Assembly (NCBI RefSeq): GCF_036365525.1 | Contig: NC_090402.1 | Location: 9,584,009 to 9,648,008 of the forward strand | DNA: 64,000 nucleotides | Direction of reading: 5' to 3' | From: Heterodontus francisci | Taxonomy: Eukaryota | In this document: positions 1 through 64,000 of the stretch, one piece after another | Layout of the letters: each line of letters begins with the position of its first letter | Numbering within the stretch: the stretch's first letter is position 1 | Notes under the pieces: generated by a model | Database searches by the model: none | Told to the model about the DNA's origin: nothing | What the model saw: only the letters and a program-made list of their open reading frames with translations | Translations under genes and position numbers: made by a program

Positions 1-51
1 GCACAGTCGGGCAGTCGGGACGTGAAAGAGGAAGACAGGTTAAAATTTTGG

Positions 52-260
52 AATAAAAACAAGAAATGCTGGAAATACTCAGCAGGTTTGGCAGCATCTG
101 TGGAGAGAGAAGCAGAGTTCAGGGTCAGTGACCCCTCATCAGAACTGACCTGAAACGTTAACTCTGCTTCTCTCTCCACAGATGCTGCCAGACCTGCTGA
201 GTATTTCCAGCATTTCTTGTTTTGCTTTCAGATTTCTAGCATCTGCAGTATTTTGCTTTT
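52..260. mobile_element. Penelope-like element terminal repeat in palindromic arrangement
   Basis: 55-117 is the reverse complement of ~159-223. Same motif as the Penelope 3' end at 23735-23868. Confidence 0.75.
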
Positions 261-424
261 AAAATTTGTGAGTTTGGTCCTTCATTGTCAGTGGCCTAAA
301 GGAGTTATTGCAGAAACATTAACCTTTTGTTTCCCTTTTTTCAGCTCCTGACTAATCTGCTGGCTCTGCTAATGTCAGAGTTTAATCAACCCATGCTAAA
401 AAAAAACCAGCAAATCCTTCAACT

Positions 425-1030
425 CATTGTGAGCAACAAATCTTTGAAGGTGGCAGGATAAGTTGAGAAAGCTGTTTTACAAGCGTATGGAATCCTTCAC
501 ATTATTAATAGAGGAATAGAATACAAAAGCCAGGAAGCTACACTAAACCTTTATAAAACACAGGTTGGACTGCAGCCTCAACCCAAGGCCTTGGAGAGGG
601 TACAGAGATTTACTAAAGATGCAGGTCGTCAGTTATGTGGAGAAACTAGAGAAGTTGGGGTCGTTCTCCTTAGAACAGAAAAGGTTAGAGGGAGATTTAA
701 TAGAGGCATTCAAAATCATAAAGGGTTTTGATAGACCAATTAAGCAGAAGATGTTTCCATTGGGAGGAGGGCTGGTAAAGAGAACACAGATTTAATAAAT
801 ATTGACAAAAGAACCAGAGGTGACATGAGGAGCAAAAAATATATTACGCAGCAAGCTTTATGATCTGGGATTTACTGCCTGAAAGGGCAGTGGAAGCACA
901 TTCAATGGTAACTTTGCGGAGCTATGGGGAAAGAGCAGGGGAGTGTAGACCAATTGGATCGCTCTTTCAAAGAGCTGACATAGTCACGAAGGGCCAAAAG
1001 GCCTCCTTCTGTCCTGTATCGTTCTATGAT
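425..1030 (+). mobile_element. CR1 LINE 3' fragment
   Basis: Degenerate ORF2 C-terminus (LEQKRLEGDLIEAFKIIKGFDR) and CR1 3' tail. Confidence 0.85.
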
Positions 1031-4000
1031 TCCATAAGGATGGAAAGATCGAGTGCGTCAAAAGGTGCATGAAGGTTGAGGAAGGATAGTGTCGATGTTT
1101 GCTCTCACAAGAGCCCTTTGATGCAATGATATGAAAAGCAAAATGAGTTAATTTTGGTTAACCAATATTAAAACCATTAGTCATGATAAAACCCTAAAGG
1201 TAACCTTTCAGTAAACATTCTTGCAAGGAAACTGTTAAAGGCTTTACAGTTGTCTGGTATGTATAGACTAGACAAGGAGCAAAAAAGAAAAAACAAATCA
1301 ACATTTGCAAAGACACTCAGGGCGCAGCAAGTTCAAGGACAGAATATCTGCTGTGATTCATTAGACTGACTATGTTGGTTCAAATCTCTAGATGGTTTCA
1401 CAAACACACACAACTCAAACAGTCCTTCTTTATGTCAGCATCTGTGGAAAACCACTCCCATCCTTATTTCACCAGTATTTTGTTGGGCACCTCACATCGT
1501 ACATCAGTGAAGATGATCAGTGAATAAACAGTGAACTTTTTTTCTCTCTCTCCTTCAAATTCTTAGGTCAATTCAGTTGAGGTTTTAGATTGCCAAAGTT
1601 GCATCTTCAGTTAAGTGAAGGAGAGCAGTTTATTTGCCTGTTAGTCTGGTTTTAAACTGTTTGATTGCCTTGTTGCTTCATTCTCCATCTATGTTTGACC
1701 TTTTACAGTGCGGTGAATGCCACAAAGAATTCCAAAAAGATGTTTTATCCTTCTCATGTTCCCCCACGCCTCTTGTTTGGAGATTTTGAAAGGTGTGCAA
1801 TCAGGAATGAGCCTATTTATTTACCCAATGCCAGCCACAGTAACAGTTGATATCCATCATGGCCCACTGCCGCTTACAACATCATTTCCTGAAACATTAA
1901 ATCTGCCATAAATCTAACGACGATCACATTGACTGCTCTGTACCAAACTTACATTTTTTATTAGTTTTCCAAAGCACTGTTATTTCTGTACTAGTTAAAA
2001 ATAAACTTTATGGCTCTATCCATAAGCACTCCCCAAAATCCACAAGGCCTATTTTTCGCCGGTGGTGTCAGTTTTGCTTGACGATTGAAAGCATTGCTGA
2101 TCTCAATTCGAGCTATGGGATGAGTCCAGTTAGATACTGCCACTTGCTGAACACAGAACCCCTTTGTTCTGCGTCCTAATTTGGCTCCCGGTCTGGCAAT
2201 GCCTCAAATTTTAAATTCCCATCTTTGTGTTCAAATTCCTCCAGGGCTTCACCCGCATTGCTCCCCTGCCCTCTTCTCTGTAATCTCCTGCAGACCTACA
2301 ACCCTCCAACAACCTCTCTGGCCCTGGAAAATTAATTTTATATTTGTTTAATGTTCAATTTTTCCATTGACAAAAATTCCAGGTTTTTTAATATAATTTT
2401 TTTTTTTTAATTTATGACATTTCAACGTCTAATGTGTATGTCCCAATGATTTATTTCACTCTCTGTAAAAGCTGTAAAAAAAAAGATGAAGGACAATCAG
2501 TGCATTTTACTTCCTGGTTTGCTGTCTGTGAGAATACTTCAATATGGTTGGCTATTTACCCTGCTTGATGACATCACTGTTGCTGGACACCTGGAGATCC
2601 CCTTCACTTTGTGCAAGATTCAAACTAATGTCAGGAAAGGGAAAATCCACCATCATTTCGCCACTGACAGCAAAATCCAGGTCAATGATTAGTTAATGCC
2701 GTCGCTGAGTTTTAAAGTTAGATTGTAGCAGAAATTCCACCAAGTCTAACCCGTAACAGCAGAAAGTCCCATTCTGGGAAAAAGTCAAAAGAAAAGCAAT
2801 AATGGAATCAACTAAGAGCTAAATTGTTTCATCATTTCATCACTGTGCAATCTGTCCTCACGTTCTTTAGAAATAGCTGTTGAGAATTGATCATGTTGGT
2901 CAGCCTGATGTGGAACTGATCCTCTTCCATTCTTTTCAAAGGAGATTGTTTAATTTTATAATCCAGCTAAGCATTCCTTAAAAGCACTATGGGATAAGGT
3001 ACTGCATAATTATGGAGCTATTCAACCTATTATTTTGCAAATTACACAAGATTCACTTGAATCTAGGGTATCGTCTTTTGAAGTCACTAATCTTTCAGCT
3101 GGTGGAATTACAGATAAATATATAAGTAGAGTTGAGTGTTCTTGTAATGATTTTGTTATGTGATTATTAAATTGCTGTATTTTTCCTGCCGTTACTAGGT
3201 CTTAGCAGAGGTGAAGCCTGTTGCCAAGATTCAGAAAATGATGCTCAGAGTTGGCAACGAAGGAACACACAACAGCAATCCAAACATGACTGTACCATCC
3301 AAATTCGCTTGGGTTTTGGACACAAGTGCTAATCACAGTTTATGCAACCCTGTCACACCCAGATATTATTGCCACATCACTTACTCCAACATACTTCGAG
3401 CACAACTGCTTTATTATATGACATGTTAAAGAAAATAACAGTATTAATCCTCAATCCAGGAGAGTGATTAGCAGCAGCTGTCAGTGATGAATACAACATG
3501 CAAAATCATACCAAAAAAAACAACTTGCATTTATATAATGCCTTTCATGACCTCAGGAGGACCCAACGCATTTTACAGCCAATTAAGTACTATTTTTTTG
3601 GAAGGGTAGTCATTGTTGTAATTTGTGGCAGAAAATCTGCATGCAGAAAGATCTCACAGGATCAATCAAGCCCCTATGATTCAGAAAACTAGAGGTTACA
3701 GTTTGTACGGCTGAGAATTCTTGTCACAGGTAAGGACAGCCCTGATACACCTTGGCTGCAGGTATCCTTGCACCTGGTACCACAGCGCTGCATCTGACCA
3801 TCTGCTGATCCAAACCTTTTGTAGCCATCTCTGAATGGTCCCTGCCAGGCAGGTGCACCGCTGCATTTGAGTGCGAACAGAAGAATTGCAGCTAGTGAGC
3901 ACAGTCTGCCTCTTGTATGCCCTGATTGGCATCACTCCCTCTTTTTCCTTCAAGAAAGCATTCGGAAAGGGTGATTCTCAACATGAAACTGTCTAATAAT

Positions 4001-6072
4001 CAGGGACCTACCAAAACAAAAGGTCAGAACACCAAATAGAAAGCTAAGTGGAAACAGGAAAGAAGTATGAAAAGAAAAAAAATCACAAGAAATAGACCCA
4101 AAATAGCCTCTACAAAGCTCACTATGGTGCTCTTCAAATGCACTTCCATAAACAGTGGACCCCAGCAACCCTGTGTCCAGTCGGGTTGATAGAAGGCTGA
4201 GTCTTTTAGCAGCATATTCACTATCTAAAAATAAAAGCGAAGGATCCCTAGTCAAGCCTGATTTCAGGCAGATTATCCTTTTATTTGCCTGGGCTGGGCA
4301 GGTTGGAGTCAGGACTAATCTTCTGGTTCTAAGTTATAGCAATTATTGTCCCAGAGGCAGCTCACTGGGTGTTTGGCCACTAGATGTTAATCTCCCAGTT
4401 CTTGAAGTGAGAGCATAAACATGGTGAGAGAGTTTTTGCTCCACTGCTGAGTAACGGTAACTCCTCAACAAAACACAATGGTAAATCAAATTCATAGATA
4501 CGGAGATGCCAACAGCATATGGTAGCAGAAAATGAATTTATTGCTTGATTTCCCGCGAATACGAACCATACCAATGTAAAAATAATTTGCCTATCATTAA
4601 AATTTAATAGCTCTGGCAACAATAGGAAGGGAGAAACAGACATCCATTTGGGCTTGTTCTATAAACATCAAGACTTACTATAATAATAAGTCAGCATTAA
4701 CAAAAGAAAGTTACCCGTGACATCTCGCTGAAGTTTGGAGCACTGGTGCTGCTACCAAGAGGTTGGAAATCCATAAGTTAACCCCAATAGCAATGCCCCT
4801 TTTTGAGGTCACATGCAGTCCCATAAGACACAATGGGCCGAAGGGCCTGTTTCTGTGCTGAATAACTCTATGACTCTATGACAAGCATCAATTTATCACT
4901 GGCCCTTTCAACAGAAGACACAGTTTCCATCAGTTTTCATTAAACACAGAAGAAAAGCACCACACATTGTCCCACTGTTGCTATCTGCTGTCATATATTT
5001 AATACAACAGCATTTTTTTCCTTAAGTTTAGATTGTGGGTTCAACAACAATGTAAAACAAACCATCAGTAGCTTTTTGTCCCACAGGATCACAGGTGATG
5101 GATAAGCCATTTGGCCCATTGTAACTCATCCTTCCAGAAAAAAAAGGTTACATTCCCCCCATCACATCACATCTTTTGAATGTGTTTAAGGTTTTTGACG
5201 CCATGATTCTCCAAGTTAATCATTCTACGTGAAGAAGTTCTTCCTGATATCTGGCATGAATTGTCTTTTCACTAGTTTTAACCTATTCCCCTCATTCTCC
5301 ACGTGAAACAGTGCTCAAGATTTACCTTATCTTTGACAATCAGAACTGAACAGTGTTTAAGTTGAGGTCCGATAAAGAGAGATTTTAGCATGCTTTCTAT
5401 TCAACTGAATTTAACTTAGCTTTCTGCTCATTCTGTATATTGACATTCCCCAGAGATTTGACATGGTGAGTGTTAAACCCAACATTGACTGCCCCTTTCC
5501 CTAATCAAGTCCCTAATTTTGCCTTTAGCCACTTCAACACTATCCACAGTATATCTGTGACACCCATTTTTCCTTCCAATGTGTCATACTTTGCACTCTA
5601 ATTGAATTTCACTCGTCACCGACTCGTCCATTTCCAGACTTAATCTAACTCCATTTTCCTGGGCTGCCTCCCTAATTTAACCATTCTTCTCTTGCACCAC
5701 GGTCTCCAGCCTCCCCATTTGCAAATTGGCCAATTTTCATTGAGTTTCATAATGCAAGTCACTTTTGTAGATTGTGAACACTAAGGACCCAAGTTCAGTA
5801 ACAGACTTTCACAAGGATCTTTCATAGGCAAGGCTTTTTGGACCTCTGAGCACACCACATCATTTGGTACGAGTGTGGTCTAACCAAGATTCAATATACT
5901 CAAACATACCAGCCCAGTGAATAGGGACCATTTAAGGTCTGCAATACACAGAAATTGCTAAGCAATAAAAGTCCATCTAGTTTTGTCTTCTAGCATGCTA
6001 GTAATCACATGATTGCTAAGTAATCACAGCAACCAATCTCAATCAATTACTTTATAATGGAGCGAGACATCA

Positions 6073-6903
6073 GGAGCTGGATTGGCGGCGAGCTCAAAAA
6101 ATCGGGCCGCACTCAAAGAGCCATGACGATCTTAAGCGCAGCTGCTCATATAAATAGCCGGGGAGGCCCGTCACCCCAATCACATGGAGGGAGCAGGCTG
6201 TCCGTCCCCAGCAATGACATCAGCTGCCTATGTGCAGGTGCTGGCACCACTTTTCAAAGGGCAGCCCTGCTGGGATATTCAAAATTTTAAAGACATATCC
6301 CCCCAGAATTATATAAATAAAGTTCCAACACCCCTTTCCCACCCCACCCCCCCAATAACAATTACATGAACTATTTTCCCTTCCCTCCCCAAAACACTTA
6401 CCATTAACATCTGACCTTACCCCCAAACTGCACAAAGTTTAAAGCACAACCCTTCCCACCAACCCCTACACCCATGACATTTATTTGAGCCCTTTTCCCC
6501 GCCCCCCCCCCCCCCTCCACTGCACTGATAAATTTACCACCTCACCCCTCCCCACCAGTGTCGTGCTTCGTTTCCCCGGATGAGGATTTGAAGGTGCTGC
6601 TGTGCCAGCCGCCGCACCGAAGATCGCGGGTCAGTATATTTAAACTAATTAATTTTATTGATTTAAATATTCAAATTGTGGTCCTGTCGCCCAGTGGCCG
6701 GGGTTGTGTGGGGGGGGGGTGGTGGGGTGGGGTGGGGGGGGGGTGGTTGTGGGAGGGTGCCGCCTTGGAGCCTCGCCGCCAACGGGAGGATCGGGCCGGG
6801 CCCTGCCAGTGTCGAGGTCTGTGGTGGGCCTCATCCGGAGCCACCTTCAGGCCCCACCCCACGGCACGGTTCACGACATCGAGAGCTGCTTAAAATCCAG
6901 CCC
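6073..6903. mobile_element. Non-autonomous DNA transposon (Harbinger/MITE-like)
   Basis: Imperfect terminal inverted repeats ggagctggatt / aaatccagccc around a GC-rich body. Confidence 0.55.
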
Positions 6904-8599
6904 AAGGCGAGGAAACCCCTCTGTGGTGAAGAGCTGTGGGAACCATAGGTCCAAAGTCACCTGTTCCTCCCAAGTCACATGACACTCAGCATGTCTCAAA
7001 TTACCATATACTGCAACATAAAAGATTTCTCTCAGAAAATAATATATCTAATTTGCATTTTGGATGAGTCAATACTAACAGCTTCCACCATCTCCCTCGG
7101 GAACCTGTTCCATAGATTGACCACTCGCTCACTGAAATAATGTTCCTTGGCCATTACTGGTCAGCAGTGTAAGGATAAACATCAGATGATAATTGCAATT
7201 GAATTTGACACCGCAGTCTTAAATGCGGCAATGTGTGACAGTAAAATTGACTTTTGCAGTTTGATACGTGATGCATGGATACAGATTCATGCACAATAAT
7301 CCAATAGCAGACATCCGATCTGTTGGCACACGTTGTGTACCTACTCGGGAACAATAGTTTGAAACCTGCAGCATGCCAAGGGCAATTACCCCACCTCAGT
7401 GCAGCCAGCCAGTGCAAAGGAGCTGGAAAGGGCTGGCACAAACTGTGTGCAAGGCTAATGAAGACCCCCCCTCCCCGCAGAAAATGCAAATTAAAGGGCA
7501 TCCTCATAATGTAACTAGAGCACTGAAGCTGCACGCCAACCCCATGATGCCCATTTGGAATGGGCACTGGAAAGGAATCCTCAGTCTGGTGGGCCCAACC
7601 CCATCATTCTCGACCCCTCTGCCCACGCACCTCGCCCCACATCAGAAAATCCTGCTTGCACATTATGACCATCCAGCAGCCTTGACTGCCTTCTGTCTCC
7701 CAAAATCCCAGTCCCCGTCTCTACTTGGTGCTCCCGGCAAGTCATGAGTGAGGCACCAGGAGTGATAGGGTAATATTCCAATGAATCTCCCATTAATTGG
7801 CGGGATCAGTTCATTTCTGCTCAGAAGTATGCACCAGAGCCAGCACCGGTAGCACCACTTATGAAGCTCACTATCAGCTGAATATCAGTCTTGTCTATGT
7901 AGCTCATATGTTCTCCAGAAGAGCACAATTTGTCACTTCTTTTGCTGCTTGTCTGACTGACTCAAAGTCCAGGATCTTCATGTGAAGTGTACTTTATTCT
8001 GATAGAATTAAAGGAATACTGCTGTAAACCACCCACAGATGTATGAGTTGAAAAGCTGGCTCATTGCTCTCAGAGTGGGAGGTTTGGCAATGGATATATA
8101 TTTTCTCTTATAGTAACTGACAGTATCTCTTTCAGTTTCTCCTACCTAGGTTGTTAATTCAAAGCTACCGCAGATCAATGCCACACAAAATCTCTTCTAA
8201 AGCCCTAGTGTTGGGAGGAACTTCTACCCTGCAAGCAAGAGGGGGGAAAAAATCTGCTGTTTGTAAACAAATACTCTATTTTAGAGCTTGGATAAACTAG
8301 AGCAAAATCAAATGTGGCCAAGTGGCACAGGGCAACGGAGGAGCAAGACATGATGGGCTGATAATCTTAACTTGGTTTCCTGAGGGAGGGAAGGAAGGGG
8401 TACACCAAGTAGGGCTGGAGACTGGGATATCAGGAGGCAGCAGCCAGTCAAAGGCTGTTGGGTGCTCATAACGTACAGGTAGATTTTCTGATGCGCGGTG
8501 GGCTACGTGGGCAAAGGGGGTGAGGATGATGGGGACAGGACTCTCAGACTGGGGCTTCCTTTACAGCGCCCATTCCAAATGGGCATTGCAGGGTTGGAT

Positions 8600-8915
8600 T
8601 GCCTGCTTTTTTTTCCATAGCCCTGCAAATTTTTCCTCTTCAAGTTTTTACTCAATTCCCTTTTCCAAGTTATTATTGAATCTGCTTCCACTACACATTC
8701 AGGCAGTGCATTCCCAACCATAACAGCTGCATAAACAAATCCTCATGTCGCCTTTGGTTCTTTTGCCAATTATCTTAAATCCGTGCCCTCTATTTACTGA
8801 CCTTTCTGCCACTGGAGACAGTTTCTCCATAACTACTCTATCACAAACCTCTCGTAATTTTGAACACCTCTATCAAATCTCCTCTTAACCTTCTCCGCTC
8901 GATGGAGAAAAACCC
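8600..8915 (-). mobile_element. CR1 LINE 3' fragment
   Basis: NALPECVVEADSI...KRELSK-type CR1 C-terminal relic. Confidence 0.75.
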
Positions 8916-9451
8916 CAAATCAATCAAATGTTGAATATAAGATTGTTCAAAATTACCTAGAATGCACCACTTTTAAACATAAAGGTTCCATATTTTCCTG
9001 AGAAACATGGCCCCAGATATAAACCAACAATCGGCAGTCAGAGATGTGGGAACAGTGCCTGAGCACAATTTAAATTTGCTGCCTACAATTTTGCCTATTA
9101 TGGCCAATTCCTTATGTGCTATCGGGCGTTTCTTTCCTTCAGTAATTAAGTTATTTTTTACTATTGGGAGAAAAAACTTATAAAATGTGAGAACTAATTA
9201 ATTGGCAAATGCAAATATAAATTACAGTGAAATCGAGCGAATGTCCCTTCGTTTATACGCTACGAGAAAATGGATGACAGTGCCAGCTCCAACACATTGG
9301 AAAATGCATTAAATGAAGTGTCAAAAGTCCAAATCTCTGGTGGGGTGTATGTCCTCAGACTGTTACCCACTTAGAAAATAAATCTTGGGCTTTCAAGACC
9401 TGACTCTTTGTTTTTTTCCTCCAATACAAGGAAAGGAATTTTGAAGGAAGT

Positions 9452-9880
9452 GTCAGCCTTGGCTCAGTTGCTAGCAGTCTCGCCTCTTAGTCAGAAGGTT
9501 TTGTGTGAAGTCCCACTCCAGAGACTTCAGCACATAATCCTGGCTGCCACTGAAGTGCAGCAGTGAGTGAGTGCTGCACCATCAGAGATGTCATCCCTCG
9601 GATGAGTTCTTAAACCCAGGCATGGTCTGCTTTCTCAGGTGGGTCCCACGACACTATTCCGAGAAGAGCAGGGGAGTTCTCCCTGGGTGTCCTGGCCAAT
9701 ATATGCCCCTCAAACAGCATCACTAAAACAGATTATCAGGATCATTGTATTTCCTTTTGTGGAATCTTGCTGTGCAGAAAGTAGCTGCGGTCCTCCCCTA
9801 CATGACAACAGCGACTACAGGTGAAAAGTACTTCATTTGGCTGTGAAGCGATTTGGGACATCTTGAGGTTGTAAAAAGAC
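9452..9880 (+). mobile_element. DeuSINE/SacSINE1-type tRNA SINE
   Basis: A box tggctcagttg, core gaagagcaggggagttctccc...gtgtcctggccaat, L2-like tail. Confidence 0.8.
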
Positions 9881-10736
9881 ATTCCTTTCTTGAGTTTACC
9901 TGAAACTTAAGTTATGAGAAAATGTTCCACTAAAATTTCTGTGCAATGATTGTTTTATGTCAGCTTTTCTAGGAACCGTGTCGGCTTTTATGAAGTGTTG
10001 GGCAGCCCTGGCAGATTTTCGAGGTTGGCACGTATTGTTATATGCACTTTCCATTGCCTTCAATTATCTTACCAGGGGTACGACCAGTTCTGATAAGAAC
10101 CAAATCACGCAATGGTTCAAAATGTGTGACCAATTTAAGAAACTTGTATGACGTTTACTTGAACTATCTTAAGTAGCATTGCAAATGTGGGGAACATTTC
10201 AGTTATCTGGAGTTTGGTTAAACACAAAGTAAGTGAGATTGATTGAAGCAAAGAGGCCACAAAGACCCAAACTCGAATCAATCACCAACTAAAATGTCTG
10301 TGAAATTTTAGACACATTAATGATCAGTAATAAACAAAAGTTCACTGTTGAAAATGTAATAGTTTAGATATTGCTTTTCAAATAGTTATGGAAAAATCAC
10401 TCAATGTAAACAAAGCTAATTCTATAAACTACTTGATTTCAAACTGTGTAGCCATTTACTCAGAGTGAACTTACAGTTCAGGACACGTGAACACTCTACC
10501 AAAAGAGAATCTCAAAGAAGACTGAGCAAGCCACAATAATAAAAAAAAGTATTTGGAGAAAGGATACACAAAGACAGGCAGCAAATATAAATAGGCTGCC
10601 AGATGCCTCTAGTTTTACATCATGTGGTAAGGACAGGGTAGGGAGGAAAACAGATGAAAGCAAAACTGAGAAGAGGCCAGCAAACAAACCTAATGGAGTC
10701 AGGTAATGAAAGAAGCTGGCAAGTGTGTTCTAAAAA

Positions 10737-11165
10737 GACTTACATTTATATAACGCCATTCACAACCTCAGGACATCCCAAAGCACTTTAGAGCCGATGA
10801 AGTACTTTTGAAGTGTAGTCACTGTTATACTGTAGGAAATGTAGCAAAGAATCTGCACACAGCAAGCTCCCACAAAGGGCAATGTGATAATGACCAGATA
10901 ATTTGTTTGTAGGGATGTTGATTGAGCAAGAAATATTGGCCCGGACACCGAGGAGAACTCCCCGGCTCTTCTACAGAATAGTGCCTTGCGATCTTTTCGT
11001 ACACCTGAAAGGGCACACATGACCTCAGTTTAATGTCTCATCTGAAAGACGGCAGCTCCGACAGTGCAGCACTCCCTCTGCGTTGCACTGAAGTGTCCGC
11101 CTTCATTTTTGTGCTCAAGTTCTGGAGTGGGAACTTGACCCACAATGTTCTGACTCAGAGACAAG
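10737..11165 (-). mobile_element. DeuSINE/SacSINE1-type SINE
   Basis: Reverse complement of the same family. Confidence 0.8.
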
Positions 11166-11654
11166 GGGAGGAAGATAAACATTGTACATTCAATTGACAT
11201 CAGTTGTCTACATTTCATGGATTTAAGCTGCTTTCTCAGAAGACCATTAAGTTAATTGGCAACTGTACATGAGTGCTCCAACATAGTGTCGCCGGACAAA
11301 TATCACTGACGACCCACATCAACACCATTTTAGACACGCTCACACAATACAGGTAAATGTACATCACTTGTGTATACTTAATAAACATCGGCCATCATTC
11401 ATTAACCAAGGAAGTGAAGCACTCACAACAATCAAACACTTGCAGATTCAGTTTTCCACCCTACCATTTTACCAACAAACGTTCAAAAAGGTTAAAGTTC
11501 ACATGGATACACTATGCAAATATGAGTATGGAGATCAAGGGCCCATTCATTTTTATTTACTAATCAGAAATGCAATTAGCCACATCTGGATTCCCAATTA
11601 GCAACATGTGTTTAATGGCTAAAGTATTGGACAATATTGGTATAACACTCTTCA

Positions 11655-12280
11655 CTAGAAAGAGGCCATTCGGCCCGTTGGACCTACACTGGCTCTTTCA
11701 AAGAGCAATCCAGTTACCTCCACTCCCCGGCTCTTTCCCCATATCCCTGCAATTTTTTCTCCTTCAAGTATTTATCCAATTCCTTTTTGAAGGCTACTAT
11801 TGAATCTGTATCCATCGGCCTATCAGGCAGTGCATTCCAAATCTCTTTGTGTAAAAAAGATTTTCCTCCTGTCACCTGTGGTTCTTTTGCCAGTCACCTC
11901 AACCTCTTGTAAGATGTTGGTGGCTCAGAAAAGTTGCTAACGTGCGAAGTCATATGATCAAAGGACACCTAAACACACACATAAAAAAGAGAGTCACTCA
12001 GAACAGAAGATAGATTATTCAAAGCCAAGCTTGGATTTGACTATATCCAGTAGGGAATTCAGGAGAAACTTTTTAACCCGGACAGTGGTGAGAAAATGGA
12101 ACTCAGCGCCACAGGGAATAGCGGAGGTGAATAGTATAGATGCCTTTAAGGGAAAGTTAGATAAGGGAGAAAAGAATAGAAGTTATGTTGGTGACATTAG
12201 GTGAAGGTGGCTGGGAGGAGGTTCGTGTGGAGCATAAATGCTGGCATGAAGCTGTTGGGCAGAATGGCCTGTTTCTGCAC
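11655..12280. mobile_element. Two CR1 3' fragments (minus 11655-11900, plus 12050-12280)
   Basis: CR1 3' ORF/UTR motifs. Confidence 0.7.
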
Positions 12281-12774
12281 TATATAAATACCGTGTAATA
12301 CGAATCACAACTCTCGGATTTACCGCAACAGAAAAATCTAAAATACGTTTCAGCAATTACAGTTACAACTGTGCTACAAATAATGTACAAAGTAAATCTC
12401 CTCCCCCACCCCCTCCCATTGATTCTTTGTAGCCCTGAGGACCCTGGTTCCCCACCAAAGATTCTCAAACCGGCACGAAAACACACGCATACAACTGAAC
12501 TAGCCTCCAAACATGGTATCAAAGTAGACTTTGTACCAGCCAGAACGGTATTAATTCGTGATTTAAAGCTAACAATGGCAGACTCTATTCATGCTACTTG
12601 AAAGCCACTTGAACAATTGTTTTTGAAAATGATAATACATATTTGTGGATATTATCACAGTTGAGTCAGAGCTTTACATACTATGTTTGTGGCTGTTTCT
12701 ACGGCGATGCAACCATGCTAGCTTCGCTCTCTTGGTCCAAAGTGTCACAGTAACACATTCCTACCTTTTTAAAT

Positions 12775-13090
12775 TAATTCATTCTCAGAATGTGGGCTTC
12801 GCTGGCGAATTCAACCGAGCAGCTTGCTAGGCTACTTCAGAGGGCAGTTAATAATCAACCAGGTTAGTGCAAGTTTGGAATCTCATATAGGTCCAGACCG
12901 GGTAGGAACAGCAGGCTTCCTTCCTTATAGGGACATTCATCAATCAGTTGGGTTTTTAACAACAATCTGACAGTTTCATGATCACGTTTACTATTTCCAG
13001 ATTTTTAAATAATAAGTTCAATTTTCCGAACTGTTTTTGTGGGATTTGAACTCATGTTCTCCGTATTACTAGTCCTGTAACATAACCGCT
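12775..13090 (-). mobile_element. tRNA-headed SINE-like element (family of 25550, 40705, 44572, 59690)
   Basis: Degenerate copy of the agggaaggaaatctgccgtccttacc body with head. Confidence 0.65.
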
Positions 13091-13579
13091 ACATTACATG
13101 TTATTCTATATTAATATCATATGTGATGATTTCACAAGCATTAAATATTTTCCCATATTTTATTGAGTTAAAATCACATCTAACATTTTAAGAAGGAAAC
13201 TTTTTCCCTTTGGAAATTTGTTGAAAATATAATGCCCATCCCTTTAAGGTGAAAATCAAACACTCTCTCACTTGCTGGTAATGGTAAAAGACTGAGGGAG
13301 GGGGGATCAGGTGCTGGAAAGCCCAGAGAACTACATGTTGAAGAGTGCGGATAACAGATTTGGGAGCTGACCTCCGTCCTGGTAACAGGATTCTCCCTCA
13401 CAAAAGAGTGCCTTGGGGTCCAACACTAAAAGACAAATAGCTGGGATCTCGATGGCAGTTCCTTTCCACAGAATACCACATGAATACTTTCTAAAGTAAC
13501 AGCAGTGTTGTCACATGATTCTACCCTGGCCCAACTTTCTCAAGCAGTAGCTCTGCAGCAAGCTGCTCATCGATATGCA

Positions 13580-13890
13580 CAACAACAACTCACATTTATA
13601 GAGCACCTTTAATGTAATACAACATCCCAAGGCCGTTCACAGGAGTGATTATCAAACAGAATTAGACACCAAGCCACATAAGGACAAGTGACCAAAAGCT
13701 TGGTCAAAGTGGTAGGTTTGAAAGACTGTCTTAAAGCAGAAGCGAGAGAGATTTAGGAAGGAATTCCAGAACTTAGGGCCGAGGCAGCTGAAGGCACGAA
13801 TGCCAATGGTGGAGCGATGAAAGTTGAGGCCAGAATTGGAGGAGTGTACAGATCTTGGGGGGGTTGTAGGGCTGGAGGGGTTACAGTGAT
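13580..13890 (-). mobile_element. L2 LINE 3' fragment
   Basis: Tail acaacaac...atttatatagcacctttaa and ggtgaccaaaagcttggtcaaag. Confidence 0.75.
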
Positions 13891-15789
13891 AGAATTGTAT
13901 ATATCAGAATACCTAAACTTGTGGGAGGTCTGAAGGTCCCTCAGGGGCTCCAGTTCCACGCAGGGCATGAGCTGCAAAGGAGGTAGCACAAAGACTCAGC
14001 TGTACTTTGTACCCATCCCTTCTGACATGACCGTTCATTCCAGATCACAGAGGGCAGCATTAAAACTGAAGTCTGTGCGCAAGATTTAACCTAGATAAGG
14101 GTTTGTATGCTTGTGTATATAGCTGTACAGTGATGTTGAGACTCTAGCATTGTGTTGATCTGAGATAGTGTGGCATAATTGTAGAGAAATTCCATGCGTT
14201 CATTATTGTTTATTATGGCTGTTTTCATCATTTAATTTCCAATCTAATGAGGTCCCATTTGGCGAGTTACATGGCCAGAGGGTGCACCATTAGACTCATT
14301 TTTTTACCCCTTAAACTTATTAACTTTTACCTAATTCTTTACTGAATTAACCTTCAGTACATGGAAACAGAACACATTATGAAAACCCCTGTGACTTTGG
14401 CACTGTCCAATTTCCAGGAAATAAACCAAATCACAAGGGACTTGTGTAGATGTATATTTTTTATAGGTAATGCAACAATACTTTCTCAGCACAGTTATCT
14501 AGAAACGACTGCAGTAAAGCTTATTGAAGCTTTTTTTTTTAAATGATCGAATAATACTTTGCATTCTTAATCAATGACTTTCAAACAATGAAACCTAATT
14601 CTCCTTTCCAATCCAAAATGAACAATGCTATTTTCTTGTCCAACCCAATAAAAGTCAAATGATTACAGTAGTTTGGAAAAGTATTTCTGCTCCTGTCCCT
14701 TGCTTGTGATTTGTTACGAGTACAATAGAGGGTTGGCAGGAAGTTGCAATGTAATTTGTTCAAGTGAATCTAATGGCATCATGCACTGGAAAGCTGCTTT
14801 TCGTTTTCTCCTCAGTTGCTCTCTCCAGAAGTGCTGGTCTCCTGTAGCTGGAAACCATGTTCACATAAGGCTGCTTACACCACAAGTCCAGGTGGGAATG
14901 GAGATGATTGAGTAATTACCCCGTCATTCACGCCTGGAGACCACACTGTCGTAATTGACTATGATTGATTTTACACACATAATTTGCATTATGTAACTAT
15001 TGCCCACTCACTGCATCTGACTGGAGAAATAACCCTGCTTTTATCGGGAGACTTTGCTGTAGTTTTGGACATGAGCTCTGATTGCTGTAGTTCATAGAGA
15101 CTATGTTTAATAATACTCTGTTTCTGTTTGTTGAACAAATAGACTCTGCTTTAAACTAGATTCTGTAGTAAAATACAATCTGCGGTAAAATAGACTGCTT
15201 GGTGTAAGTCCTACCGTAAGTCTTGCCCCACATCCAGATTATTGGCTGACATAGCGGCGACAATACTTACTGTGTTAACATAAACGAATAGAATTCGGTT
15301 TAATTCCACAGCAAGGAAGCTTTGTTTTTCTCTGCCGTCGGCCTGCAGCTGCAACAGTGAATTTCAGGGATATCATGGAATAAATATTTCCCAATTACAC
15401 TCCAAGTTTAGTGTCAGCGCAGTGCGGTGTGAATGCACTGTTTAAACACCACCAGCTTCTAGCTTCATACTTTACAACTGCATTTGATCAACATGGTGCC
15501 TGGTGAATTTTTGAAATTTGCATTTCACAGCCAAAGAGATGAAGGAGGAGGTTATGGCAGGAAATTGCTCCCTGACATGGTGGCATCAACAAACCTTCTG
15601 AACAAGCTATTCTGAAGTCTTTGGGAAAACTGGTGTCACCTATCCACTCCTTCCTGGTCTGTCGTGCCTTTGGTATATAGTCTTCAGTCTTGGTGTGTCA
15701 TGCACTTTGAGCCGGTTTTGATGGACCAATAAAAGGTCGAACAAATTTAAATGAAAATCAGCACAACAAGGGCCCCTTTTAAGGGTACC

Positions 15790-16390
15790 ACAAAGAGAAG
15801 ACAGAAACAGTACAGGGCATTGGTGAGGCCACACCTGGAGTACTGTGCACAGTTTTGGTCTCCTTAGCTAAGGAAGGTCATACTTGCCCTGGAGGCAGTG
15901 CAAGGAAGGTTGCACTAGACTGCTTCCTGGGATGAGGGGATTGTCCTATGAGGAGAAATTGAGTAGAATAAGCCTATATTCCCTGGAGTTTAGAAGAATG
16001 AGAGGTGATCTAATTGAAACATATAAAATTCTTAAGGGGCTTGACAGGGTTGATGCTGAGAAAATGTTTCCCCTGACTGGAGAATCTAGAACACAGGGTC
16101 ACAGTCTCAGGATAAGGGATCGGCCATTTAGGACTGAGATGAGGAGAAATTTCTTCACCCAGAGGGTTATGCATCTTTGGAATTCTCTACCCCAGAGAGC
16201 TGTGGATGCTCGGTTGTTGAGAATATTCAGGACAGAGTCGATAGATTTTTGGGTACTGATGGAATTAAGGGATATGCAGATAGTGCGGGAAGGTGGAGTT
16301 GAGGTCGATGATCAGCCATAATCTTGTTGAATGGCAGAGCAGGCTCGAAGGGCCAAATGGACGACTCCAGCTCCTATTTCTTATGTTCTT
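15790..16390 (+). mobile_element. CR1 LINE 3' fragment
   Basis: LVRPHLEYCAQFWSP...YSLEFRRMRGDLIETYKILKGLDRVD. Confidence 0.9.
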
Positions 16391-17035
16391 ACATATGGCC
16401 CAATCAAACTAAAGGAAGATCAACACAAACAAATAAATACCGACAAGAGGAAAGGGAACTCTCCTAATTAAATCATAACGTTGTTATCCATCGCCTATAA
16501 CATACAGTGTGGTGCCCATCAGTCATGAAAACCGTCAAGCACATCAGCAGACATTGCATGTTCCTTCTCCAAGGCCACCTGGACACGGAGAATACCCTGG
16601 AAGAGAAGTAGGCAGCTAGGACGACCACCCACCCCACCCCCTCACCAACAACCCCCCCCCCCCCCCCCCCAAAACCCTTAAGGCCCACATACATCCTGAA
16701 CCTGTAAATGGCCATCTCCACCAGGCCCAGGTCCTTGGATCTTCATTTCTCAGTACGACTTTTCCAAAACTCTGCTGCTCTGTATCCTAACTCACACCAG
16801 ATGAATCTCAATGCAAGCTTGAGGCACAGCAGTTCACCTTTCTATTAGGTACTCCACAGTCCTCTGGCATTAATATTGACTTGAACAACTTCAGAGTTGA
16901 ACGACAGCTCATGTTTTCTCACTGGTAGCAAGTGGTGATAATATAGGATGGTTGTGCCAATGTGTCCAGGGATTGAGGAGGGAGAAGGGGAGCAGGAAGT
17001 TGCTAGGATGGAACCACTCCCACTCTCGTCAGAAC

Positions 17036-17750
17036 ACTGCTGTCAGAGATGCCAGCTTTTGGATAAGAAGTTAAACCGAGGCCCCATCTGCTCTCTCAGG
17101 TGGATGTAACAAATCCCATGACATTATTTCGAAGAAGAGCTTTGGAGTTCTCCCCGGTGTCCGAGCCAATATTTATCCCTCAATGAACATCAGGCGACAC
17201 TATGTTGGAGCACTCATGTACAGTTGCCAATTAACTTAATGATCTTCTGAGAAAGCAGCTTAAATCCACGAAATGTAGACAACTGATGTCAATTGAATGT
17301 ACAATGTTTATCTTCCTCGATAGCACTCTTGTCTCTGAGTCAGAACATTGTGGGTCAAGTTCCCACTCCAGAACTTGAGCACAAAAATGAAGGCGGACAC
17401 TTCAGTGCAACACTGAGGGAGTGCTGCACTGTCGGAGCTGCCGTCTTTCAGATGAGACATTAAACTGAGGTCATGTGTGCCCTTTCAGGTGTACGAAAAG
17501 ATCGCAAGGCGCTATTCTGTAGAAGAGCAGGGGAGTTCTCCTCGGTGTCCAGGCCAATATTTCTTGCTCAATCAACATCCCTACAAACAAATTATCTGGT
17601 CATTATCACATTGCTGTTTGTGGGAGCTTGCTGTTCACAAATTGGCACAAATCACATATTTCTGACATAACTTCAAAAGTACTTAGTTTGCTATAAAGCA
17701 CTTTGGTACATCCTGATGTCATGAAAGGTTCTATATAAATGCAAGTCTTT
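17036..17750 (+). mobile_element. Composite DeuSINE: host copy containing an inverted duplicate of ~10880-11293
   Basis: SINE fragment 17036-17192, unique 125-bp flank, then a second SINE body. Confidence 0.75.
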
Positions 17751-19244
17751 CTTTTATAAACCATCATATGTTAAAACTAAATCTTAACGCTTTCATTTCT
17801 GACTGAAAAGGGAAAAATTCAATTTCACCGAATGCAACAAATAAACTTGTTCCTCTGCCTTTTTAAAAGCCTTTCTCCTCCAATTTTAAATGAGTCCAAG
17901 ATGTTAAGCCTGGTGCTTTGCGAAGTCCACAAGTGTGACATTTGGAGAACCTTGGACAGTCAGGCCATGCCACGTCGTAAATCAAGACATCGATTGTAAA
18001 TGATTAATTTATCCTTGATTAACGTAGCCTGCTAAATCTACAACCTAATTAATCAAAGCTGCTGCACACACAGAAATTCTTTGGCTAACTGTCCATTCAG
18101 GAGCATTTTTGGCACTGAGGAAACTGGCTCTATCGACCTGGAATGCGGCCATCAACAACAATATAAATAAGCAATCACCTGCCTTTACTCATTCAATCTT
18201 TTACAATTCAACCACATATCTCGCCATAGAATAACACTGGATTTCAGAAAGGCGTCTCTCACTCGTTATGGTAATATTTTCTCAAACACATTCCCCACCG
18301 ACAGTTTTCGTCCGGCCAGCAAAATTGCCCAGTTCAGAACTTAGCAGATATTGTTAGTCGAAATATCAATAAAATAAGCTTGACGAACTGTTTGCCATTT
18401 TATTAAATGTATCTACTGTAATCACATTTCCAGAACCTCAGCCCAAGTTATTTTTATAGGTAGAAAGGATTCTCTAATACTATGAGTGGCAACTTACACA
18501 CTAAAGCATTTGAAATGGGACATAGAGACAGATAGAGGCAATAGAGACAGAATAAGTTAGGAGATTCAAAGAGATATCAAATGGAACAATAATTGCTTGA
18601 TTGCATGTTAGCCCCGGAGGGGAAGAAACGTAAATTTTATCAGTCACACAGAGATTTAACTTTTTACCTAATATACATGTTCCTCAGTCAGGTCTCATTT
18701 CTCTGCTCAGTTGCCTTGTTGATCTAAGCCACAAGAGTTGTCATCATGAATTCTCCCTTTCTGGGAAGGATTCTGTGGGGAGCATGACGTTGCTGTAGAT
18801 TCAAAAGCTTCTACTTGAAAACCTGATTTCCCCTTAGCACCCCCCCCCCCTCCCCACTCCCTCCCAAAACGTCATTTTTGTTTAAAACAAAATTACAAAA
18901 TGAGAACTGATGCTCGCTGGGACTGTACACAGGAAGTCGGAGTCCCCAGTTACATAATTTACCTGCCGTTCTTCCAGGGAAAACGAAGTCAAACCGCCTC
19001 AGTAAGTTAGCTCTGAGAGCAAGAAGCAGCTGAGAAATATTCAAAGGAGGGAAGAGTGAGTAATATAGTGACTTCACCATCAGGATTTCACTCTGAAAAT
19101 GTAGGAACAGTTTCACACAAGTAAACTATTTAATGAATACAAATATAAGTTTGTTTGAACGAAAAAGGTGGCACTCCTTCAGGTCTTCCATTGATCCAGG
19201 TTTTTAAAATCCAACGAATACAATTTTGATTTATCTTGACTTGG

Positions 19245-19912
19245 GCGCCTAATTCATGCGGACATTCCCAGTGAGGTACGGAGGGAGTTCTCATCTTTGG
19301 GATGAGACATTGAAGCAAGGATCTGTTCTCTCAGGTGGCCACAAAAGATCCCATGGAACTATTTTGAAGAAGAGCAGGGGAGTTATTTATCCCTCAATCA
19401 ACATCACTAAAACAAATGATCTGCCCATGATCTCATCTCTAGGCGGCACAGTGGCGCAGTGGTTAGCAACGCAGCCTCACAGCTCCAGTGACCTGGGTTC
19501 AGCTCTGGGTCACGCCTGTGCAGAGTCTGCAAGTTCTCCCTGTGACCGTGTGGGTTTCCACCGGGTGCTCTGGTTTCCTCCTACAGCCAAAGACTTGCAG
19601 GTTGATAAGTAAATTAGTCATTGTAAATTGCCCCTAGTGTAGGTAGGTGGTAGGAGAATGGTAGGGAATATGGGATTAATGTAGGATTAGTATAAATGGG
19701 TGGTTGTTGGTCAGCACAGACTTGGTGGGCCAAAGGGCCTGTTTCAGTGCTGTGTCACTCAATGACTATTTGTGGAAGCTTGCTATACACAAACTGGTTG
19801 CTGCATTTCCTACATTACAACAGAGACCACACTTCAGGAATAGTATTAATTGGCTGTAAAATGCCTTGGGACGTCTTGAGGTTGTGAAAGGCAGTATATA
19901 AATGCAACTGGT
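19245..19912 (+). mobile_element. DeuSINE with nested HE1-type V-SINE (19442-19768)
   Basis: HE1 head ggcggcacagtggcgcagtggttagc, V-domain gcgtgggtttc...ggtttcctcc, CR1-like tail; host SINE resumes afterwards. Confidence 0.8.
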
Positions 19913-20529
19913 ACTTTCTTGTTATTGTCAAATTAGGAGCAGTTTTATGTAGTGATCTGTGTGTGACGTGGCCTCTTTGATTTACTTATGTTCGAGCTAA
20001 GATTCCACACATCCTGCGTCCCGATTCAGCAAAGAGAACAAGGGAGTGAATTTAAATATTTCTGTTCCAGCAGTGCGAGCTGGGTGTATTATTAAGTCCA
20101 CTTGGGCTTGTTTTATATTTCGGTTTTACTTGAATCCTCATGCCTCTTGGACTTGTGCTGCAATGTATTAGGAGCTGCTCCACAGGTTTGTGTTAGGATA
20201 GTAATTTGGGAGACCAAGAAGGTTATCACACAGCTGTAACAAAATAATGTACTTCCCTTTCTGCATCTCAAGAGTATAAAAGCATCACTGTAAAAACATC
20301 TCCGAGATAGAAAAGTGGCCAAGAATCTGCTTTATGGTGTCCTCAGTGTGTCATGCCAGGATCAATATTTTCACACCTAGCATTGGAAAATTACACCATT
20401 TCTTTGCTGCATCTTTTGCCTGCTTTTAGCTACTAGGACTTGTCAACACAGAATAACATTAACTCCGTTAGCTCCAGGATTAAGTCACATGCTACAGCTG
20501 CTGATGTAAAATAGACCCTGGTAATAGCC

Positions 20530-20812
20530 CCTGCAGTACAGGGCCCTGCCTTATAACTCCTGCACCACAGAGCTCTGGCTTGTAATTCCTGCACCACTGG
20601 GCCCTGCCCTTCCTGTACCACAGGGCCCTAGCTTGTAACTCCTGCACCATAGAGCCCTGGCTTGTATCTCCTGCACCACTGGGCCCTGCCCTTCCTGCAC
20701 CACAGGGCCCTGGCTTGTAACTCCTGCACCACAGAGCCCTGGCTTGTACCTCCTGCACCACAGGTTCCTGCCTTGTAACTTCAGCACCACAGGGTGCTGG
20801 TTTGTATCTGCT
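20530..20812. repeat. Minisatellite, 29/24-bp units (cctgcaccacagggccctggcttgtaact)
   Basis: About 10 visible tandem units. Confidence 0.9.
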
Positions 20813-21419
20813 GCTGTAATTGATGTCTCCAACTTAAAAAAACTAAAATAAAGTAAATTGCCTTTTTTTTAATATACTGCCTATGGCAGTTGACTCCATA
20901 CCCATCCTGTAGTTGCATTTGATGTGCCCAACATCTGTAGTAGTTAATCACATAGAATTAGAATCTAGATCATAATTCTCCATCCATTGGTGTGCAGTGT
21001 AAACATTTTCTAATATTTATTCAACTTCCTTACAGGGGAAGATCTGTCCATGATTAAAATACTCGTATTTTAGAGAAGGAAATAATGCACATACAAAAAA
21101 CTTTCTTTAATGCTTCAAAAAAGCAAGCCAATTTTCCTACATAAATGAAGACCCTTAAGTTGGATCTCCTTCACTTGCTATGACGCTCTGTGATGTCATC
21201 AACAGGGCATTCTCCACCTTTTGAGAGCACCTCCACTGAAAACAGCAGGCCTTAGGCTTCAGAGACTCCAGACCCCAGGAAACCATGCTGTTGGTTGGGA
21301 AAGCCCTCAACATAATCTATGCCACTTATCCTTTTTTTTTAAATTTAATAAGGTTCACCAACTTGACAAATAAACTTAACTTTAGATTGCTATAGTACTT
21401 GCCTTTTGTGTGCACAGGT

Positions 21420-21930
21420 AGCTGACTGTCGCACTTTAGGAAGGATGTCAAGGCCATGGAGAATGTGCAGAGGAAATTTACTAGAATGGTACCAGGGAGG
21501 AAAAACTTCAATTACTTGGAGAGACTGGGGTTGTTCTCTTTAGAGCAGAAAAGGTTAAAGGGAGATTTGATAGACGTATTCAATTCATGAAGGATCTTGA
21601 CAGAGTAAATAATGAGAAGCTGTTTCCAGTGGAAGAAATGTTGGTAACCAGATTTAAGGTGATTGACAAAAGAACCAGAAGCAACACGAGGAAGACAAAT
21701 TCTACACAGTGACTTGTTATGATCCGGAATGCACAGCCTTGAAAGGGCAGTGGAAGGAGATTCAATAGTAGCTTTCAAAAGGGAATTGGATAAATTCTTG
21801 AAGGGGAAAAAAAATTGTAGGGCTATGAGGGGAAGAGCAGAGGAGTGAGATTAATTGGATAGGTCTTTCACAGAGCCAGCACAGGCACGATGGGCTGAAT
21901 GACCTCCTACTGTGCTGTATCATTCAATGA
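21420..21930 (+). mobile_element. CR1 LINE 3' fragment
   Basis: aggaaggatgtcaaggcc...agaaaaggttaaagggagatttgataga; CR1 tail. Confidence 0.85.
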
Positions 21931-22849
21931 TCCTAGCCTGGCATACGATGCATTGAATTATTGTCTGTAGGTAAAAGGTTCAAATCCCTTGCAGCACAGG
22001 ATGATCAGTAGGGTTAATCCAGTCCTGGTCAACGGTGTGAACATCTGAATTAGTTTACTCCACAGACACCAGCTAGACAAAACTGTCAAAGGTGAAAATA
22101 CAAAAGCCTAACCATAACACCAAATGGCAAGCTGACTCTTTCCACACAAAAATATAGAGCGTTACAGAGAAGTAACTGTTCAGGGGGTGAGCAATATATC
22201 ATCACTTACATGTAATTTTACAAGAGGGATAAACAACCTACACTCGCTAACTCTTGATCCAGGTAAGGTAAAAGATTCCAAAAGCCTGAGGCATTTTCTG
22301 CACAATCTAAGTGCGAGGCCATCTGCACCAGGGAGGAAATGGCTGCTTTAAAATTCCTATGCTTCTGAGAGGCATCTGTACAGAATCCAGCCTCATCCTC
22401 ATCCTCCAGAGCCAGTCCACGAAACCATACTGAGCAATTCACAACATCAGCCTCACCTCCCCAGTACCAAGGATCACTAGCTATTGTTACTAAAATATGA
22501 ATAATATAAGCTGATTTCCATGACATTACACATGGAAAACCAACCTCCTTTCAGTCTCAGCCCCCTTCTCTCTCTCTCTCAAAGCTGTCCCCCTCAAACC
22601 CTAACCCAACTTCTTCTGTCAACACACTTCTCTCTCTCTCAAAACCCTCTCTTTATCTCTCAACTCGCCCCTACCCTTTGTACCTCTTAACTCACCCCTT
22701 CTCTCTTTTAACTCCTTTCTCACTCAAACCCCCTCCCACTTATCCTTCCTTCTCTCTTTATTTTAACTCTTTCTCTCTCAACCTTTTTCTTAACCTTCTC
22801 TCAGCCCACCTATCACTCGAACCTCTCTCACTCTCATTCATTTTTTAAA

Positions 22850-24925
22850 AATTCATTTATGCGATGTGGGCTCACTATGCCAGCATTTCTTGCCCATTCC
22901 TAATTGCCCTTGAGAAGGTGGTGGTGAGCTGCCTTTTTGAACTGCTGCAGTCCTTGGGGTGTAGTCACATGCACAGTGCTGTTAGGATGGGAGTTCCAGG
23001 ATTTTGACGCAGCAACAGTGAAGGAATGGCAATATATTTCCAAGTCAGGGTGGTGTGTGGCTTGGAAGGGAACTTGCAGGTGGTGGTGTTCCCATGCATC
23101 TGCTGCCCTTGTCCTTCTAGGTGGTTGAGATCATGGGTTTGGAAGGTGCTGTTGAAGGAGCTTTGGTGAGATGCTGCAGCGCACCTTGTAGATGGTACAC
23201 GCTACTGCCACTGTGCATCATGCTCTGAAATGAGAGCAGGGGGGAGTGCTTGGGGTCATGCTCTCATGCCCTCATCTCTGTCCTGGGATTGCTGCCGTGT
23301 TCCAGTGAACATCAACGCAAGTTCGAGGAACAGCATCTCATTTACCAATTAGGCACACTATAGCCTGCCAGACTGAACATTGAGTTCAATCATTTCAGAG
23401 CATGACAGGCCCCCATTTTAATTTTTATTTTTAGTTATTTTTTCTTTTTTCTTTTTTATGTGTTTATTTTATTTTACTTTGTTTAGTTTGTTTCTACTGT
23501 GCCGACCCACTGTTTTTTCCTATTTGTGCTTTGGGCCAGGCTGTTCAGTTTTCTGTCAATTAACACCCTCTCTGTACTAATGCTTTGTCTTTCAGCACAC
23601 CATTAACATACCATTTGCCTTTGCTCCATGACCTTTTGGTCAGTTATTCTCTGTGACCTTGTCCTTCTCTTTTGTTATCTCTTGCCCCATCCCTGCTTTA
23701 CTTGCTTAAAACCTATTACATTTCTGGCCCTGCCAGTTCTGAAGAAGGGTCATTGATCTGAAACGTTAACTCTGCTTCTTTCTCCACAGATGCTGCCAGA
23801 CCTGCTGAGTATTTCCAGCATTTTTTGTTTCTATTTCGGATTTCCAGCATCTGCAGTATTTTGCTTTTATATAGTATTACATCATAGTCCTGACTTGTGC
23901 CTTGTCGATGGTGGACAGGCTTTGGGGAGACTGGAGGTGAGTTACTCGCCACAGAATTCCTAGCCTCTAATCTGCTGTTGTAGCCACAGCATTTATGTGG
24001 CTGGTCCAGTTAAATTTCTGGTCAATGATGACCCCCAAGATGTTGATAGTGGGGGATTCACCGATGGTAATACCATTGAACATTAAGGGGAGATGGTTTG
24101 ATTGTCTCTTGTTGGACATCCCCACTTCTGACCTTATAATGGAAGGTAGGTCATTGATAAAGCATCTGAAGATGGTTGGGCTTAGGACACTACCCTGAGG
24201 AACTCCTGCAGTGATGTACTGGGACTGAGATGATTGACCTCCAACAGCCACAACCATCTTCCTTTGCGCTAGGTATGACTGCAACCAGCAGAGCGTTTTC
24301 CCCCTGATTCCCATTGACTCCAGTTTTGCGAGGGCTCCTTGATGCCATACTCAGTCAAATGCTGCCTTGATGTCAAGGGCAGTCACTCTCACCTCACATC
24401 TGGAGTTCAGCTCTTTTGTCCATGTTTGGACCAAGGCTGTAATGAGGTCAGTAGCTGAGTGGCCCTGGCAGAATCCAAACTGAGCGTCACTGAGCAGGTT
24501 ATTGCTGCGCAAGTGCCGCTTGATAGCACTGTCGATGACCCCTTCCATCACTTTTCCGATGATTGAGAGTAGACTGATAGGGCGGTAATTGGCAGGGTTG
24601 GATTTGTCCTGCTTTTTGTGGACAGGACATACCTGGGCAATTTTCCACATTGCCGGGTAGATGCCAGTGTTGTGGCTGTACTGGAACAGCTTGGCTAGGG
24701 GTGTGGCCAGTTCTGGAGCACAAGTGTTCAGTACTATTGTGAGAATGTTGTCAGGTCCCATAACCTTTGCAGTACCCGTGCCTTCAGTCGTTCCTTGATA
24801 TCACGTGGAGTGAATCGGATTGACTGAAGACCATCTGTGATGCTGGGGACCTCAGGAGGAGGCTGAGATGGATCATCCACTCAGCACTTCTAGCTGAAGA
24901 TGGATGCAAATGCTTCAGCCTTGTC
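22850..24925 (-). mobile_element. CR1/L2-group LINE relic (RT region and 3' end), interrupted by a Penelope fragment
   Basis: GPDNI...NPANYRPISLLS...QFGF...ALDIKAAFD and GVPQGSVLSP...INDL RT motifs. Confidence 0.9.
23262..23868 (+). mobile_element. Penelope-like element 3' end with terminal repeat
   Basis: Matches the GIY-YIG end at 43150-43296 (gaggaacagcatctcattt...), followed by the terminal-repeat motif. Confidence 0.85.
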
Positions 24926-25549
24926 TTTCTGTCTTGCTCTAATCCAACCCTTCTCTCTCTCTCACCCTCTGCTCACTCTCCACCCCACTTTTTTTTCGCA
25001 ACCTCTTATTCTCTGTCTCTCTCAATCCCAGTTTCTCTCCCAACCTCCTGCAACTTCACACATTCTCAAACCGTTTTTTTCAGTTCTCCTTCAGCTTTCA
25101 GTCCTTTAGATTCCCTTCCTATCTGTTTTCCTCAAAGAAGCTGTGTTTATTTTTTTAAATGCAATGTGAAGAAAAATCAAATTAGAATGAGGAAAGAATC
25201 TATTTGCCTCTATTTGTATCTTTTGCTCTATCTCTCTCCCTCCATGTCATTAGTGTTAGACTTTAGAATATCTATCTGATATGTAAGCTGTTAACATTCA
25301 CTTTTTCTGTCAACAAAAGTAGTTTGCAATGTTCAGCTGGCTTCAAAATTCAACTGGCGTTTTTTAAATTGAATATCAGTATGAACAAAGACACTCTTTC
25401 GCCCTCTCTCTCTCTCCTCTCTTGCTCCATTGTCTCTCACCCCTCCCTCTTTCTATCTGACAGCTTAATACACTTTCTGAAGTTCATAGAACACAAAAAG
25501 CTACAACCAGTGTGGTAATTAGCACACAAGCAAAAGACTGTGGATGCTT

Positions 25550-25930
25550 TTTAAAAATTCTTTCATGGGATGCAGGCATCGCTGGCAAAGCCAGCATTTA
25601 GTGCCCATCCCTAATTGCACTTGTACTGAATGGCTTGCTAGGCCATTTCAGAGGACATTTAAGATTCAATCACATTACCGTGGGTCTGGAATCACATGCA
25701 GACCAGGTAAGGACAGCAGATTTCCTTTCCTAAAGGACATTAGTGAACCAGATGGGTTTTTGCAACCATCAACAATGGTTTCGTGGTCACCATTAGACTA
25801 GCTTTCAATTCCAGATTTTTATTAATTGAATTCAAATTTCACCATCTGCTGTGGTGGGATTTGAACCCAGAGCATTAGCCTAGATCTCTGGATTACTAGT
25901 CCAGTGACATTACCACTATGCCACTGCCTC
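25550..25930 (-). mobile_element. tRNA-headed SINE-like element
   Basis: Head ggcatagtggtaatgtcactggactagtaatccagag...ggttcaaatccc; LINE-like tail. Confidence 0.8.
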
Positions 25931-25941
25931 CTGAAAAATCT

Positions 25942-26112
25942 GTAATAAGAACAGAAAATGCTGGAAATATTCTGTCGGTCAGACAGCTTCTTTGGAGAGA
26001 GAAACAGAGTTCTCAGTTCTGATGCAAGGTCACAAACCTGAAACATTAAATCTGTTTCTCTCTCCACAGATGCTGCCTGACCTGCTGAGTTTTACCAGCA
26101 ACTTCTGTTTTC
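25942..26112. mobile_element. Penelope terminal repeat, palindromic
   Basis: Inverted arms of the cagatgctgcc...cctgctgag motif. Confidence 0.7.
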
Positions 26113-27289
26113 CTTTGCAATTGGTACGCTGCATTTTTCTCATTCTCATACACGCACTCATTGACGCTACTCCTGTGGGAAAAAAACACTCAATTTAAAT
26201 TTCAAATCAAACTTGTAAAATCTTCCTTTGTTAAAAAAGGGAAGCATTTGAAGGTAGGCTCCAAGCTGAGGAAAAGTATTGCATCTGTACAGTAAACTGC
26301 ACAGTCCCAGGAGTGAATATCCCTCAGATGCTCAGCGTGTACAATCCAACCACTCACCAAGCTGCAAAAATAATCATCCCAATTTTAACTCCGTGCAGTT
26401 GAATGGTTTTTGTTTGAGTTAAAATCTCACCCAACTACTCCAAGCCCAAGCCTTTGGGAGCAGCTGAAGCCTTTAAGTGTAAAATTTAATGAAGGGATTA
26501 AAGGATCCAGGTAGAGGTAATCATGCTTTTGTGAAATACATAATTTTAGATTTTAAAAAATTTCAATCCTTTATTTTGGACATGAGAAATTTTAGATATC
26601 GAGGAGAAAAATGGGCAGGGGGTGGCATTCTTTGGCCAGATTATGCAATCAGAGTGATGAGTTTGTTTACATAGACATTTTCTGTTAAAAATGTGGTTAT
26701 GGAAATTTATATTGGGGGAAAAACTGGTAGAAAAATAGTGAGAAAAAACATGACAAGAATATTTGAAGTGTCACAGGCTGAAAGCGCACTCAGACATGAG
26801 AGTTCTACAGACAGATGCAGCTTCACTGAAGCATCTGTCAATGCAGATCGGTATTAATACCAGGCTCTAAGAGCATTGCTTTGACTTAGCTCAACTCCTG
26901 CCACCATACCCACCCCCATCACTGCACTGCACAGTACAAATGAAAAATACCATGTCTTCAGGGCTTTACAAAACCAGCCACATTTCCCAGAGCAAATACC
27001 TTAGAGCTTTCCCAGATCAGCATTATCCCCTTTAGCTGAGATGAGCAACAATACCAAGCATTTTCAGCTTTGTCAGAACAACCAAATCCCCCAACCGGAG
27101 ATTCACAATGTTATCAGGTATTTCAAGGTTTACTGGACCAGCCTCGTTCCCCAAAGCAGCTTAAAGGAGACAACAGATCCCCAGACCTTTCGCAAATCAG
27201 AATTATATCCCAGTGCATGTTAGAATCACTATTTAACATTTACTGTTTTACCGGCAACTACAGTCTTGTATAGGACTGCTTCAGTGAAA

Positions 27290-27560
27290 CGACATCTGGC
27301 TGTAAAACTCGCATATTCCATGGCACTATTTTAAAGAAGACCAGGGGGTGCCCTTCCCAGTGTCCCGGGCAACATTTATCATTCAACCAATATTACTGAA
27401 AATAGGTTATCTGGTCATTATCTCCTTGCTGTTTGTGGGAGCTTGCTGTGCACAAATTGCCTGCTGTGTTGCCTATATTATAACAGTGATGAGGAAAAGA
27501 AAAGTACACTGTTGGCTGTAAAATGCTATGGGACACCCTGAGGCTATATAAATGTAAGTC
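27290..27560 (+). mobile_element. DeuSINE 3' half
   Basis: catggcactatttt...tttgtgggagcttgctgtgcacaaatt. Confidence 0.7.
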
Positions 27561-28529
27561 TTATAAGTTTACTTGACCCTTTGTGACTTTGTGTTATTAT
27601 TTATACTGTGAGGAGATAGCAACGTGCAGAATGCTTATCGCTCCAGCACCACGTTATAAGACTAAGTGTAGATTGAAAACTAAAATGCCATTGGTGATAT
27701 GAGCAATTTATATGGTCACTGAGGAAATACCAATCAATGGTTTAAAGTTAGGGGCCTGAGGCCCTCTAGTGATGCTACACAAGAAAGCAAACACCGCATG
27801 CAAAATGACTGACTTTAGATGGGACTTTGGAGAAATGTAGAATTTTTTAAAAAGGGTGTGAGTAAATCAGAGGGTGCCTCTCTTTTCACCAGCTGCGCTA
27901 AGCAAACTTACTCTCAGTTACAGAAAGTTTTGATTATGGTGCCACTTTCACATTTCCATTCCCGCACAAGAGCAAATTGTCTACCCTCTGTGTGTGCAAG
28001 AGGCATCAAGACAGATGGCAGGGCCGCTAATCTCATCTGTTAAAAGGACTTCATTGTCTTGATAACAGAACAGAATGCGCCAGCGCTCCTTAACTTCCTC
28101 AATCCTCTGTGTTTCTATACCGCTCTGCGTTATTACCTCATAATGCTCTGTTTAATAAAACAAGAGAAAAGAGTACCCCCAATTTTTCTTTCAAGTAGGT
28201 CCTTTTGCCAGGAATTCAATAGAGAACTATGCAGACCTATTGAACTGTTCCTCTTTTGTGACTTGTATTGAAAAATTGACAATGAAATACTTGGTGTCTT
28301 AAAAAGCAATGATTTCAGAGCAGATTGTGCCTATTCTCTCTGGCTGCCACTCCCCAGCCACACACTGGTGTCTTTAGAAGCATGAGGGGCCTGCGTTGAT
28401 AAGAATATGCTTTCTGCTGTGGAATCTGGAAAAGTATAAGGTAAGACCCTCAGATAATCGCTTTCTTATCCCAGTTTCAAAGGGGGAAAAAGCTCCATCC
28501 CATAAAATCAGTGACTGAGTGAGAAGCAG

Positions 28530-28985
28530 GAACATACGGAAGAGCGGTGGGCCATTCAGCCCCTCGAGCCTGTGCCGTCATTTAATAAGATCTTGGCTGA
28601 TCTTTATCTCGAATCCATTTACCTGCCTTTGCTCCAGATCCCTTGATCCCTGTACCCAACAAAAATCTATCGGTCTTGCAAGCTCCAATTGACACCCCCC
28701 ATCATCCACGGCCTTTTGGGGAAAAGAATTCAAGATTCCGACTGCCTTTTGCATGAAAAAATGCTTCCTGAATAGCCTAGAATTTTAAAATTCTACCCCC
28801 CCCCATTCTTGATGCCCCTACCAGAGAAAATAGTTCCTCCATACCTGACCTATTGAAGCCTCTTAACTTTCTAAACACCTTGATTAGATCACCCCTTCTA
28901 GCTTCTAATCTCAGAGGAGTACAAGCCAAGTTTATGTCATGTGTCCCCATAACCTTAACCCTTTAAACTCCGGTATCATTCTGGT
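28530..28985 (-). mobile_element. CR1 LINE 3' fragment
   Basis: ggccattcagcccctcgagcctg tail and degenerate ORF2. Confidence 0.7.
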
Positions 28986-29324
28986 ACAGCTTTTCCTCAC
29001 CTGTCCTTAAATCTCTTTATGTGGCTTAGTGCCATTAATGCTCCTGTGAAATGCCTTGGGACGTTTTTTCACTTTGTTAAATGTGCTATATAAATGCAAG
29101 TTGTTGTTGCAGCAAAGAAGTAAAGCGTAACACTGTCCAACATCTCAGAATAAAACATTTGGATTGTAAACAAATAGTTTTGCTTGTCTGAGAGCTAACC
29201 CAGGGCACTATTACTGACAGGTGATGTACAAAATATGAGCATCAAGCATTGCTAGGTTAGGTATGGTATTTTGACAAATACGAGATAAAAATTTCCTTAT
29301 GTTCCCCAAAAAAACTCCAACCCA

Positions 29325-30460
29325 AGAACACAAGAACATAAGAACACAAGAAATAGGATCAGGAGTAGACCATCTGGCCCATCGAGCCTGCTCCACTATT
29401 CAATACAATCATGGCTCATCTTGGGCTTCAACTCCACTTTCCTGCCCACTCCCCATATCCTTGATTCCCTGCAAGATCAAATATCTATCTATCCCAGTCT
29501 TAAATGTATTCAATGATGGGGCATCCACAACTCTCAAAGATTCACCCTTTGAGTGCAGTAATTTCTCCTCATCTCAGACCTGAATGATTGGCCCCTTATT
29601 CTGAGACAGTGCCCCTGCATTCTAGATTCCCCGACCAGTCGAATCAATCTCTCAGCTTCCACCCTGTCCTTTCAGAATCTTGTATGTCTCAATTAGATCG
29701 CCTCTCATTCTTCTAAACTCCAGAGAATATAGGCCCAATTTACTCAGTCTCTCATGAGAGGACAACCTCCTCATTTCAGGGACCAATTTAGTAAATCACC
29801 ACTGCATCGCCTGCAGTGCAAGTATATCCTTTCTTAAATGTGGAGACCAAAACTGCACAGAGTATTCCAGGTGCGGTCTCACCAAAACCCTGCACAATTT
29901 TAGTAAGACTTTTTTATTCCTGTACTCCAATCCCCTTGCAATAAAGTTCAACATACCATTTGACCTCCTAATTGCCTGCTGCAGCTGCATGTTAACTTTG
30001 TGCGTTCCTTGTACGAGTACCTCCCAAGTCTCTCTGAACATCAACACTTACCTTTTAAAAACTATTCTGCTTTTCTATTTTTATGACCAAAGTGAACAAC
30101 TTCACACTTTCCCTACATTATACTCCATTTGCCATCTTGTTGCCCACTCACTTAACCTGTCTAAATCTCTTTGCAGCCTCTCTACATCCTCCCCGCAGCT
30201 TACCTTTCCACCGAGTTTTGTATCGTCAGCAAACTTAGATACATTACTCTCTGTCTCTTCAACCAAGTCATTCATATCGAGTGTAAATAGCTGAGGCCCC
30301 AGCATTGATCCTTGCGGCACCCCGCTATTCACTGCCTGCCAACTTGAAAATGCCCAATTTATGCCTACTCTCTGCTTCCTGTCTGTTAACCAATCCTCTA
30401 TCCATGCTAATATATTAGCCCCAACACCATGAGCCCTTATCTTGCCTAATAATCTTTTAA
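29325..30460 (-). mobile_element. CR1 LINE fragment with RT domain
   Basis: WIEDWLTDRKQRVGIN...SGVPQGSMLGPQLF...SKFADDTKLGG; LVRPHLEYSVQFWSP. Confidence 0.93.
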
Positions 30461-31042
30461 CTTCCGAACAGCATCTCCATGTTTGACTTGCGTGGCATTG
30501 CTGATTCCCACCCCAGCTATCCATGTATTCTGTCTTCAAATACAGCATCAAAGATGAGTGACAAGGAAAAGACTCTGCATTAGGAATAACAGTGAGGCTG
30601 TCCACACTCACCGCTATTATGGAGTAAAGCAGACAGCAAGTTCTGGAGTCTGCATATGTGCAGTTAAACTTGACAATCAGGACGCTGCTGTCTGATTTAC
30701 CCAACTCCTCCATAAGTTTCTCTACACCGGAATCTCATTGATAGATTCTGTATTAAGACACACAAAAGTTATGAAGTTGGGCTACTTACCTACAAGTTAC
30801 CCAGTAAAAGTTAGGGCTGGTGCATTCAGGTGTATGTGAATTTTTAATGGCGTGATAAATCTTAATTACTGGTACTTTTACAAGTGTGGAGCCTCATTCC
30901 TTTAGATTTTTATTATTGTTAGAGATTTTTTAAAATTGTCTCTTTTTTTCTCTCTCTCTTAATCCCATCCTTCTTTCCCTTATTTTATTTGTTTGCTGTG
31001 CATAATTTTACAAGTAATTAAATATTCTCACATATAAAAAGA

Positions 31043-31430
31043 AGACTTACAATTATATCGCGCATTTTATGAACACCGGATGTTCCAAGGCACTGTAGAG
31101 TCACTGTTGTAATGTAGGAAACACAGCAGCCAATTTGCACACAGCAAGCTCCCACAAACAGCAATGTGATCATGCCCGGATAATCTGCTTGTGGGAGGGA
31201 TAAATATTGGTCAGGACAGTGGGAAAAACTCCCCTGTTCTTTTTCTAAATAGTGGCCACAGGAGCTTTTACATCCACCCGAGAGAAATTTGGTTTAATGT
31301 CTCATCCGAAAGACGGCACCTTTGACAGTGCAGCACTTCCTCAGTATTGTACTGCTTTGATCAAGTCCTGGAATGAGGCATGAACTCACAACCTTCCAAC
31401 TCAGGAATAAGATTGCTACCCATCAAACCA
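31043..31430 (-). mobile_element. DeuSINE
   Basis: Reverse complement of the family consensus. Confidence 0.75.
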
Positions 31431-32339
31431 CAGCTAAAACCCAGGTATAGGCTCTTTGTGTCTCAGTGAGGATTCTTCAATCTGATTGGTCGACGAGTCA
31501 CCCTGCTGCTTGCCCTGCTCTTACACACCACAGATCCCCTGTAGAATGCACCATGATGGAAAGGATCTCTAAATATCATAACGTGTTGTTCAAAAGCTCC
31601 TGAAAAGTCTGGGGGCCAGTGTAAGCATAATGAACAGCGAATGCCGTCCCCTTGCTGCTGGACTGCAGAATCCAGGCCAATGTATTTCAACGTACTATCC
31701 AAGCCTGCAGAAAGGATTTGACACCATGTCATAAACACAAACTGATAATGTTGAGTAGATTGCGAGCTTGAATTTCCATTTGAACACCCATTTTGTGTAA
31801 CAAGCCTATGCATTGGTGAAATATATATCCAGTCAGGCACAGATCTGTTGAAGATTTTTTTAATTGTAGAGGTGGCAGTGAAAACCAAAACTTCAATGGA
31901 CAATAAACAAAACTTTATTGCAGATGAGAATTCTGCAGGGAAAGGAGCCACCACTGGTTGGAGCCTGCCTTTGGGAAAAAGATTATAGGAAAATGAGGCC
32001 TTTAACAGCTCCCGTCCCATCTCCTTATCCAGTGAATTGTGCTTGTCCCCACCAAATATTCTACACTTTCATCATTCCACTAATTCTCCCAATCCTACAA
32101 CACCATCACTACCCTTACTTCGTTCCCTCTGAATTACCCACCACTTAAATCCTTTTACCCTCTCTTACCTCTCACTCTGCTGTCACTCAACTCACATTCA
32201 ACCCTCCATCCAGTTACCCTCACTCCCACTCACTTTCTCCCCAGCGTTGGTGGCGGGAAGCTTAATGCCCCCTCCCCCTCAACCTGTTTCCCTCCTCCCT
32301 TTCTTTGTGTGTGTTTCCCTCAAAGAGGCTTTGTTTGCT

Positions 32340-33080
32340 TCAGGGAGTGAGGGGATTGAGGTGGATGAGGTGGTTGGGTTGAATGGAGACAGAGGTGAGT
32401 GATGAGGGGGTTGGGGGTTGAAAGTGGGGTAGGGGTAGATAAGGGAGTTAGGGAGGGAGTGAAGTGATGGCATAGAGAGGCGGGTGGAGGAATAAGGAGA
32501 TGGGGCAGGGTGAGGAGGCTGGGATTGAGGGGGTGGCAGTGCCTCAGGGAGATACGGGCATGGGATGGGGTGGAGAGCAGGGTAGAGAAGTGGGGGGAAT
32601 GAGGGAGTTGGGGAGTTGATGAGGGCCATTGGATTGGGTCGCGAGAGGGTGAGGGGGAATGACTGGGTGAGGAAGTTGGGGAGTGAGGGGGTGGGTTAGT
32701 TGGGGAGGGAGTGAGGGAGATTGGACGCGGAATGAGGGGCTCAGGGAGTTGGGAAGGAAGTGACAGAGGTTGGGGTTGGGTGGCGATGCGTTGAGGGAGT
32801 TGGGGCATGGGTAAAGTGGGTAGGTTATTTGGGGAGGGTGTGAGTAAGGTGGGATGGGGGAATGTGGGAGGTGAGGGAGTTGGGGAGGGGGTGAAGGGGG
32901 GTTGTTGGGGAGAGAGTGAGGGAGATTGGATGGAGGAATGGGGTGAGGGAGTTGGGGAATGGGTGAGTTGGAGAGGGTGTGAGAGAGATGGGAAAGGGGG
33001 TGAGGTGGGCTGGGTTGGATGGAGAGGGGGAATGAGGGAGTTAAGGAGTGGAGGAGGGAGTGGGGTATGATGGAGGTGTG
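32340..33080 (+). repeat. G/A-rich low-complexity tract with many GGG runs (G-quadruplex-prone)
   Basis: Repeated gagggagttgggg/ggggtgaggg motifs over ~750 bp. Confidence 0.85.
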
Positions 33081-33140
33081 GGACGCCTTTCTCTTCCTCT
33101 CTCTCTGGTAGGTTTGTGACTGGGAGGAGGTGACAGCCCA

Positions 33141-33180
33141 GGAAGTGGACTTAACTTTCGTTTTCTCTTTCTCTTTCACT
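33141..33180. promoter_or_regulatory. ETS site plus tandem ISRE/IRF-E array (putative torsin A promoter)
   Basis: GGAAGT at 33141. The minus strand reads AGTGAAAGAGAAAGAGAAAACGAAAGTT, i.e. four GAAANN units. Local CpG enrichment, with a splice donor about 130 bp downstream. Confidence 0.65.
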
Positions 33181-33189
33181 TTTTTTTAA

Positions 33190-33307
33190 TACCAGTTTTA
33201 AATGCGGTTATCGCGCTCCAATAAGTTTGTATGTTAAAAAACAATTCGTTTTCATCTGCTGTTTGGGTGGTGGTCGCGGTGCCAGAAGTTTTGGGAGAGT
33301 TTCTTCA
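33190..33307 (+). other. Putative non-coding first exon of torsin A (5' end approximate)
   Basis: Consensus donor TCA|GTAAGT at 33307/33308 downstream of the promoter motifs. Coding exon 1 has a real acceptor at 36586, so an upstream exon is needed. Confidence 0.55.
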
Positions 33308-33567
33308 GTAAGTGTTAAACTTTCGCCCTCTTTCCCGGTGCGGAGCATCTCCGCTTCAAATCTTTTTACATGAAGCTTGGAGTAGTTGAAACTAGCAGTG
33401 TCTGGGTCAGACCCGGAGTGAAGAGAAACAGGGGAATTATTCGAGCTGCATCCTTAATTTAGGAGTAAATGTAACTTAGGTCCTTTTAAAAATGTATGTA
33501 TTTAATCTGTTAATTGGCTTACTCGAACGATCGTCACCTTTTGACATATGTATTTGCCCATTTTGAA

Positions 33568-33880
33568 GACTTGCATTTATATAGCGCCTTTCAGGAAGTT
33601 GCAAAGCTGCAGTCACTGTGTAGTCACTACTGTAATGCTGGAAACGCGGCAGGCAACCTGCGCACAGCAAGATCCCAAAATCAGCATTGCGGTTAATGAC
33701 CAGATAACTGTTTTAGTGATGTTGGTTGAGGGATAAATAGAAAGATTGCACCTCAGACTGTGCAGCACCCCCTCAGTACTGCACTGGAGAATCAGCCAAG
33801 GCTTTGTGCTCAAGTCTCTGGTGTGGATCTTGAACCCACTACATTCTGACTCAGGAGGTGAGAGTGTTATCACTGTGCCT
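33568..33880 (-). mobile_element. DeuSINE (duplicated at 51444-51788)
   Basis: Family motifs on the minus strand. Confidence 0.75.
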
Positions 33881-34236
33881 AGGCTGTCATGTTTTCCTTT
33901 ACTGTATTGCCACTAGAAAGCATGGATTTCAAAAGGGAAAGTCATGCACGATGAACCTTATTGAATTCTTTGAAGAAGTAACAGAAAGAGCAGGCAAGGC
34001 TAATGTAGCAGATGTATTATTTTTGGATTTTCAGAAAGTCTTCAATAAGGTACCGCACATAAGACTCAAGACTAAAATCAGAGAATGGAAATCAAAACAA
34101 AAAACAGAGCGTATGGGTTAAGGGCAGTTACGCACACCGGCAAAAGGTGGGAAGTGTTGTTCCACAGGGATTGGTGTTGAGATGTTTATCAGTCACAGTT
34201 TGTTTTGAGGATTTGGACTCGGGAATCAGAAGTATA

Positions 34237-34940
34237 GAGGGGAATTTTCCCAGGCGGGGGTTTGGAGACTGCGGGGTGCTGGGAAAATTAGAACAAATGA
34301 TGCCAGACAGGAATGCCAAAGTGTTCCTGCCTCCTGCTGCTTTTCCTGGAGTTGGCTTGTGTGTGCTACTCAACCCCAGAGGGGTGGAAGCCGATTGAGC
34401 TTGTTACTGAATCAATTAGCAGACATTTTGCCAGGAAGATGGTATTTCATCAGTGGCACTGTGCAGCCCCCACAGTGTTTGCACAGTGGGAGGTGGAAGC
34501 CCCATGAAAATAGCATGCAATCTGAACGTAAAGGTGCAAATGGGGAAGCCTGAGGTCATCCGCGGGTGGAGGGTTGCCACTGTAAGAGTAGCTCCTGGAG
34601 ACTGCTGTCACGGACAGTGCTCGGGGTGCAGACATGACTGCTGGTTTCTCAGCCTTCACTCACCTCCATCATCTTTTGATGCCATTCACCTCAGCAGCAC
34701 TCTCAGTACAGACACAGCGAAGGCTGCCGGCCACTCTCTTAACTCAGGCATGCTGATTCACCCTTCACCCTCCAGCCTCCTTACCCTGCCTGCCGTGCCA
34801 AATTAGATGGTGATCTCGCAGGCGGGTTTTTAATTGAGCACCTCCCGGAAGATTGGACCGGCAATCCCGCTCGGGCGGCAATCGGGTTTGCAATCCGAAA
34901 ATGGTCCCGACATCCAGAAAAATTGGGAAAATTCAGCCCA
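34237..34940. mobile_element. Non-autonomous DNA transposon nested in a CR1 relic (duplicated at ~52145-52848)
   Basis: Terminal inverted repeats ggggaattttccc / gggaaaattcagccc; CR1 RT motifs (QHGF...NLIEFFEEVT, LDFQKVF) upstream. Confidence 0.6.
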
Positions 34941-35139
34941 TGATTGGAGGGTGCAGTTAAGACTAAGGAAAACTGCAACAAAATACAACGAGATTAATAA
35001 ATTGCAGAATAGGCATTTAGTTGGCAAATGAATTTCAATATAGGTGATTATGGGATAGAAAGCCATAGATCCAAGTTTGGCAACGTCACAAAGATAGGCG
35101 ACATTATAACCAGTGTAGATGGAAGCGTAAAATTACAGA

Positions 35140-36392
35140 GACCGTGATAGATTCAGTGAATGGGCAAAACTGGCAAATATGAACATACAAACATATGAAT
35201 TAGAAGCAGGGGTAGGCCATTCGGGTCCTCAAGCCTGCCCTGCCATTTGATAAGATCATGGCTGATCCGAATGTGGCCTCAACTCTACTTTCCTGTCTGC
35301 CCCCTATACCCTTTGACTTACTTCTCATTCAAGAATCTATCTAACCAGCCGTAAAATTATTCAATGACCCTGCTTCCACTGCTTTCTGGGGAAGAGAATT
35401 TTGCAGCCTAACAACCCTCTGAGAGAAAGATTTCTCCTCATCTCCGTCTGAAGTGGGAGAGCCCTTATTTTCAAACTGGATTAAAATGGATTTGAATGTA
35501 GACAAATGTGACATCATCCACTTTGAACCTAAAAATAGAACAGGGTATTTGTAAATGGTGAAAAGCTGGAAGCAGTACAGGTCCAAAGCAACTTCGAGTT
35601 CCAGGTACACAGATCGTTTAAAATGTCAAGAACAGGTCCAGAAAATCATCACAAAGGCTATTGGAATGCTGGTCTTGATATCTTAAGAACTAGTGCAGCA
35701 CAGTGGCTAGCATCGCAGCTCCAGTGACCTGGGTTTAGTTCTGGGTACTGCCTGTGTGGAGTTTGCAAGTTTTCCCTGTGACTGTGTGGGTTTCCTCCGG
35801 GTGCTCTGGTTTCCTCCCATATGCTGAAGACTTGTGAGTTGATAGGTAAATTGGCCATTGTAAAAATTGCCCCTAGTGTAGGTAGGAGAAGTGAGGGAAG
35901 GTGGGGATGTGAGAGGGAAAATGGGATTAATGTAGGATTAGTATAAATGGGTGGTTGATGGTTGGCACAGACCAGGTGGTCTGAAGGACCTGTTTCAGTG
36001 CTGTATTTCTCTCTATGACTAGTATACAGGAGGGTAGAAGTTATGCTTCAGCTATACAAAGCCCTGGTTAGACCACACCCAGAGTTACTGTGTGCAGTTC
36101 TGGGTATCTTAGGAAGGATATATTGGCCTTGGAGGAGTGCAGTGTAGAATGATACCTGGACTCTAAGGGTTAAATTACAAGGAGAGATTACACAAACTAG
36201 GGTTGTATTCCCTGGAATGTAAAAGGTTAAGGGGTGATTTGATCAAAGTTTCCAAGATATTAAGGGGAACAGATAGGGTAGACAAGGAGAAACTATTTTC
36301 ACTGGTTAGAGGGTTCTAGGACTACGGTGCACAGTCTAAAAGTTAAGGCTAGACCTTTCAGGAATGAAGTTGGGAAACACTTCTACACACAA
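35140..36392. mobile_element. Nested CR1 fragments with HE1 SINE at ~35695-36020
   Basis: Plus-strand CR1 interrupted by a minus-strand CR1 tail and an HE1 copy flanked by actagt. Confidence 0.75.
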
Positions 36393-36631
36393 AGAGGCAC
36401 CAGTCTAGATTGTTGTACTCAAGTGTTAGGAGTGGGACTTAAACCCACATCTTTCTGACTCAAAAGACAGGAGCGCTACCCACTGAGCTACAGTTAACAC
36501 ACACAAATGTTGAAAGCTATCGTATGTTTAGCAAATTCATCAGAACAGCTACTTAATTTTTCAAAATGTCTCATTTGTTTTTTCAGCCATTCACATGATA
36601 ATAAAACTTACCAGAAGCAGACCTTCCAAAC

Positions 36632-36755
36632 ATGGCAAAGCTGCTTGTTTATGGAACAGGCTTAGCAGTGGTGATAGCATTAGTGGGAATTCTTGCCTAT
36701 ACCTTCATCTGCTGCGAGCGCTGTGACAATAACTGGATATCACTGGATGTAAAAG
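36632..36755 (+). CDS. Torsin A coding exon 1 ([41 protein letters not shown])
   Basis: Acceptor ttttttcag at 36586, in-frame TGA upstream, Kozak aacATGG, hydrophobic segment plus Cys motif and W-I-x-L as in torsin N-termini, phase-1 donor G|gtcaaa. Confidence 0.85.
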
Positions 36756-39700
36756 GTCAAACTTTGATATTTAAATACTGATAATTTAAACTGCTTTCTA
36801 ACTGTGTTTTATTGTAGGATTGTTGGGCTAGTGCTGCTAATATTATTGAAGTGACAATGACTGTGGAAAATGTAAAGCATGCCTTTACTACCTCCAGACT
36901 TGGCTATTGCAATGCTCTGCTGGCTGGCCTCACATCTTCCATACTCTGTAAAGCAGCTCACTCAAAACTTCGCTGCCCATATCCTAACTCGCACCAAGTC
37001 TCTTTCACCTATCACCTATTGTGCTCGCTGAACTACATTGGATCCCAGTCATTTCTCTGTAACCTAGTCCAGCTCTTCAACCCTCCCCGTGCTCCTCTAA
37101 TTCTGGCCTCTTGTGCATGTTCAATTTCAATTTCCCCGCGATTAATGGATGTGCCTTCAACTGCCCGGGCCAAAAGCTCTGGAATTCGCGCCCCCCCCAC
37201 CCCCCCCTCCCAAACTTCTCTGTCTCTCCACCTCTCTCTACATTAAGACACCCCACATAAGCCACCTTCTTTGACCAAGCTTTTGGTCACCTGGTCTAAT
37301 ATCTCCTTCTGTAGCTTGGTGTCAGATTTTGTTTGCTAACACTCCTGTGAAGCATCTTGGGATGTTGCACTATGATAAAGGCACTATATAAATGTAAGTT
37401 ATTGTGGTTATTGTTATGGACACAAGTATGTTCATTCTATCTTTGGACCGACATTCACCTTTCACAGTTGTTACTTAAGGCACGACTAACTAGAAGTCAA
37501 GCTTCAACAAAATACTTGAGAACCAAAGGGTGTCAGAAGTCTCATTGATTCGTGAGCTGACTGTATTTTGTGCAGTTTTAAATGGGAGAGCCCTTATTTT
37601 TAAACTGGATTAAAATGGATTGGAATGTAGACAAATGTGACATCATCCACTCTGAACCTAAAAATTATAGAACAGGGTATTTGTAAATGGTGAAAAGCTA
37701 GAAGCAGTACAGGTCCAAAGCAACTTCGAGTTCCAGGTACACAGATCATTAAAATGTCAAGAACAGGTCCAGAAAATTATCAAAAAGGCTATTGGAATGC
37801 TGGCCTTGATAGCTTAAGAACTAGTGTACAAGGGGCTAGAAGTCATGCTTCAGCTATACAAAGCCCTGGTTAAACTAGACCTGGAGTTATTGTGAGCAGT
37901 TCTGGGTACCACACTTTAAGAAGGATATATTGGCCTCGGAGGGAGTGCAGTGCAGATTTACCAGAATGATACCTGGACTCCACGGGTTAAATTACGAGGA
38001 GAGATTACACAAACTAGGGTTGTGTTCCTTGGAATTTAGAGGGTTAAGGGGTGTACAAGTGCATTCTTGCAGTAGCTCCAGTGATAATATCAAGAAGCTG
38101 CCACTATAAGAACAAGTGATGACATTTCAATATTTATTATTAAATCTTGTTTCTCAATTCTTGTTAGTTGCTAGGGTACAGAGTTTGTGGTATGGAGAAA
38201 AGACAATGGCTTTGATTTTCCCAATATTTAACCAGAGGAAGTTACAGCTCATTCATGACCTGGATGTCAGACAAGCACAGGGTCAGTGGAGACAAGTAGT
38301 GACGAGAATTGTTTTTCAGCAGCATAAACCCCATTGGAATGTAATTGGCAGCAGTGTTAGTTGTGGCTCAGTTGGTAGCATTCTCACTTCTGAATCAGAC
38401 AGTTGCAGGTTAAAACCTAACTCCATAAACTTGGACACAGGTATCTAGGCTGACATCCCAATTCGGTGCTGAGGGAGTGCTGCACTGTCAAGGGTGCCGT
38501 TTTCGATTGTGACGTTAAATCACGGCCCCGTCTGCTCTCTCAGGCGGATGTGTGGGATGCCATGGCACTATTTTGAAGAAGAGCAGGGGAGTTCTCCCTG
38601 ATATCCCGGCCAATATTTATCGCTCAATCAACATCACTAAAAATAATTTATCTGAGTATTATCACATTGCTGTTTGTGGGAGCTTGCTGTGCACAAATTG
38701 GCAGCCGCATTTCCTGCATTATAAGAGTGACTATACTTCAAAAGTGCTTCATTGGCTGTAAAACACTTTGAGATAGCCTGAAGACATGAAAGGCGCTATA
38801 TAAATGCAAGTTTTCCTTTTTAACATGACTTTTCTTTGCTGATTATTAATACAGGATTAGAGAGGGATTTCACGCACAAACTATTTGGACAGCACATTGC
38901 ACGTAAAGTGATCGTCAAAGCGATTAAAGGTTCTTTAAGTACTCCTGATCCCAAGAAACCCCTCACCATGTCTCTACACGGTGACAGTGGCACCGGCAAG
39001 AACTTTGTCAGTCAACTGATAGCACAGAACCTTTACAAAAATGGAATGAACAGCCAGTACATACATGTATTTGTGTCCACCCACCATTTCCCTCATCTGC
39101 AACTCATTAACCAGTATCAGGTAATTATTATGCTTAGTAAGACCTTCATTGTAATGATAGATTCATAGCATCATCAATGCATGGATATAACACAATGCAA
39201 AACCTATAAAAATCTTGATTTATGTTTTATTTTAATGCTGGGTGATTCTTAAACTGAAGTTTGTGGTCATTTTTCTTCTCCCTCATTTATCATGGATTTT
39301 CCAGAACATATACTAATAAGTGTTGGTTATCATCTTTCCTTCACTGGTGCTGGGTCAAAACCATGGAATTCCATACCCAAGAACACTGTGGATGCACCTT
39401 CCCCACATGGACTGCAGCGGTTCAAAAAGGCGGCTCACCACCACTTTCTCGAGAAATTTGGGATAGACAATAGCAAAAGGATATTAATGACATCAAATAA
39501 GTGTTGTAAAATAAAAAAAAAATGTTGAGGTGAAGCAAGTCCACTATTGTGAGACAGTTTTCTTTTAATTCTGCAGAATCAGTTGCGGGCTTGGATTCGT
39601 GGAAATGTTACGGTATGTCCCAGATCAATGTTTATCTTTGATGAAATGGACAAGATGCATCCAGGCCTCATCAATGCTATCAAACCTTTCCTGGACTACA

Positions 39701-41933
39701 CCAGTGATGTTGACAAAGTGGATTATCGAAAAGCAATATTCATCTTCTTGAGGTAAGTAGGCACCAAGTAACAACCTGCTTCGGGACAGTAGAAATTGGC
39801 AGGATTCCCACTCGTGATCATCAACCAATAAGCCTGGTGAAGAATCATGATATTTCTAAGTATTGGACACAATGGGGCAATTTTAATCTAACCCTCCCAT
39901 CAGGAAACCCATGGGAGTGGGTTTTACACCCTGCCTGCTTCTACTGTCCATCAAAGTCACTTGTGTGCAATTTTGGGCAGGATGTAAAATCACCATTCTA
40001 CCTGATCTTGTGGGATTTCGCCCAGTGAGTTAGGTTAAAATTGTCCCATTGTGGCAGGTTCCAGGAGGAGATTCAATGTAAAAGTTCCATTGTGAAGTAG
40101 AAGAAATGTCTCCTGACTTTAAAAGCCCCTCTTCCTGCCACAGTGTCACAGTGAATTACAGCGAGTCTACAGCACAGATGCAGGCCGTTCAGCCCATCTG
40201 GTCCATGCTGGCATTTGTGCTCCACATGCTTCCTCCCACCCCTCTACATCTCTATCTCTTTCAGAATATCCTACTATTCCTTTCTCCCTCACGTGTTTAT
40301 CCAGCTTCCCATTAAATGCATCTATGCTATTTGCCTCAACTACTCCATGTGGTAGCAAGTTCCAAATTTTGAACACACTTTGGGACTCTTGAATTCCCGG
40401 TTGGAGTGATCTCTCACTTGCTCTTGTTGACCTTGCTGAGGATGACTAATAACACCCGATTCTGTTTTCCCCTGAATAGCAATACTGGTGGCGACAAGAT
40501 AAATGAAATCACCTTGAGCACCTTGATGAGAGGAAAGAAAAGGGAGAGCATTAAACTGAGTCAGCTAGAGGAAGAGCTCTCCCGGATGGTCTTCAACAAG
40601 AACAATAGTAAGTGTGCGTCACTGACAAATGGAGAATAAAATGATGCACAAAAAACCTCAATTGGCAAAACGCATTCTCTCTTTTGTTTCACTTTCACTG
40701 GGGAGATGGTAGCATAGTGGTAATGTGACTGGACTAGTAATCCAGAGGCTCAGGCTAATACCTTGGGGACACAGGTGCAAATCCCACCATGGTAGATGGT
40801 GGAATTTAATTTCAATTAATTAATAAAAATCTAGAATTAAAAGCTAGTAAGGGTGCCCTGGAACTATTGTCGATTGCCATTAAAAGCCATCTGGTTCACA
40901 ATGCCATTTAGGGAAGGAAATCTTCTGGCCTACATGTGACTCCAGCCCCACAGCAATGTGTTTGACTCTGAACTACCCTCTGAAATGGTCTAGCAAGTCA
41001 TTCGGGTCAAGGCCAATGAGGGCTGAGCAACAAATGCTTGCCTTGGGAGTGATGCCCACATCTCATGAAAGAATAGAAAAAGGTTCCCTCACAACTACAG
41101 CCCTGTTCCTGAGTGAACAAATGCCAGCCATTGGATGGACATTTATTTTTGCTTGTAAAACTTATAAAAGATGCCTTTTTTTGATCCAGTACTCAAGAAT
41201 GTATTATAACGTGAAACATAAATTGCCTGGTGAGCCGTGAATGTACTGATTGGGTCCATGGTGACGCAGCAAATTAACCCATGACTAACTGAACTGTATA
41301 GATCAGAGCGAACCTTGGCTTCAGTCTCCAAGGTTTCATTGGTGTGGGTTGGGGGTGGTCTAGGCCTAGCCTCAGCACCAGGGAAAGGGAAAAATCTGTT
41401 GAGCTTCTTGTTTCTGGTCACTAACCAGTGACTCCTGCTGAATCTGCTTGTGTGTAGGGATGGGGTGAGGCTAGGAGCAGGCTGCTAACACTCACTGCCA
41501 AGTCTCACGTAGTCAATGGCCACTTGGGTAATGAGCTGGAGCACAATGAGTATCAGAGTCAATGCCTACAGGAGAGGAGAAAGCTGGCACCGAAGGGAGG
41601 GTACAAAAAATGTACTCACTCTGAAAACGATGAGCAGAATTATCTGTTTTGTTGGTTAGATTAATGTTTTGCAACATTTCTCTTACAGGTGGCTTCTGGC
41701 AGACTCACCTCATCCAAACCAATTTGATTGATCATTTCATTCCCTTCCTACCCCTGGAGTTTAAACATGTTGTGTCATGCGTGAGAGCAGAACTTGTATC
41801 TAGAGGGGTGAACAACAATGAGGACATTGTCACTAAAGTAGCAAGCAGTTTGATCTACTACCCGAAAGAGGAGAAGATGTTGTCAGTGAAAGGCTGTAAG
41901 ACTGTGACCTCCAAAGTGAACCTGTATGTCTAA
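36632..41933 (+). CDS. Torsin gene A: complete divergent torsin-1 family AAA+ ATPase, join(36632..36755,38855..39120,39577..39752,40480..40607,41689..41933), 312 aa
   Basis: Five GT-AG exons total 939 nt in one open frame. Motifs: FGQH, Walker A GDSGTGKN, Walker B FIFDEMDK, sensor-1 [14 protein letters not shown], sensor-2 GCK. Internal exon sizes 266/176/128 and their phases match the TOR1A/TOR1B gene structure. Exact orthology unresolved. Confidence 0.93.
36878..37400 (+). mobile_element. L2 LINE 3' fragment
   Basis: [18 protein letters not shown] motif and L2 tail. Confidence 0.85.
38355..38812 (+). mobile_element. DeuSINE, near full length (duplicated at ~56288-56745)
   Basis: tggctcagttggtagca head through aaggcgctatataaatgcaag tail. 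Confidence 0.85.
38855..39120 (+). CDS. Torsin A exon 2 (Walker A)
   Basis: acag|GATTAGAG to CAG|gtaatt, 266 nt; encodes LFGQHIA...[20 protein letters not shown]. Confidence 0.96.
39577..39752 (+). CDS. Torsin A exon 3 (Walker B)
   Basis: ctgcag|AATCAG to AG|gtaagt, 176 nt; encodes [27 protein letters not shown]. Confidence 0.96.
39874..40048. mobile_element. Short MITE; contains the duplication breakpoint
   Basis: Inverted termini ggggcaattttaatctaac / gttaggttaaaattgtccc. Confidence 0.65.
40480..40607 (+). CDS. Torsin A exon 4
   Basis: aatag|CAATACT to A|gtaagt, 128 nt; encodes [12 protein letters not shown]...GKKRESIKL...VFNKNN. Confidence 0.93.
40700..41080 (+). mobile_element. tRNA-headed SINE-like element
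   Basis: Same family as 25550-25930. Confidence 0.75.
41689..41933 (+). CDS. Torsin A exon 5 (C-terminal, sensor-2 GCK)
   Basis: ttacag|GTGGC; encodes [27 protein letters not shown]...[14 protein letters not shown]. Confidence 0.96.
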
Positions 41934-42219
41934 GCCGGACAATTTACAGCAGGAAGGTTTAACATTATCTCTTTGGTGTGTACAAAACCCCCTGGGACTG
42001 ATTGACCAGGTACGAAACTACTTAAGGCTCTGTTAACTGAACCTCTAAGACGAGATTATTACCTGGCAAATCACAACAAACAAATGTGTTATTGTCAAGT
42101 GCCTTTATGATGGTTAGTACATGGTGCTTTGTGCGCCAAAGGATTACTGATTGTGATGTCTTAATAAGACATAATCGGTAATTGACATTAGAAAATATCT
42201 GGTGACTGTATGATGAGTG

Positions 42220-43296
42220 TAGATGCCGATATCGGTGCCGATTCCTGCTCCCGCCCGGAACTGGAAAACATTATCAACTTTGCTTCTAATTTCCACCCTT
42301 CTCTCACCTTTACATGGTCCATCTCCGACACTTCCCTTCCCTTCCTCGACTTCTCTGTCTCCATCTCTGGGGATAGGCTGACTACTAATATTCATTATAA
42401 GCCCACCGACTCCCACAGCTACCTCGACTACACTTCTTCACACCCTGCCTCCTGTAAGGACTCCATTCCATTCTCCCAGTTTCTCCGTCTCCGACGCATC
42501 TGCTCTGATGATGCTACCTTCCACGATAGTGCTTCTGATACGTCTTCCTTTTTCCTCAACCGAGGATCCCCCCGCCCCACTGTGGTTGACAGGGCCCTCA
42601 ACTGTGTCCGGCCCATTTCCCGCACCTCTATCCTCACCCCTTCCCCTCCCTCCCAGAACCGCAACAGGGTTCCCCTTGTCCTCATTTTCCATCCCACCAG
42701 CCTCCATATCCAAAGGATCATCCTCCGCCATTTCTGCCACCTCCAGTGTGATGCCACTACCAGTCGCATCTTCCCCTCCCTTCCCCTGTCAGCATTCCAA
42801 AGGGATCATTCCCTCCACGACACCCTGGTCCACTCCTCCATTACCCCTACCACCTTGTCCCCTTCTCATGGCACCTTCCCCTGCAATCGCAGGAGGTGCA
42901 ATACCTGCTCATTTACCTCCTCTCTCCTCACAATCCAAGGCCCCAAACACTCCTTTCAGGTGAAGCAGTGATTTACTTGTACATCTTTCAATTTAGTATA
43001 CTGTATTCACAGCTCACATTGTGGTCTCCTCTCCATTGGGGAGACCAAACTCAGATTGGGTAACCGCTTTGCGGAACACCTCCGCTCAGTCCGATAGCAT
43101 GACCCCGAGCTTCCGCTTGCTGTCCATTTCAACACCCCGCTCCCTCCCTGTTCTCATGCTCACACCTCCTGTCCTGGGATTGCTGCAGTGTTCCAGTGAA
43201 CATCACCGCAAGCTTGAGGAACAGCATCTCATTTACCGATTAGGCACACTGCAGCCTGCCGGACTGAACATCGAGTTCAATAATTTCAGAGCATGA
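42220..43296 (+). mobile_element. Penelope-like retroelement, 5'-truncated (RT C-terminus plus GIY-YIG endonuclease)
   Basis: LPFLD...YKPTDSHSYLDYTSSHP...SIPFSQFLRLRRICS; CNRRRCNTC; VYCI...IGET...RFAEH; stops present. Confidence 0.93.
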
Positions 43297-44304
43297 TGGG
43301 CCACCCCCTTTTAGTTTTTTATTTTAAATTATTTTTTTTATTTTTTTTTAAATTTCTCCTCATCTCTGTCTTACAAGGACGACCCCTTATTTTTAAACAG
43401 TGACCCCTAGTTCTAGATTCTCCCACAAGGGGAAACATCCTTTCTACATCCACCCTGTCAAGACCCCTCACGATCTTATATGTTCCTTGATCAAAAAGAT
43501 TGTGAAAGCAAGTATTTAACTGAATTGTCTTGTCACTGGTCACTTCTCGAAGTGGAGCAGATAGGAAAGGTAAAAATGAAGTATCGTAATATCAACTGGC
43601 TGTACTCCAGGAAAAACCCTCCTTGCATAAAGGGTTGTAAAAATGTGGAACGCACTGCCATTAGGCAGTAAGGCCATTGCTGCATAATAATTGGAGGTGT
43701 TTAAAGAGCAGGTAGATACTGGCTTGAGAGGTAGGGATACTCAGGGAGTGCAGATCACTTAGCAAATTGGGATTCAAAAGAGCAAATGCAGTTAACACTG
43801 ATGGAGCAGGTTCAGTGGGCCCAAGACATACTTCTGCACTTCTGAATTTGACCTTTCAATTTGTGGACTTGTGCTCATGATATAAAAAAAACTTTGCTCT
43901 GCGGTGCGGGGGTGAGGGCATAACTTTAACTGTCAACGCTGACTTTCAGCTTATGACTCAAACAGGTCGTGGTTTAGCCTGGGTCAGATTGGGTCAAATT
44001 GGGGCAGTACTTACAATTGTGTCCTGTGATACCTACCTGGACCAGTTCAGGACATTTTTATACGGTCTTGTTCTTTCCCCCAATATGAAAGTGTCAGATG
44101 CACACCATCTGCTTCACAGTAGGACATTACATTTCTCTCTCCCTGGGGCCTGGTAATTAATAGTGCATCGTGGTGCTCACTGATGGTTTTTTCACTATGA
44201 ATCTGCATATAAAAAGATCGTGGTTGACTGAAAATCCCTCAGAACTGCCTGAGCAATGCAATTCCCATCTGGGCTAGTAAGGAAAGGACAGTGATTTAAT
44301 TGGT

Positions 44305-45230
44305 CTGCCTTGCTCAGTCAGTAGCATGCTGGCCTCTGAGTCAGAAAGTTCAAGCTCCGCTTCAGACACTTGAGTGCATTATTCACGCTGACACTTCAAT
44401 GCAGTACTGAGGGAGTGCTGCACTGTCAGAGGGTCAGTACTGAGGGAGTGCTGCACTGTCAGAGGGTCAGTACTGAGGGAGTGCTGCACTGTGGGAGGTA
44501 CCATCTCCTGGATGAGCTGATAAACCAAGACCATGTCTGCCCTCTCTGGTGAATGTAAACTGTTTTGAGGGGAGGCAATGGTGTAGTGATAATATCACTG
44601 GACTAGTAATCCAGAGACCCAGGAAAATACTCTAGGGACATGGGTTCGAATCCCACCATGGCAGATGGTGAAATTTCAATTCAATTAACAAAGCTTGAAT
44701 TTTGAAAAGCTAGTCCAATGGCGACCATTGTCGATTGTTGTAAAAACCCATCTGGTTCACTCATGCCCTTTAGGGAAGGAAATCTGCCGTTCTTACCTGG
44801 TCTGGCCTACATGTGACTCCAGATCCGCAGCAATGTGGTTGACTCTTAAATGCCTTCTGAAAAGGCCTAGCAAGCCATTCAGTTGTATCAAACCGCTACA
44901 GCGGTTCAGAAAGGCAGCTCACCACCACCACCCTCTCAAGGGATGGGCAATAAATGCTGGCCTAGCCACCAACGCCCACATCCCATGAATGAATAAAAAA
45001 AAAATTGTATTGCACTATTTGAAGAAAAGCAGGGAAATCCTCCAGGGTTCCACACAATACTTGTCGCTCAACACCACTAAAAATAAATGATCTGGTTATT
45101 TAGCTCATTGCTGTTTGTGGAACCTTGCTGTGCGCAAATTAGCTGCTCCAGTTCCCAACACAATCTTTACATCATTGGCTGTAAAGTGATTTGGGACATC
45201 CTGGGAACATGAAATGTGCTACGTAAATAC
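44305..45230 (+). mobile_element. DeuSINE with an internal 32-bp triplication (~44403-44493) and a nested SINE/LINE-deletion derivative (44572-45003)
   Basis: agtactgagggagtgctgcactgtcagagggtc x3; nested element with tRNA-like head and poly-A tail. Confidence 0.75.
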
Positions 45231-45471
45231 TGTTTGCGAAAAAAAATTAGGCTTACCTTTGAACTCTTGTTTGAAATGCGATCAAAATCTTGTGTGCATT
45301 ACTGCTGCCAAAAAGAAACGTTTGCTATTTTTCAATTTGCTTAATAAACTTTGATTCATGTTTAGATGAAAAATAAAAATACAATTGCAACTTTTAATAT
45401 AGAAAACTATGCTAATGTACAGTAGACTAAGGCTGCAGTCCTTGTCAAGGTACAAGAAATTTTTTTATCAG

Positions 45472-45545
45472 GGCCTGTTAGCTCAGCTGGTTAGAGTGTG
45501 GTGCTAATAACGCCAAGGTCGTGGGTTCAATCCCCATACAGGCCA
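45472..45545 (+). tRNA. tRNA-Ile (AAT), possibly decaying
   Basis: GGCCTGT/ACAGGCC-A acceptor stem, D arm GCTCAGCTGGTTAGAGT, anticodon arm TGGTG-CTAATAA-CGCCA, T arm GTGGG-TTCAATC-CCCAT. Several CpG-type changes relative to the usual vertebrate Ile-AAT. Confidence 0.88.
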
Positions 45546-45556
45546 ATACTTTGCAT

Positions 45557-45890
45557 GGCACAGTGGCGCAGTGGTTAGCACTGCAGCCTCACAGCTCCAG
45601 CGACCTGGGTTCAGTTCTGGGTACTGCCTGTGTGGAGTTTGCAAGTTCTCCCTGCGACTGTGTGGGTTTCTGCTGGGTGCTCCAGTTTCCTCCCACAGCC
45701 AAAGACTTGCAGGTTGTTAGGTAAATTGGCCATTATAAATTGCCCTTAGTGTAGGTAGGTGGTAGGAGAATGGTGGGGATGTGGTAGGAATATGGGGTTA
45801 ATGTAGGATTAGTATAAATGGGTGGTTGTTGGTCGGCACAGACTCGGTGGGCCGAAGGGCCTGTTTCAGTGCTGTATCTCTAAATAATAA
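45557..45890 (+). mobile_element. HE1-type V-SINE
   Basis: Full head, V-domain and tail; starts 11 bp after tRNA-Ile. Confidence 0.9.
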
Positions 45891-46009
45891 ATAGACACAG
45901 AGTCAAGCACTTTCAAGTTTATTTAGAGATAAATGAAAAGTTAAGTGAGGGATAGCAGCGAAAAGCTGGGAAGTTAAACTTGTTTAGACCCTTTCTTTGA
46001 CGACACTTT

Positions 46010-47095
46010 TGACAGCTGTGCACAATTCTGGTCTCCAATTTATGAAAAGGATACTGACGCATTGGAGAAGGTGCAAAAAGGATTTGCAAGGATGAACATA
46101 GGAACATCGGAAGATAGAATCAGGAGTAGGCCATTCAGCCCCTCGAGCCTGTCCCGCCATTCAATGAGATCATGGCTGATCCGTGGCCTAACTCCATATA
46201 CCTGCCTTTGGCCCATATCCCTTAATATCTTTGCTTAACAAAAATCTATCTATCTCAGAATTAAAATTAACAACTGTTCTAGCTTCAACTGCTGTTTCTG
46301 GGAGAGAGTTCCAATCCTCTACCACCCTTTGCATGAAGAAGTGCTTCCTAACATCTGTCCTGAACGGGTCTGGTCCTAATTTTTAGACTATGCCCCCTAG
46401 TTTTAGAATCTTCAACCAGTGGAAATAGTTTATCTTTATCTAGCCTGTTTTTCCTGTTAATATCTTAAAGACTTCCATCAAATCACCCCTTAACCTTCTA
46501 AATTCTAGCGAAAACAGGCCTAATTTGTGTAATCTCTCCTCGTAACTTAACCCCTGTAGTCCAGGTATCATTCTGATACCAGAACTGAGAAGTTTTAACT
46601 ATCAGGAAAGACTGAACAGGCTGCCTGTCCTTTCTCTAGAAAAGAGAAAACTGAGGGGGGTGACCTGATGGAGGTCTTTAAGATGATAAAAGGGTCTGAT
46701 AAGAATCACGGAATTGTTACAGCACAGAAGGAAGCCATTCAGCCCACCGTCTCTGAGCTGGCTCTCCGAACGAGGAACTTACCTAGTGCCACACCCCCGC
46801 CTTCTCCCTGTACCCCTACACATTCTTCCTTTTCAGATAACAATCCAATTCTCTCTTGAATGTCTTGATTATACCTGCCTCCAGCACATTCTCAAGTAGT
46901 GCATTCCAGATCCTAGCCACTCGCTGCATGAAAAAGGTTTTCCTCTTGTCGCCATTGCTTCTTTTGCCAGTTACCTTAAATCTGTGACCTCTTGTTCTGG
47001 ATCCTTCCACCAATGGGAACAGTTTCTCCCGATCTACTCTGTCCACAGCCCTCATATTTTTGAGCACCTCTATCAAATCTCCTTTCAACCTTCTC
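46010..47095. mobile_element. Nested CR1 3' fragments (both strands)
   Basis: GDLIEVLKNMRAVDRVDREKLFPL...WNAL and related motifs. Confidence 0.85.
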
Positions 47096-47235
47096 TTATT
47101 TATTTATTGAGAGATACAGCACTGAAACAAGCTCTTCGGCCCACCAAGTCTATGCCAACCAACAACCACCCATTTATCCTAACCCTACAGTAATCCCATA
47201 CTGCCTACCACCTACTTACACTAGGGGCAATTTAC

Positions 47236-48800
47236 CTATCCTAGAGTGACAGACTCTTCCACAGGCGCTGCAGATAAAATTGGTTGTCAGGGCTGTTTTG
47301 CAGGTGGCTCTCTCCTTGCGCTTCTGTCTTTTTTCCTGCCAACTGCTAAGTCTCTTCGTCTCGCCACTCTTTAGCCCCACCTTTATGGCTGTCCGCCAGC
47401 TCTGGCGATCACTGGCAACTGGCTCCCACAACTTGTGGTCAACGTCACAGGACTTCATGTCGCGTTTGCAGACGTCTTTGAAGCGGAGACATGGACGGCC
47501 AGTGGGTCCGATACCAGTAACGAGCTCGCTGTACAATGCGTCCTTGGGGATCCTGCCATCTTCCATGTGGCTCACATGGCCAAGCCATGTCAAGCGTCGC
47601 TGGCTCAGTAGGGCGTACATGTGGGGGATATTGGCTGCCTCTAGGACTTCTGCGTTGGAGATACGGTCCTGCCACCTGATGCCAAGGATTCTTCGGAGAC
47701 AGTGAAGATGGAATGCGTTGAGACATCGCTCTTGGCTGACATACGTCGTCCAGGTCTCGCTGCCGTAGAGCAAGGTACTGCGGACACAGGCTTGAAACAC
47801 TTGGTCTTTTGTGTTCCTTGTCAGTGGGCCATTTTCACACACCCTCTTGGCCAGTCTGGACATAGCAGCAGACGCCTTTCCCGTGCGCTTGTTGATTTCT
47901 GCATCGAGAGACAGGTTACTGGTGATAGTTGAGCCTAGGTAGGTGAACGCTTGAACCACTTCCAGAGCGTGGTTGCCGATATTGATGGAGGGAGCATTTC
48001 TGACGTCCTGTCCTATGATGTTCGTTTTCTTGAAACTGATGGTTAGGCCAAATTCGTTACAGGCAGCCGCAAGCCTGTCGATGAGTCTCTGCAGACACTC
48101 TTCAGTGTGGGATGTTAATGCAGCATCATCAGCAAAGAGGAGTTCCCTGATGAGGACTTTCCATACTTTGGTCTTCGCTCTAAGACAGGAAAGGTTGAAC
48201 AACCTGCCATCTGATCTTGTGTGGAGGAAAATTCCTTCTTCTGAAGACTTAAATGCGTCAGAGAGCAGCAGGGAGAAGATCCCAAACAGTGTGGGTGCGA
48301 GAACACAGCCCTGTTTCACACCACTCAGGATAGGAAAGGGGTCTGATGAGGCGACGCTATGCTGAATTGTGCTTTTATATTGTCATGGAACGAGGTGATG
48401 ATACTTAGTAGCTTTGGTGGACATCCCATCTTTGCTAGTAGTCTGAAGAGACCACGTCTGCTGACGAGGTCAAAGGCTTTGGTGAGATCTATGAAGGCAA
48501 CGTAGAGGGGCATCTGTTGTTCATGGCATTTCTCCTGTAGCTGGTGAAGGGAGAACAGCATGTCAATGGTGGATCTCTCTGTTCGAAAGCCACACTGTGC
48601 CTCAAGGTAGACGTGCTCAGCCAGCTTCTGGAGTCTGTTTAAAATGACTGGAGCGAGGGCTTTGCCCAGTATGCTGAGCAGAGAAATTCCACGGTAGTCG
48701 TTGCAGTCACCACGGTCACCCTTGTTCTTATCGAGGGTGATGATGATATTGCCATCGTGCATGTTCTGTGGTACTGCTCCCTCATTCCAGCACAGGCAAA
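47236..48800 (-). mobile_element. RTE-clade LINE, truncated and frameshifted
   Basis: DCNDYRGISLLS...QCGFR...DLTKAFD; KQGCVLAPTLF...LLFADD; C-terminal CSACGRVCHSRIG. Confidence 0.93.
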
Positions 48801-49174
48801 ACCTAAAGGGTGGTGAAAGCACATTCAATAGTAGCTTTCAAAAAGGAATTGGATAAATACTTGAAGGGGGCAAATTTGCAAAGCAGTGGGGAAAGAGCAG
48901 GGGGGAGTGGAGCTAGCTAAATTGCTCTCGCAGAGTGCCAGCAAGGGCTCAACAGGCCGAATGGCCTCCTTCTGTGCTGTAACCATTCTATGGTTCAACA
49001 CAATGGGGAAATAAATTGACCTGAAGATCAAGAATCACCTAAATTGGTTATGAAGAGCCTTTTAGTTTCCCGATTGGCCGTGGGAAGGCGTTGCACTGCG
49101 AGGATGGGTATGTTGGGCACCTGATGGCGGGAGTGTGGAGGGTGTAGGAGGTCATCCAAGAAACTGTGAAGAAT

Positions 49175-49745
49175 ACAACAATAACATATTTATAAAGTGC
49201 CTTTAATGTAATAAAACATCCCATGGTGCTTTCTGGGAGCATTATAAAACAAAGCTACAAACACCAAGCCACAAGAGGAGATATTCGTTCAGGTGACCAA
49301 AAGCTTGGTCTTTAAAGAGGAAAGTGAGGCAGAGGCGGAGAGATTTAGGGAGGGTATTCCAGAGATTCGAGCCGAGGCAACTAGAGGCTCCAATGGTGGA
49401 GCGAGTAAAATCAAGGCTAGAATTAGAGCAGTGCAGATATCTCAGACAGTTGTGGCACTGGAGATTACAGAGATAGGGAGGGGTGAGGCCATGGAGGGAT
49501 TTGAAGACAAGGGTGAGAATTTTAAAATCAAGATGTTGCTTGACTGGGAGCCGATGTAGGTCAGCGAGCACAGGGGTGATAGCAGAACGGGACTTGGTGC
49601 AAGTTAGGACACGGGCAGCAGAGTTTTGGATAATCTCCAGTTTACGGAGGGTAGAATGTGGGAGATGAGCCAGGAGTGCATGGGAATAGTCAAGTCTGGA
49701 AGGTGTGAATGACGGTTTCAGCAGCAGATGAGCTGAGATGGGGTA
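49175..49745 (-). mobile_element. L2 LINE 3' fragment
   Basis: SRLDYSHALL...IQNSAARVLT...ITPVLADLH.LPV...FKIL.LVFKSLHGL.PPYL. Confidence 0.9.
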
Positions 49746-49859
49746 AAGTTGGACCACGTTATGGAAGTGGAAATTGGCCAGCTCCGGTTGGCAATGCTGC
49801 CACCAAGGCAGGTGGAGGTGGCTTCCACCTCACAACTGCCCTGTGGCCCCGCCCTCTAA

Positions 49860-49970
49860 TTTCATATGCCAATATTAACATTGGTTCCTCCCACCTGCCG
49901 CCGCTGTGGCCAATGAGAAGGGACGCTGACAGCGGGGCGGAAGTGGGCTCAGCGTGCGGGGCGGAAGTAG
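49860..49970 (+). promoter_or_regulatory. CpG-rich housekeeping-type promoter of torsin B
   Basis: CCAAT boxes at 49869, 49880 (reverse) and ~49910. Two composite GGGGCGGAAGT (Sp1 + ETS/GABP) motifs at 49934 and 49958, just upstream of ATG 50031. Confidence 0.8.
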
Positions 49971-50030
49971 TTTGTGTTTCCGGTTCCGCTCGAGGGAGGA
50001 TGGGGCGAAGCACTTGTCGCTGGCTGCGTG

Positions 50031-50208
50031 ATGGAGGTTGTCGGCAGCTGCCTGCTGTTCTTGCTCCTCTCTCCGATATTGACGACGGCGCTGGAGCCAT
50101 TAACTACCTTCACCTTACTGGCCGGAGCGGCCTCTGTTGCCTATTATTATTTAAACTGTAATTTCCAGGAATGCTGTACCAAGAAGTGGATACCGCTGAA
50201 TGTGGAAG
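50031..50208 (+). CDS. TOR1A: Torsin B (TOR1A/1B-like) exon 1: signal peptide, hydrophobic domain, CxxxECC
   Basis: MEVVGSCLLFLLLSPILTTA-LEPLTTFTLLAGAASVAYYYLNCNFQECCTKKWIPLNVE resembles the TOR1A N-terminus (VEPIS...CLFAECC). 178 nt, phase-1 donor G|gtacag. TOR1A versus TOR1B orthology is not resolved. Confidence 0.9.
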
Positions 50209-50265
50209 GTACAGGGTCAGGGGTCAGAGCCAGGTACAGGGTCAGGGGTTACAGGCTGACCACGC

Positions 50266-50810
50266 CCCCGACCACACCACGGTCCCCCCCCCCCCCCCCT
50301 CCCGACCTCCCCACGGTCTCTCTCCCCCCCCCCCCCCCGACCTCACCACGGTCTCCCCCCCCCCCTCTCCCGACCTCCCCACGTCCCCCCCCTCCCGACC
50401 TCCCCACGTCCCCCCCCCCCTCCCGACCTCACCACGGTCTCCCCCCCCCCCCCTCTCCCGACCTCCCCACGTCCCCCCCCTCTCCCGACCTCCCCACGTC
50501 CCCCCCCCTCCCGACCTCCCCACGTCCCCCCCCCCTCCCGACCTCACCACGGTCTCCCCCCCCCTCTCCCGACCTCCCCACGTCCCCCCCCCCCTCCCGA
50601 CCTCCCCACGTCCCCCCCCCTCCCGACCTCCCCACGTCCCCCCCCCTCCCGACCTCCCCACGTCCCCCCCCCCTCCCGACCTCCCCACGTCCCCCCCCCC
50701 CTCCCGACCTCCCCACGTCCCCCCCCCCTCCCGACCTCCCCACCTCCCCCCCCCCTCCCGACCTCCCCACGTCCCCGTCCCCCCCCCGACCTCACCACGG
50801 TCCCCCCCCA
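50266..50810 (+). repeat. C-rich minisatellite, ~25-30 bp unit (Cn-tcccgacctccccacgt), ~20 copies
   Basis: Visible tandem units in torsin B intron 1. A short version recurs at 57970-58022. Confidence 0.95.
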
Positions 50811-51016
50811 TGAATGGGGTGAGGGAGTTGGGGAATGGGTGAGTTGGAGAGGGTGTGAGAGAGATGGGAAAGGGGGTGAGGTGGGCTGGGTTGGATGGAG
50901 AGGGGGAATGAGGGAGTTAAGGAGTGGAGGAGGGAGTGGGGTATGATGGAGGTGTGGGACGCCTTTCTCTTCCTCTCTCTCTGGTAGGTTTGTGACTGGG
51001 AGGAGGTGACAGCCCA

Positions 51017-51056
51017 GGAAGTGGACTTAACTTTCGTTTTCTCTTTCTCTTTCACT
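51017..51056. promoter_or_regulatory. Duplicated ETS + ISRE array inside torsin B intron 1
   Basis: Identical to 33141-33180; duplicated donor at 51183/51184. Confidence 0.6.
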
Positions 51057-54000
51057 TTTTTTTAATACCAGTTTTAAATGCGGTTATCGCGCTCCAATAA
51101 GTTTGTATGTTAAAAAACAATTCGTTTTCATCTGCTGTTTGGGTGGTGGTCGCGGTGCCAGAAGTTTTGGGAAAGTTTCTTCAGTAAGTGTTAAACTTTC
51201 GCCCTCTTTCCCGGTGCGGAGCATCTCCGCTTCAAATCTTTTTACATGAAGCTTGGAGTAGTTGAAACTAGCAATGTCTGGGTCAGACCCGGAGTGAAGA
51301 GAAACAGGGGAATTATTCGAGCTGCATCCTTAATTTAGGAGTAAATGTAACTTAGGTCCTTTTAAAAATGTATGTATTTAATCTGTTAATTGGCTTACTC
51401 GAACGATCGTCACCTTTTGACATATGTATTTGCCCATTTTGAAGACTTGCATTTATATAGCGCCTTTCAGGAAGTTGCAAAGCTGCAGTCACTGTGTAGT
51501 CACTACTGTAATGCTGGAAACGCGGCAGGCAACCTGCGCACAGCAAGATCCCAAAATCAGCATTGCGGTTAATGACCAGATAACTGTTTTAGTGATGTTG
51601 GTTGAGGGATAAATATAGGCCAGGGCACTGGGGAGAATTGCTCTTTGGAAAGATTGCACCTCAGACTGTGCAGCACCCCCTCAGTACTGCACTGGAGAAT
51701 CAGCCAAGGCTTTGTGCTCAAGTCTCTGGTGTGGACCTTGAACCCACTACATTCTGACTCAGGAGGTGAGAGTGTTATCACTGTGCCTAGGCTGTCATGT
51801 TTTCCTTTACTGTATTGCCACTAGAAAGCATGGATTTCAAAAGGGAAAGTCATGCACGATGAACCTTATTGAATTCTTTGAAGAAGTAACAGAAAGAGCA
51901 GGCAAGGCTAATGTAGCAGATGTATTATTTTTGGATTTTCAGAAAGTCTTCAATAAGGTACCGCACATAAGACTCAAGACTAAAATCAGAGAATGGAAAT
52001 CAAAACAAAAAACAGAGCGTATGTGTTAAGGGCAGTTACGCACACCGGCAAAAGGTGGGAAGTGTTGTTCCACAGGGATTGGTGTTGAGATGTTTATCAG
52101 TCACAGTTTGTTTTGAGGATTTGGACTCGGGAATCAGAAGTATAGAGGGGAATTTTCCCAGGCGGGGGTTTGGAGACTGCGGGGTGCTGGGAAAATTAGA
52201 ACAAATGATGCCAGACAGGAATGCCAAAGTGTTCCTGCCTCCTGCTGCTTTTCCTGGAGTTGGCTTGTGTGTGCTACTCAACCCCAGAGGGGTGGAAGCC
52301 GATTGAGCTTGTTACTGAATCAATTAGCAGACATTTTGCCAGGAAGATGGTATTTCATCAGTGGCACTGTGCAGCCCCCACAGTGTTTGCACAGTGGGAG
52401 GTGGAAGCCCCATGAAAATAGCATGCAATCTGAACGTAAAGGTGCAAATGGGGAAGCCTGAGGTCATCCGCGGGTGGAGGGTTGCCACTGTAAGAGTAGC
52501 TCCTGGAGACTGCTGTCACGGACAGTGCTCGGGGTGCAGACATGACTGCTGGTTTCTCAGCCTTCACTCACCTCCATCATCTTTTGATGCCATTCACCTC
52601 AGCAGCACTCTCAGTACAGACACAGCGAAGGCTGCCGGCCACTCTCTTAACTCAGGCATGCTGATTCACCCTTCACCCTCCAGCCTCCTTACCCTGCCTG
52701 CCGTGCCAAATTAGATGGTGATCTCGCAGGCGGGTTTTTAATTGAGCACCTCCCGGAAGATTGGACCGGCAATCCCGCTCGGGCGGCAATCGGGTTTGCA
52801 ATCCGAAAATGGTCCCGACATCCAGAAAAATTGGGAAAATTCAGCCCATGATTGGAGGGTGCAGTTAAGACTAAGGAAAACTGCAACAAAATACAACGAG
52901 ATTAATAAATTGCAGAATAGGCATTTAGTTGGCAAATGAATTTCAATATAGGTGATTATGGGATAGAAAGCCATAGATCCAAGTTTGGCAACGTCACAAA
53001 GATAGGCGACATTATAACCAGTGTAGATGGAAGCGTAAAATTACAGAGACCGTGATAGATTCAGTGAATGGGCAAAACTGTGGCAAATATGAACATACAA
53101 ACATATGAATTAGAAGCAGGGGTAGGCCATTCGGGTCCTCAAGCCTGCCCTGCCATTTGATAAGATCATGGCTGATCCGATTGTGGCCTCAACTCTACTT
53201 TCCTGTCTGCCCCCTATACCCTTTGACTTACTTCTCATTCAAGAATCTATCTAACCAGCCGTAAAATTATTCAATGACCCTGCTTCCACTGCTTTCTGGG
53301 GAAGAGAATTTTGCAGCCTAACAACCCTCTGAGAGAAAGATTTCTCCTCATCTCCGTCTGAAGTGGGAGAGCCCTTATTTTCAAACTGGATTAAAATGGA
53401 TTTGAATGTAGACAAATGTGACATCATCCACTTTGAACCTAAAAATAGAACAGGGTATTTGTAAATGGTGAAAAGCTGGAAGCAGTACAGGTCCAAAGCA
53501 ACTTCGAGTTCCAGGTACACAGATCGTTTAAAATGTCAAGAACAGGTCCAGAAAATCATCACAAAGGCTATTGGAATGCTGGTCTTGATATCTTAAGAAC
53601 TAGTGCAGCACAGTGGCTAGCATCGCAGCTCCAGTGACCTGGGTTTAGTTCTGGGTACTGCCTGTGTGGAGTTTGCAAGTTTTCCCTGTGACTGTGTGGG
53701 TTTCCTCCGGGTGCTCTGGTTTCCTCCCATATGCTGAAGACTTGTGAGTTGATAGGTAAATTGGCCATTGTAAAAATTGCCCCTAGTGTAGGTAGGAGAA
53801 TTGAGGGAAGGTGGGGATGTGAGAGGGAAAATGGGATTAATGTAGGATTAGTATAAATGGGTGGTTGATGGTTGGCACAGACCAGGTGGTCTGAAGGACC
53901 TGTTTCAGTGCTGTATTTCTCTCTATGACTAGTATACAGGAGGGTAGAAGTTATGCTTCAGCTATACAAAGCCCTGGTTAGACCACACCCAGAGTTACTG

Positions 54001-54541
54001 TGTACAGTTCTGGGTATCTTAGGAAGGATATATTGGCCTTGGAGGAGTGCAGTGTAGAATGATACCTGGACTCTAAGGGTTAAATTACAAGGAGAGATTA
54101 CACAAACTAGGGTTGTATTCCCTGGAATGTAAAAGGTTAAGGGGTGATTTGATCAAAGTTTCCAAGATATTAAGGGGAACAGATAGGGTAGACAAGGAGA
54201 AACTATTTTCACTGGTTAGAGGGTTCTAGGACTACGGTGCACAGTCTAAAAGTTAAGGCTAGACCTTTCAGGAATGAAGTTGGGAAACACTTCTACACAC
54301 AAAGAGGCACCAGTCTAGATTGTTGTACTCAAGTGTTAGGAGTGGGACTTAAACCCACATCTTTCTGACTCAAAAGACAGGAGCGCTACCCACTGAGCTA
54401 CAGTTAACACACACAAATGTTGAAAGCTATCGTATGTTTAGCAAATTCATCAGAACAGCTACTTAATTTTTCAAAATGTCTCATTTGTTTTTTCAGCCAT
54501 TCACATGATAATAAAACTTACCAGAAGCAGACCTTCCAAAC

Positions 54542-54665
54542 ATGGCAAAGCTGCTTGTTTATGGAACAGGCTTAGCAGTGGTGATAGCATTAGTGGGAAT
54601 TCTTGCCTATACCTTCATCTGCTACGAGCGCTGTGACAATAACTGGATATCACTGGATGTAAAAG
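54542..54665 (+). CDS. Duplicated torsin A exon 1 (A'1), Cys to Tyr at 54624
   Basis: Acceptor at 54496, ATG and donor intact; FICYERC versus FICCERC. Confidence 0.7.
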
Positions 54666-56787
54666 GTCAAACTTTGATATTTAAATACTGATAATTTAAA
54701 CTGCTTTCTAACTGTGTTTTATTGTAGGATTGTTGGGCTAGTGCTGCTAATATTATTGAAGTGACAATGACTGTGGAAAATGTAAAGCATGCCTTTACTA
54801 CCTCCAGACTTGGCTATTGCAATGCTCTGCTGGCTGGCCTCACATCTTCCATACTCTGTAAAGCAGCTCACTCAAAACTTCGCTGCCCATATCCTAACTC
54901 GCACCAAGTCTCTTTCACCTATCACCTATTGTGCTCGCTGAACTACATTGGATCCCAGTCATTTCTCTGTGGCCTCACTCATCCCTATCTCTGTAACCTA
55001 GTCCAGCTCTTCAACCCTCCCCGTGCTCCTCTAATTCTGGCCTCTTGTGCATGTTCAATTTCAATTTCCCCGCGATTAATGGATGTGCCTTCAACTGCCC
55101 GGGCCAAAAGCTCTGGAATTCGCGCCCCCCCCACCCCCCCCTCCCAAACTTCTCTGTCTCTCCACCTCTCTCTACATTAAGACACCCCACATAAGCCACC
55201 TTCTTTGACCAAGCTTTTGGTCACCTGGTCTAATATCTCCTTCTGGAGCTTGGTGTCAGATTTTGTTTGCTAACACTCCTGTGAAGCATCTTGGGATGTT
55301 GCACTATGATAAAGGCACTATATAAATGTAAGTTATTGTGGTTATTGTTATGGACACAAGTATGTTCATTCTATCTTTGGACCGACATTCACCTTTCACA
55401 GTTGTTACTTAAGGCACGACTAACTAGAAGTCAAGCTTCAACAAAATACTTGAGAACCAAAGGGTGTCAGAAGTCTCATTGATTCGTGAGCTGACTGTAT
55501 TTTGTGCAGTTTTAAATGGGAGAGCCCTTATTTTTAAACTGGATTAAAATGGATTGGAATGTAGACAAATGTGACATCATCCACTCTGAACCTAAAAATT
55601 ATAGAACAGGGTATTTGTAAATGGTGAAAAGCTAGAAGCAGTACAGGTCCAAAGCAACTTCGAGTTCCAGGTACACAGATCATTAAAATGTCAAGAACAG
55701 GTCCAGAAAATTATCAAAAAGGCTATTGGAATGCTGGCCTTGATAGCTTAAGAACTAGTGTACAAGGGGCTAGAAGTCATGCTTCAGCTATACAAAGCCC
55801 TGGTTAAACTAGACCTGGAGTTATTGTGAGCAGTTCTGGGCACCACACTTTAAGAAGGATATATTGGCCTCGGAGGGAGTGCAGTGCAGATTTACCAGAA
55901 TGATACCTGGACTCCACGGGTTAAATTACGAGGAGAGATTACACAAACTAGGGTTGTGTTCCTTGGAATTTAGAGGGTTAAGGGGTGTACAAGTGCATTC
56001 TTGCAGTAGCTCCAGTGATAATATCAAGAAGCTGCCACTATAAGAACAAGTGATGACATTTCAATATTTATTATTAAATCTTGTTTCTCAATTCTTGTTA
56101 GTTGCTAGGGTACAGAGTTTGTGGTATGGAGAAAAGACAATGGCTTTGATTTTCCCAATATTTAACCAGAGGAAGTTACAGCTCATTCATGACCTGGATG
56201 TCAGACAAGCACAGGGTCAGTGGAGACAAGTAGTGACGAGAATTGTTTTTCAGCAGCATAAACCCATTGGAATGTAATTGGCAGCAGTGTTAGTTGTGGC
56301 TCAGTTGGTAGCATTCTCACTTTTGAATCAGACAGTTGCAGGTTAAAACCTAACTCCATAAACTTGGACACAGGTATCTAGGCTGACATCCCAATTCGGT
56401 GCTGAGGGAGTGCTGCACTGTCAAGGGTGCCGTTTTCGATTGTGACGTTAAATCACGGCCCCGTCTGCTCTCTCAGGCGGATGTGTGGGATGCCATGGCA
56501 CTATTTTGAAGAAGAGCAGGGGAGTTCTCCCTGATATCCCGGCCAATATTTATCGCTCAATCAACATCACTAAAAATAATTTATCTGAGTATTATCACAT
56601 TGCTGTTTGTGGGAGCTTGCTGTGCACAAATTGGCAGCCGCATTTCCTGCATTATAAGAGTGACTATACTTCAAAAGTGCTTCATTGGCTGTAAAACACT
56701 TTGAGATAGCCTGCAGACATGAAAGGCGCTATATAAATGCAAGTTTTCCTTTTTAACATGACTTTTCTTTGCTGATTATTAATACAG

Positions 56788-57053
56788 GATTAGAGAGGGA
56801 TTTCACGCACAAACTATTTGGACAGCACATTGCACGTAAAGTGATCGTCAAAGCGATTAAAGGTTCTTTAAGTACTCCTGATCCCAAGAAACCCCTCACC
56901 ATGTCTCTACACGGTGACAGTGGCACCGGCAAGAACTTTGTCAGTCAACTGATAGCACAGAACCTTTACAAAAATGGAATGAACAGCCAGTACATACATG
57001 TATTTGTGTCCACCCACCATTTCCCTCATCTGCAACTCATTAACCAGTATCAG
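56788..57053 (+). CDS. Duplicated torsin A exon 2 (A'2)
   Basis: Same protein as 38855-39120, splice sites intact. Confidence 0.8.
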
Positions 57054-57511
57054 GTAATTATTATGCTTAGTAAGACCTTCATTGTAATGATAGATTCATA
57101 GCATCATCAATGCATGGATATAACACAATGCAAAACCTATAAAAATCTTGATTTATGTTTTATTTTAATGCTGGGTGATTCTTAAACTGAAGTTTGTGGT
57201 CATTTTTCTTCTCCCTCATTTATCATGGATTTTCCAGAACATATACTAATAAGTGTTGGTTATCATCTTTCCTTCACTGGTGCTGGGTCAAAACCATGGA
57301 ATTCCATATCCAAGAACACTGTGGATGCACCTTCCCCACATGGACTGCAGCGGTTCAAAAAGGCGGCTCACCGCCACTTTCTCAAGAGAAATTTGGGATA
57401 GACAATAGCAAAAGGATATTAATGACATCAAATAAGTGTTGTAAAATAAAAAAAAAATGTTGAGGTGAAGCAAGTCCACTATTGTGAGACAGTTTTCTTT
57501 TAATTCTGCAG

Positions 57512-57687
57512 AATCAGTTGCGGGCTTGGATTCGTGGAAATGTTACGATATGTCCCAGATCAATGTTTATCTTTGATGAAATGGACAAGATGCATCCAGG
57601 CCTCATCAATGCTATCAAACCTTTCCTGGACTACACCAGTGATGTTGACAAAGTGGATTATCGAAAAGCAATATTCATCTTCTTGAG
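57512..57687 (+). CDS. Duplicated torsin A exon 3 (A'3), Val to Ile; no A' exons 4-5 follow
   Basis: Splice sites intact, GNVTIC versus GNVTVC. The duplication ends 250 bp later. Confidence 0.8.
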
Positions 57688-58102
57688 GTAAGTAGGCACC
57701 AAGTAACAACCTGCTTCGGGACAGTAGAAATTGGCAGGATTCCCACTCGTGATCATCAACCAATAAGCCTGGTGAAGAATCATGATATTTCTAAGTATTG
57801 GACACAATGGGGCAATTTTAATCTAACCCTCCCATCAGGAAACCCATGGGAGTGGGTTTTACACCCCGCCTGCTTCTACTGTCCATCAAAGTCACTTGTG
57901 TGCAATTTTGGGCAGGATGTAAAATCACCATTCTACCAGGTACAGGGTCAGGGGTTACAGGCTGGCCACCCCCCGACCTCCCCACGGTCCCCCCCGCCCC
58001 CCGACTTCCCCACGCGTCCCCCATATATCATAAATCCAGATACATCTATCAATGGAGTCCTGCTCGCAGAATTACCAGTCTTTCTGTTTGATTTTAAACT
58101 AG

Positions 58103-58368
58103 GATTAAAAGCTGACTTGAAGCGGCAGGTGTTTGGACAGCACATTGCAATTGATGTGATTCCAACGGCGATTAAAGGTTTCTTGAGTAACCGTGATGCG
58201 AAGAAACCTCTCACCCTATCTCTCCATGGCTGGACCGGTACTGGCAAAAACTTTGCCAGTAAAATAATAGCTGAAAGCCTTTATAAAAAGGGAATGGACA
58301 GTAAATTTGTTCATCACTTTATCGCTGATCTTCATTTTCCCATTGCTGCACATACCGACGAGTACAAG
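58103..58368 (+). CDS. TOR1A: Torsin B exon 2 (canonical Walker A GWTGTGKN)
   Basis: aactag|GATTAAAA to AAG|gtaatt, 266 nt; encodes VFGQHIA...KKPLTLSLHGWTGTGKNFASKIIAE. Confidence 0.95.
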
Positions 58369-58739
58369 GTAATTACCAGCCTCTTATTTTTCTGTGGTCG
58401 TAGTGTGACCCTTGTACAATATTCAAGATTAGAACAAACTCTCCCAGGGCAGGTACAGCACGGGTTAGTTCCAGAATAAGACTCCTATAATAAAAGCAAA
58501 ATACTGCGGGTGCTGGAAATCTGAAATTTTTATTTTATTTTTTTATTTATTTAGAGATACAGCACTGAAACAGACCCTTCGGCCCACCGAGTCTGTGCCG
58601 ACCATCAACCACCCATTTATACTAAACCTCCACTAATCCCATATTCTTACCACATCCCCACCTGTCCCTCTATTCCCCTACCACCTACCTATACTAGGTT
58701 TTTCCTTCGAAGGTTCCCTCACCACCTGCTGCAGACCTA

Positions 58740-59080
58740 AGGCTGACTTGGGTCTGCAAATGAAACCTGACCCGAGCCTGACAGAACTACATTCGACCCA
58801 GCCCGGGTCTTTTCATTTTTTTCCTGTGCCCGACCCGTCCCGACCACTGGAATGTACAGTTAACCTAGCTTCCGTTTTTCACTTTTTAAGCTTGTGCAAA
58901 TAAGCAACAAAAACTGTAACTGGACTTGAAAGGTTGTTTAAAATCTCCATTTGAAAGTGGAGCAACGTACCAGGGATGGTGATAGTGTGTCCCACCCGAG
59001 CCCAAATGCCGGACCTGGAAGAGCGACCCGACCCGAACCCAACAGATGTCGTCTGGTTCAGGTCGGGTAGCCATGCTGTA
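58740..59080. mobile_element. Non-autonomous DNA transposon, hAT-like
   Basis: Subterminal cccgacccg/acccgagccc repeats in both orientations. Confidence 0.5.
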
Positions 59081-59134
59081 GCGCACACCCAGTCTCACAG
59101 CTATATCCTTTCAGACTCGGCCAGCTCGGTCAGT

Positions 59135-60005
59135 AGTGGTGCTACGGAACCACTCGGTGGTGGACATTTAAGTCCCCCACCCAGAGTACATTCTGTGCCC
59201 TTGCCACCCTTAGTACTACTTCCAGTTTGTTGTTCAACGTGGAGAAGCACTGATTCATCAGCCGAGGTGGGTGCAGTAGGTGGTAATCAGTAGGAGGTTT
59301 CCTTGCCCATGTTTGACCTGATACCATGAGACTTCATGGGGTCCGGAGTCAATGTTGAGAGCTCCTAGGGCAACTCCCTCCCAACTGTATACCACTGTGC
59401 CACCACCTCTGGTGGGTCTGTCATGCTGGTGGGACAGGACATAGCCAAGGATGGTGATGGTTGTGTCTGGGACATTGTCCGTAAGATATGATTCCGTGAG
59501 TATGATTATGTCAGGCTGTGGCTTGACTAGTCTGTAGGCTAGTTCTCCCAACTTTGGCACAAGCCTCCACATGTTAGTAAGGAGGACTTTGCAGGGTCAA
59601 CAGGACTGGGTTTGCCATTGTTACTAGTGCCTAGGTCGATGCTGGGTAGACCGTCCGGTTTCATTACTTTTCTTACACTGTGTAGTAATTTGATACAACT
59701 GAGTGGCTTGCTAGGCCATTTCAGAGGGCAGTTAAGAGTCAACCACATTGCTGTGGGTCTGGAATCACATGTAGGCCAGACCAGGTAAGGACGACAGATT
59801 TCCTTCCCTGAAGGACATTAGTGAGCCAGGTGGGATTTTATGACAATCGACAGTGGTTTCATGATCACCACTAGATTAGCTTTTAGTTCCAGATTTATTA
59901 ATTAAATTCAAATTCCACCATCTGCCGTGGTGGGATTTGAACCCACTGTCCAGAGCATTAGCCTGGGGCTCTGGGTTACTAGTCTATAACATTACCACTA
60001 TGCCG
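59135..60005 (-). mobile_element. LINE 5' end: tRNA-like head continuous with AP-endonuclease coding sequence
   Basis: QPDIIILTESYL...GY...DRPTRGGGTVVY and VGDLNVHH motifs, downstream of a SINE-like head. Confidence 0.85.
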
Positions 60006-61416
60006 TCGACTCCCCACTTGTCCCATTACTATCCCCCCCACCCTTTGCCCTGTCCCATCGTCCTTTTAGTCATTTTATCCTACCTTTCATCCTATCTCAG
60101 CCCTTCCTCTTTGATCTCGCTCTCCCCTGCCTCTGTACTTAAAAGCTGTTAAACCTCAACACTTTCTAGTTCTGACGGAAGGCCATCAACCTGAAAGGTT
60201 AGCTTTGTGTCTCCACAGATGCTGCTTGACCTGAGTATTTGCAACATTTTCAGTTTTATTTTATACTACTCTGTGTCTTGGTTCCAGGACAAAAACATTG
60301 AACATTGCCAAAACTCCTCTTTCTTTGGAGGATTCAAGGAACTTCATTCCCATTTTATGAAACTATTGTACTATCTGTCTATGTATAAGTGTACATTTGG
60401 AAGTGCACATTATGTAAGTGTTCATTGCCATGCGTGTTTTCTGATGTTGCTGCTCCGTGACTGATGCATGTGGGAGAAATGCATTGACAAATTGAGACTT
60501 CTGGGCATAAATGTGCTTATAATGTGAGACTAAAGCGATTATTTGGTCTTGGGTTCAGGGAAGGTGGATGTAGGTTTGGTATTTATTTAGGAGAAGGGCT
60601 TCATACTGGCAGGGTGCAAATTGACACCAATGTTTCAGTCTGTGAGTTGGAGGTAGGGGCAGGCGATACGGTAGGTCTCAGCAAGCAGTCTATCTTGCAG
60701 TAGACAAAGTCTATTTACTCAGCCAGCAGTCTATTTAAACAGCGCACAACAGCAAAGAGACTCTATGAGCTACAGCAAACAGAGCTCATGACTGCAACTG
60801 CAGACCGCCATAAGCAGGGTGCTTTCTCGAGTGAAGGATAGTTGTATATAAAACTCTGTGCATAAAATCAATCCCAGTCACTTAACAGCAGAGTGTATTG
60901 ACAAGATAATTACCTAATGATCTCCGTTCTGGCTGGGAACAGTGGTGCCACTACAGGCAGCCACATATGGGTGGCAGTATTGTTTGGGGATGGTGCCCAT
61001 TCTGGGCAGTGGTTTTATTTATCTCTCCATAAATATTAAGCTAAACTATCCATGATATTAAAAGTGCATTCCCATGAATAAATTTTACCAGCTCAAACTG
61101 TTAGATTTTTTCTGTTTTTTTTAATGTTTTAAAAACTTTTGGTTGAATTGTGAACATTGATGCATCTGGAGATTGCTGAACTTTGTGCACTCCTTCCGCC
61201 TCGGTCGTTAAACAAATATTTACACCTGAAAATGTGGATAGTTTTGTCTCTGTGAATAATAGGGAAGTCTGCAAGAACCTTAAAGGAAATAGTCCCAGAG
61301 TTAGAACCACCAAGAACAGTGCCGTCAATAGAATTGATATTAAAAAAAAAAGTAAGGTCCTTGTTTTATTTTTAGTGTATTCTATCATTTTTTTTTCCCT
61401 CAATGAATTAATTCAG

Positions 61417-61592
61417 CAACAGTTGCAGGAGTGGATTCGTGGGAATGTTAGCAAGTGTAAGCGGTCCCTGTTTATTTTTGATGAAATGGACAAAATGCAC
61501 CCCAAACTCATTGATTCCATTAAAGCATTACTGGAATACGACAGCCTCATTGATGGAGTGAATTATCGAAAGGCCATGTTCATCTTCCTGAG
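61417..61592 (+). CDS. TOR1A: Torsin B exon 3 (Walker B); exons 4-5 expected beyond the window
   Basis: ttcag|CAACAG to AG|gtaagt, 176 nt; encodes [28 protein letters not shown]...YRKAMFIFL. Confidence 0.95.
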
Positions 61593-62135
61593 GTAAGTAT
61601 GAACTAGTGTTTGGGTACTTTGTGCTTTTTTTTTCCTCTTCTGCATCTGAGGGAGTAGGCCCGGCAATGTGCTGCCAAATTCATTGGGATATTGCCCAGC
61701 TGCCAGGAAGTGGACAAGAGTTGCCTGGTAGATGCTTCCATATGAAGTTTCCAGTGAGCTTAGCTTTTTTTTTTCCTCCCCTCTCGTGGGAGGATGTAGA
61801 CACTTCCCTGGAAGAGGGGAGGGGGTGGTTATGTTGACTTTGAACAATAGCAAAAGCAGGCGATATCAGATCAACTGCCCATTATACATCTCTCCCAATG
61901 GAAATTAAAATTATGAAGGATGTTTAACAGCAACATCTTGGATTTATATAACAGCTTTAACATAGTAACATCAAGGCTGACACTCCAGTAAAGTACTGAG
62001 GGAGTGCTGCACTGTCGGAGGCCCTGTTTGTCTTCTCAAGTGCACAATAAAAGATCCCATGGCACTATTTTGATGAAGAGCATAGGAGGTATCCCCAGTG
62101 TCCTGGCCAATATTTTTACCCTAATAAACATCACA

Positions 62136-62507
62136 GCGGCGCAGTGGTTAGTACCGCAGCCTCACAGCTCCAGCAACCCGGGTTCGGTTCTGGGTACTGC
62201 CTGTGCGGAGTTTGCAAGTTCTCCCTGTGACTGCGTGGGTTTCCGCCGGGGGCTCCGGTTTCCTCCCACAGCCAAAGACTTGCAGGTTGATAGGTAAATT
62301 AGCCATTGTAAATTGCCCCTAGTGTAGGTAGGTGGTAGGAGAATTGTGGGGATGTGGTAGGGAATATGGGGTTAATGTAGGATTAGTATAAATGGGTGGT
62401 TGTTGGTCGGCACAGACTCGGTGGGCCGAAGGGCCTGTTTCAGTGCTGTATCTCTAAATAAAATAAAAAATAAACTAACTAAATAAAAATACATAAAATA
62501 AAAATAA
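62136..62507 (+). mobile_element. HE1-type V-SINE, young
   Basis: CpGs retained, A-rich tail, atcaca target-site duplication. Confidence 0.9.
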
Positions 62508-62537
62508 ATCACAAAAATAGTTTATCTGGTCATTATC

Positions 62538-63823
62538 TTTTCTTTTTTTTTTCTTTTTGGGCCTCCTTATCTCGAGAGACAATGGATACGCGCCTGGAGG
62601 TGGTCAGTGGTTTGTGAAGCAGCGCCTGGAGTGGCTATAAAGGCCAATTCTGGAGTGACAGGCTCTTCCACAGGTGCTGCAGAGAAATTTGTTTGTTGGG
62701 GCTGTTGCACAGTTGGCTCTCCCCTTGCGCCTCTGTCTTTTTTCCTGCCAACTACTAAGTCTCTTCGACTCGCCACAATTTAGCCCTGTCTTTATGGCTG
62801 CCCGCCAGCTCTGGCGAATGCTGGCAACTGACTCCCACGACTTGTGATCAATGTCACACGATTTCATGTCGCGTTTGCAGACGTCTTTATAACGGAGACA
62901 TGGACGGCCGGTGGGTCTGATACCAGTGGCGAGCTCGCTGTACAATGTGTCTTTGGGGATCCTGCCATCTTCCATGCGGCTCACATGGCCAAGCCATCTC
63001 AAGCGCCGCTGACTCAGTAGTGTGTATAAGCTGGGGATGTTGGCCGCTTCAAGGACTTCTGTGTTGGAGATATAGTCCTGCCACCTGATGCCAAGTATTC
63101 TCCGAAGGCAGCGAAGATGGAATGAATTGAGACGTCGCTCTTGGCTGGCATACGTTGTCCAGGCCTCGCTGCCGTAGAGCAAGGTACTGAGGACACAGGC
63201 CTGATACACTCGGACTTTTGTGTTCCGTGTCAGTGCGCCATTTTCCCACACTCTCTTGGCCAGTCTGAACATAGCAGTGGAAGCCTTACCCATGCGCTTG
63301 TTGATTTCTGCATCTAGAGACAGGTTACTGGTGATAGTTGAGCCTAGGTAGGTGAACTCTTGAACCACTTCCAGAGCGTGGTCGCCAATATTGATGGATG
63401 GAGCATTTCTGACATCCTGCCCCATGATGTTCGTTTTCTTGAGGCTGATGGTTAGGCCAAATTCATTGCAGGCAGACGCAAACCTGTCGATGAGACTCTG
63501 CAGGCATTCTTCAGTGTGAGATGTTAAAGCAGCATCGTCAGCAAAGAGGAGTTCTCTGATGAGGACTTTCCGTACTTTGGACTTCGCTCTTAGACGGGCA
63601 AGGTTGAACAACCTGCCCCCTGATCTTGTGTGGAGGAAAATTCCTTCTTCAGAGGATTTGAACGCATGTGAAAGCAGCAGGGAGAAGAAAATCCCAAAAA
63701 GTGTGGGTGCGAGAACACAGCCCTGTTTCACACCACTCAGGATAGGAAAGGGCTCTGATGAGGAGCCACCATGTTGAATTGTGCCTTTCATATTGTCATG
63801 GAATGAGGTGATGATACTTAGTA
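62538..63823 (-). mobile_element. RTE-clade LINE, 5'-truncated, uninterrupted 395-aa ORF2 C-terminal part
   Basis: GVKQGCVLAP, LLFADD, C2H2-like CSTCGRACHSRIGLYSHSRRC; A-rich tail; 9-bp TSD gtcattatc at 62529-62537 and 63824-63832. Confidence 0.95.
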
Positions 63824-64000
63824 GTCATTATCACATTGCTGTTTTTGGGAGCTTGCTGTGCAAAATTTGGCTGCTGTCTTTCCTGCATCACAACAGTGAC
63901 TACATTTCAAAAGTACTTCATTCGCTGCAAAGCACTTTGAGACATTCGATAATCATGAAAGGTGCTATAGAAATGCAAATCTTTCTTTGTAAAATGTCCC

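What the first reader, a model, noticed from the sequence alone, without database searches (positions are those of the whole stretch)
50031..61592. Gene-inside-gene torsin locus: paralog A promoter and exons 1-3 inserted in intron 1 of torsin B, allowing combinatorial chimeric torsins
Seen: 50812-57937 copies 32936-40002 in the same orientation and sits between B exon 1 (ends 50208) and B exon 2 (starts 58103). All A' splice sites and reading frames are intact. Phases match: B1 and A'1 donors are phase 1; A'2 and B2 are 1-0; A'3 and B3 are 0-2. Inference: with B exons 4-5 (outside the window), six in-frame paths exist: {B1 or A'1} x {A'2-A'3, A'2-B3, B2-B3}. These would swap the N-terminus (signal peptide versus single anchor), the Walker A loop (GWTGTGKN versus GDSGTGKN) and the promoter (housekeeping versus ISRE). 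Two paths are unproductive: B1->A'1 enters a frame that stops at TGA 54636, and A'3->B2 is frameshifted. The insert could therefore also act as an attenuating or NMD switch on torsin B.
Basis: partly seen in the sequence, partly recalled or inferred. Interest (0 to 1): 0.85.

Follow-up and report, generated by a model that had tools for sequence, protein, structure and literature searches.

The report
Partial torsin copy inside neighbouring gene
In this shark assembly the front half of one torsin gene is copied into the first intron of the torsin gene next door; the copy is likely real and young, and likely gives mostly broken messages rather than a set of mix-and-match proteins.

Summary

It is probably real (about 0.85). 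The right junction is in DNA contigs of the same sample label, the window has no gap, and a third A sequence version exists. The left junction is unconfirmed and zygosity is unknown.

The six in-frame chimeric paths exist on paper, but each needs a skip of at least two exons. All 13 paths with 0-1 skipped exons stop early. Two RNA runs and the public annotation show ordinary A and ordinary B and none of the five chimeras; minor forms could be missed. Contig ends in one run fit best a frameshifted A'3-B2 junction (inferred).

Best reading: a young 3'-truncated partial duplicate, neutral or damaging to B in cis, of a known class. A combinatorial torsin system is unlikely (about 0.07).

The parts
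32936..40002 (+). Source segment: torsin A core promoter, non-coding exon, coding exons 1-3 and first 250 nt of intron 3
36632..41933 (+). Torsin A, complete, 5 coding exons (36632-36755, 38855-39120, 39577-39752, 40480-40607, 41689-41933), 312 aa
49860..50030 (+). Torsin B promoter region with CCAAT, GC-box and CGGAAG motifs (motif names recalled, read by eye)
   Evidence: CpG o/e 0.75, but the A promoter has the same value
50031..50208 (+). Torsin B coding exon 1 (likely signal peptide plus hydrophobic segment; no predictor run)
50230..50811 (+). X: left copy of the start of B intron 1, with a ~540-nt C-rich 27-mer minisatellite (G-quadruplex motifs on the minus strand) and the 2 nt that normally follow it
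50811..50812 (.). Left junction, blunt or 1-nt overlap; not confirmed in read contigs
50812..57937 (+). A': inserted 7126-nt copy of torsin A promoter to intron 3
51030..51047 (+). Two overlapping ISRE-like motifs at the transcription start of A' (33154-33171 in A)
   Evidence: 7 matches in window, 2 of them repeated by the copy; 2.45 expected; RNA contigs begin at 51026 and about 51043
51026..51183 (+). Non-coding first exon of A/A'
   Evidence: (X6 contig 22)
54497..54665 (+). A' coding exon 1 (ATG 54542); frameshifting if spliced to B exon 1, stop 54634-54636
56788..57053 (+). A' exon 2 (Walker A region GDSGTGKN)
57512..57687 (+). A' exon 3 (Walker B region); last exon of the copy
57936..57938 (.). 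Right junction, 2-nt CC overlap; present in DNA contigs
57936..58024 (+). X': right copy of the start of B intron 1 with a short (~60 nt) form of the minisatellite; includes a copy of the B donor motif
58103..58368 (+). Torsin B exon 2 (GWTGTGKN); stop at 58113 if entered from A' exon 3
61417..61592 (+). Torsin B exon 3 (exons 4-5 lie beyond the window in L001)

Best explanation
A 7.1-kb copy of the torsin A promoter and exons 1-3 lies in intron 1 of torsin B; it is likely a real, young rearrangement still varying within the species, and its default spliced messages would be frameshifted and likely destroyed, so it is likely neutral or mildly damaging to B rather than a chimera-making system. 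Origin (inferred): either a template switch from just behind the G-quadruplex-rich minisatellite of B intron 1 back to the G-rich flank of A, 7 kb of copying and a return to the start of B intron 1; or a non-homologous 17.9-kb tandem duplication followed by loss of 10.2 kb from the second copy. Both give the duplicated intron start that flanks the insert. Output (computed): from the B promoter, inclusion of A' exon 1 stops at 54634 (105 aa). From the A' promoter, exons 1-3 run into B exon 2 and stop at 58113 (192 aa), lacking the C-terminal small domain. Both stops lie several junctions before the last exon, the usual NMD trigger (recalled rule). Working B message comes from skipping the whole insert or from an insert-free allele; which of the two is not resolved.
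For: Right junction: DNA contig 57360-57937 ends exactly at the breakpoint and contig 57908-58464 (0 differences) begins with the 30-nt k-mer overlap (one short of the tool's 31-letter bridging rule; X2 and X3 look like one data set). No N in the window. Third version: RNA contigs of both runs carry T54609 with G54624, found in neither assembled copy, and the assembly holds only two copies of this exon. DNA contig 57360-57937 has 2 differences and no gap where A differs from A' by 3 substitutions and a gap. Youth: 0.23% substitutions (95% CI 0.13-0.37%); the RNA version differs from A' at 2 and from A at 3 of 769 exon positions, A from A' at 3. Splicing: 13 of 13 paths with 0-1 skipped exons stop early; 6 of 96 are full length, all needing a 2-3 exon skip. 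RNA contigs are ordinary A (1461 nt, 769 nt) and B exons 2-3 plus 128 nt (771 nt, 600 nt). Of 20 scenarios, each run with B exon 1 kept or clipped, only A3>B2 with B exon 1 clipped reproduces both X6 contig lengths. Three of four breakpoints lie within 60 nt of G4 motifs, a zone that covers 3.7% of the region (post hoc, two share one repeat). The class is described in PMC6169893.
Against: The left junction is not seen: a 2130-nt DNA contig runs through 50812 and on for 1472 nt unlike the stretch, without a fork. All read evidence is from one sample label and contigs only; the joint and loose-end tables were flooded by repeats (2670 joints not shown), so no junction letters were read. DNA depth over B (2.8-3.8) is a third to a quarter of that over A (11-17), lower than either zygosity predicts. 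No insert-free allele is visible in DNA contigs either. The A'3>B2 junction is inferred from lengths and needs B exon 1 to have been clipped; a variant at 50178 plus intron retention in A would give the same lengths. NMD was not tested. If the RNA came from another animal, the RNA part of the third-version argument falls.
Confidence: 0.68

Rival explanations
1. Assembly misjoin. The animal carries a normal allele and a 10.2-kb deletion allele (A intron 3 joined to B intron 1), and the assembler placed the deletion allele behind the normal one at the minisatellite. Only the right junction would be real.
For: Left junction not seen in DNA contigs. It lies 2 nt behind a G-rich minisatellite, a kind of sequence where HiFi coverage drops (10.1101/2025.10.14.682431; the platform of X2/X3 is not on record). 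A/A' divergence is allele-like, and X and X' differ like two alleles of a repeat. False insertion of three exons of one gene into another is documented (PMC9516828).
Against: No gap at either junction, whereas the documented cases had gaps. Two haplotypes give two A versions, but DNA and RNA contigs need a third. Depth does not rise again after 58024, where the normal allele should rejoin. A short low-depth branch into a repeat is what contig cleaning tends to remove (recalled; one search confirms SPAdes-like simplification only).
Confidence: 0.13
2. Functional regulatory insert. The interferon-type promoter inside B intron 1 fires on induction and lowers B in cis (interference or poison exons), or yields a stable 189-192 aa membrane-anchored torsin fragment that acts as a decoy.
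For: ISRE-like motifs and the start site are inside the copy. The inferred A'3>B2 junction suggests A' is transcribed. Both RNA runs show the non-assembly letter at B 58206, as expected if the insert-bearing B is under-expressed (1 in 4 by chance). Truncated duplicates such as SRGAP2C do have functions. Human TOR1B is induced by interferon (PMC3368901).
Against: Only about 215 nt of real A upstream sequence is included. RNA majority letters at 54609 and 54624 are not those of A'. There is no sign of fixation or selection. The fragment lacks the small domain needed for LAP1/LULL1 binding.
Confidence: 0.12
3. Combinatorial chimera locus. Alternative promoters and paired paralogous exons give up to five hybrid torsins that swap N-terminus, Walker A loop and regulation.
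For: Phases match exon for exon and six full-length in-frame paths exist. A and B share 160 identical residues (312 and 338 aa) with colinear exons, so hybrids might fold. Contigs drop minor isoforms.
Against: Each path needs a 2-3 exon skip and no exclusion device is evident; A'3-B2 is an ordinary 415-nt intron. No hybrid in two RNA runs; bin depths over A exon 1 (X6) and B exon 3 (both runs) are accounted for by the ordinary contigs. No hybrid among the public proteins of this locus. No clear A/B mosaic among 36 cartilaginous-fish proteins (two B orthologues are near-ties in exon 3). The copy is too young to be a tuned system.
Confidence: 0.07

Closest known systems
3'-truncated partial duplicates with retained promoter (SRGAP2B/C, ARHGAP11B, NOTCH2NL-NBPF; PMC6169893, passages read)
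   Same: Promoter and first exons copied, 3' exons missing, read-through splicing into downstream exons likely, frame mostly lost.
   Different: Here the landing site is intron 1 of an intact paralogue with matching exon phases, so in-frame hybrids are possible on paper; no function or fixation is shown.
Unequal-crossover hybrid genes (haemoglobin Lepore, CYP11B1/B2; recalled)
   Same: The promoter and N-terminus of one tandem paralogue are placed before the exons of the next.
   Different: Those cross over at homologous positions and give one clean hybrid. Here the junctions share 0-2 nt, both exon sets stay in one unit and the default splice is out of frame.
Mutually exclusive or variable-first-exon systems (Dscam, UGT1A, clustered protocadherins; recalled)
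   Same: Tandem homologous exons of equal phase, and two promoters before shared 3' exons.
   Different: No exclusion mechanism, no isoform diversity in RNA, no conservation shown.
False chimeric gain by false duplication (three ALDH2 exons in ACAD10; PMC9516828, passages read)
   Same: Three exons of one gene appear inside a neighbour at allele-like divergence.
   Different: No assembly gap, the right junction is in read contigs, and a third sequence version exists.
Torsin-1 family (TOR1A/TOR1B; Pfam PF06309, PF21376)
   Same: A and B carry both domains; five-exon layout.
   Different: A and B form shark clades separate from the TOR1A-like clade in the tree (no TOR1B, TOR2A or TOR3A rows); A' alone lacks PF21376.

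Membership tests
Torsin-1 family | Torsin AAA+ domain PF06309 and C-terminal domain PF21376 | tested here: met
   A (P0093) and B (P0178) pass both cut-offs
Torsin-1 family (A' product) | C-terminal small domain PF21376 | tested here: not met
   189-aa P0004 has PF06309 only
3'-truncated partial duplicate | Ancestral start site and promoter retained | tested here: met
   RNA contig starts 51026 and about 51043 fall inside the copied segment
3'-truncated partial duplicate | Downstream exons missing | tested here: met
   Copy ends 250 nt into intron 3
3'-truncated partial duplicate | Copy is transcribed and spliced to downstream exons | tested here: inconclusive
Combinatorial or mutually exclusive exon system | Homologous exons of equal phase in tandem | tested here: met
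Combinatorial or mutually exclusive exon system | Several in-frame isoforms actually produced | tested here: not met
   None in two RNA contig sets or the public annotation; minor forms could be missed
Combinatorial or mutually exclusive exon system | Mechanism that enforces one exon of each pair | not tested
   Only intron lengths seen (A'3-B2 415 nt, no steric block); RNA pairing not examined
Combinatorial or mutually exclusive exon system | Arrangement conserved in relatives | not testable with these tools
False haplotype duplication | Assembly gap between or beside the copies | tested here: not met
   0 N in window
False haplotype duplication | Junctions unsupported by reads | tested here: inconclusive
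   Right junction present, left junction not seen
False haplotype duplication | Only two sequence versions in the animal | tested here: not met
   Third version in RNA contigs and a mosaic DNA contig
False haplotype duplication | Half depth over both copies | not testable with these tools
   Contigs collapse the two copies; depth is no copy number
Unequal-crossover hybrid gene | Crossover inside homologous sequence at the homologous position | tested here: not met
   0-2 nt overlap; best local match across the right breakpoints 8 nt
Interferon-stimulated gene (torsin A) | ISRE at the promoter | tested here: met
   Two overlapping matches at the start site
Interferon-stimulated gene (torsin A) | Induction by interferon | not testable with these tools
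   No induced samples

The most novel reading that the evidence does not exclude
A hybrid gene caught at birth: an interferon-type promoter and the first three exons of a fast-evolving shark torsin have landed inside its housekeeping paralogue with every exon phase matched, so infection would switch the locus from torsin B to hybrid A'/B torsins (or shut B down in cis), and both alleles still segregate for study.
Probability: 0.1. Interest if true: 0.7.

Novelty: new member of a known kind. Interest (0 to 1): 0.3.

Why it matters
As it most likely stands, this is one more young partial duplication and matters little beyond this locus, except as a caution: the reference carries a rearranged torsin allele and a 189-aa annotated 'gene' that is probably a stub. 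If hybrids or an inducible shut-off of B were shown, it would be a rare natural case of phase-matched paralogous cassettes before any exclusion mechanism has evolved, and a natural domain swap in a family whose molecular function is still open. The more durable lead is torsin A itself: a shark-wide, long-branch paralogue with one N-terminal hydrophobic segment, a variable Walker A loop and an ISRE-like start site. Two literature searches listed no paper on shark torsins.

Tried and rejected
Run search: no holder was on record as RNA; X5-X8 are RNA by guess. Reads were laid once, on 50750-61700, which leaves out B exon 1 and most of the minisatellite; 4 of 24 listed runs were laid, and X2/X3 proved near-identical. 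Joint and loose-end tables showed only repeats. Contig depths were not used to rank genes or count copies. Upstream depth estimated from the mixed contig (9-11) cannot separate three from four copies. The 57548 change was rejected as a marker for A'. No second copy of B exon 2, of the right junction, of B exon 1 or a third A exon 1 was found in the assembly. A synteny test with a fused torsin-PTGES protein found no PTGES exons in 144 kb. CpG content does not separate the two promoters (0.75 vs 0.73-0.75). Dating was dropped: no usable rate was retrieved. No poly(A) hexamer lies between A' exon 3 and B exon 2. Earlier scan findings: none. One preprint searched for torsin as an ISG had no occurrence. 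No fold or complex job was run. Supplements were not read.
Full report
Setting. The window is G000:C32:9584009-9648008 of a 6.0-Gb assembly. Public proteins identical to the window's exons are named torsin-1A-like of Heterodontus francisci on a contig of the same length. Three torsins lie in tandem on the + strand: A (36632-41933, 312 aa), B (50031 to window-relative 70737, 338 aa, equal to P0178) and C (76451-88618), the last two completed from fetched neighbours. In a tree of 34 proteins, A groups with nine shark orthologues on a long branch (100/100), B with six (100/99), and the C-type proteins with tetrapod TOR1A (TOR1B, TOR2A and TOR3A were not included, and this genome's own C was not a row). 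A and B are therefore old paralogues.

The observation. 50812-57937 copies 32936-40002 on the same strand with 16 substitutions and 5 indels. It holds about 215 nt of upstream sequence, a non-coding exon (to 51183), coding exons 1-3 and 250 nt of intron 3. All splice sites are intact. X (50230-50811) carries a ~540-nt C-rich 27-mer minisatellite plus the 2 nt that normally follow it; X' (57936-58024) carries a ~60-nt form. The left join is blunt or shares 1 nt, the right shares CC, and no longer homology exists. This fits template switching or a tandem duplication followed by deletion (mechanisms recalled), not homologous unequal crossover. Three of four breakpoints are within 60 nt of G-quadruplex motifs, a zone covering 3.7% of the region; this is post hoc and two of them border the same repeat.

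Is it real? Contigs of 4 of 24 listed runs were laid on 50750-61700; all four carry one sample label, and the two DNA runs give near-identical values. Logan contigs are built from 31-mers seen at least twice, with SPAdes-like cleaning (PMC12424806, passages). The left junction is not seen: a 2130-nt contig passes 50812 and runs on 1472 nt unlike the stretch, presumably into A's flank. A short low-depth branch into a repeat could have been cleaned away (recalled behaviour), so this is inconclusive. Against a two-haplotype false duplication, the window has no gap, unlike the cases in PMC9516828 (passages). A third version of A also exists: both RNA runs read T at 54609 with G at 54624, a pair in neither copy, and the assembly has only two copies of this exon. 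The DNA contig 57360-57937 matches neither copy in its count of differences. Unexplained: DNA depth is 11-17 over the copied segment but 2.8-3.8 over B. Read loss near the minisatellite is one reason (reported for HiFi in 10.1101/2025.10.14.682431, passages); more A copies than assembled is another. Zygosity is open. I put reality of the whole insert at about 0.85.

Age. A and A' differ by 0.23% (CI 0.13-0.37%). Over 769 exon positions the RNA version differs from A' at 2, from A at 3, and A from A' at 3 (states at 51173 and 57548 are read from pieces with 0 differences). The copy thus lies within allele-level variation. No calendar date is given.

What it does. Of 96 splice paths, 6 give a full-length protein (ordinary B and five hybrids) and 2 give shorter in-frame products; each of the six needs a skip of 2-3 consecutive exons. 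All 13 paths with 0-1 skipped exons stop early: at 54634 from the B promoter and at 58113 from the A' promoter when nothing is skipped. Such products lack the C-terminal small domain, which TorsinA needs for LAP1/LULL1 binding (PMC4999309, passages). In RNA, X5 gives one 1461-nt A contig unbroken through and past exon 3, and a 771-nt contig whose length equals 201 nt + B2 + B3 + B4. The 201 nt cannot be A sequence and fit B exon 1. X6 gives a 769-nt A contig ending on the last base of exon 3 and a 600-nt contig of 30 nt + B2 + B3 + B4. The shared end at B exon 4 matches the annotated alternative exon-5 acceptor, which checks the logic. Any common hybrid junction would have broken these contigs elsewhere. 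A simulation of 20 scenarios, each with B exon 1 kept or clipped, found only A3>B2 with B exon 1 clipped to give both X6 lengths; a variant at 50178 together with intron retention would also do so. I take the frameshifted A'3-B2 junction as likely (about 0.6), not shown. RNA majority letters are not those of A' at 54609 and 54624, nor of the assembled B at 58206, which fits low output from the insert haplotype but is weak. The public annotation has no hybrid, and none is clear among 36 cartilaginous-fish proteins scored exon by exon.

Promoters. Two overlapping ISRE-like motifs sit at A's start site, and human TOR1B is induced by interferon (PMC3368901, passages); induction of A is untested. 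B's promoter motifs were read by eye.

Comparison and verdict. The closest class is the 3'-truncated duplicate with retained promoter, for which fusion transcripts are common but rarely keep a frame (PMC6169893, passages). The twist here is that the landing site is a phase-matched paralogue. It works like a poison cassette more than like a Dscam- or UGT1A-type system (recalled), of which it meets only the phase criterion. Searches for torsin with shark (13 papers listed) and torsin with gene duplication, cartilaginous, paralog (12 of 653 listed, none with torsin) showed nothing on this locus; listings only were seen, as for apart from the papers named above. Interest 0.3; new member of a known kind.

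Noticed in passing
window 32936-41933 and orthologues P0005-P0017, P0186: Torsin A is a shark-wide long-branch clade (10 rows, 100/100) with one N-terminal hydrophobic segment instead of signal peptide plus hydrophobic region, Walker A W replaced by D, Y, H or N, and ISRE-like motifs at the start site here: a candidate interferon-type torsin.
   Followed up: partly
P0097, P0098, P0179-P0184 (Leucoraja, Amblyraja): Skate annotation models of 436-516 aa; the two read (P0097, P0098) repeat the torsin block matching exons 2-4 in frame (570 nt in the shark exons, phase-symmetric), and P0098 has two Torsin domains. Either a second partial duplication in this family or merged gene models.
   Followed up: partly
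L009 973-1134 (G000:C2:196616472-196616633): Processed fragment of torsin B with exon 1 joined directly to exon 2, 83-86% identical, frameshifted: an old retrocopy showing that B1-B2 is the ancestral splice.
   Followed up: yes
L010 1142-1521, minus strand (G000:C4): 380-nt copy of torsin A exon 2 and the start of intron 2 (38895-39272), 95.5% identical, frameshifted: an earlier dispersed partial copy of A.
   Followed up: yes
L002-L003, window-relative 76451-88618: Third tandem torsin (C), TOR1A-like; its intron 1 also begins with a tandem repeat (76713-77308) of a different unit.
   Followed up: partly
L001, window-relative 70469 and 70545: B exon 5 has a second acceptor 76 nt downstream that gives the annotated 311-aa isoform with a frameshifted C-terminus; RNA contigs of both runs end at exon 4 as this fork predicts.
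   Followed up: partly
window 57908-61700: DNA contig depth over torsin B (2.8-3.8) is a third to a quarter of that over A (11-17); unexplained.
   Followed up: partly
window 50207-50249: An 18-nt direct repeat doubles the B exon 1 donor motif 25 nt downstream; X' supplies a third copy at 57938.
   Followed up: no
window 45472-45545 and 44575-44663: tRNA-Ile(AAT) call, and a tRNA-Thr call that overlaps a dispersed repeat.
   Followed up: no
window 47235-48800 and 62550-63824: LINE-like fragments on the minus strand, about 89% alike, with more copies in the neighbouring stretches (class recalled).
   Followed up: no
G000:C32:17048139-17048276, minus strand: A further torsin exon 3-like match 7.4 Mb away on the same chromosome.
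   Followed up: no
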